Positions 1-32,000 of a stretch of DNA of 32,000 nucleotides are shown in pieces (positions within the stretch are counted from its first letter, which is position 1; every line of letters starts with the position of its first letter). The position numbers and the translations under genes were made by a program. The notes under the pieces are model-generated. The model was not told where the DNA came from. It did not search any database and saw nothing but the letters and a program-made list of their open reading frames with translations. The stretch comes from Nostoc sp. PCC 7120 = FACHB-418. GTDB taxonomy: Bacteria > Cyanobacteriota > Cyanobacteriia > Cyanobacteriales > Nostocaceae. The stretch spans positions 240,001-272,000 of the forward strand of contig NC_003276.1 of NCBI RefSeq assembly GCF_000009705.1, written 5' to 3'.

Positions 1-1324
1 CGCGCCACCAAGCCATCAATTCAGTTTTGCCTGTTCCCATACCGCTTTTCAAACCAACTAATCCTGATTTTGGTAACAGTAATCTCCGGTTTTTACCCAC
101 AGGAGCGTTAGTTTCGGTTTGGTTCTGTGTTGGGGATGGAGGTAATATTTTGGGTTTTGTATGGGGAGTTTGGGGGAAAAGTTCTAGTAATAGCTGCTGT
201 AAACCATCCTCATCAGGAGTAATATTGTTTTGTTTAAGCTGGATAAGACTTTCAACTGGCGGCGGTTGTGCATTAGGTTCATCCTCAACTACAAGTGCTT
301 GAGTTAAGTAGCGTTCATTCACAATCAAATCTGGTTTGTACTTCCTTAGCCCCCGATGCTTGACTAAAAATGATTGCTGGTAGTCATTGAGCGATAGTGC
401 ATCCAGAGCGATCGCCGTTAGCAGTGCATTGGCATCTTCACCTCGCGCCACCACGAAATCATCCACACCTTTCTCTGGCCCTGGCAATTGAATTATCTCG
501 CACACACATCCTGCCGCTTCAATCGCTTTGCCCGTGCGAACTGTTGCCTGATAAACTGACCAACGGGTTTTTAGCTTTGTCTCGTAGTCGAACAAAATTT
601 GAAACTTCCGCCCCGGCTGCGCTAGTGGTAGCAAGTCTGGGTGCAGTCTCTCGTCAAAATCCCTACGTCCTACCCGTCCGTTCCAAATACCGGGGAGTGC
701 GATCGCTACAAATCCTAAACTGAGCAAACAGGCTGCTTTCTTTTCACCTTCGCAAAGTATGACGGGAATTTGCGGATTAGCGATTACCCACTCCCAGAAT
801 ATCAGTGCGTGGAGTTTATCTTGTAATCGCCGGGAGAGGGATGAGTGGTATTGCTTGATGTTGTACCTTCGTGCTACCAACCCCCAAATGTAATCCGGTA
901 CATCAAAGTATGTTACTCGGTTGGCAACTTTCGGCGGCGATTCATATTTAACTGGCTTGCCTTTTTCCCAATCAATGCGGGGATTGGAGGGTTTGAATCG
1001 TCCCCACTCCATCGGGAGCCAGTTGCGCTGCGGGTCTAGCCCGGATATCCACATCCCCCCGGCTAGTAGGTGCAGATATGCTTTTAAGAATCCGTCTGTC
1101 ACTCGACCTGCGTTTTTACGCGGAATCTCAGGAGAGATGAACAGGTATTCGTAAATCGCCTCTCCCTCAATATGCTGGAAATTACGCTCAATCAACGATG
1201 GATGAATGGCGCTGCCCACCGCTAACTCATGATACTCGGCGGCGGTGAGATTGTTGGGGTATTCAATTTCTTTTGACAGCAATTGATCCCCAATACCCGA
1301 CTGTGGGTATTGGTTATTTTTCAC
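1..1324 (-). CDS. Plasmid replication protein, CyRepA-like (DUF3854/TOPRIM-primase-like domain plus P-loop helicase). First ~441 codons only; the 3' end lies beyond the window.
   Basis: Absent from the ORF track because it has no stop codon inside the window. Reading the reverse complement from GTG at 1324 (GGAGGA about 8 nt upstream) gives an uninterrupted frame: VKNNQYPQSGIGDQLL...AAEYHELAVGSAIHPSLIERNF...VILCEGEKKAACLLSLGFVAIALPGIWNG...GVDDFVVARGEDA...GLKSGMGTGKTELMAWW. EGEKK and VDDF are TOPRIM-like acidic motifs and GMGTGKT is a Walker A motif. The family assignment is from memory of cyanobacterial CyRepA/DUF3854 proteins. Confidence 0.8.
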   Translation of the reverse strand, partial: MKNNQYPQSGIGDQLLSKEIEYPNNLTAAEYHELAVGSAIHPSLIERNFQHIEGEAIYEYLFISPEIPRKNAGRVTDGFLKAYLHLLAGGMWISGLDPQRNWLPMEWGRFKPSNPRIDWEKGKPVKYESPPKVANRVTYFDVPDYIWGLVARRYNIKQYHSSLSRRLQDKLHALIFWEWVIANPQIPVILCEGEKKAACLLSLGFVAIALPGIWNGRVGRRDFDERLHPDLLPLAQPGRKFQILFDYETKLKTRWSVYQATVRTGKAIEAAGCVCEIIQLPGPEKGVDDFVVARGEDANALLTAIALDALSLNDYQQSFLVKHRGLRKYKPDLIVNERYLTQALVVEDEPNAQPPPVESLIQLKQNNITPDEDGLQQLLLELFPQTPHTKPKILPPSPTQNQTETNAPVGKNRRLLLPKSGLVGLKSGMGTGKTELMAWWR

Positions 1325-1999
1325 GGTAGATTCCTCCGATAACTTGGTTTTCAAGTCTCAGAGGGGGCTTTTCAATCAAGAATAATAAATTTAGGAGCCA
1401 AGAGAATTAGAGTCCCAAGATTTTAAAGGGCTATACTCTGACCGACTGTAGATATCGTCTCGCTATGTTCACAGTCTATTTCTCACACTAGTAGTGCGCT
1501 AAGTTTTGTTTAAGGAATAAAGGGTAAAGGGTAAAAGAACTCATGCTTTAGCCCTTTTCCGTTTCATCGTTCTTTTTTTACCTAGCCTTAACCGGAAATG
1601 GTTGGGTTGGCAAGCTACTAGAAAACGACTCAGGATTTATTCTGACTTCTAAACTTCTGAATTCTCTTAATTACGCTGCTTTTAACAAAAATTTATTTAA
1701 TGTAAATATAATTTTTTGCCACGATGCCAAAAAAAGCCAAGCAAAAGTTGTCTTTACTTCTACTTTTATGGCTATAATGAGCATAGTAAAGCAGCGTGGT
1801 GTCTTACTGACAAGTTAGTGGTTTTAAGTCGCCAAACTATCGCCCACTTTCTCAGTCATCAGGAGATCAACCCCGCTCTGAAAATATTAAATTGTCCGAA
1901 TTTCAGGCAAAGCGGCACTCCTTAGTACGTTTTGCCTAACTTTTTGTGTATTGTTTGTTCTCCTCCAGTTTTACGTATTATTGTCCCGTTTGATCTTAC

Positions 2000-3358
2000 G
2001 AGCCGTGAAGCGTAAAGCCCCCGTATTTTTAATCGGGGGATATAAGCGAATGACCGAATTTATTCGGTCGTAACATGGTATAATTACGTCAGAGAGTTTG
2101 ACGTAAAAATGCTAGTATTTGAGACAAAACTTGAAGGAACAAACGAGCAGTATCAATTGCTGGATGAGGCGATTAAAACTGCTCGTTTTGTCCGCAATGC
2201 TTGCCTCCGGTACTGGATGGACAACCAAAACATCGGCAGGTATGATTTGAGTGCTTATTGCGCTGTCCTTGCTGCCAATGAAAACTTTCCGTTCGTTGCC
2301 AAACTCAACTCTATGGCTCGACAAGCTTCTGCTGAAAGAGCGTGGAGTGCAATTGCTCGGTTTTTTGACAATTGCAAGCAAAACAAAACCGGGAAGAAAG
2401 GTTATCCACGCTTTAAAAAAGAACAGACGCATGGGAGTGTTGAGTATAAAACTAGCGGCTGGAAGCTTAGTAGTGACCGTCGTTATGTCACTTTTAGCGA
2501 CGGATTTAAAGCAGGAACTTTCAAACTCTGGGGAACTCGTGACTTGCATTTCTACCAGTTGAAACAGTTCAAGAGGGTGCGGGTTGTGCGTCGTGCCGAT
2601 GGGTACTACGCGCAGTTTTGCATTGACCAAGAGCGAGTAGAAAGGCGAGAACCAACGCTTAAAACTATTGGGCTGGATGTGGGATTGAACCATTTCTTGA
2701 CCGATAGCGAAGGCAATACAGTTGAGAACCCTAGACACTTGCGTAAAAGCGAAAAGTCTCTCAAGAGATTGCAACGCAGATTGTCTAAAACCAAGAAGGG
2801 TTCTAACAACAGAGTCAAGGCAAGAAATCGCTTGAGTAGAAAACACCTTAAAGTAAGTAGGCAGCGTAAAGACTTCGCCGTAAAGTTGGCGAGGTGCGTA
2901 GTCCAGTCTAGCGACTTGGTAGCCTATGAGGATTTGCAGGTGCGGAACATGGTCAGGAATAGACATCTTGCCAAGTCGATTAGTGATGCAGCGTGGACGC
3001 AGTTTCGGCAATGGGTTGAGTATTTCGGCAAAGTGTTTGGTGTAGTGACTGTTGCAGTCCCACCCCATCACACTTCGCAGAATTGTTCCAACTGTGGCGA
3101 AGTAGTGAAAAAGTCGCTGAGTACAAGAACTCATGCTTGCCCTCACTGTGGACATATTCAAGACAGGGATTGGAACGCTGCACGGAACATACTTGAACTA
3201 GGACTACGTACTGTGGGACACACAGGATCTCAAGTCTCTGGAGATATCGACCTCTGTTTGGGTGAGGTAACTCCTCCAAATAAGTCGAGTCGTGGAAAGA
3301 GAAAGCCCAAGAAGTGATTCTTGGAATCCCCCGTTTTCTAAACGGGGGAGGATGTCAA
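2000..3358 (+). mobile_element. IS200/IS605-family element carrying tnpB only (IS1341-like), copy A
   Basis: Positions 1995-3360 repeat at 5633-6998. All ORF translations in several frames are identical, and I read both ends by eye. Subterminal hairpin CCCCCG-N10-CGGGGG (2018-2039) lies 18 nt inside the left end. Hairpin TCCCCCG-N9-CGGGGGA (3327-3349) lies 9-11 nt from the right end. This is IS608-like end geometry. TTAC (1996-1999) immediately precedes the element. There is no tnpA. TATAAT is at 2079-2084. The exact ends are uncertain by a few nt because the flanks share CTTAC on the left and AA on the right. Confidence 0.85.
2109..3317 (+). CDS. tnpB: TnpB (OrfB) RNA-guided endonuclease, RuvC plus zinc finger
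   Basis: 402 aa. RuvC motif I is IGLDVGLNHF, motif II is LVAYEDLQVRNM and motif III is DRDWNAARNI. The zinc finger is CSNCG...CPHCG. The layout is a typical OrfB_IS605/OrfB_Zn_ribbon arrangement. Confidence 0.95.
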   Translation: MLVFETKLEGTNEQYQLLDEAIKTARFVRNACLRYWMDNQNIGRYDLSAYCAVLAANENFPFVAKLNSMARQASAERAWSAIARFFDNCKQNKTGKKGYPRFKKEQTHGSVEYKTSGWKLSSDRRYVTFSDGFKAGTFKLWGTRDLHFYQLKQFKRVRVVRRADGYYAQFCIDQERVERREPTLKTIGLDVGLNHFLTDSEGNTVENPRHLRKSEKSLKRLQRRLSKTKKGSNNRVKARNRLSRKHLKVSRQRKDFAVKLARCVVQSSDLVAYEDLQVRNMVRNRHLAKSISDAAWTQFRQWVEYFGKVFGVVTVAVPPHHTSQNCSNCGEVVKKSLSTRTHACPHCGHIQDRDWNAARNILELGLRTVGHTGSQVSGDIDLCLGEVTPPNKSSRGKRKPKK

Positions 3359-3745
3359 AAAACTTCGCGTCTTTTCGCATCTAACAAGATTATTATTGTT
3401 TACTTTCGTTACCTCCATGTTTGTTAATGGTTGTTCTTTCTCAAGCAGACAGAGGCGTGGTTGTGGTCTCTGCTTTGGGTTTGCGCTCGAAAACCTGTAT
3501 TTTGGGTTCACAGCTAAGACGAACCCATATTCATTTGACTGATCGAGTTTACCAGTGATTGCTGCTACCCACTGCGGGTAATTAGTAGCAGCATCGGTCA
3601 GCTTCTTCCATACCTTCGGTTTAACTGTGACAGTAATGATGCGCCCATCACAATCGATATCAAGTTGTTGCCAATTGTTTTCTATTGTTTTGGCTTCAGG
3701 TAATTTGTTAATGTTTATAGTTACTTCTAGTTTTCCTGCAATCAT
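3338..3745 (-). CDS. Small conserved hypothetical protein, downstream partner of the STAND NTPase. Its 3' end is altered by IS copy A.
   Basis: 135-aa ORF. The ATG lies 11 nt after the STAND stop codon with GAGG in the gap (cagaGGtagacATG). The N-terminal ~90 aa look like a folded domain (MIAGKLEVTININKLPEAK...YPQWVAAITGKL). The last 7-8 codons (FLTSSPV) are encoded by the right end of the IS, so the native C-terminus is lost. Confidence 0.6.
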   Translation of the reverse strand: MIAGKLEVTININKLPEAKTIENNWQQLDIDCDGRIITVTVKPKVWKKLTDAATNYPQWVAAITGKLDQSNEYGFVLAVNPKYRFSSANPKQRPQPRLCLLEKEQPLTNMEVTKVNNNNLVRCEKTRSFLTSSPV

Positions 3746-3756
3746 GTCTACCTCTG

Positions 3757-5289
3757 TTATGATGCGATGGCATTCTGCTCGCCATAGGTGTTCGCTATAG
3801 GTGAGGAAGTTTGTAATGAATGTACTAGTCCTAGTGGATCTGTCATAATGTATTTTCTGATGACTGGTTGGAGAGAAAAACTAATTTCTTTGGTAAGTGG
3901 ATCTTTTATAGTTTCTATTAACGATTGTTTTTCAAGTCCCTCTAATCCTCTGATTAACTCTGAAGTTGAAACTGGGTTTTCTTCTTTATTATTCATGTCA
4001 ACTAATAATTCTGCAAAGCTGACACTACTTAAACTTAGCGTTAACTTCTCTGCTAGATAAATCATTATACGTTTCTGAATTTTGCTTAATAGTTGCTGGC
4101 TAAATATTTGATTAAGCATTTCTTGAAATTGATCGCTAACTAACGTTGTTGGGCTTTCAAAAAATTTTTCTGTACTGCTGGAGAAGAAATGATGAATGCG
4201 ATTGACTACGGCTTTCAATTCAGAGGGATTTCCGCGATAAGTTTTAACCAATTCATTACACTCCTCTGTGTCTGTAAATCCATTAATAGATAAAATCTTT
4301 AATGCAGCGTCTACTTCTAAGCCTTCAATTCTAAGAAAACTAACAGGTAATTCAGAAGCTATCAAGCTTTCAATCACATCAGGAAAAGTTCGACTATTTA
4401 AAATGATGCAGCTTTGATTTTGTTCTTCTGCTAAACGGCGAAAAAATAATCTATACTCTAGGCGTTGCTGGAGGTTATTCTTGTGAAATAAAGCTTCCAA
4501 AGTATCTAATATTATTAAGCATCGATGTGATTGCAACTGCTTGATTAGATATGTAATCATTGTGTGAGTATCTTTAGGTAAGCTTAACTGCTGCTCTAAA
4601 GGTTGAATTAATTCTATTATTTCAGCCACTAAATCTTGAAGCAGTGGTGCATGAGCGACTGATTTCCAAATTAAGTAATCAAATTTGGGTTGAGATTCTG
4701 AACTAATTTCTGCTACTAGTTTCGCTGCTAAGGCTGTTTTCCCTATTCCTGCAATCCCTACTAGCAAAATACAACGCTGCTTGAATATTAATTCCTTTAG
4801 AAGAGCTAATTCTTTTGTCCGCCCATAAAAATTGGATACATCAGGAAGCCAAGTTCCCACTACTCGTACTAAATTGTTAGTAACCGATGTTTGCTCTTTA
4901 CTTATTACATCTTGTGCTAAATACTTTTTGGTTACTTGCTCTAAAAAGTACCTTAAGTTTTTTTTCCCAATTTTTTCGCCGTTTCCCAGCAGTTTTGAGA
5001 ATAGATCCCATAACGGAGGTGCTACACGTCGTTGTAAATAGTTAAGTGTATAATCTGAACTGTGTGCTATCTCCTCATATTCTTCGTTATGCCAAGCTCC
5101 CTTGATAACAAGTATTTCAGCTTCAGATAAACACTTGCGTCTGTTGGCTAATACTAATTCATCTATTACAGCCAAAGCTTCATCGAAAGTTACAGTTACT
5201 GAAAATACTTGCCCTAAAACTTTCTGCTCATGAGAAGCATTTGAGGTAAAGGCAGTAGACGGAGGTGTCGATTCAGCAGTAAAGTCCAT
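3757..5289 (-). CDS. STAND-class NTPase: N-terminal sigma70-r4/LuxR-like HTH domain plus NB-ARC/AAA ATPase, with no C-terminal repeat sensor
   Basis: 510 aa. The segment LSEAEILVIKGAWHNEEYEEIAHSSDYTLNYLQRRVAPPLWDLFSKLLG...KIGKKNLRYFLEQ resembles the HTH module found at the N-terminus of many cyanobacterial NB-ARC-WD40 proteins. Walker A is LLVGIAGIGKTALA and Walker B is CLIILDTLE. YGRTKEL precedes the P-loop, as in NB-ARC proteins. Confidence 0.85.
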   Translation of the reverse strand: MDFTAESTPPSTAFTSNASHEQKVLGQVFSVTVTFDEALAVIDELVLANRRKCLSEAEILVIKGAWHNEEYEEIAHSSDYTLNYLQRRVAPPLWDLFSKLLGNGEKIGKKNLRYFLEQVTKKYLAQDVISKEQTSVTNNLVRVVGTWLPDVSNFYGRTKELALLKELIFKQRCILLVGIAGIGKTALAAKLVAEISSESQPKFDYLIWKSVAHAPLLQDLVAEIIELIQPLEQQLSLPKDTHTMITYLIKQLQSHRCLIILDTLEALFHKNNLQQRLEYRLFFRRLAEEQNQSCIILNSRTFPDVIESLIASELPVSFLRIEGLEVDAALKILSINGFTDTEECNELVKTYRGNPSELKAVVNRIHHFFSSSTEKFFESPTTLVSDQFQEMLNQIFSQQLLSKIQKRIMIYLAEKLTLSLSSVSFAELLVDMNNKEENPVSTSELIRGLEGLEKQSLIETIKDPLTKEISFSLQPVIRKYIMTDPLGLVHSLQTSSPIANTYGEQNAIAS

Positions 5290-5493
5290 ATCTTTCTTCG
5301 GTTTGATATTGTATCAAAAATATTTGGGGTCTATGATGTTTTTGGGTTAGAAGAGGTGGCTAGTAAAATGATACTGCACTTATATGATACCTTCTATTTG
5401 TTTACAATTATTCATATAGATAAATTTTATAAGATTTTCTAATATAAATGATTATGTTTTATTTTAAGCAGGGTAAGGGGGTGAGAAAGTCCG

Positions 5494-5646
5494 GTGAGTT
5501 ATTGTATCAATCCCTTGTGCGCTCAACGTCAAAATCCCGATGATGTTGAAACCTGTCTTTATTGTGGTACTTCACTGCTAATTAACGACCGTATCCGCTT
5601 AATCAAACCACTAAGATTGCTTACTGACAATCCTTACGAGCCGTGA
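5494..5646 (+). pseudogene. 5' fragment of a Ser/Thr kinase gene (4-Cys zinc-ribbon prefix), cut off by IS copy B
   Basis: The GTG at 5494 gives (M)SYCINPLCAQRQNPDDVETCLYCGTSLLINDRIRLIKPLRLLTDNPY. The frame then enters the IS left end at 5638 and stops after EP (TGA 5644-5646). The CxxC...CxxC prefix is typical of cyanobacterial kinases. Confidence 0.8.
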
Positions 5647-6996
5647 AGCGTAAAGCCCCCGTATTTTTAATCGGGGGATATAAGCGAATGACCGAATTTA
5701 TTCGGTCGTAACATGGTATAATTACGTCAGAGAGTTTGACGTAAAAATGCTAGTATTTGAGACAAAACTTGAAGGAACAAACGAGCAGTATCAATTGCTG
5801 GATGAGGCGATTAAAACTGCTCGTTTTGTCCGCAATGCTTGCCTCCGGTACTGGATGGACAACCAAAACATCGGCAGGTATGATTTGAGTGCTTATTGCG
5901 CTGTCCTTGCTGCCAATGAAAACTTTCCGTTCGTTGCCAAACTCAACTCTATGGCTCGACAAGCTTCTGCTGAAAGAGCGTGGAGTGCAATTGCTCGGTT
6001 TTTTGACAATTGCAAGCAAAACAAAACCGGGAAGAAAGGTTATCCACGCTTTAAAAAAGAACAGACGCATGGGAGTGTTGAGTATAAAACTAGCGGCTGG
6101 AAGCTTAGTAGTGACCGTCGTTATGTCACTTTTAGCGACGGATTTAAAGCAGGAACTTTCAAACTCTGGGGAACTCGTGACTTGCATTTCTACCAGTTGA
6201 AACAGTTCAAGAGGGTGCGGGTTGTGCGTCGTGCCGATGGGTACTACGCGCAGTTTTGCATTGACCAAGAGCGAGTAGAAAGGCGAGAACCAACGCTTAA
6301 AACTATTGGGCTGGATGTGGGATTGAACCATTTCTTGACCGATAGCGAAGGCAATACAGTTGAGAACCCTAGACACTTGCGTAAAAGCGAAAAGTCTCTC
6401 AAGAGATTGCAACGCAGATTGTCTAAAACCAAGAAGGGTTCTAACAACAGAGTCAAGGCAAGAAATCGCTTGAGTAGAAAACACCTTAAAGTAAGTAGGC
6501 AGCGTAAAGACTTCGCCGTAAAGTTGGCGAGGTGCGTAGTCCAGTCTAGCGACTTGGTAGCCTATGAGGATTTGCAGGTGCGGAACATGGTCAGGAATAG
6601 ACATCTTGCCAAGTCGATTAGTGATGCAGCGTGGACGCAGTTTCGGCAATGGGTTGAGTATTTCGGCAAAGTGTTTGGTGTAGTGACTGTTGCAGTCCCA
6701 CCCCATCACACTTCGCAGAATTGTTCCAACTGTGGCGAAGTAGTGAAAAAGTCGCTGAGTACAAGAACTCATGCTTGCCCTCACTGTGGACATATTCAAG
6801 ACAGGGATTGGAACGCTGCACGGAACATACTTGAACTAGGACTACGTACTGTGGGACACACAGGATCTCAAGTCTCTGGAGATATCGACCTCTGTTTGGG
6901 TGAGGTAACTCCTCCAAATAAGTCGAGTCGTGGAAAGAGAAAGCCCAAGAAGTGATTCTTGGAATCCCCCGTTTTCTAAACGGGGGAGGATGTCAA
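5638..6996 (+). mobile_element. IS200/IS605-family tnpB-only element, copy B, identical to copy A and inserted in the kinase gene
   Basis: Same sequence as 2000-3358. Preceded by TTAC (5634-5637). An end at 6996 is the only position at or before 6998 (the right limit of the 1995-3360 / 5633-6998 identity) that restores the kinase reading frame on precise excision. Confidence 0.85.
5747..6955 (+). CDS. tnpB: TnpB, identical to the copy at 2109-3317
   Basis: The 402-aa translation is identical to copy A. Confidence 0.95.
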   Translation: MLVFETKLEGTNEQYQLLDEAIKTARFVRNACLRYWMDNQNIGRYDLSAYCAVLAANENFPFVAKLNSMARQASAERAWSAIARFFDNCKQNKTGKKGYPRFKKEQTHGSVEYKTSGWKLSSDRRYVTFSDGFKAGTFKLWGTRDLHFYQLKQFKRVRVVRRADGYYAQFCIDQERVERREPTLKTIGLDVGLNHFLTDSEGNTVENPRHLRKSEKSLKRLQRRLSKTKKGSNNRVKARNRLSRKHLKVSRQRKDFAVKLARCVVQSSDLVAYEDLQVRNMVRNRHLAKSISDAAWTQFRQWVEYFGKVFGVVTVAVPPHHTSQNCSNCGEVVKKSLSTRTHACPHCGHIQDRDWNAARNILELGLRTVGHTGSQVSGDIDLCLGEVTPPNKSSRGKRKPKK

Positions 6997-8706
6997 AACT
7001 ATTTTGATATTTTTGAAGTAGATGATGGTGGTACTAAATGGCATCCAGTGCGTGAAAAACGAATTATGAAGGTTCTGAAATGGAATACACCAAAACTTGT
7101 TGAGTTAATTGAGTCTGAATCTCTAACTTTACAATTAATTCAACACCCAAAGATTCCTCGGAGTACCCTAGATGACTATTTTACTTTTGTTCCAAGCAAT
7201 AGTCTTTTAACACTGCATTGCTTAATTATGGATAAATTCGAGGGGCAAAACTTGGAGGAATGGATAGAATCTAAGGGAAAAATTTCTCAATCTTTAGGAA
7301 TGGATTGGCTTAAACAGTTAGTCCAAATACTTGACACAGTACACCGTTCTGATTTTTTCCACAGAGATATTAAACCTTCAAATATAATTCTTCAGCCAAA
7401 TGGTCAACTAGCATTAATTGATTTTGGAACTGCTCGGCGTGTTACTGACACCTACTTAGCGAAAGTTAGTGGGAGTGGAGGTACTGATACAGGTAGGGGA
7501 GGACGGCATGAAATTACAAGCATTGTCTCACCTCGTTATACTCCACTAGAGCAAATTAATGGGCAAGCTGTGCCTCAGTCAGACTTTTATGCTTTAGGAC
7601 GGACTTTTGTGAGGCTAGTTACGGGTACTTCCTTGATGTGCTTACCCACGAATCCAAAAACAGGTAATCTAATCTGGCGCAATAAAGCACCACAGATTGA
7701 CAAACCCTTAGCCGACTTCCTAGATGAACTCATGTCTTCCTTGCCAGGTCAACGTCCGCAGACTACGCGAATAATTTTGCAGCGATTGGAACGTTTGCCA
7801 CTACAATCGAAAATTAATCGAGTAGTTACATCAAAGGCATTTCAAATAAGTGCGACAACTTTAGTTTTTATCGGTTGTTTGGGGTTATTTAATTTATCAC
7901 GACCTGCAATAGCAGAGTATTTATTAAATCAAGGAAAAAATGCTCAACGAGAAAATCGGCTTGATGATGCTGAAAATAATTTTCGTCAAGCGATCGCTTT
8001 GGAACCGGATATGGCTAAACTAGTATCTGAATTTTATGTGCAACAGGCAGATAGACGTAGTATTCCTCTGGAAGAAGCTAAAAAATATTATGAATTAGCT
8101 ATTAAATATAATTCCCAAAGTGATGTGGCTCATAATAATTTGGGGTTGGTATGTCAAAGATTACAGGACTCTCAATGCGTTGAAAATAGTTATGCAGTTT
8201 TATTTAAGCTAAAACCAAATAGTTGGGAGGCTCATTATGGGTTAGGTAATTTTTATGATGATTTAGGCAAGTATAATTTAGCCCAAGAACAATATAAATT
8301 AGCCATATTAAATAATAAATTAGCTTTAGATGCTGTTAGTAACTTAGCTAGGATAAAAAACTTGCAAAGAGAATATGATGCGGCTATAGAAATTGCTAAA
8401 GGAGGATTAACTAAAGCTAAAGAGCCTGCGTTAAGGGCAGCCTTATATAAGAGCATAGGATGGGCTAAGTTAGAACAAAAAAAGTATATAGAAGCTAAAA
8501 ATAATTTAGAGAAAGCAAAAGAACTAGACTTTAAAAGAACTGATACTTATTGTCTATTAGCACAAACGCAGGAAGCTTTAAAGGAAATTAACGATGCCAG
8601 AATGTTATGGGAAGTATGCTTAATTTCTGAATCTAATCTACCAGAAGTTCAAAGATGGCGAATACAGATATTGAACAGATTACTAGGAGATATTAAGGTA
8701 GAATAG
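6952..8706 (+). CDS. Ser/Thr protein kinase - TM - TPR repeat protein, 3' part of the IS-split gene. Native coding sequence starts at 6997; 6952-6996 is IS-derived.
   Basis: Kinase motifs are HRDIKPSNIIL, IDFGTAR and SPRYTPLEQ. A hydrophobic segment (TTLVFIGCLGLFNL) is followed by TPR-like repeats. 5494-5637 plus 6997-8706 equals 1854 nt, which is 618 codons in frame (..TDNPY|NYFDIFEVDDGG..). Confidence 0.85.
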   Translation: MILGIPRFLNGGGCQNYFDIFEVDDGGTKWHPVREKRIMKVLKWNTPKLVELIESESLTLQLIQHPKIPRSTLDDYFTFVPSNSLLTLHCLIMDKFEGQNLEEWIESKGKISQSLGMDWLKQLVQILDTVHRSDFFHRDIKPSNIILQPNGQLALIDFGTARRVTDTYLAKVSGSGGTDTGRGGRHEITSIVSPRYTPLEQINGQAVPQSDFYALGRTFVRLVTGTSLMCLPTNPKTGNLIWRNKAPQIDKPLADFLDELMSSLPGQRPQTTRIILQRLERLPLQSKINRVVTSKAFQISATTLVFIGCLGLFNLSRPAIAEYLLNQGKNAQRENRLDDAENNFRQAIALEPDMAKLVSEFYVQQADRRSIPLEEAKKYYELAIKYNSQSDVAHNNLGLVCQRLQDSQCVENSYAVLFKLKPNSWEAHYGLGNFYDDLGKYNLAQEQYKLAILNNKLALDAVSNLARIKNLQREYDAAIEIAKGGLTKAKEPALRAALYKSIGWAKLEQKKYIEAKNNLEKAKELDFKRTDTYCLLAQTQEALKEINDARMLWEVCLISESNLPEVQRWRIQILNRLLGDIKVE

Positions 8707-8762
8707 CTAGTTTTTAGTAAAAGATCATAAATTCAAAAGATAAAATATCAAACAAAATAGGT

Positions 8763-9788
8763 ATGACAAAGAAATTTTATAAAAATAAAACATTATTCAC
8801 TGTTGGGTTTACAGCTATTACATCAATAATGTTCTTTGGGAGTCTAAGTCCAGTGATGGGATCTCCTCGGACTCAAGCTCAGGTGCGTTGTATTGAACCA
8901 ATAGGACGGGTTATCAGCACAGGCGATCGCTATATGCGTTCTGGCAGTTTGTTATGCCCAACAGATCAGATATCACCAAAACAGGGAGAGGAAGTTAAGG
9001 TACTTTGTTACTCTAGTAGAGAACATTTATTAGTAGAAGCAGGGAGCAATTTTCCTGTTAGAGAAATATGTAAGCCACCAGCGTTTTCTTCAGTAAGGAA
9101 ATGTACACTATTGAGTCCACAAGACTGTCCAAATCGTAAAGGGCCGAATCGAAGAGAAAATGCACCTAATATTATTCAGCCTTATGGCAAAGTTATAATC
9201 AACCGTCGTCCTTTGATATCCTGGACTGCTGTACCAGGGGCAACCAGCTACACTGTGCAACTTTCTGGCGGTGAAGTGAAGTGGGAAAAGGAAGTGGTAG
9301 GCACAACACTATCCTATCCTCAAGACCAACAAGAGTTGTCCTACGGTAGTGCGAATAAAATTATAGTGATTGCAAATAAAGGTAACGATCCCATCATTGA
9401 TGATACGTTGGTAGTGCATGTGTTACCTGAAGGATGGGTAAGACAAATTAATCAAGCTATTGAGCAAGTTAAAAGTTTGGGATTGTCTGCCGATGAAACA
9501 GCCTACATTGACCTAGATGCAATTTATATGTCTGAAAGACTTCTCAACGACACAATTGAGAATTTACAAGCACGAGTTGCGGCAGGCAGTTTTAATCCTA
9601 CTCTTTATCGTATCTTAGGCGATCGCTATGTAGAGGTGTGGATGCCTCAACTCGCAAAAACTGCATATATAAAAGCACTTCAACTAGCTAGGTTTCAAAA
9701 AAACTCCGGTGAAGTGGAGTTGGTGCAAGAACGTTTGTCGGCGCTATCTCAGAGCCAACTGCCAACCAGAACAAATCCTGCCCAATAG
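8763..9788 (+). CDS. Secreted protein of unknown function, with a TPR-like helical C-terminus
   Basis: 341 aa. The N-terminal signal-like segment is KTLFTVGFTAITSIMFFGSLSPVMG. Cysteines are spaced through the N-terminal half. The helical C-terminal part includes YRILGDRYVEVWMPQLAKTAYIKALQLA. I recognise no family. Confidence 0.65.
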   Translation: MTKKFYKNKTLFTVGFTAITSIMFFGSLSPVMGSPRTQAQVRCIEPIGRVISTGDRYMRSGSLLCPTDQISPKQGEEVKVLCYSSREHLLVEAGSNFPVREICKPPAFSSVRKCTLLSPQDCPNRKGPNRRENAPNIIQPYGKVIINRRPLISWTAVPGATSYTVQLSGGEVKWEKEVVGTTLSYPQDQQELSYGSANKIIVIANKGNDPIIDDTLVVHVLPEGWVRQINQAIEQVKSLGLSADETAYIDLDAIYMSERLLNDTIENLQARVAAGSFNPTLYRILGDRYVEVWMPQLAKTAYIKALQLARFQKNSGEVELVQERLSALSQSQLPTRTNPAQ

Positions 9789-12217
9789 TAAGGGTGTTGG
9801 TACTGAGGATGAGAAAGTAAGCCCAGTTGTGCTTGTCGCAGAGCTTCGGCTTTAGAGAGGTTGTTATTTAAACCCTTATAGAATTGTTCAACAAGCATAG
9901 CTGTAGATTCGGCATCTACTAACCACAAGGAAGCAAGTGTAGTTCTTGCGCCAGCTTGGGCCGCTACCCCGGCGATACCCAAAGTAGAGCGTTTGTTACC
10001 TTTAGCAGTTTGGCAGGCGCTGAGAACTAATAACTCAATTGGGTCTTGATTATTTTGAACTTTCAACCAGCCATCAAGTTCTTGAATGTTAATGGGTTTG
10101 TCCCAAGCTAAAAGTACTGTTTGTTCAGGGTCAGAACTAAACTGACCGTGAGTAGTAACATGAACAATAGGAAATTTAGCAGTTTTCAATTCTTGTTGAA
10201 AATTGTTGCTAGTGAATTGCTCATTCAGCAACTTAACTGATGCTCTAGTTTGTTCTTTAACATCAACTACTTCTTTTTCTACTTCTGGCAAAGCTTTTAA
10301 TCCGGGAGGAGCATTTTGTGCATAGAAACTAGGGCTAGGTTGAGAAAGCCCAGCAATTAGAGCTTTTAATTGTTCTTTAAGCAAAGCTTTGGGTGGTCGG
10401 ATTCGAGAACCTAGTGTGGTTGTAATACTATAATTTTTGAACAAGTAATCTTTGCCATCGTGTAGCAGACTCATAGGAATGCTTTGAAAGGAATTATCAA
10501 GAGTAAAAATGATTGTCCCAGATGATGGTAAATACTTTTTTACGGGCGCAATTAATTGCTGATATAATATTTGCGAATGAGAAATAATTACAGATTTTTG
10601 GGTATTAGCCAGCCCTTGATCTTGTAAAGTATTTAAAAAATAGTCAATATTAGTTCTGATGGTTTTTGCCTTAACGGAATGATGATGTAGTGATTGGTTC
10701 TGTGAGCGAACAATTACTTCTATACTATCCCCTAAGTCTATAATATTAATTACTGTCGGCTTATTTTTTAGATTAGCAATACTACTTATAGATATAAATT
10801 CCAGCTTGCCACATTTTAAGTAATTTTCTAACTCTGCTAATTGCAGTTGTTCGTAAGCTTGAATTACTTGATCTAGCTGAGGATGGGAACCACTAAGTAG
10901 TAAGCGTATATAATCTCGATATACAGGTTCTACTTTTTCATAAAATGAAAATTGTAAGTCTAGATTAGTTGTGGAGAGATTGTCCCGTATTTTATTAAGA
11001 TTTTGAATTGCTACTTTATAATATTGAATAGCTTCCTGATATTTTCCTCGTTTTTGATATAGTTTACCTAATTGCTGTTGCCATTGATACGCTATATCCC
11101 ATGCTTGAATTGATTGAGCTATACTTAGCGCTTCACTTAAATAAGTATAAGCTTGTTCTGGCTGTAGCTCTCCTAATATACCATTGCTGTACGATATTAA
11201 TCGCTTGTTATTTATACTATTAGCTTTTCGTAAACTGGCTAACGCATACTTTCTAGCGAATGAGTTTAGATTTTTATCAATTTGATTCAGACTTTTAGCA
11301 AAATTTAGTTGAGCATAAATTGATTCATTTGTTGAGACTTCTTCAAATAGATGAGAATTATTCAATAAGAGATTAGCTGTCTGTTGAATTTGCTGCTCAA
11401 TTTCTAGGGAAGTATTTTGAGATTTAGTATGAGTTAGCCACTGTCTATAATCCAGTAACAAGCTTAATTTTTGTAAAAGTGACTGTAACTTAACAGAAGC
11501 AGAAATATTGTTTTGATTAATAATCCTTTGGTATATTTCTAGCCCTTCTAATGCTTTTTGATGGCTTAGTTTTACTGTCTGCTGGCGAAATGTGGGTTCT
11601 TCCACTTGCAAATATTTATCCTTGAAAAACTTATAAGCATAAAATTTAGTATTACCTAAACTTAGTAATGTTGAACTAGCATTAAAATTAGGTTGCTTTT
11701 CAGAAAGTATAAGAGTTTTGCTTAACACTGTTTCTGAATCGGCGATTTTTCCTAGCCTACGCAGCGCATTACCTAAATTTTGCAATACTAATAAATCAAC
11801 AGATGATGCTGTTTGTTTGTCAAAAACAGCTAATAGTTTTGTAATTTCCGCTTGTTGTGTTGGAGAAGTATTACAAATTCCAGAAGCAGAGTTTAGTTTC
11901 ATTGCCTCTAGTAGTATATTACAAGCACGGGGGGATAAACCTAATGTTTGCAATGCAATACTTTGATTAATCAGGCTCCCTTTTATCCCCTGCTCGTCTT
12001 GAAGTCGTCGGTAAATCTGTGTTGCTTGCTGCCATGAGGTTAATGCTTCTGATGCTTGACCTTGATTTAACTGCTCTTGTCCTTGTTGGATCAATGATTC
12101 TGCTTGCTGTAATTGTTCATTATTCGCTTGAGCCAACATCCTTGATGGTTCATTGATAACCAAAGAACAGCTAACTATAACTATGAATAAATACTTAAGC
12201 AGGTGTTGATTTTTCAT
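9749..12217 (-). CDS. TPR repeat - CHAT domain protein (caspase-fold peptidase-like)
   Basis: The start is reassigned to the ATG at 12217 (MKNQHLLKYLFIVIVSCSLV..., hydrophobic leader). It overlaps the upstream stop codon by 1 nt. TPR-like repeats fill the N-terminal half. The C-terminal CHAT region has candidate catalytic His (VHVTTHGQF) and Cys (LVLSACQTA) residues and the usual YYWAGFVLVG tail. Confidence 0.9.
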   Translation of the reverse strand: MKNQHLLKYLFIVIVSCSLVINEPSRMLAQANNEQLQQAESLIQQGQEQLNQGQASEALTSWQQATQIYRRLQDEQGIKGSLINQSIALQTLGLSPRACNILLEAMKLNSASGICNTSPTQQAEITKLLAVFDKQTASSVDLLVLQNLGNALRRLGKIADSETVLSKTLILSEKQPNFNASSTLLSLGNTKFYAYKFFKDKYLQVEEPTFRQQTVKLSHQKALEGLEIYQRIINQNNISASVKLQSLLQKLSLLLDYRQWLTHTKSQNTSLEIEQQIQQTANLLLNNSHLFEEVSTNESIYAQLNFAKSLNQIDKNLNSFARKYALASLRKANSINNKRLISYSNGILGELQPEQAYTYLSEALSIAQSIQAWDIAYQWQQQLGKLYQKRGKYQEAIQYYKVAIQNLNKIRDNLSTTNLDLQFSFYEKVEPVYRDYIRLLLSGSHPQLDQVIQAYEQLQLAELENYLKCGKLEFISISSIANLKNKPTVINIIDLGDSIEVIVRSQNQSLHHHSVKAKTIRTNIDYFLNTLQDQGLANTQKSVIISHSQILYQQLIAPVKKYLPSSGTIIFTLDNSFQSIPMSLLHDGKDYLFKNYSITTTLGSRIRPPKALLKEQLKALIAGLSQPSPSFYAQNAPPGLKALPEVEKEVVDVKEQTRASVKLLNEQFTSNNFQQELKTAKFPIVHVTTHGQFSSDPEQTVLLAWDKPINIQELDGWLKVQNNQDPIELLVLSACQTAKGNKRSTLGIAGVAAQAGARTTLASLWLVDAESTAMLVEQFYKGLNNNLSKAEALRQAQLGLLSHPQYQHPYYWAGFVLVGSWL

Positions 12218-14748
12218 CAGGCTTTGGGTTTTGTTTGAGAATGACACTCACTCGCAGATAGAGTTGTATCTGGACTAACCTTATTTGCTTGAGCAGTTAG
12301 GGTTATTGAGCCATCTAAGTTTTTCACCCATCCTTGTGCTTCTATAATCTCATTACCTGCTGATAGTTTAATATTAGAAATATTTGTAGTTGAATTTACT
12401 TGCCACCTAGATTCAACATCTGGTAAATCTTCTGGGCTTGTTGCTAATCCTCCTGTACCAGCAACAATAAACTCATTAATTCCATTTGATCTTCCTTGGC
12501 AGGCGGAAGCAATCTGTGGTAGCTCTTGAACTGTCTGTGATTTAACTGGAGTTTCTGCTAAAAAGATATTTGCATTGATGTCAACTGTTCCGTCAATACC
12601 TCTTTGTGATTTGGAGTTTACTTGAGTATTAGGTGAAAGAAAAACGCCTTGGGCATTGATTCGGATATTGCCGCCTCTACCCTCGAAGGCATTAGCTACG
12701 ATTTGGTTATTGTTTGAACCTACCAGAATGCCTGTGTTCATTCTAATGTTACCGCCGTTGCCCGTGCCTCCAGCCGTTGCTGTAATCCTGCTATTATTTA
12801 AAAATAAATTCCTAGAATTGAGAATAATATTGCCACCTTCCCCAATCGTAGTGGTGGCGTTAACTTCTCCTTGAGAGTTAATGTTTATTGTGTTCGCACT
12901 AATCCTAATATTTCCTGCATCATTAACACCTTCATTTCTCGCATTAATCAGCCCACCATTACTTATATTTATAATATCTGTATTTAAAAATATATTGCCC
13001 GCCTGACCAATAAGTAAAGGAGGTTGTCGATACAATAATTTTTGCAAATTCGGATCGACTAAAAGAAAATTTGATGAATTAATAAAACTTGGTGAGTTTG
13101 AATTAATATTCGTACCTACTACATTTATTGAATTACTTGAGTTAATGGAAATATTACCAGCCTTTCCCGCAGATAGTGTGCTACTACTTATACCTCCTCC
13201 GTTGCTAATAATTAAATTTAAAGTATTTATGTCTATGTTACCACCATTGCCATGACCAAAAGTGGATGACGTAATATTACTAGGACGTAATAATGCTGAT
13301 TGTCCTGATATATCTATGTTTTGACTCTTTATAAAAACATTTCCGCCTTGCCCACTACGAATAGTGCTAGAGCCTAATGAAGCTCCACCATCTTTAATGA
13401 TAAGATTTTCCAATTCTAAAAATAAATTTCCTCCTGCACCTGAACCAGATGCAACAGTATTGAAAACTCCATCTAGCCCTATGATTATATTGTTAATTTT
13501 ACCTGCAATATCTCCACCCTTTCCAGAACTATAACTGAAAGTATTGATTCCACCTAAGCCATCAGGATTAGCATAAGAAGGGGTATCACCGGAAATTTTT
13601 AAAGAATTTGAATTAATAGTGATTAATCCACTAGGGGCATTAGTAAAAGTAGTAGTTGCTATTTGTCCACCTTGAATTGTTACATCTTTTACGTCAAGTT
13701 GAATAGACTCGCCAGGAGTAAAGCCAAAATTGCTTGTATATATTGCACTTAAAGCTAGATTAGATGATCCTTGAATATTTAGGGATTGAGCATCAATTTT
13801 AACAGCACCAGTTTTAAAGCCATGATTTTGTGTAAATACTAATGAACCATCTAAAATGTTAATATTTTTACCTTGAATATCAATAGTATTACTTGTGTCT
13901 GCATTACTATTAACGAATAATAATGAATTTTTTATTAGAGTTATATTCCTAAATGTATTAACATTATTGAAATCAAAATTTATATCATTGCCCTGCTGCT
14001 CTAATCCAACGTATCCATCTAGCACACTGCCAATCTGGAATTTTCCATTTCTGGTGCTTAGTATCCCCCCTTCAAGTGAAACATTTCCGCCTATTAAGGA
14101 AATATTGTTTCCTGGTTGTACTTGTAATCCAGAAAATCTACTAGCGTCTATAGGAGTAATAAAATCGAAATTCCTATTAGCAATTCTATTTATATTATGA
14201 CCGCTACCTTGAAGTCGGATCTCTCCAGAATTACCTATAAAAACTAACCCTACAGGAACGCTAACTTTTAACAAAGGGTCAAGCTGATTGCGATTAGCAC
14301 TAAAATCTATATTGTTAGAAAACTTAATACTATTTGCTGTAGTAGCCAAAAAAGAACCACCAATATTTAATCTAGCACTATTACCAAAAAAAAATCCGTT
14401 GGGGTTGAGAATAAATAAATTAGCTTGACCATTGTTTCGGATTGTTCCATTAATATTAGAAATAGAATTGCCAGTTACTCTGCTAATAATATTTTGTATA
14501 ATAGAAGCGTTATTAAAATATGCAGTGTCTCCATAATTAATTGAAAAATCTTTAAAGCTATGAAATAAATTCCCTCCTAATTGAGTGCCGCCCTCAATAA
14601 ATATTGTATTACCTTGGACATTTACGGCACTATTATTTTGTGAGCTATTATCAGCATTTATTTGAGCTTGACACAATGGAATGAAAGTTGTGAAAATTGT
14701 AATTAAAAAAGATATTTCTGTAAATAAAATAGTAAATTTGCTATTCAT
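12217..14748 (-). CDS. TpsA-type exoprotein with a filamentous haemagglutinin N-terminal (TPS) domain and beta-helix repeats
   Basis: 843 aa. The signal peptide is MNSKFTILFTEISFLITIFTTFIPLCQA. The TPS motif region is NLFILNPNGFFFGNSARLNIGGSFLATT. Many GGNI/GNI-type repeats follow. Confidence 0.9.
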   Translation of the reverse strand: MNSKFTILFTEISFLITIFTTFIPLCQAQINADNSSQNNSAVNVQGNTIFIEGGTQLGGNLFHSFKDFSINYGDTAYFNNASIIQNIISRVTGNSISNINGTIRNNGQANLFILNPNGFFFGNSARLNIGGSFLATTANSIKFSNNIDFSANRNQLDPLLKVSVPVGLVFIGNSGEIRLQGSGHNINRIANRNFDFITPIDASRFSGLQVQPGNNISLIGGNVSLEGGILSTRNGKFQIGSVLDGYVGLEQQGNDINFDFNNVNTFRNITLIKNSLLFVNSNADTSNTIDIQGKNINILDGSLVFTQNHGFKTGAVKIDAQSLNIQGSSNLALSAIYTSNFGFTPGESIQLDVKDVTIQGGQIATTTFTNAPSGLITINSNSLKISGDTPSYANPDGLGGINTFSYSSGKGGDIAGKINNIIIGLDGVFNTVASGSGAGGNLFLELENLIIKDGGASLGSSTIRSGQGGNVFIKSQNIDISGQSALLRPSNITSSTFGHGNGGNIDINTLNLIISNGGGISSSTLSAGKAGNISINSSNSINVVGTNINSNSPSFINSSNFLLVDPNLQKLLYRQPPLLIGQAGNIFLNTDIINISNGGLINARNEGVNDAGNIRISANTININSQGEVNATTTIGEGGNIILNSRNLFLNNSRITATAGGTGNGGNIRMNTGILVGSNNNQIVANAFEGRGGNIRINAQGVFLSPNTQVNSKSQRGIDGTVDINANIFLAETPVKSQTVQELPQIASACQGRSNGINEFIVAGTGGLATSPEDLPDVESRWQVNSTTNISNIKLSAGNEIIEAQGWVKNLDGSITLTAQANKVSPDTTLSASECHSQTKPKA

Positions 14749-14828
14749 ATTAAAAAATTAATAAGCTACTAGAAAAGTAGAGTGTAGTAAAATATCTATA
14801 CTCTGCTCCTATATTTATCATTTGCTAT

Positions 14829-15332
14829 TCATTTAAGAAATATGGCTTCCTTTTCTTTCAACTCAGCAGGTAATGTGTCGAGAGACTGTAAATTTGCTGC
14901 AAATTCTAGTAGTATCCCATTTGGATCAAAAAAGTAAAAAGAAGACATGGGTACATCTGTATGATGCAATACTGGCGTTGTTTGTACTCCTTTTGATACA
15001 AGCTTTTCTTTGTACTCTTCTAATTTTTCTAATGGCACATGAAAGGCTACATGATTCATAGAACCATGAGCAGTTATGATATCGCCTGTCAAAAAAGCCT
15101 CTGGACGAACGGATGAGATACCAGGTACAGATTCAGGGGCTTTAGTTGACCAAAAAAAAGCTAAAGTATTATTATTTCCAATATCGATAAAAAAGTGTTT
15201 ACCACCAGATGGTAAATCAATATTTTTGATTAACTTGAGTCCAAGAGTAATAGTATAAAAATCTATAGTTTCTTGAAAGTCTCTACAAACTAATGCTAGA
15301 TGATTAATGCCTTTCAGTTCAAATTCTTTCAT
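14829..15332 (-). CDS. VOC family protein (glyoxalase/bleomycin-resistance/dioxygenase fold)
   Basis: 167 aa. GINHLALVCRDFQETIDFYTITLGLKL, MNHVAFHV and FYFFDPNGILLEFA are typical paired beta-alpha-beta-beta-beta VOC modules with metal-ligand His and Glu positions. Confidence 0.85.
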   Translation of the reverse strand: MKEFELKGINHLALVCRDFQETIDFYTITLGLKLIKNIDLPSGGKHFFIDIGNNNTLAFFWSTKAPESVPGISSVRPEAFLTGDIITAHGSMNHVAFHVPLEKLEEYKEKLVSKGVQTTPVLHHTDVPMSSFYFFDPNGILLEFAANLQSLDTLPAELKEKEAIFLK

Positions 15333-15925
15333 GACACTATTTATGTTCCTAGAAAAAATGGGTTTGTAAAATAGGTTTTAATACAGATTACTAAAAACCT
15401 ATCTAAGAATTTTGCATATTATGAACAATTTAGCAAGCAACTATCTTGATTTTCTACTGAGAATTGAAAAATCTCATCCTAATAGAGATTTATATACATT
15501 AATTACGCTGCCAAATTAATATTACATCTATCTATAGATAGGGAAAAATATAAAATTATCTGAATAATAAGCAAAGATTTCGCTCTATATATTATGTTTA
15601 TACTTATCGAAGTAAAATCATCTCTTGCTTAAAAGTACTGTTAAATATTACTGTGCATATAAGACAGATGTGTAAAGTATCTTTCAGATAGTAAGTTGTT
15701 CGTTTTAGGAAGTAATGTCTTAAGTAGAAAAAGAAAATCAATGAACAGTTTTCTTCAATTGCTGTAGAGTATGTATGCACAAGAAGTTAACAGTCTTGTC
15801 AACTTAGATAATAATCTGTATACAAATTACCGAAAGATAGAGACGATAAGCGATCAGCTACGCTGGGCGCTTGCGCCATCGCATCTCTAGCACATACTCA
15901 AGCGATCGCATAACGCCCTGTACAA

Positions 15926-16207
15926 TCAGTCACAGAAACCATCGACACGCAGATCGCGCCAGATGTCAGAGACTTGCCAGCCGGAGTTGCCTACAGACTG
16001 CACTAGAGGAGAATCGTGGACGGGAAAATGAGGAGGAAGATACTCTGGCGTTGGGGCATTTAAATCTAGTTGTGGCTGTGGTGGTTGCTGCTCAATGAGA
16101 GGCTCATCATTAGGGATAGTGTCAACTATTGACTCTGGCTCTTGCACTGGCTGTGAATGGGCAGATTTCTTGAGACTGCGTAATTCGGGTTTTTTGATAG
16201 GTTTCAT
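15926..16207 (-). CDS. Hypothetical Pro/Gln-rich small protein
   Basis: 93-aa ATG ORF. Its composition is more protein-like than the overlapping plus-strand ORF. No recognisable family and no clear RBS. Confidence 0.35.
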   Translation of the reverse strand: MKPIKKPELRSLKKSAHSQPVQEPESIVDTIPNDEPLIEQQPPQPQLDLNAPTPEYLPPHFPVHDSPLVQSVGNSGWQVSDIWRDLRVDGFCD

Positions 16208-16518
16208 ATTTGTAAAGGTAGAAAGTCTGGACTGAAAAATGAATTTAGCTTTGAGATAGGAGAAAAATAATGGCTGATCTACATTATGAGATTGAAAGAA
16301 AAGTTAATAAATGATGAGTGATAGTTGTATTCAGCACAAAAGCCGATTCATAGAAATAAACAGCCATGAAAAACCCCGGTCACAGTAGGTGAGGCGGGGA
16401 TAAGTAAGACCATATCTCATACATAGTACATAAATAATCTATACTTAGACACAACGGACTTAATATTACTACCATAGATATAAGTGAATTAGTCAGTAAT
16501 CTACTGAAATGTTTAACT

Positions 16519-17169
16519 TTAATCAACTGCTCCATCAAAAATTTCTTCTTCATCCGAAATATCTGACCACTCCTCGTCCCATGCCTGCTCGTTGTAGACC
16601 TTAGTAGCTTGAGCAATTTTCAGGCGATGAGCAACCGAAACACAATTCCTTGGTTGCCAACCGATGTTCGGGTATTTACCTTGCAGATATCTCACAGCAT
16701 TCTGACAGTCATTAATTACTGGGATGTCTAAGTTTAAATGTCTTCGTAACCCAATGCCTAAACGAATTGCCTCAATCTCATGGTTGTGAAAGTAGTATTC
16801 TTCATCTTCAGGAGTAGAAATTGTGAGTATTCGTACCCAAGAATGAATATCATAGACAGCTTTTGCTACAACTACATTGAATTGTTGAGGCTTGTAGTTA
16901 TCTAAAAACTTATCCACAGCAACTTCATCTTCCAAATCAATATCTACACCCTGTGCGGATATTAAATCAGAGATATCATCAAGACTTTCAACAAACGATT
17001 CACGCCAATCTTGAATGCTTTGGGTGCTAAAAAATTGAGTCGCATCATCAAATGATATTTTTTCCCAGCCTGCATCTGTAGTTATCTGCTGGCTAGTTTT
17101 AGGGATAAACAGATTCTCGTGCGCTAACCACGGGGGGACATTCTTTTGCTTTTTCTTATGTTTACCCAT
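16519..17169 (-). CDS. Hypothetical acidic protein, transcribed divergently from the DNA-binding gene
   Basis: The start is moved to the ATG at 17169 (MGKHKKKQKN...), because the 49 upstream codons of the tracked ORF look non-coding. The product is 216 aa and very rich in Asp/Glu, with a DEEWSDISDEEE tail. Function unknown. A DNA-mimic or anti-restriction role is only a guess. Confidence 0.55.
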   Translation of the reverse strand: MGKHKKKQKNVPPWLAHENLFIPKTSQQITTDAGWEKISFDDATQFFSTQSIQDWRESFVESLDDISDLISAQGVDIDLEDEVAVDKFLDNYKPQQFNVVVAKAVYDIHSWVRILTISTPEDEEYYFHNHEIEAIRLGIGLRRHLNLDIPVINDCQNAVRYLQGKYPNIGWQPRNCVSVAHRLKIAQATKVYNEQAWDEEWSDISDEEEIFDGAVD

Positions 17170-17307
17170 AGTCAGAAGAAATGCAAATATATAAGAATCA
17201 AATGAAAAACCCCAACCTAAAAAAAGGATGGGGATATATGAAAACGTTTCTACTATGATGATACAAGTAAATAGCTGTTCAACCACCTTCAGTCTGGAGG
17301 TGGTAGC

Positions 17308-18237
17308 ATGAACCAACCTCCCAGCAAGCGCAAAAGACTCACGCCTACAACTACCGATAAACCAAAGCCAGCACTAAAGCCAGCACAAGAGGCGGAAAAT
17401 CCTAGCGCAGTCACTGTTGATATAGAGGCGGTCGAAGTGCCAGAGATGACCGAGGAGGAACAGCGCGATCGCCTGAACTTGGAGCGCAAGGTAGAGAGAG
17501 CGTTTGTGGAAGCGGGGAAAGCGTTAATGGAATTGCGCGATCGCCGGCTGTATCGAAATACGCACAAAACATTTGAGGAATATTGCCGCGATCGCTTTGG
17601 ATATAGCCGTGATGCTGCATACTTGAAGATGTCAGCGACGAATGTATATGAGAATATTCAGAAACATTTGCCGACCAATGGTCGGCAGATACCAATGCCG
17701 ACCAATGAGCGCCAATTGCGTTCTTTGGCTAAGGCCGAGTTAGAACCGAAAGTTCAGGCTAAAGTATGGCGGCAAGCAGTCCAAGAAGCGAAAGGTAAAA
17801 CCCCATCTGGTCGAATAGTTCAGGATGTTATAGACCGGATACGCGATCGCACTTCTGTACCCAATCCCTACCAAGTAGGTGAAATTTGCGTTCTGCATCC
17901 TAAAGACAACCCCGACTTGAGGGGCAAAAGTGGCTACTGGGGTGTAGTAACTCATGTAGGTGAGTATAGTTGCACAGTCAAGTGCTGGGATGGCGACTAT
18001 ACAGCCAAAGTTGAGCATTTGAAATCTCTGGAATTACTAGAAGATGATTGTAAATTCATGCAGCAGCTATGCGAAAGACTGCGGCGGTTGCATGAGGTAG
18101 CCGTGCGGGATGAGGCAGTAGATTGGCTGTTGCAAGGATTGGGGAAACAGTCTAAACCGTATTTGTCTGCATTGCAGGCGAAGCTGTTGGCGGCGGTGGA
18201 AAAGGAGTATAACTTGATTTGGAGGCAACAGAAGTGA
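17308..18237 (+). CDS. Plasmid/phage-type DNA-binding protein (DUF3102/ParB-like HTH region) with a C-terminal small beta-barrel-like domain
   Basis: GGAGG lies 7 nt upstream of the ATG. FVEAGKALMELRDRRLYRNTHKTFEEYCRDRFGYSRDAAYLKMSA is the motif I associate with DUF3102/ParB-like HTH proteins of plasmids and phages. The C-terminal 120 aa are repeated as a paralog fragment at 31225-31632. Confidence 0.75.
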   Translation: MNQPPSKRKRLTPTTTDKPKPALKPAQEAENPSAVTVDIEAVEVPEMTEEEQRDRLNLERKVERAFVEAGKALMELRDRRLYRNTHKTFEEYCRDRFGYSRDAAYLKMSATNVYENIQKHLPTNGRQIPMPTNERQLRSLAKAELEPKVQAKVWRQAVQEAKGKTPSGRIVQDVIDRIRDRTSVPNPYQVGEICVLHPKDNPDLRGKSGYWGVVTHVGEYSCTVKCWDGDYTAKVEHLKSLELLEDDCKFMQQLCERLRRLHEVAVRDEAVDWLLQGLGKQSKPYLSALQAKLLAAVEKEYNLIWRQQK

Positions 18238-18824
18238 TGCAGGTGCGGTTCGTTCTTGCTAAGAGCTTCTAGAAAATAGAAGGGTATGAGCAAGGTATAT
18301 TTTGAAAGCTACTTTCAAAATGTATAACTGTTCTTTTGATGTAGGTGAGCTAAGTAACATAGAACGGCAAGCCCTACCCTTGAAGAGGTCAAGTGACTCC
18401 CTACCTGCCCACAGTGACCATACTCGGAATTATGGAGGCTGAAGCTGGGAACAGGACGCAATCAGTTGTAAAACAAGCAGGTAACAACACTGGCGTTAAC
18501 GGGGAGATGGCATGAGTAAACAAGTCCTAGAAAAGTGTCTTAACGTTAAGCTGCAACCTGGAATCAAAATGCAGACTTCATCTTCTATATTCCCGCAGCA
18601 AAACTGTATATTAGCTGCAATACCTCAAGGGGAGAAGATAGGCAAAGTGGACTGCTCTAAACCATCAAATCAATCAAAAGAACGGAACGAATAAAAACGC
18701 CATAGAGGTCTAGGGGAAGGTCGAATCCCTGGTAAGTATGACGAGATACAGAATTCCTCTATAGCGGGTAGGACAGAGCGTAACTGCTCTGAGGTGTTCA
18801 GAAAACGCGATCTGGGAGTAAAGC

Positions 18825-19211
18825 ATGGTTAGACACAGCGCCAAAGCTAGTGAACTTTGGAAATCACTACCCTGGAAGAAATTTCGGGCGAACCTTTTCC
18901 GCTTACAAAAGAGAGTGTTTAAAGCTGTTCGAGTAGGAGACAAGCGCAAAGCTAGGTCACTACAAAAGCTGATTCTGAAATCCAAAGCAGCTAGGTTTCT
19001 GGCGATTCGTCAAGTAACTCAGCTAAACGCTGGTAAAAACACTGCTGGTATTGATGGTAAAACTGCCTTAACTCATGAGGAGAGATTTAACCTCGAAGTG
19101 CTGTTAAGACAGCAAGATTGGTATCACAACAAACTCAGGATGATACCAATTCCCAAGAAAGATGGTTCCATCAGATACCTCAAGATTCCCACTATTGCGG
19201 ATAGAGCTTGG
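18825..19211 (+). CDS. Outer-intron reverse transcriptase/maturase, part 1 (129 codons), interrupted by the inner intron
   Basis: MVRHSAKASELWKSLPWKKF...IPTIADRAW is collinear with the inner RT up to ADRCW. After 19211 the tracked ORF reads intron sequence (VRFVV*). Confidence 0.85.
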
Positions 19212-19759
19212 GTGCGATTCGTTGTTTAGTGAATCACGGTATAAAGTCCGTACATAACTAAGCCAACTGTAATTAAAATTACGGTTGAACTCTCAAATTG
19301 ATGAAGGTGCAAGTCCTTCCCGCTAGATTCAAGCGTGACTCCTTATCTGCCCACACTGAGTAAGCTCAATTCTTACAGGGTGAAGCTGGGAACAGGGCGC
19401 AATCAGACGGCTGTTATGGGCTGACACTGGTGCTAATAGGGAGTTCCTACGGTGAAACAGAGCCTAAAAAAGTAACCCACTGTCAAGCAGGGCATAAACA
19501 TTAAAAGCCTGACTTTATCAGAGTTTAAACCCGCAGCATAACCAGGCAATAGCTGCAAGAATCTTGGGTTTCTGATGGTTAAAGTGGCTACACCTAAAGG
19601 AACAAGTAATCATCTGAGGGAACGAATAAAAACGATTTGAGAGTCATGGATACGTCGATTTTCCATGTAGGTGAGGTGAGACACGGAAATCTCTCAAGCT
19701 GGGTAGGATGCAGCGTAATTGCTGCAAGGTATTCAGAAAAACACTTAGCGGAGAAGAGC

Positions 19760-21334
19760 ATGATTAGGCACAGTGTAAAAGCTAGTGAATCTTGGAAGAA
19801 TCTACCGTGGAAGAAATTTCGCAGGGATTTATTTCGCCTACAACGACGAGTGTTCAAAGCAGTTCAAGCAGGAAACAAGCGGAAAGCTCGGTTTTTGCAA
19901 AAACTTATTCTGAAATCGAAAGCGGGCAGATTTTTGGCAATTCGTCAAATATCTCAACTAAATGCTGGTAAGAAAACGGCAGGTATTGATGGTGTTAAAT
20001 CCCTAGATTTTAATGGGCGTTTCGAGTTAGAAATTACGCTAAAACAATCAAGTGGAAACTGGCATCATCAAGAACTACGGGAAATCCCAATTCCTAAAAA
20101 GGACGGGACTACCAGGATGCTTAAAATTCCAACTATCGCGGATAGGTGTTGGCAATGCCTCGCCAAATACGCTTTAGAACCAGCACACGAAGCAACCTTC
20201 CACGCTCGGAGCTACGGTTTTAGGACTGGACGTGCGGCACATGATGCCCAACAATTCCTGTTTTCTAACTTAAGTTCCAAAGCAAAAAGAATATCTAAGC
20301 GAGTAATCGAGCTTGATATCGAAAAGTGCTTCGACAGGATAAACCACTCAACCATCATGGAAAATTTGATAGCCCCAAAAGGTATCAAACTTGGTATCTA
20401 CCGATGCTTAAAAGCAGGGATAAATCCAGAATTTCCAGAACAGGGAACGCCCCAAGGTGGAGTGGTAAGTCCATTATTAGCCAACATCGCTCTCAATGGG
20501 ATTGAAAGTATTCACAGATATCATAAAGATAATCAAAGAATCACTAACAAAACCCCGGAATCAGACATTAGATACCCATCTGTTCGGTATGCCGACGATA
20601 TGGTAATAGTGCTTAGACCTCAAGACGATGCTAATGAGATACTTGCCAAAATTGAGGATTTTCTAAACGCACGGGGAATGAAGGTAAGTGCTAAGAAAAC
20701 CAAGATAACCGCTACGACAGATGGTTTTGACTTCCTTGGCTGGCACATCATTGTGCAAAGCAACGGAAAATTTAACTGCACTCCCTCAGAGGAGAATTTT
20801 AAAAAGTTTCGTCAGAAGGTAAAAGCTATCGTTAATTGCTCGAATTATGGTTCGTCTGTAAAAGCCGAAAAGCTCGCACCAATAGTTAGAGGATGGAGAA
20901 ATTACCATAGGTTCTGTGATATGTCAGGGTCAAGGTTCTCACTTTGGTTCCTTAGTAAACGGACACATACGGTATTTAACAAGGAAACGAAGAACGACCA
21001 CGAATCAAGTATAAAACTTGCACAAAAGGCATTCCCAAAAGTTCCTTGCTTCCAAAACTCCTATGTCATGGTCAAAGGTGATAAATCACCTTACGACGGA
21101 GACTTAACGTACTGGAGCGAACGCAATAGCAAGCTCTATGACGGGGAAACCTCTAAAACTATTAAAAAGCAAAACCATACGTGTGGATACTGTGGCTTAA
21201 AGTGTACAAGTGAAGAACGAGTACACTTACACCATATAGATGGAAACCACAAAAATCGGAAACCCAAAAACCTGATTGTTGTGCATGAGTCGTGCCACGA
21301 TTATATCCACATGGGCAAAAGGGTAACACCCTAA
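19760..21334 (+). CDS. Inner-intron-encoded protein: reverse transcriptase, maturase (X) and HNH endonuclease
   Basis: The start is set at ATG 19760 (MIRHSVKASESWKNLPWKKF), by homology with the outer RT start. RT motifs include PQGGVVSPLLANIALNG and RYADDMVIV. The C-terminal HNH region is CGYCG...HLHHIDGNHKN...VHESCHDYIH. Confidence 0.9.
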   Translation: MIRHSVKASESWKNLPWKKFRRDLFRLQRRVFKAVQAGNKRKARFLQKLILKSKAGRFLAIRQISQLNAGKKTAGIDGVKSLDFNGRFELEITLKQSSGNWHHQELREIPIPKKDGTTRMLKIPTIADRCWQCLAKYALEPAHEATFHARSYGFRTGRAAHDAQQFLFSNLSSKAKRISKRVIELDIEKCFDRINHSTIMENLIAPKGIKLGIYRCLKAGINPEFPEQGTPQGGVVSPLLANIALNGIESIHRYHKDNQRITNKTPESDIRYPSVRYADDMVIVLRPQDDANEILAKIEDFLNARGMKVSAKKTKITATTDGFDFLGWHIIVQSNGKFNCTPSEENFKKFRQKVKAIVNCSNYGSSVKAEKLAPIVRGWRNYHRFCDMSGSRFSLWFLSKRTHTVFNKETKNDHESSIKLAQKAFPKVPCFQNSYVMVKGDKSPYDGDLTYWSERNSKLYDGETSKTIKKQNHTCGYCGLKCTSEERVHLHHIDGNHKNRKPKNLIVVHESCHDYIHMGKRVTP

Positions 21335-21343
21335 GAATATCGG

Positions 21344-21377
21344 AAGCTGGGTGCGGCGAAAGTCGCACGCCCAGATT
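21344..21377 (+). ncRNA. Group II intron domain V (inner intron)
   Basis: AAGCTGGGTGCGGC-GAAA-GTCGCACGCCCAGATT: a 34-nt hairpin with the AGC triad, a GAAA tetraloop and a 2-nt bulge on the 3' strand. A domain VI-like hairpin with a bulged A follows. Confidence 0.8.
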
Positions 21378-21420
21378 TAACAGAGAGGTGCGGCGGATAA
21401 TACCGCCCATCGACTCTAAC

Positions 21421-22620
21421 CAATGCCTAGCGAAATATGCACTAGAGCCAGCACACGAAGCAACTTTCCATGAACATAGCTATGGATTTAGACCCGGACG
21501 CTCTACCCATGATGCCCAAAGTCAGATAGCCAACTATCTAGCATCCAGTAAAGGAGGCATCAACAAGAGAATCCTTGAGCTTGACATAGAAAAATGCTTC
21601 GATAGGATAAATCACTCCACCATAATGTCCAACCTTATCGCCCCACAAGGGCTAAAACAGGGAATATTCCGAGCATTAAAGGCAGGAATAAACCCAGAAT
21701 TTCCCGAACAAGGAACACCTCAAGGTGGTGTGGTAAGTCCATTATTAGCAAACATCGCCTTAAATGGTATCGAGGATTTACACCAATACCACGACTGCAA
21801 TTATAAGAAAATAACACCAAGTACACCGGAAAGGAACATCAAGAAAGCTTGTGTAAGATACGCCGATGATATGGTGTTCTTCTTAAGACCAGAAGACGAT
21901 GCAGAAGAAATACTTGAGAAAATCAGCCAATTCCTAGCACAAAGAGGACTAAAGATCAGCGAGAAAAAGACCAAGCTAACCGCCTCGACAGATGGATTTG
22001 ACTTTCTAGGCTGGAATTTCTATGTACAGCAAAACGGAAAGTTTAGATGTGTTCCCTCAGAGGAAAACTACAAAGCATTCCGTAAGAAAGTTAAGAAAAT
22101 CGTCAACTGCTCGAATTATGGTGCTAAGGTGAAAGCCGAAAAACTTGCGCCAATAGTTAGAGGATGGAGACAATATCATAAGTTCTGCAAAATGGATGGG
22201 TCACGTTTCAGACTATGGCACACCAGAGATAGAGCTTTTAGAGTATTCAACAAAGAAACCAAACAGGATAGGCACTCAGCCGAAAAACTCACACAAGAGG
22301 CATTCCCCACGGTTCCTTACTCCGAAAACGCCCATATCAAAGTCAAAGGTAATAAATCGCCCTTTGATGGAGACTTAACTTACTGGAGCAAAAGAAACAG
22401 TAAATTATACGACGGCAGAACCTCAAAACTATTACAAAAGCAGCATCATACCTGTGGATACTGTGGATTAAGTATGCTCTCAGATGAGAGGGTACACCTA
22501 CACCACATAGACAATAATCATAATAACTGGAAGGATTCAAACCTGATAGTAGTACATGAAAGTTGTCACGATTACATCCACATGAGCAAAAGAGGAAGTG
22601 AAATTTATCCAATTCCCTAG
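21421..22620 (+). CDS. Outer-intron reverse transcriptase/maturase/HNH, part 2 (399 codons)
   Basis: It begins QCLAKYALEPAHEATFHEHSYGFRPGRS, in phase with part 1 (387 nt). Motifs include PQGGVVSPLLANIALNG, RYADDMVFF and the HNH region CGYCG...HLHHIDNNHNN...HESCHDYIH. The 43 codons the ORF track places upstream (21292-21420) are inner-intron domains V and VI. Confidence 0.85.
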   Translation, partial: QCLAKYALEPAHEATFHEHSYGFRPGRSTHDAQSQIANYLASSKGGINKRILELDIEKCFDRINHSTIMSNLIAPQGLKQGIFRALKAGINPEFPEQGTPQGGVVSPLLANIALNGIEDLHQYHDCNYKKITPSTPERNIKKACVRYADDMVFFLRPEDDAEEILEKISQFLAQRGLKISEKKTKLTASTDGFDFLGWNFYVQQNGKFRCVPSEENYKAFRKKVKKIVNCSNYGAKVKAEKLAPIVRGWRQYHKFCKMDGSRFRLWHTRDRAFRVFNKETKQDRHSAEKLTQEAFPTVPYSENAHIKVKGNKSPFDGDLTYWSKRNSKLYDGRTSKLLQKQHHTCGYCGLSMLSDERVHLHHIDNNHNNWKDSNLIVVHESCHDYIHMSKRGSEIYPIP

Positions 22621-22686
22621 CGTGAAATCCCGTAATTAGGTGATAGGGAACAAAGATAGAAGGTAACTAACCCCTAAGAACATCGG

Positions 22687-22720
22687 AAGCTGGATGAAAT
22701 GAAAGTTTCACGTCCAGATT
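22687..22720 (+). ncRNA. Group II intron domain V (outer intron)
   Basis: AAGCTGGATGAAAT-GAAA-GTTTCACGTCCAGATT. It has the same architecture as the inner domain V, with four compensatory pair changes in the upper helix. Confidence 0.8.
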
Positions 22721-23246
22721 TAACTGAGAGGTGCGGATGATAATACCTCCCATCGACTCAACCCAATGCTACAAATTAAAAGTAGTAGGAATAGCGGATT
22801 GAAATGGTCGGAGGTCGCGTTATTTTAAAAAACTCTAATTCCTTTCGTGAGCGAAAAGCTATTTAATCAACAATTAGAGTCGGGCTGCGAAGCTTGCCAA
22901 GCAACTGATGTAATCATCTACACCCCGCTAACAAACTGGGCGTATCACATGGTAGACACGAATATTTATAAGTTGGCAACTAAATTATTAAACTAAGAGT
23001 CTTATTCATTATGTAATTCACTTTGCTCTATTAATACTTTGTATGAGTAAAAATATAAAAGCAATTTCTATCGCAATGTTGATATTTGCTTCGATATTAT
23101 CAAAATGGAGAGATTACAGAAAATTGTATCGAATCGTTTAATAAGGTCTGATTTACGTTCTCTGTTTTCTTCAGAATCGGAGTTTGGGGAATAGCTGCAT
23201 TAATTATTTATAAATCTTTTAGAGGTAATAAGGAAATCACATCATA

Positions 23247-25067
23247 ATGACAAAATTTAACTATAAATCATCTCTTTATCTCTTCAATACAATTTTTCTG
23301 ATTTCCCTTACTACTTTGGGAACAATGGTAATGATACCATTTGCTGTTGAATCTAAGATACCAAAGAAAACCTCTAATTCCATCTCTCCTTTTTGCAAAG
23401 TATTATCGGAAAAATTTAGTCCCTTCGGTGCTGCTCCCGATTTATCAGTAGCTTTAGGTAAGGCCATTGCCGAAGGAGGTAATTTGAATCAACCCTGCGA
23501 TATCTTTGGTGAAAAGTGGCTACCGCTCAACTTTTTACTATCCACAGACGAAGAACTGTCTCAGCGTTTAATCCAAACTGGGGTAAATGTAAATGCCAAG
23601 GATGGGAAAGGAGATACTCCCCTACATTATTTAGGAAAATCTGAGAAAAATGCGCGATTACTTCTGAGTAGAGGAGCAAAAGTGAATGTCGGCAACCAAA
23701 ATGGTAATACCCCACTCCATAATCTTTTTGGACAGAAAACCGCTTATGTAATCAAACTTTTGATAGATCGGGGTGCTAAGGTTAATGCTAGAAATCAAGA
23801 GCAAATGACACCGCTACATTTTGCTGCTAATTCCGGAAAAGCTGATATCACGGAGCTATTAATTAGTCGTGGTGGGGATGTAAATGCTCGTAGCACTCAG
23901 AACTGGACACCACTACACTATGGAGCATCAAATTTAGAAGTCGCCAAAAAACTAATCCAAGCAGGTGCTGATCTAACTATCCAAAATCGTGAAGGGGCTG
24001 TGATTCACTCCAGCAGTTTGGAACCAGCAGTACTAAAACTCCTGCTCGATAGGGGAGTTAATGTTAATTTACGCAATCGTCAGGGGCAAACTCCACTCCA
24101 CATTCATCGTTTCCAACCCGCTCTAGTGAAATTGCTATTGGCTCGAAAAGCGCAAGTTAACCTACGAGATGCTCAAGGTAAGACTCCTCTGTACGATGTT
24201 AACCTGGAAGTGGCTCGACAACTGGTTGCGGCTAATGCAGATTTAAATGTTCAAGATAATTTAGGAAGAACACCTCTGCACCAAGCAGTATTGGAGGAAC
24301 AAAGTTTCTTTGGTTCGGAATTAGTAACACTATTTCTCAGTAAAAATGCTAGGGTTGACCTCAAAGATAAGCAAGGTAAGACTGCTCTAGACCTAGCTCG
24401 ACAACTTAATAAAACCCAAATCATTAATTTGTTAGAGCGACATATGGCAACTAAAAATTCTCCTGGTAGTGGAACAAGCACAACCAAAGCAACAGAACAA
24501 CTCCAGCAGTTCCTCAAGTCTAAAAACTGGAGTGCTGCCGATCAAGAAACCCGCCGTCTCTTATCACCTCAAAAAGATCTCTTTGGACTTAACGCTGCCA
24601 CCATACCTCTAGATTTAATTCAAGAGATTGATCGAGCTTGGTTAGTAGCTAGTGATGGAAGGTTTGGACTCAGTGTCCAAGCAAAGATTTGGCAAAAGGT
24701 AATAGCATCTCATCCGAACAATTCCGAAACTGCCGCCAATACCTTTCGCGATCGAGTCGGTTGGAAACTCAAAGTTGCTCGAACCGAAAACGATTTTATC
24801 AGCAGCGACTGGCTGAATGAATCCGAACTCAATTATTCACTGCAAGCTCCTGTCGGACACTTACCCTGGGCTGGTGTTTCAGACGCATCTGTACTATCGC
24901 TTGCAGTTCCTCCCCCTGGAGAACACTGTGGTAGCTGTACCATCGATGCAATGTTTCTGCGAGATGGGCGATTTTATAAATATCTGCCTCAACTTTTTGC
25001 ACGGGTTAAAATGGCATTGAATATGAATGTCAGTAGACCGAAAAGTTTGGCGATCGCTAAAAAATAG
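23247..25067 (+). CDS. Ankyrin-repeat protein with N-terminal signal/anchor and C-terminal GUN4-like domain. The last ~11 codons come from an IS.
   Basis: The N-terminal hydrophobic segment is LYLFNTIFLISLTTLGTMVMIPFA. About 9 ankyrin repeats are present (GDTPLHYL, GNTPLHNL, MTPLHFAANSGKADITELLISRGGDVNAR...). The C-terminal region WSAADQETRRLL...IDRAWLVASDGRFGLSVQAKIW...FRDRVGWK...APVGHLPW matches the GUN4 domain pattern. Confidence 0.85.
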   Translation: MTKFNYKSSLYLFNTIFLISLTTLGTMVMIPFAVESKIPKKTSNSISPFCKVLSEKFSPFGAAPDLSVALGKAIAEGGNLNQPCDIFGEKWLPLNFLLSTDEELSQRLIQTGVNVNAKDGKGDTPLHYLGKSEKNARLLLSRGAKVNVGNQNGNTPLHNLFGQKTAYVIKLLIDRGAKVNARNQEQMTPLHFAANSGKADITELLISRGGDVNARSTQNWTPLHYGASNLEVAKKLIQAGADLTIQNREGAVIHSSSLEPAVLKLLLDRGVNVNLRNRQGQTPLHIHRFQPALVKLLLARKAQVNLRDAQGKTPLYDVNLEVARQLVAANADLNVQDNLGRTPLHQAVLEEQSFFGSELVTLFLSKNARVDLKDKQGKTALDLARQLNKTQIINLLERHMATKNSPGSGTSTTKATEQLQQFLKSKNWSAADQETRRLLSPQKDLFGLNAATIPLDLIQEIDRAWLVASDGRFGLSVQAKIWQKVIASHPNNSETAANTFRDRVGWKLKVARTENDFISSDWLNESELNYSLQAPVGHLPWAGVSDASVLSLAVPPPGEHCGSCTIDAMFLRDGRFYKYLPQLFARVKMALNMNVSRPKSLAIAKK

Positions 25068-25921
25068 TAGCCTGTGATACCGTTTTTGGAGAGAAGTGTA
25101 AAAGCGGATTGCTTGGCATAAGTGATAAGTTTAGCTTATTAAAAACCCCAAAAACCAAGCAAAATTAGCCGGACGGTAAATAAACTTCGCAGGCTACTCC
25201 ATAGCTGCGATCTACGGCTTGGCGTAAAAATTCAAGCATCTGTTTGAGGGTAAATAGATCAGAAAAAACTTGTCTGGTGCTTCTTTTTAAACGGCTAATA
25301 AAATGCCATACCAGATAAATCCAAACATTAATAATTAAGAATGCCAAAGCTACAAATAAAAGCCGAATGGTAGGATTTTTAATAGTAGTTTTGATTCGGC
25401 ACTGGTTTTTCATACGATAACTACTCTCAATCCCGAAACGTAGACGATAGTCATCATGTATAAGCGACAAAGTTAACTTAACTTTATAGACAGCATAAAC
25501 AAAAAATTCCCGTCCATGCTCTCGTCTTTTACCATTTTTATATGTGCAAACTATCCACACATTAAAAGTTACTGAACCATATTTATCGCTGTTTAAAGTG
25601 TAACTGGTTTTGTAACTCCGCCTATCTCTAATTAATTGTTTAGTTCCACCATTTTTGCCCCGGATAATAGCTGGCATTTCAAATGGAATATCCAAAGCTT
25701 GTAACCATCTGATGACATTTATAAAATTCCCTACAACACAACACCAACATAGTTCTGGTGCAAGAATTCCTCTTACCTTTTTGGCTGATTAATTAGCTTT
25801 ACTTATGTTATGAGTCCAAATGAGCTATTCAATACCAGTATTTAAAAGCACAGTTTGGAGGCAAAAAGTTACTGGCACAGCTATTCATCATAGAGTGATC
25901 GCCAAACTTTTCGGTCTACTG
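25031..25921 (-). mobile_element. Defective, internally deleted DDE-type IS (IS4/IS701-like), 891 bp
   Basis: Perfect 25-bp terminal inverted repeats: CAGTAGACCGAAAAGTTTGGCGATC at 25031-25055 and its reverse complement at 25897-25921. They are flanked by the 5-bp direct repeat AATGT (25026-25030 and 25922-25926). Confidence 0.8.
25165..25695 (-). pseudogene. C-terminal fragment of a DDE transposase
   Basis: 176-aa ORF. It contains a Y-x2-R-x3-E-x6-K signature (YRLRFGIESSYRMK) typical of the IS4-like catalytic E region. The N-terminal DD part is missing and the element is too short for a full transposase. Confidence 0.7.
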
Positions 25922-26190
25922 AATGTACGTTAGTGGGGTACAGCCGGGATAAGCTGTCGTATAGCTAGATTGTATGATATGACATTAAACAGCTTATGTG
26001 AGTTGGAGTTTGGAAAGCCGTAAATACGTCAACATAGCTAAACATCTTGGCTAAACGACAGCCTGAAACCCTCGCTATCCGTAGGGCATTTTTAATTCAC
26101 ATAAGGCGTATTAAGTAAGCCAGGTTCGTAAAAATGATGGACAATTGCTAATACCTCACACCTCACGTTAGATCATGTCCGATTTGAACC

Positions 26191-27414
26191 TCACACGACT
26201 TGAAGTCGCGTGATTCCTGCTTCAACGATCTCTGCCTGAATTGCTCCAGGACTGACGAGTTCTCCACAGGCGTTTAGAGCCTCCGGGATACCCACGGCGG
26301 CTATTAATCTCAATCCCTCACCTAATATGTTCAACGCTGCGTTATTGTCTCTCAAATTGTAACCACTACAACCAGGACAAGCCCATTCACGTAACTTTAA
26401 ATCTTTGACCAAAGGGTTGATAAAACCACAATGATTACAAGTCTGAGAGGAGGGATAAAACGTACCAACCTTCTGCACAATTCTGTCATGCCAAAAAGCT
26501 TTATATTCAAGCATGGCAACGAACTTAGACCAACTAGCGTCTGAAATACTCAATGATAATTTATGGTTTTTTACCATGTTGGCAACTCGCAAATCCTCAA
26601 TACAGATAATACTGTTTTCTTTGATTAGACGAGTTGACAGCTTGTGCAGAAAGTCATCTCTGAGATTGGTAATTCTTTCGTAGCTACGAGCCAGCTTGAT
26701 TTTCGCTTTGACTCGATTAGTACTGCCTTTTACACTGCGGGATAATTTTTTATGTGCTTTACGTAATTTACGAGTTTGAGTCCGGTAATATTTGGGATTA
26801 TCTACGACTTCCCCATTACTAGTAACGAGATAAGACTTTATGCCTAAGTCTATGCCAATATTTTGACTAACTTGGGGATGTTTCTCAATCTCTGTATCAC
26901 ACAGAATACTAGCAACATATTTACCAGAAGAAGTCCGAGTTATGGTAACGTTTATAAGCTTTCCGGTAACTTCTTGGGACTTATGAAACTTCACCCACCC
27001 TAACTTCGGAAGCTTTAAACGATTCTCTATTACCTGGATGTTACCGTTTGTTAAATTCGTCTTGTAAGACTGCTTGCAACCATGCTTCTTTTTAAACTTG
27101 GGAAAGCCTACTCCTTTTTTGCCTTTGACCTTCTTTAAGTCAGCAAAAAAGTTTTTGTATGCTGTCTCTAAATTCTTGAGCGAATTCTGTAAGGCAAACT
27201 TATCTACTTCCTTCAACCATTCAATTTCTTTCTTGAGTAAAGTTAAACGTTGACTACAAGCGTTATAGTTTAATGTTTTCTGTTCGGACTGATATAGCTC
27301 TTGCTTTAATGCCAGAAAGTGGTTATACACAAACCTTGCACAACCAATACTCTTATTGATTAAGACCTCTTGATTGTGATTAGGAATGAGTGTAACTTTA
27401 AACGCTCTCTGCAT
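26191..27414 (-). CDS. tnpB: TnpB (OrfB) RNA-guided endonuclease
   Basis: 407 aa. RuvC motifs are [22 protein letters not shown] and [10 protein letters not shown]. The zinc finger is CNHCG...CPGCS. It overlaps the tnpA 3' end by 17 nt. Confidence 0.95.
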
Positions 27415-27801
27415 TTTGGTTTTCTATGTACTTTTTGACTTGTGCTTCTGTATTATCTGAAACAGTACTTACAAAATAACTAGGATTCCAGAGATGACCT
27501 CCCCATAGCTTTTTCTTGAGTTGAGGAAACTTTAAAAACAATTTCCTAGCTGATATTCCCTTTAGCATTTTGACTATATTAGGGATGGTGTGCTGAGGCG
27601 TTGCAGACACTAAAACATGAACATGGTCTTCTACTACCTCAAGACTCTCAACCTTGAATTTGTAAAGAATTGCCGTCTCAACTAGAACTTCTTTCAGAAA
27701 GTCAGCTATTTCATCTTTCAGTACCTTATGCCTATACTTAACACACCATACGATATGATACTCATTGCATAAACGTAACCTCTACCGTGCTTTACTTCCA
27801 T
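27398..27801 (-). pseudogene. tnpA: IS200/IS605 Y1 (HUH) transposase TnpA with a frameshift near codon 12
   Basis: ATG at 27801 gives MEVKHGRGYVYA, and that frame then stops. The rest of the protein (NEYHIVWCVKYRHKVLKDEIADFLKEVL...VEDHVHVLVSATPQHTIPNIVKMLKGISARKLF...YIENQ, with the HUH motif HVHVL and the C-terminal Tyr) is in another frame. That frame has a TAG just upstream and no usable start. Confidence 0.8.
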
Positions 27802-27884
27802 AATTCATCTTACCATGTGCATGACCATAGTAAGACAAAATATGGAAATATGGAGCGCCTAACTCATGACTAGAAGTCACGAGT

Positions 27885-28082
27885 GTGCGGCTTGCAGAAA
27901 TCAAGGTTGATACGGTTATCTGCATTAACGGCACTGTCCTAATCGTTTACTATACCCCTGGACAGTGCTGGCAGTTCCGCATTATCAGCCGTTCAGGTGG
28001 CATATTTGGCGAACAGAAGATTTACTACAGTGCGGCGGCGGCGTTGCGGACAGGATTGGAGTGGATGAGGGATGAATGGTAA
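27885..28082 (+). CDS. Small hypothetical protein; its 5' end is probably displaced by the IS605-type element
   Basis: 65-aa GTG ORF whose first 5 codons lie in the predicted IS left end. See the finding on the reconstructed empty site. No family recognised. Confidence 0.3.
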   Translation: MRLAEIKVDTVICINGTVLIVYYTPGQCWQFRIISRSGGIFGEQKIYYSAAAALRTGLEWMRDEW

Positions 28083-28151
28083 CTTTACATGAGTAATAAA
28101 ACATAACTGACGTAGTGTTACTGAGGTTAAAGTGTATAGTATAAAACGTTA

Positions 28152-28438
28152 TTACTTGTGTTTCCCCCTATGGCGTTGACTTTTAAGTAACAAAGGAGCG
28201 CTAGCTAAAGCAAATGCCAACATCACAGATGTAGTCTTGTTTTCAGTCACAGTGATTGTTTGGACTTGCAAAGTAGTAATTGGGAAGAGATAATTAGTAT
28301 CAAAAATAGAATAAACTTGAAAACTGCCTACAACTGGACTAAAAGGAATATCACCCGTGAAAGCTCCTCTCACAAAAGAAGCTTCGTAGAGGGCCGGATC
28401 ACTACTAAGTTGAGGAGTTAAATTTGCACCTTGAAATT
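28152..28438 (-). pseudogene. 3' part of a secreted-protein gene split by the IS1182-like element
   Basis: The frame continues from 30784-31133 once the IS and one copy of the target duplication are removed (..LQFQGANLTPQLSSDPALYEASFVRGAFTGD..). It ends in a hydrophobic stretch plus a basic tail (SVMLAFALASAPLLLKSQRHRGKHK), reminiscent of a PEP-CTERM-type sorting signal. Confidence 0.7.
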
Positions 28439-28527
28439 GATGCTGTTGGCGAAGTCAAAAGTAGACAGGAATTCCGTAGAGTGTCACTCTAAGATTGGCA
28501 CTATATATACCCAGGAGCGCAAGGGAT

Positions 28528-30177
28528 ATGTCACTAAAACCACAACCCATCAGTCCTGTGCCAGAGGAAACAGTTCGTGTCGCCCGTGCTGCCTTCCCCA
28601 AAGGAAACCTTTATCTCACGCTGCGAGATGAAATTGGCACACTTTACAGTGATAGTGACTTTACCGCCTTGTATCCCACTCATGGTCAACCAACAGTTAC
28701 ACCTTGGCGACTGGCATTAATCTGTGTGTTGCAATTTATTGAGGATTTGCCAGATCGACAAGCTGCTGAAGCTGTCCGTAGTAGGATTGATTGGAAATAT
28801 GTTTTGGGGTTGGAATTGACTGACCCAGGGTTTGACTTCTCTGTATTATGTGAATTTCGCACCCGATTGATAACTGGTGGTGCAGAGCAACAACTGCTAG
28901 ACACTTTACTCAAGCAATTCAAAGAGCGCGGATGGCTCAAAGAAAGAGGAAAACAGCGCACGGACTCTACTCATGTGCTGGCTGCTATTCGCAACTTGAA
29001 CCGACTAGAAGGGGTAGGTGAAACCCTACGTGCAGCCCTCAATGACCTAGCTACAGTTGCGCCAGACTGGTTACGTTCATGGGTGCCAGAGGAATGGTTT
29101 GAACGCTACGGTCGTGCCATAGAAGAGTATCGCCTACCCAAAGGCATTGCTGCTCGTAAAGAATATGCTGAGATGATTGGCACAGATGGTATGCAATTAC
29201 TGATATCTGTGTGGGCAGAAGATGTCCCAGATTGGCTCAGGCTTGTACCAGCAGTCGAAATTTTGCGACAGACTTGGATACATCAATATTATGTGGAGAA
29301 TGAGCAAGTAAGATTGCGGGCTGCGAGCGACTTAGCTCCTTCTGGTAGTCGTTTTGACTCTCCTTATGACATCGATGCTCGCTTTGGTAATAAACGGAGT
29401 GTGACTTGGACTGGGTATAAAGTGCATCTGACGGAAACTTGTGATGAGAACCAAGTCCATTTAATCACTCATGCCATTACCACTCAAGCTCAGGTTTCAG
29501 ATGTTACCCAGACTGCACTTATCCACGAGGCATTGGCCGCCAAAGACCTGCTCCCCAGTCAACACATTGTTGATGCTGGCTATATCGATAGTAATCTTAT
29601 CGTCACCAGTCGTAAGCGTTATCGAATAGATTTAGTTGGGCCAGTCCGCCCGAATGGTAGTTGGCAAGCTAAAACTCCAGGCGGTTACGACATCAGCCAG
29701 TTTACCGTGAACTGGAATACAAAACGGGTGACTTGTCCTCAAGGTAAAAAAAGTACCAAAAAGTGGGTACCGACTCAGGATAAATGGGGCAATGCAGTGA
29801 TTAATGTGAGATTTCCTCGCAAAACTTGCCGACTTTGCAACGCCCGTGCTTTATGCACTCGCTCAAAAACTGAGCCAAGAGAACTGACACTACGTCCAAA
29901 AGCTGAATACCAAGCACTGCAAACCGTGCGACAACAACAACTTTCCACTGACTGGAAAAAGCTCTATGACACCAGAGCAGGAGTTGAGGGGACGCTATCT
30001 CAAGGAATTGTCACTTTGGGGTTGCGGCAAGCTCGCTACATTGGTTTAGTTAAAGTTCGACTCCAGCACTTGCTGAGCGCCGTAGCTCTCAATGTGGTAC
30101 GTATGGTCTCTTGGCTACATGGTCGAACTCATGCAAAAACCAGGATTTCTCGATTTGCTGCTTTAGCTCCAGCTTGA
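28528..30177 (+). CDS. IS1182-family DDE transposase (DUF772 N-terminal domain)
   Basis: The start is set at the ATG giving MSLKPQPISPVPEETVRVARAAFPKGN. LPDRQAAEAVRSRIDWKYVLGLELTDPGFDFSVLCEFRTRL is the characteristic DUF772 region. A Cys-rich segment is CPQGK...CRLCNARALC. The family name is assigned from memory of similar annotated transposases. Confidence 0.85.
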   Translation: MSLKPQPISPVPEETVRVARAAFPKGNLYLTLRDEIGTLYSDSDFTALYPTHGQPTVTPWRLALICVLQFIEDLPDRQAAEAVRSRIDWKYVLGLELTDPGFDFSVLCEFRTRLITGGAEQQLLDTLLKQFKERGWLKERGKQRTDSTHVLAAIRNLNRLEGVGETLRAALNDLATVAPDWLRSWVPEEWFERYGRAIEEYRLPKGIAARKEYAEMIGTDGMQLLISVWAEDVPDWLRLVPAVEILRQTWIHQYYVENEQVRLRAASDLAPSGSRFDSPYDIDARFGNKRSVTWTGYKVHLTETCDENQVHLITHAITTQAQVSDVTQTALIHEALAAKDLLPSQHIVDAGYIDSNLIVTSRKRYRIDLVGPVRPNGSWQAKTPGGYDISQFTVNWNTKRVTCPQGKKSTKKWVPTQDKWGNAVINVRFPRKTCRLCNARALCTRSKTEPRELTLRPKAEYQALQTVRQQQLSTDWKKLYDTRAGVEGTLSQGIVTLGLRQARYIGLVKVRLQHLLSAVALNVVRMVSWLHGRTHAKTRISRFAALAPA

Positions 30178-30302
30178 AACAAGAGCTTTCAATCTAGATT
30201 ACCAAGAATATCTATTAAGCTCATCCTTTTCCATGTAATACAACCATAAGGTTCTGCTGCATAATGAGCTAAAATTGCGGTGTAATACATGGGGCATCAG
30301 TT

Positions 30303-30767
30303 ATGAAACGGGATATCCAGGGGAAGTTTGCGTTGAAAAACGAAGACTACCGTTTAGTTCGCTCACTCAGACTAACTGATTCCACTTGGGTTACTTTGGG
30401 CATTACATCTGAATGCTTAGGTCTTACTAGGGCTGACTATTTAGAACAGATCATTCGTGAAAATGCTCTACCAAACACGGGGTGTCCAAGTAATACACGG
30501 CAAAACATGGAGTCTCTACCGAGTAATACACGGTATGAGGAAGAAATAGAATTACTCAAACTAGAAATACAAAATCTCACTCAAAAGAATGTTGCATTGA
30601 TGGAGCGAACAGCAATTACTTTCTCCCAAGTAGAACTTGAGCTTTTACGCGATCGCATTTTGCTTGACTTGAAATTAGGCAAGCAAGCCCCTGGATACAA
30701 AGCTGTTCAAAAAGCTCTCAATCGTTTTATTGCTGAATTGACTGACCCAAACAGGAGCGTTTTTTGA
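30303..30767 (+). CDS. IS-borne accessory protein, ribbon-helix-helix-like N-terminus plus coiled coil
   Basis: 154-aa ORF lying entirely inside the IS. Its TGA (30765-30767) is within the right inverted repeat. RSLRLTDSTWVTLGITSECLGLTRADYLEQIIRE has a beta-alpha-alpha (RHH-like) pattern. EEEIELLKLEIQNLTQKNVALME has heptad character. Confidence 0.55.
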   Translation: MKRDIQGKFALKNEDYRLVRSLRLTDSTWVTLGITSECLGLTRADYLEQIIRENALPNTGCPSNTRQNMESLPSNTRYEEEIELLKLEIQNLTQKNVALMERTAITFSQVELELLRDRILLDLKLGKQAPGYKAVQKALNRFIAELTDPNRSVF

Positions 30768-30783
30768 CTTCGCCAACAGCATC

Positions 30784-31133
30784 TGAAATTGTAGGAAAAG
30801 TTGAATACGTTCGTAGCCACTAGCATAACAAAGGTATTGAGGTTCTCCTGTTTGGGAATCGATAATATCAATGCCACCAGAACAAGTCTCAGAATTAACA
30901 TTGATAGTTCCACTACCAGATTGAAAGCTAGCTCCACCAGAAAAGCTTAAAAGTTTAAAGAAATCATTGTCAGGGTCAAAATTAGAAAAAACTTCGCCAG
31001 TACGAGTATCCAAGCGAAAACTGCCAGCATCTGTATTAAATTGTAATAAGGCAGCGTAAGATGGTGCTATAGCGGCAATGCTGACAAACGCTGCACCTAT
31101 GGAAGGCATTGTTAAATTGAGCAATTTGAGCAT
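30784..31133 (-). pseudogene. 5' part of the secreted-protein gene split by the IS1182-like element
   Basis: The likely start is MLKLLNLTMPSIGAAFVSIAAIAPSYA (signal peptide) at 31133. The tracked ORF's last 36 codons (30675-30783) are read-through into the IS. 350 nt plus 280 nt gives 210 codons in frame after removing one target duplication. Confidence 0.7.
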
Positions 31134-31224
31134 ATGACGAATGACGGTATAACTATATGCACAGATGAAGATAAGACGAAAGTTGTGCAATCTGCTATCT
31201 AGCTGAAGTAGGAATTAGGTCAAA

Positions 31225-31632
31225 TTGCTCCCATGCGATCGCTCTTGGTGTAATAGCGACCCCTACCGAGTAGGTGAAATCTGCACACTTCAACCCAAGG
31301 ATAACCCCGACTTGCGGGGCAAAAGTGGTTACTGGGGTGTGGTTACTCATGTTGGTGAATATAGTTGCACAATCAAATGGTGGGACGGCGACTATACAGC
31401 AAAAGTAGAACACCTGAAATTATTGGAATTACTGGAGGAGGATTGCCGATTTTTGCAGCAGCTATGCGAAAGGCTGCGGCGGCTGCATGAGGTAGCCGGA
31501 CGGGATGAGGCGGTTGATTGGTTATTACAGGGATTGGGGAAACAGGCTAAACCGTATTTGTCGGCATTGCAAGCAAAACTGTTAGCGGCGGTGGAACGGG
31601 AGTATGGGATTGACCCCAAGTTCAAGAAGTAA
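31225..31632 (+). pseudogene. 3' paralog fragment of the 17308-18237 DNA-binding gene (C-terminal domain only)
   Basis: Nucleotide homology to 17866-18222 is roughly 80-85% by eye, from about 31262 onward. The protein YRVGEICTLQPKDNPDLRGKSGYWGVVTHVGEYSCTIKWWDGDYTAKVEHLK... parallels the full-length copy. There is no ATG (only a TTG from the ORF caller) and no N-terminal HTH domain. Confidence 0.6.
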
Positions 31633-31771
31633 ATTGACAAGTTTTATGAAACAGGTTGATATTCACTCTAAGTTAATAGAACAACTTGAGAAAGTAGCGC
31701 ATTAGTTTCCGCGCAATATATGGGTTCTAATATAACTAAGGATAGGAAATTTAATTCAAGGTGTTTTGAAA

Positions 31772-32000
31772 ATGGAAGTTCCCTCAGTTGCGAACACAGC
31801 AAGAATTATTGATTATTGGTTAGGAGGTTCTCATCACTTTCCTGTGGATGAAGAAGCAGCCAAAGTATTTGAGCAAGTATACCCCAAAAGTCCAGAAGTA
31901 TTCCAAGAACTTAGAGCATATATCGGAAAAGTATCGCGTTATATTGAATCTCAAGGAATCAACCAGTTTGTGGTTTTTGGTGCGGGGCTACCAACTTGTG
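31772..32000 (+). CDS. SAM-dependent methyltransferase (DUF574/Methyltransf_19-like), 5' part; continues beyond the window
   Basis: ATG at 31772 gives MEVPSVANTARIIDYWLGGSHHFPVDEEAAKVFEQVYP...VVFGAGLPT. The ARIYDYWLGG..NF..D motif and the GAGLPT SAM-binding loop are characteristic of this family. Confidence 0.7.
   Translation, partial: MEVPSVANTARIIDYWLGGSHHFPVDEEAAKVFEQVYPKSPEVFQELRAYIGKVSRYIESQGINQFVVFGAGLPTC

Follow-up and report, generated by a model that had tools for sequence, protein, structure and literature searches.

We analysed a 32,000-nucleotide stretch of a Nostoc sp. PCC 7120 plasmid (contig NC_003276.1; hereafter the window), at whose left end lies the 5′ part (442 codons, positions 1–1327, minus strand) of a CyRepA1-family plasmid replication gene (rep; Pfam DUF3854, E = 3.4e-43). 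The gene leaves the window at this end; full-length Rep has 1210 aa in an allele free of insertion sequences (IS), and the window Rep is 91% identical to the product of a T. variabilis plasmid A gene annotated as ‘plasmid replication protein, CyRepA1 family’. On the same strand follow a spacer of lower conservation, reaching from a conserved element to the rep start codon (1328–1758) and kept, up to about 1662, only among close relatives; the 3′ four-fifths of this ~300-nt non-coding element (1759–1999); a small gene that at present encodes 135 aa (3338–3745); and, across an 11-nt intercistronic gap with a ribosome-binding site (3746–3756), the gene of a 510-aa HTH_VMAP-M9/NB-ARC STAND NTPase (3757–5289). 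The last two are the open reading frames on which the original prediction was built, and both were recovered at the same coordinates. Beyond a divergent intergenic region (5290–5493), which, judging from the kinase-gene position in tandem-layout loci, presumably holds the promoters of both flanking genes, the plus strand encodes a Ser/Thr kinase with a 4-Cys prefix and TPR repeats (5494–8706; Pfam Pkinase and TPR) and a conserved 341-aa protein (8763–9788), which accompanies NB-ARC in almost every locus with room for it and has no Pfam, NCBIfam, PADLOC or PHROGs match. Two minus-strand genes in conserved positions complete the block, one for an 832-aa CHAT (caspase-like protease) protein with TPR repeats (9749–12247; Pfam CHAT E = 1.4e-53) and one for an 843-aa protein with a two-partner-secretion (TPS; filamentous haemagglutinin N-terminal) domain (12217–14748; Pfam TPS E = 4.1e-65, NCBIfam TIGR01901). 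The whole forms a conserved, hitherto undescribed set of genes surrounding rep on large plasmids of filamentous cyanobacteria.

Two copies of a TnpB-only, IS200/IS605-type IS interrupt the arrangement. Copy A (1359 bp, 2000–3358, plus strand; tnpB at 2109–3317, with Pfam OrfB_IS605 and Cas12f1-like TNB matches) severs the 5′ fifth of the conserved element (3359–3417, minus strand; placed by alignments, with coordinates converted from the IS-excised sequence) from the remainder, and the identical copy B (5638–6996) interrupts the kinase gene, whose native frame joins 5494–5637 to 6997–8706. The copies have 1366 identical bases in common, and their exact ends were set by the 100% identity, over 4702 bp, between the window without 2000–3358 and 5638–6996 and an IS-free contig (L092). 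Excision restores a 154-aa small protein (3745–3359 joined to 1999–1922), identical to P0001, and a 617-aa kinase, both intact in L092, and the IS-free allele is identical to a ~408-kb Anabaena/Nostoc plasmid. It also leaves a 597-bp spacer between the last base of the small gene (6465) and the rep start (7063), in agreement with the ~600 bp to a CyRepA-like gene that had been predicted. The native 3′ end of the small gene has indeed been removed by the IS: copy A, which sits 3′ of TTAC and caused no target duplication, encodes the last 7 residues of the 135-aa frame and displaces 26 native residues. Damage to the small protein is minor, its conserved core being untouched and the lost tail poorly conserved and modelled as disordered; more plausibly the damage falls on the non-coding element, whose motif GAAGTTYTGTAAGATC is split by copy A, while copy B disrupts the kinase gene.

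The 510-aa protein contains a complete NB-ARC NTPase, as had been claimed. Pfam NB-ARC matches residues 173–368 past its cut-off (E = 9.5e-13), with overlapping NACHT and nSTAND1/3/6 matches, and it is matched by all 65 family members scanned, in which Walker A residues G178, G181, G183 and K184 and Walker B residue D262 are invariant. A PDB profile search returned PH0952, plant NLRs and CED-4, and the AF2 model (pLDDT 83) comprises an NBD, a helical domain and a winged helix, with CED-4, ZAR1 and Sr35 as best Foldseek matches and MalT also among the structural matches. The family terminates after the winged helix, and neither Pfam nor AF2 revealed WD40 or TPR repeats or an effector domain, bearing out the predicted absence of both. 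The DNA-binding-type HTH is on a different footing: its identity rests on a precomputed Pfam match of an identical protein (PF26355, HTH_VMAP-M9) and on the structural model, in which AF2 forms five helices at residues 35–132, whereas our own profile tests were not significant, a PDB profile search giving nothing but a weak ClpC match and hhalign against LuxR/sigma-70 region 4 giving the expected register at E = 0.14.

ORC/Cdc6 structures also match the model (E about 1e-9), and the protein might accordingly be read as a replication or partition ATPase, that is, an Orc1/Cdc6- or DnaA-like origin binder loading CyRepA1, or the NTPase of a segregation system. Its constant place beside rep and the conserved element, its single copy per plasmid, its HTH plus winged helix and the lack of a ParA-like gene among the window ORFs scanned would all suit such a role. 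However, sequence and structure alike assign it to the NB-ARC/STAND group, with CED-4 and plant NLRs as best matches, and not to initiator AAA+ proteins, and the larger proteins closest to it are HTH/NB-ARC/WD40 proteins of the ordinary kind. Furthermore, in Synechocystis and Synechococcus, CyRepA1 and the region upstream of it suffice for the replication of pSYSA-type replicons (PMC9978351); an NB-ARC protein is therefore not required for CyRepA1 function, and we regard this explanation as unlikely.

The junction between the two genes reads TAA-CAGAGGTAGAC-ATG, as expected from the predicted 11-nt gap with GAGG. The gap is exactly 11 nt long in 34 of 41 related loci, where (C)AGAGGTA is conserved, and this length is far from chance. 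Among 71 small-gene loci with room, 41 have the NB-ARC gene directly upstream on the same strand, so that the proposed coupling and synteny stand, as does the statement that no characterised system is known to have this layout: no PADLOC, NCBIfam or Pfam model places the pair in a known system, and a search for a PADLOC defence signature gave weak P-loop matches only. Both genes are genuine and closely coupled, but they do not form a defence pair in their own right. The reading originally offered was a two-gene STAND system complete in itself, with the small protein as effector or partner of the NTPase in an Avs/NLR-like anti-phage or abortive-infection module; it gains from the conserved junction, from the adjacency in 41 loci and from an NTPase that has no other domain to act through. 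Nevertheless, the small gene stands without an NB-ARC gene in 30 of the 71 loci, where the upstream genes are diverse, and the NB-ARC gene is also found without the small gene; pairwise identities of the two proteins are uncorrelated (Spearman 0.11); and the pair lacks a PADLOC match. The small domain, moreover, shows neither enzymatic nor membrane features, is similar to folds that bind nucleic acids and goes with replication genes, leaving the two-gene reading very improbable.

The small protein, whose fold had been described as unknown, belongs to a sizeable family with 228 close homologues, mostly of about 100 aa, and 475 representative clusters. Its conserved core spans approximately residues 1–90 and is beta-rich in the AF2 model (pLDDT 72–86); the only folds that match are OB domains, weakly (E 0.02–0.08), from SSB, LysRS/AspRS, Stn1-Ten1 and phage SSB. 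The protein would be an ~85-residue beta-rich, possibly OB-like, nucleic-acid-binding domain. The gene usually lies upstream of a CyRepA1 gene or a DUF3987 gene, the latter taken here to encode another primase-helicase, and its steadier neighbours are the conserved non-coding element and the primase-helicase replication gene. We rejected the ‘FinO-like’ database label of the family, since no ProQ/FinO domain was matched in Pfam at E ≤ 1 and the model is beta-rich against the helical FinO fold. The database name ‘fertility inhibition FinO-like protein’ derives from the ProQ/FinO RNA chaperones, and it appears to have spread to this family from a fusion partner: a 239-aa protein of Allochromatium pALVIN01 has a true ProQ/FinO domain (residues 23–105) and, C-terminal to it, a homologue of the small protein (~139–204).

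The ~300-nt element sits between the small gene and rep and overlaps the last 78 nt (1999–1922) of the native 154-aa frame. With nhmmer we found it in 54 loci, every one upstream of and co-oriented with rep. Base pairing is supported by covariation, with 88.6% of cells paired compared to 35–45% when the partners are slid, 18 base pairs changed on both sides, and none of 500 shuffles reaching the observed score. The covariation favours the sense strand, and the 3′ hairpin keeps the loop ATTATA on at least six different stems. The element has no Rfam match, and the corresponding region of L092, from the small gene to rep, shows no terminator-like site on the strand of these genes.

An NB-ARC homologue of 35% identity or more occurs in 39 plasmid records, and in 35 of these a CyRepA1 gene lies no further than 3.3 kb from it, 18 times in tandem and 17 times in divergent layout; of 34 tandem loci with room, 31 have rep 0.65–3.2 kb downstream. 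The NB-ARC gene adjoins CyRepA1 with or without the small gene, which is missing from L084, L085 and all divergent-layout plasmids, and co-resident plasmids each carry their own diverged copy (four each in Nostoc C052 and C057, three each in UHCC 0302 and ATCC 53789). The link to the replication gene is thus real, and of the two labels originally suggested, plasmid maintenance fits better and conflict less well. No gene of the block has diverged further than NB-ARC. The window and T. variabilis share only 49% NB-ARC identity against 91% for Rep, and Nostoc MS1 has an 88%-identical Rep beside a 37%-identical NB-ARC in divergent layout. Rep and NB-ARC have therefore been shuffled between plasmids, which argues against a tight protein-protein partnership.

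Nor is the small protein the only candidate partner, as had been proposed. Kinase-TPR, ~340-aa, CHAT-TPR and TPS genes flank nearly all tandem loci, the kinase gene lying 0.4–1.15 kb upstream on the opposite strand, and in the divergent sister layout (L087, L088) the NB-ARC stop overlaps the kinase/TPR start, followed by a ~300–340-aa protein, with CHAT and TPS convergent. NB-ARC pairwise identities best track the kinase (Spearman 0.56) and hardly the small protein; the kinase, 341-aa protein and CHAT protein co-vary strongly with each other (0.69–0.87). These four neighbours are better candidates than the small protein for the missing sensor and effector.

CHAT, STAND and TPR genes are typical of conflict systems, and the block might be a plasmid-borne multi-gene conflict or defence system (NB-ARC, kinase-TPR, CHAT protease, TPS exoprotein) that sits beside the origin as backbone and has no replication role, the small protein being an unrelated co-transcribed replicon gene. 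The translational coupling that links NB-ARC and kinase genes in divergent-layout plasmids, the co-variation within the block with the kinase as NB-ARC's best tracker, the strong match of the kinase to PADLOC PD-T4-6 models (2e-81) and an NB-ARC gene as diverged as a conflict gene would be are consistent with this, and the conflict systems of PMC7159879 are assembled from parts that include HTH_VMAP-M9, STAND and caspase-like proteases. The synteny of NB-ARC and rep could itself reflect a mere shared plasmid backbone. Against this, the PD-T4-6 models are general Ser/Thr-kinase models; the NB-ARC, CHAT, TPS and 341-aa proteins have no PADLOC system match; and NB-ARC is a single-copy gene on each plasmid, as a maintenance gene would be, and lies beside rep in two orientations, which hitch-hiking alone would hardly sustain at 36–65% identity. 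We consider a conflict system possible, if somewhat doubtful.

The reading that we prefer, and to which we give an even chance, is that a sensor-less STAND switch is stationed at the plasmid's replication-control region together with a replicon-associated nucleic-acid-binding protein, acting in the control or incompatibility of its own plasmid and not against phage. It draws on the linkage of NB-ARC to rep, the coupled junction, the neighbourhood and sister layout of the NB-ARC gene, the association of the small protein with replication genes, the structured element, the pSYSA precedent and the lack of a defence signature. The conflict-type character of the neighbouring genes, with the PD-T4-6 match of the kinase, counts against it, as does the evident persistence of the plasmid despite IS disruption of the element and the kinase gene. 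The dispensability of an NB-ARC protein for CyRepA1 function in pSYSA-type replicons, the shuffling of Rep and NB-ARC between plasmids and the possible origin of their synteny in a shared backbone also weigh against it. Under this reading, two conserved units would meet at the replication region of a Nostocales CyRepA1-type megaplasmid. The first would be the replicon, made up of the optional small gene, the structured element and the CyRepA1 primase-helicase gene; here the small protein, as positional counterpart of ssr7036 on pSYSA, may bind the structured leader RNA or a single-stranded origin and tune priming or rep expression, with a possible effect on copy number. In the second, the HTH/NB-ARC protein would serve as NTP-driven switch in a STAND system split over several genes, whose missing sensor and output may reside in the kinase-TPR, 341-aa, CHAT-TPR and TPS proteins. 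Its N-terminal HTH would bind the intergenic control DNA, and the protein would regulate, in a nucleotide-dependent manner, both the kinase operon and the small gene-leader-rep transcript.

Among known systems, Avs and bacterial NLR-like anti-phage STAND proteins share the NB-ARC/NACHT-type NTPase core with winged helix, whereas the protein described here lacks their N-terminal effector and C-terminal sensor, has no PADLOC match, and occurs as a single copy per plasmid, linked to the replication gene. HTH/NB-ARC/WD40 proteins of Acaryochloris pREB1 and Synechocystis pSYSG are homologous in the N-terminal region and NB-ARC core (28–31% identity over ~88% of the query) and differ in ~700 further residues of WD40 repeats; a rep gene is absent from the ~6 kb to each side of the one example inspected, on pREB1. 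DRNF1 of Nostoc flagelliforme (P0174), 53% identical over 98% of the length, is a family member that has been described as a P-loop NTPase with an HTH domain and reported to raise salt tolerance in other hosts (PMC6162714); that study, confined to heterologous expression for salt tolerance, says nothing on replication and did not consider the genomic context of rep, small gene and kinase/CHAT block. STAND regulators of the MalT and AfsR/SARP type likewise join a DNA-binding domain to a STAND NTPase for which nucleotide-dependent oligomerisation is the switch; in our protein, by contrast, the HTH is N-terminal and of VMAP-M9 type, and TPR repeats occur on neighbouring gene products instead of a TPR-like sensor in the chain. 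The replication region itself is best compared with that of pSYSA of Synechocystis 6803, arranged as ssr7036/asRNA1, spacer and slr7037 (CyRepA1), in which the small ORF and transcribed spacer upstream of CyRepA1 control copy number (PMC9978351). Both have a Rep of the same family (DUF3854; NCBI ‘CyRepA1 family’) and, directly upstream on the same strand, a small ORF and then a non-coding spacer to which a part in priming and copy control is ascribed. Ssr7036 (64 aa), however, has no detectable homology to the small protein (hhalign E = 0.54), and pSYSA carries toxin-antitoxin genes upstream in place of the NB-ARC gene; an antisense RNA is described for pSYSA, and the Nostocales element is longer than the pSYSA spacer and shows sense-favouring covariation.

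On the minus strand of the window, the 510-aa NB-ARC ORF (5289..3757) is followed in transcription order by an 11-nt intercistronic gap, CAGAGGTAGAC, the 135-aa ORF of the small gene (3745..3338), an insertion sequence (IS), a non-coding stretch and the start of the rep gene, the 5' part of which (1327..1) runs off the left end of the window. The 510-aa protein is a bona fide NB-ARC/STAND NTPase: it scores 48.4 bits against the Pfam NB-ARC profile (curated cut-off 23.5, E=9.5e-13), which matches all 65 family members scanned, and in 65 sequences the Walker A motif (GIAGIGKT, residues 178–185) and the Walker B residue D262 are invariant and the GNP (GxP) motif at 353–355 nearly so. Its AF2 model (pLDDT 83) comprises an NBD, a helical domain and a winged helix, with a five-helix domain before them (residues 35–132), and a Foldseek search with this model returned CED-4 and the plant NLRs ZAR1 and Sr35 as top matches, as well as Apaf-1 (E down to 6e-13), with ORC/Cdc6 and MalT next. 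With its motifs intact, its domains modelled and its Pfam score above the cut-off, the NTPase is complete, as the original prediction had it. That prediction was equally right about the absence of sensor repeats and of an effector domain, since Pfam found no effector family in the protein, N-terminus included, and no C-terminal repeat sensor (TPR-like, WD40 or LRR) is present, the chain stopping ~30 residues past the winged helix.

The proposed DNA-binding-type HTH is upheld in part. A precomputed match for the identical 510-aa protein, carrying no 'weak' mark, assigns the N-terminal helical domain of ~100 residues, modelled as a five-helix bundle, to Pfam PF26355 (HTH_VMAP-M9). Our own profile tests were not significant: a PDB profile search with this domain gave no HTH match, and hhalign with LuxR/sigma-70 region 4 sequences aligned it in the expected register at E=0.14. 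PADLOC matches to the 510-aa protein were weak, the best of them being short P-loop matches (at most 9.5e-06 over 44 residues), and PADLOC, NCBIfam and PHROGs searches yielded nothing specific for either protein of the pair, so that neither is assigned to a specific known system, in line with the view that no characterised system is known to have this layout. The NB-ARC family numbers at least 412 proteins of ~500 aa, almost all from Nostocales; remoter relatives are ordinary HTH/NB-ARC/WD40 proteins, and work on the only studied relative, DRNF1 of N. flagelliforme, concerned salt tolerance upon its expression in other hosts (PMC6162714).

The window contains two identical copies of the IS, a TnpB-only element of the IS200/IS605 type (Pfam OrfB_IS605/TnpB). 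Excision of 2000..3358 (copy A, in the small gene) and 5638..6996 (copy B) left 0 mismatches over 4702 bp to the IS-free contig L092, which fixes the exact ends of the IS; both copies sit 3' of TTAC, with no target duplication. The native genes revealed by L092 encode a 154-aa small protein, identical to the intact homologue P0001, and a 617-aa Ser/Thr kinase. Related strains display three IS states, namely no copy (L092), the kinase copy alone (contigs L090 and L091) and both copies (the window), and the copy beside the small gene is the more restricted insertion, as none of the three related alleles compared (L090, L091 and L092) has it. Copy B breaks the Ser/Thr-kinase-TPR gene at 5494..8706, the conserved neighbour of the NB-ARC gene. 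Further mobile elements in the window include a different TnpB (OrfB_IS605 with HTH, 26191..27414), a DDE transposase (DDE_Tnp_1_6, 28495..30177) and, at 18825..22762, two adjoining group II intron copies that are ~77% identical, with RT/maturase ORFs at 19637..21334 and 21292..22620, Rfam Intron_gpII matches at 21342..21420 and 22685..22762, and an additional RVT_N fragment at 18825..19229. A direct repeat of 300 nt with 84% identity (17866..18165 and 31261..31560) falls within two unassigned ORFs (17308..18237, 309 aa; 31225..31632, 135 aa), which suggests a duplicated gene fragment, and a 606-aa protein with ankyrin repeats and a GUN4 (tetrapyrrole-binding) domain is encoded at 23247..25067.

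To survey the pair, we scanned the small-protein alignment against one genome per species, obtaining 80 loci, 71 of them with room. In 41 of these 71, the next gene upstream, in the same orientation, encodes an NB-ARC homologue, and in 34 of the 41 the stop-to-start gap is exactly 11 nt, with a conserved AGAGGTA; the coupling noted originally is thus real and conserved. Synteny of the two genes is partial, as the remaining 30 of the 71 loci have no NB-ARC gene and show diverse upstream genes, for example for predicted ~200-aa and coiled-coil proteins, with no constant alternative partner among them. Furthermore, in a pairwise-identity comparison of the 16 loci carrying all six genes, no co-variation of the NB-ARC protein with the small protein, which is short, was detectable (0.11). 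From these data, the two genes do not form the closed two-gene system that had been envisaged. A CyRepA1-type gene is found 0.65–3.2 kb downstream in 31 of the 34 NB-ARC loci with room, and also in at least 11 loci lacking NB-ARC. When the large downstream ORFs were clustered, 41 loci grouped with the Rep of the window, and a further group has a DUF3987 gene, which we interpret as a second type of primase-helicase. In primase-helicase replicons, the small protein is an optional component.

The small-protein family includes 228 close homologues and 475 representative clusters, mostly of ~100 aa, and conservation is limited to the first ~90 residues. The tail beyond residue ~90 is modelled as disordered, and its coding DNA overlaps sequence that plasmids with a shorter small gene, or with none, conserve as non-coding DNA, for which reasons the part lost to the IS is probably unimportant; the IS does replace the native 3' end, as noted originally. 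NCBI names the family 'fertility inhibition FinO-like protein'. We rejected a ProQ/FinO identity, as the small protein has no Pfam PF04352 match at E≤1, and a FinO fold, as the AF2 core of six strands and one helix is beta-rich and FinO is helical; FinO/ProQ structures were also absent among the Foldseek matches of the model. An Allochromatium plasmid protein of 239 aa carries a true ProQ/FinO domain (residues 23–105, 2e-21) followed by a domain homologous with the small protein, and the 'FinO-like' label seems to derive from proteins like this fusion, which would make it a propagated misannotation for the stand-alone form.

The topology of the AF2 model is compatible with a five-stranded OB barrel in which a helix links strand 3 to strand 4, at a core pLDDT of only 72–86. 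All of the best PDB matches of the model are OB domains, though weak ones (E 0.02–0.08, TM ~0.3–0.43), and its named viral fold matches are likewise OB-type nucleic-acid-binding domains; a PDB sequence-profile search gave no match. No homology was found to Ssr7036 of the Synechocystis 6803 plasmid pSYSA (hhalign E=0.54), which corresponds by position only. The domain of the small protein also occurs C-terminally in longer proteins (homologues P0247, P0256, P0262 and P0248; L081:5587-6306 and L082:5755-6357 in two compared loci), joined to a common, unassigned N-terminal region of ~190 aa or, in Chromatiaceae plasmids, to a ProQ/FinO domain. A Pfam search of ten such longer proteins found no known N-terminal domain. 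Another homologue, P0241, contains three copies of the domain, and yet another protein with the domain adjoins parA on a Sandaracinus plasmid.

The rep gene matches Pfam DUF3854 (E=3.4e-43) and shares 91% identity with a gene that carries the annotation 'plasmid replication protein, CyRepA1 family'. A conserved element of ~300 nt is situated between the small gene and rep. Recovered by nhmmer at 54 loci, it invariably precedes rep in the same orientation, also in plasmids without the small gene. In the window it is on the minus strand and split by IS copy A (1759..1999 and 3359..3417); further examples are L084:7854-8156 and L088:8339-8643 (minus strand) in two compared loci. The element displays base-pair covariation, with 88.6% of cells paired compared to 35–45% with slid partners and 18 pairs changed on both sides; the observed score was reached in 0 of 500 shuffles, and numerous G-U pairs favour the gene strand. 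The 3' hairpin keeps its loop, ATTATA, on a stem that takes at least six different sequences, the antisense strand of this loop being an invariant TATAAT. Another hairpin loop contains AAGGAG. An Rfam search of the spacer gave no match, and scans for promoter and terminator consensus sequences were uninformative, the counts not exceeding those in shuffled sequence. Candidate roles for the element are those of a leader, primer or copy-control RNA, or of an origin.

Among 39 plasmid records with an NB-ARC homologue at least 35% identical, a CyRepA1 gene lies within 3.3 kb of it in 35. Eighteen records have the tandem layout of the window (NB-ARC, small gene if present, element, rep; homologues at least 47% identical), and 17 have a divergent layout, with NB-ARC on the strand opposite to that of rep and the element (35–41% identical). 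In the latter, as in L087 and L088, the stop codon of NB-ARC overlaps with the start of a kinase/TPR gene, followed by a gene for a ~300–340-aa protein, with CHAT and TPS (with or without ShlB) genes convergent; in the tandem layout the same block, compared in the upstream regions of L001–L076, flanks nearly every locus, its kinase gene divergent from NB-ARC. The window holds the whole block (5494..14748), encoding the kinase-TPR protein, a 341-aa protein with no family match in any library searched, a CHAT-TPR protease and a TPS/haemagglutinin-N-domain protein. Across the same 16 loci, the kinase, 341-aa and CHAT proteins co-vary (Spearman 0.69–0.87), showing that they are inherited together, and NB-ARC tracks the kinase best (0.56) and Rep next (0.42). 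NB-ARC thus neighbours the small gene optionally, but CyRepA1 and the kinase/341-aa/CHAT/TPS set near-constantly. Moreover, the combination of Rep and NB-ARC varies through shuffling between plasmids, with Rep 88–91% identical beside NB-ARC only 37–49% identical and in differing orientations (for example NZ_AP023442.1 and NC_007410.1), a pattern that implies recombination at the conserved element or close to it.

The main rival to a role of this block in replication is that it constitutes a plasmid-borne conflict system, placed beside the origin by common descent. The kinase domain (6952..8706) matches PADLOC PD-T4-6 very strongly (2e-81, 272 bits) and the defence kinases MAD6 and BREX PglW weakly, and the strong matches favour such a system, although PADLOC kinase matches may be generic; the domain repertoire of the block fits conflict systems as well (PMC7159879). 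Pure hitch-hiking is nevertheless at odds with the two independent orientations beside rep and with the one-per-plasmid pattern, in which each of several co-resident plasmids within one strain has its own NB-ARC copy.

In STAND proteins, TPR repeats and enzymes are normally part of the protein's own chain. Here they are carried by the kinase/341-aa/CHAT/TPS set, for which reason we favour the reading of a split STAND system, located at the replication-control region of the plasmid, with the NB-ARC protein as its switch. As such it would act as a nucleotide-dependent DNA-binding regulator, and the small protein would bind the leader RNA or the origin. A more specific reading, tentative and on balance rather unlikely, is that multi-plasmid filamentous cyanobacteria have co-opted an NLR-like STAND NTPase for plasmid-specific control of replication: its HTH would read plasmid-specific control DNA beside a new, structured CyRepA1 leader RNA, the TPR-kinase/CHAT module would provide signal input and output, the small OB-like protein would bind the leader, and all of these parts in concert would determine copy number or incompatibility, or tie replication to stress.

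Nostocales maintain several large co-resident plasmids. In the literature searched, we found descriptions only of CyRepA1, as a family of Rep proteins, and of the small-RNA model for pSYSA, and none of the NB-ARC gene, the small protein or the element as parts of CyRepA1 replicons. Our data add three near-constant parts, namely a sensor-less STAND NTPase, a widespread small, putative nucleic-acid-binding protein and a structured element of ~300 nt. Should the NTPase regulate replication, this would extend the uses of the NLR/STAND switch beyond immunity, cell death and classical metabolic regulation and offer tools for cyanobacterial vector design; should the block instead be a defence system, its fixed place by the origin would remain useful for marking plasmid-borne immunity in multicellular cyanobacteria.

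Compared to Avs-type and NLR-like anti-phage systems, the NB-ARC protein of the window is without an N-terminal effector, a C-terminal sensor or a PADLOC model match. The closest parallel in gene order is the copy-control region of pSYSA, which has a similar succession of small ORF, structured spacer and CyRepA1 (PMC9978351), but its Ssr7036 is not detectably homologous to the small protein of the window.

Follow-up and report, generated by a model that had tools for sequence, protein, structure and literature searches.

Insertion into another mobile intron has been called a proliferation strategy for the group II introns of Thermosynechococcus elongatus, where TeI4 introns harbor ORF-less TeI3 introns (Mohr, Ghanem & Lambowitz 2010, PMC2882425). 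Nested introns are also known from Methanosarcina acetivorans (Dai & Zimmerly 2003, RNA 9:14, as summarized in PMC4424553), and sequential splicing was shown in vivo for a twintron of ≈5.4 kb in Tery_4732 of Trichodesmium erythraeum (Pfreundt & Hess 2015, PMC4649490). A literature search returned no mention of a twintron in Nostoc sp. PCC 7120, or of its gene alr7242.

Here, we describe a locus on plasmid pCC7120alpha of Nostoc sp. PCC 7120 that is almost certainly a genuine group II twintron, consisting of a mobile intron within the reverse transcriptase (RT) gene of a related mobile intron. As in T. elongatus, an intron of apparent chloroplast-like IIB type occupies a conserved site in the coding region of a related intron, and the twintron lies outside host genes. 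The nesting was originally predicted from a 32 kb stretch of the plasmid, which is referred to as the window; all coordinates below are window coordinates, and all features are on the forward strand.

Two nested introns and their proteins

The whole twintron is 4521 nt long. The outer intron spans 18243–22763 and measures 2312 nt without its insert. Its 5′ segment (18243–19211) comprises the GUGCGG 5′ end, domains I–III, domain IVa and the start of the protein-coding region (129 codons), while the 3′ segment (21421–22763) contains the remaining coding region and domains IVb, V and VI, ending in CUCA-ACC. The inner intron (19212–21420; 2209 nt) is complete, starts with GTGCGA and enters the outer RT gene after the Trp codon of ..IPTIADRAW/QCLAKY.. 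(a slash marks the insertion point throughout). The two introns are 67% identical in nucleotide and 71% identical in protein sequence. Upstream lies an ORF of 309 aa (17308–18237) with no Pfam match, annotated as a hypothetical protein on plasmid A of T. variabilis ATCC 29413. Since its stop codon falls 5 nt short of the outer intron, the twintron is intergenic and breaks no host gene. Scans for promoters and terminators gave counts no higher than in shuffled sequence.

Excision of 19212–21420 restores a continuous outer intron: the joined segments 18243–19211 and 21421–22763 are 100.000% identical over 2312 nt to an uninterrupted intron at a different site on a plasmid of T. variabilis NIES-23 (AP018218.1; L210). 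Another uninterrupted outer intron (L211), 99.4–99.9% identical, appears from its neighboring genes to occupy the same site as L210. On plasmid A of ATCC 29413, the site of the whole element is empty and reads ..GATGCAG/CAATGCTAC... At least five independent assemblies contain the twintron without a single base difference, so it is no assembly artefact; in the NIES-23 allele, a 694-nt deletion affects the gene for the inner protein. FACHB-709 and NIES-23 each carry an uninterrupted outer copy as well. At the level of sequence comparison, the empty, outer-only and twintron alleles confirm the nested architecture, as had been predicted.

The uninterrupted intron in L210 also bore out the predicted inner-intron boundaries, and the outer RT frame does resume behind it, excision joining 18825–19211 to 21421–22620 in frame. 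The predicted outer 5′ end at GTGCGG (18243) stood as well, but the 3′ end had been put one nucleotide short, at 22762. MAFFT and Rfam gave this position too, both wrongly placing a gap in the outer domain VI tail. We place the end at 22763 because this position is given alike by the empty site, by the second copy and by the 3′ ends of the family. Identity to the uninterrupted copy at its different genomic site continues through 22763, and introns of the family have a 3-nt linker, AAC or ACC, after the domain VI stem; L014 and L021, which share one site, show one linker type each.

The outer protein is split by the insert into pieces of 129 codons (18825–19211, ending in ..IPTIADRAW) and 399 codons plus stop (21421–22620, starting with QCLAKYALEP; in GenBank within the 442-aa alr7242), and is exactly restored on removal of the inner intron. 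The rejoined protein of 528 aa is intact. In both this protein and the inner one, RVT_N, RVT_1 and GIIM all exceed their Pfam cut-offs, and the two share 71% identity over 522 residues; P0121 is 100% identical to the rejoined protein over 528 aa. The annotation can be corrected in this respect: alr7242 and a 134-aa ORF at 18825–19229 each represent half of a single intron-encoded protein. The inner protein, alr7241 (19760–21334; 524 aa plus stop), has RVT_N, reverse transcriptase and maturase (GIIM) domains. Its best relative of solved structure is the T.el4h maturase from Thermosynechococcus (6me0_C, E = 3e-68). The Cys/His-rich segment at its C-terminus (CGYCG..HLHHID..H) looks like a DNA-binding/HNH endonuclease region, with no Pfam match there.

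Both introns have the features of bacterial IIB-type, chloroplast-like group II introns with an RT/maturase protein. Their 5′ ends, GTGCGG and GTGCGA, agree with the GUGYG consensus. The covariance model for domains V–VI (RF00029; gathering score 40) had been suggested as a check, and it finds both introns, with exactly two matches in the window: 21342–21420 for the inner (51.1 bits, E = 2e-7) and 22685–22762 for the outer intron (52.3 bits, E = 1e-7). Domain V (inner, 21343–21378; outer, 22686–22721) has the AGC triad and two-base bulge in both. Domain VI, whose stems covary across 43 family members, spans 21382–21420 in the inner intron (bulged branch-point A at 21413, 3-nt linker AAC) and 22725–22763 in the outer (branch-point A at 22756, 3-nt linker ACC); each branch point is the eighth nucleotide from the 3′ end, within the 7–8 nt looked for. 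An Rfam search of 18000–23000 returned domain V–VI models only, and no domain I–IV family. Domains I–IVa were judged from an RNAalifold consensus of 43 introns rather than a curated IIB model; this consensus comprised 125 pairs, 100 of them with compensatory changes, and 122 of the 125 are kept in each window intron. For domains V–VI, where 17 of 25 pairs show compensatory changes across the family, the two introns keep 25/25 and 24/25. Both ribozymes retain 97–100% of the family consensus pairs, equal to the family median.

The domain V hairpins had been said to differ by four compensatory pairs. Comparison of both hairpins gave five: three pairs changed on both sides (G-C/A-U, C-G/A-U and G-C/A-U) and two on one side, all of which still pair. 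The claim that both ribozymes are under structural constraint is upheld by the covariation-supported helices retained in domains I–IVa and V–VI. Within its predicted ends, 19212–21420 keeps the family helices, and its removal restores the outer RT in frame.

Guide loops and targets

The 5′ exon target of the outer intron (18231–18242) consists of IBS2 GAAGU (18231–18235), one unpaired base and IBS1 AUGCAG (18237–18242). Outer EBS1 CUGUAU (18604–18609), in the loop of the hairpin 18594–18618, forms 6/6 pairs with IBS1. Outer EBS2 ACGUU (18543–18547), placed by family covariation, forms 4/5 pairs at the window site; at the site of L210, where the exon reads AACGU, it forms 5/5. This better-matched site is on another plasmid, beside a TraG-like gene, and is occupied in a second lineage too.

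The inner intron's target in the outer RT gene (19200–19211) consists of IBS2 GAUAG (19200–19204), an unpaired A and IBS1 GCUUGG (19206–19211), corresponding to the codons (G)AT AGA GCT TGG, or D-R-A-W, in GATAGAGCTTGG/CAATGCC. Inner EBS2 CUGUC (19480–19484), located by family covariation, and EBS1 CCAGGC (19542–19547), in the loop of the hairpin 19532–19556, form 11/11 pairs with this target (5/5 and 6/6). Across the family, EBS1 forms 6/6 pairs in 16 of the 20 rows listed (rows L004–L006 being repeats of the two window introns), and EBS2 forms 5/5 pairs in 23 of 38 introns, nearly all at a single fixed offset. Earlier assignments made from two sequences (UCAAGC for inner EBS1, UUAUCUGC for inner EBS2 and ACUUC for outer EBS2) were wrong because these segments are conserved across introns with different targets; covariation moved the loops.

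As with introns that home into the ORFs of their relatives, the target falls within a conserved stretch of a related intron's RT gene and recurs across the family: a perfect 11/11 site for the inner EBS2 and EBS1 is present in 40 of 89 related RT genes (≈45%), and L002 has the identical target, unoccupied. The inner intron's own gene carries a copy of the motif at 20138–20159 (GCGGATAGGTGTTGG/CAATGCC, encoding ADRCW/Q). At this site (GATAGGTGTTGG/CAATGCC), the Cys codon leaves 4/6 pairing with inner EBS1, as is also found in the RT genes of the inner lineage. We propose that the inner intron spares its own gene because, with the Cys codon of ADRCW, two of the six IBS1 pairs are lost.

Taken further, these observations might indicate a small sublineage that uses the conserved D-R-A-W codons in the RT genes of its siblings as a natural homing site, with its own gene protected by the Ala-to-Cys change (ADRCW). 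The candidate members are the window inner intron, L007 and L087, all with EBS2 CUGUC; EBS1 is CCAGGC in the inner intron and L007 and CCAAGC in L087. L087, the closest relative with known flanks, thus has the same EBS2 and an EBS1 one base off, and sits in a non-RT gene at a look-alike site. Repeated occupancy was not seen: we found one occupied site, and no intron nested at the D-R-A-W codon among 80 related genome loci. The inner intron has no further copy that we could find in FACHB-709 and NIES-23, and there were no other nested copies in the flanks of eight inner-lineage relatives (among them L007, which comes without flanks, L087–L089 and L218–L220). A metagenome scan with the pattern GAYMGNGCNKGGGTGCGRYTCG gave at least 120 matches, and the RT motif (..PT.ADRAW) preceded none of the matches listed; nearly all of these lie in G+C-rich sequence and look like chance. 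We consider such a sublineage doubtful. If it did exist, it would represent an “intron of introns” with built-in self-immunity, and the protein supply of the host intron, and so its mobility, would hang on the parasite splicing out.

Insertion history and splicing order

We propose that the outer intron inserted 5 nt 3′ of the hypothetical gene. A related intron would then have retrohomed into the outer RT gene by EBS2/EBS1 pairing to the D-R-A-W codons. By making its own protein and splicing out, this inner intron would re-create the outer ORF.

Instead of two successive insertions, the 4521-nt twintron might have entered the plasmid as one unit, through reverse splicing of its RNA with both introns still in place. 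The alleles seen at the window site are consistent with this, being either empty (ATCC 29413) or the full twintron, with no outer-only allele found, and for T. elongatus, mobility of the composite intron was one of two routes by which its twintrons were considered to arise (PMC2882425). However, the T. elongatus evidence favored separate mobility of inner and outer introns (PMC2882425), and the uninterrupted outer copies at the other site in two lineages, with their perfect EBS2 match, suggest that the outer intron moves by itself. We hold insertion as a unit to be unlikely.

The element might also be a fossil in inert plasmid DNA, its introns recognizable in structure but past splicing and movement. 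There is a single copy of the inner intron. The perfectly matched, identical target in the uninterrupted outer copies of NIES-23 and FACHB-709 stays uninvaded. Together with the 694-nt deletion in NIES-23, this suggests that the inner intron may be weakly or no longer mobile; furthermore, since the element is outside any gene, its removal is under no selection. However, neither protein gene is shortened or broken by a stop or a frameshift, the ribozymes retain their consensus pairs, and the inner intron matches its target perfectly in EBS/IBS pairing. In addition, the 100% identity of outer copies at two different sites over 2312 nt implies very recent mobility. It is therefore rather improbable that the twintron is inert. 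That it consists of adjacent or recombined intron fragments, or is an assembly artefact, is refuted by the identity of the excised sequence to an uninterrupted intron elsewhere and by the identical structure in five independent assemblies, even though tandem intron arrays are frequent in related cyanobacteria (L011, L035, L047, L064).

We infer that both introns splice. Modified peptides listed for alr7241 and alr7242 in the supplements of PMC8557916 are low-confidence assignments and not decisive for sequential splicing. The original prediction held that splicing had to be ordered. This stands for the outer protein in cis: the insert splits the RT domain after codon 129, so no functional outer protein would be made unless the inner intron is spliced. 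It does not stand for folding of the outer ribozyme. The inner intron sits in the coding loop of domain IV, away from the catalytic core of the outer intron, so the outer ribozyme could fold with the inner intron present or absent and be helped by the inner protein. Help for the outer ribozyme might come from its own protein, once the inner intron is spliced out, or from the related inner protein (71% identical), and, in the strains with a second copy (NIES-23 and FACHB-709), from the identical outer protein supplied in trans.

Comparison with known twintrons

The architecture is known already from the Thermosynechococcus and Methanosarcina twintrons, and the PCC 7120 locus adds another case. 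What it contributes is a clean natural allele series (empty, outer alone, twintron, and twintron with a deleted inner protein gene) from relatives of a genetically tractable model cyanobacterium, together with a targeting rule that is explicit and testable: the invader's EBS2 and EBS1 against the D-R-A-W codons, with the invader's own gene mismatched at two IBS1 positions. PCC 7120 is thus convenient for asking whether one mobile intron can parasitize another and gate it, whether maturases can serve each other's introns when related, and what gives rise to ORF-less derivatives.

In T. elongatus, one protein can serve both introns (PMC2882425), which at PCC 7120 is a proposal. The inner introns there are ORF-less and present in five copies, whereas the single inner intron of PCC 7120 encodes its own full protein. 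Furthermore, the T. elongatus inner introns lie between the first two ATGs, so that the outer protein can still be made from the second ATG. The Methanosarcina introns, in the summarized account, resemble those of PCC 7120 in their site-specific homing into the ORFs of related introns, in the lack of coding flanking exons and in that an intron provides a perpetual homing site. By the same account, the archaeal introns reach up to five nesting levels, through repeated cycles offset by deletions, compared to a single nesting on a cyanobacterial plasmid. The Trichodesmium twintron is likewise a cyanobacterial pair of protein-encoding group II introns. In this case, however, the inner intron sits in domain I of a distant host intron (proteins 30% identical) rather than in the domain IV ORF of a 71% relative, and the twintron breaks a protein-coding gene rather than being intergenic. 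With the inner intron in domain I and a host gene interrupted, the splicing order in Trichodesmium is structurally forced. The twintrons of Euglena chloroplasts and the self-invading group II intron found in plant mitochondria (PMC7049729) are also introns within introns made by mobility but, unlike PCC 7120, these organellar cases are mostly degenerate or ORF-less and lie in essential genes, where the order of splicing is usually obligatory.

A nested pair of related group II introns

The original prediction placed a group II intron within the RT ORF of a related intron, with the outer frame restored upon its removal. This arrangement was confirmed. Joining 18825–19211 to 21421–22620 yields an uninterrupted 528-aa outer protein, in which IPTIADRAW is followed by QCLAKYALEP at the junction, and an uninterrupted 2312-nt copy of the outer intron exists elsewhere. 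Intron 5' ends (GTGCG) lie at 18243 and 19212. A covariance-model search with RF00029 (domains V–VI) matched exactly two sites in the entire 32 kb window, one per intron, at 21342–21420 and 22685–22762, both scoring 51–52 bits, above the gathering score of 40. Across their full length, the two intron RNAs share 67% identity. The outer protein and the 524-aa inner protein align end to end with two small gaps (71% identity), and both contain RVT_N, RVT_1 and GIIM (maturase) domains. The inner protein matches alr7241 (BAB78325.1), encoded on the Nostoc sp. PCC 7120 plasmid pCC7120alpha, at 100% identity, and the 442-aa ORF at 21292–22620 corresponds to BAB78326.1, the name alr7242 being taken from a proteomics supplement.

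As annotated in GenBank, alr7242 crosses an intron boundary, starting within the inner intron (21292–21420) in another frame. Similarly, a 134-aa GenBank ORF runs into 19212–19229, so that its C-terminus, VRFVV-stop, is read from the 5' end of the inner intron. The proteomics supplement lists low-confidence modified peptides for both alr7241 and alr7242; one of these, PRLYPHGQK (PEP 0.058), maps to the artefactual alr7242 N-terminus.

The boundaries were defined by comparison with other alleles. Plasmid A of T. variabilis ATCC 29413 has the same neighborhood without the intron (flanks 95.7% and 99.9% identical), and its empty site reads GAAGTGATGCAG followed directly by CAATGCTACAAATT. Thus, the window bears a 4521-nt insertion, 18243–22763. 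The outer intron alone is found at a different genomic site, in locus L210 (AP018218.1), 100.000% identical over 2312 nt to window 18243–19211 plus 21421–22763. The protein encoded there (P0121), present in T. variabilis NIES-23 and Anabaena sp. FACHB-709, is an actual 528-aa protein equal to the reconstructed one. Another sample (L211) has an outer-intron copy with 99.4–99.9% identity, and its neighboring genes, rather than a direct flank comparison, suggest that it occupies the same site as L210. Together, the empty and outer-alone alleles place the inner intron at exactly 19212–21420 and the outer 3' end at 22763; the predicted outer 5' end (18243) stands, but the predicted 3' end (22762) does not. 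In this family, the final domain VI helix is followed by a 3-nt linker, either AAC or ACC, which is the sole difference between two loci with the same target (L014 and L021). Covariation is seen at the first pair of this helix, which is U-A for the outer intron, A-U for the inner one and G-C for the relative L002. Ending in CUCA-ACC is therefore usual in this family and does not mark the outer intron as defective.

An assembly artefact was ruled out, since the twintron is base-for-base identical in five further assemblies. We conclude that the locus is a real, well-bounded twintron. A NIES-23 plasmid (AP018217.1) carries a version with a 694-nt deletion, at approximately window 19951–20643, that is identical elsewhere. 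The deletion falls within the inner protein gene and leaves the ribozyme parts intact; this inner intron seems to be on the way to becoming an ORF-less derivative.

Ribozyme structure and target recognition

No Rfam domain I–IV model matched, so the 5' fold rests on family analysis. An alignment of 43 diverse family members, covering the first ≈560 nt of each, was folded with RNAalifold; of the 125 pairs predicted, 100 show compensatory changes. Inner and outer introns each form 122 of the 125 (family median 121). In domains V–VI, compensatory changes occur at 17 of the 25 pairs; all 25 form in the inner intron and 24 in the outer. These data support the prediction that both ribozymes are structurally constrained. 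Pairing in domain V is also kept despite sequence changes, but five pairs differ between the introns rather than the four originally counted; all remain paired, three with both bases changed and two with only one.

The EBS loops were located from covariation across the family. A conserved hairpin holds EBS1 in its loop; in 16 of 20 listed rows, EBS1 is complementary (6/6) to exon positions −6 to −1, the list including L004–L006, which duplicate the two window introns. EBS2, 5 nt long, follows the conserved AAAAGYRNCYNA motif at a fixed offset. In 23 of 38 introns it pairs 5/5 with exon positions −12 to −8; in most of the others, the search anchor had landed on a different motif. The inner EBS2 (CUGUC, 19480–19484) and EBS1 (CCAGGC, 19542–19547) match GAUAG-A-GCUUGG (19200–19211, codons D-R-A-W) at 11/11 positions, including two G-U pairs. 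The same target is unoccupied in the uninterrupted relative L002, and of 89 copies of the motif in related RT genes, the inner loops match 40 at 11/11 positions and a further 32 at 10/11. ADRCW, which pairs only 4/6 with EBS1, is encoded instead by the inner gene itself and by the genes of L007 and L087, the inner intron's two closest relatives. The intron therefore targets a motif that is widespread among its relatives but mismatched in its own gene. The Cys codon may be an adaptation; Cys is also found there in family members with different EBS sequences. The allele series and this explicit rule of targeting and self-mismatch make the locus a good experimental system.

At the window site, the outer EBS1 (CUGUAU) pairs 6/6 with AUGCAG, and EBS2 (ACGUU) pairs with GAAGU at 4/5 positions; for L210, pairing is 5/6 (EBS1) and 5/5 (EBS2). 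The L210-type site is apparently occupied in two lineages and is more likely the original home, the window site being a secondary insertion.

Several findings, among them the NIES-23 deletion, hint at limited activity of the inner intron. It is single-copy in the strains compared. In NIES-23 and FACHB-709, the second outer copy carries the identical target but is free of it, and no nesting at this codon was found among 80 related loci (one genome per species). Of the relatives whose flanks are known, L087 is the closest (88% identical in protein, EBS2 unchanged, EBS1 differing by one base); it occupies an unrelated gene at a look-alike site, immediately after GGATAGAGCTGGG. An independent twintron is present in a Nostoc sp. 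UHCC 0302 plasmid (NZ_CP151100.1; L003, 3911–8556), where the RT gene of an outer-like intron is interrupted after LDIEKC, ≈65 codons past the D-R-A-W site, by a different-class intron encoding a 611-aa protein (RF00029 matches at 7334–7430 and 8479–8556). Insertions into RT genes thus recur in Nostocales, though not via the window's inner intron. In six related cyanobacterial loci (L011, L035, L038, L047, L064 and L088), at least two group II introns follow one another in tandem and are not nested, with four RT matches within 5.5 kb in L064; this suggests local clustering of insertions.

Genomic surroundings

The twintron surroundings are rich in insertion sequences. Two 1366-bp copies of an IS605-family element (1995–3360 and 5633–6998), 100% identical and in direct orientation, each encode a 402-aa OrfB/TnpB-like protein with OrfB_IS605 and Cas12f1-like TNB domains. 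They flank a minus-strand STAND/NB-ARC NTPase gene (3757–5289); the arrangement could be composite-transposon-like, with a possible defence gene at its center. This gene and a Ser/Thr kinase-TPR gene (6952–8706) lie upstream of adjacent minus-strand genes (9749–14748) for a CHAT-domain/TPR protein (831 aa) and a TPS secretion domain protein (842 aa); the kinase, CHAT, TPS and STAND genes form a signalling or conflict-type cluster on the plasmid. The stretch 16213–17178 is ≈830 nt longer than in ATCC 29413 plasmid A (138 nt there) and overlaps a 265-aa minus-strand ORF (16519–17316) with no Pfam match. Downstream of the twintron is a gene for an ankyrin-repeat/GUN4 protein, which fits a cyanobacterial origin. 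A third TnpB-like OrfB gene (26191–27414, minus) and a DDE transposase (28495–30177, plus) are also present.

Splicing order and comparison with known twintrons

The PCC 7120 genome dates from 2001. We found no description of its twintron in the literature searched; the Calgary intron database, outside that search, may list it. Ordered splicing had been predicted. This holds for making the outer protein: no intact outer protein gene was found in the PCC 7120 reference, where only the alr7242 fragment has a PCC 7120 accession, so that the protein could be made there only after the predicted inner splicing. It need not hold for the outer RNA. The insertion point is 387 nt into the outer ORF, in the domain IV loop and outside the ribozyme core, and the related inner protein could act as a helper in splicing the outer RNA, by analogy with Thermosynechococcus, in which a single protein serves both twintron partners (PMC2882425). 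In addition, the second outer copy of NIES-23 and FACHB-709 codes in trans for an identical outer protein.

Sequential splicing has been shown for a Trichodesmium twintron of two protein-coding introns, whose inner intron sits in domain I, forcing the order, rather than in the domain IV loop as here (PMC4649490). Homing of group II introns into protein genes carried by related introns is described for Thermosynechococcus elongatus (PMC2882425) and Methanosarcina acetivorans (summarised in PMC4424553). The architecture is thus already known, and the present locus adds a further case. It differs from Thermosynechococcus in that the PCC 7120 inner intron has its own full protein and splits the RT domain, whereas the Thermosynechococcus insert sits between two start codons.
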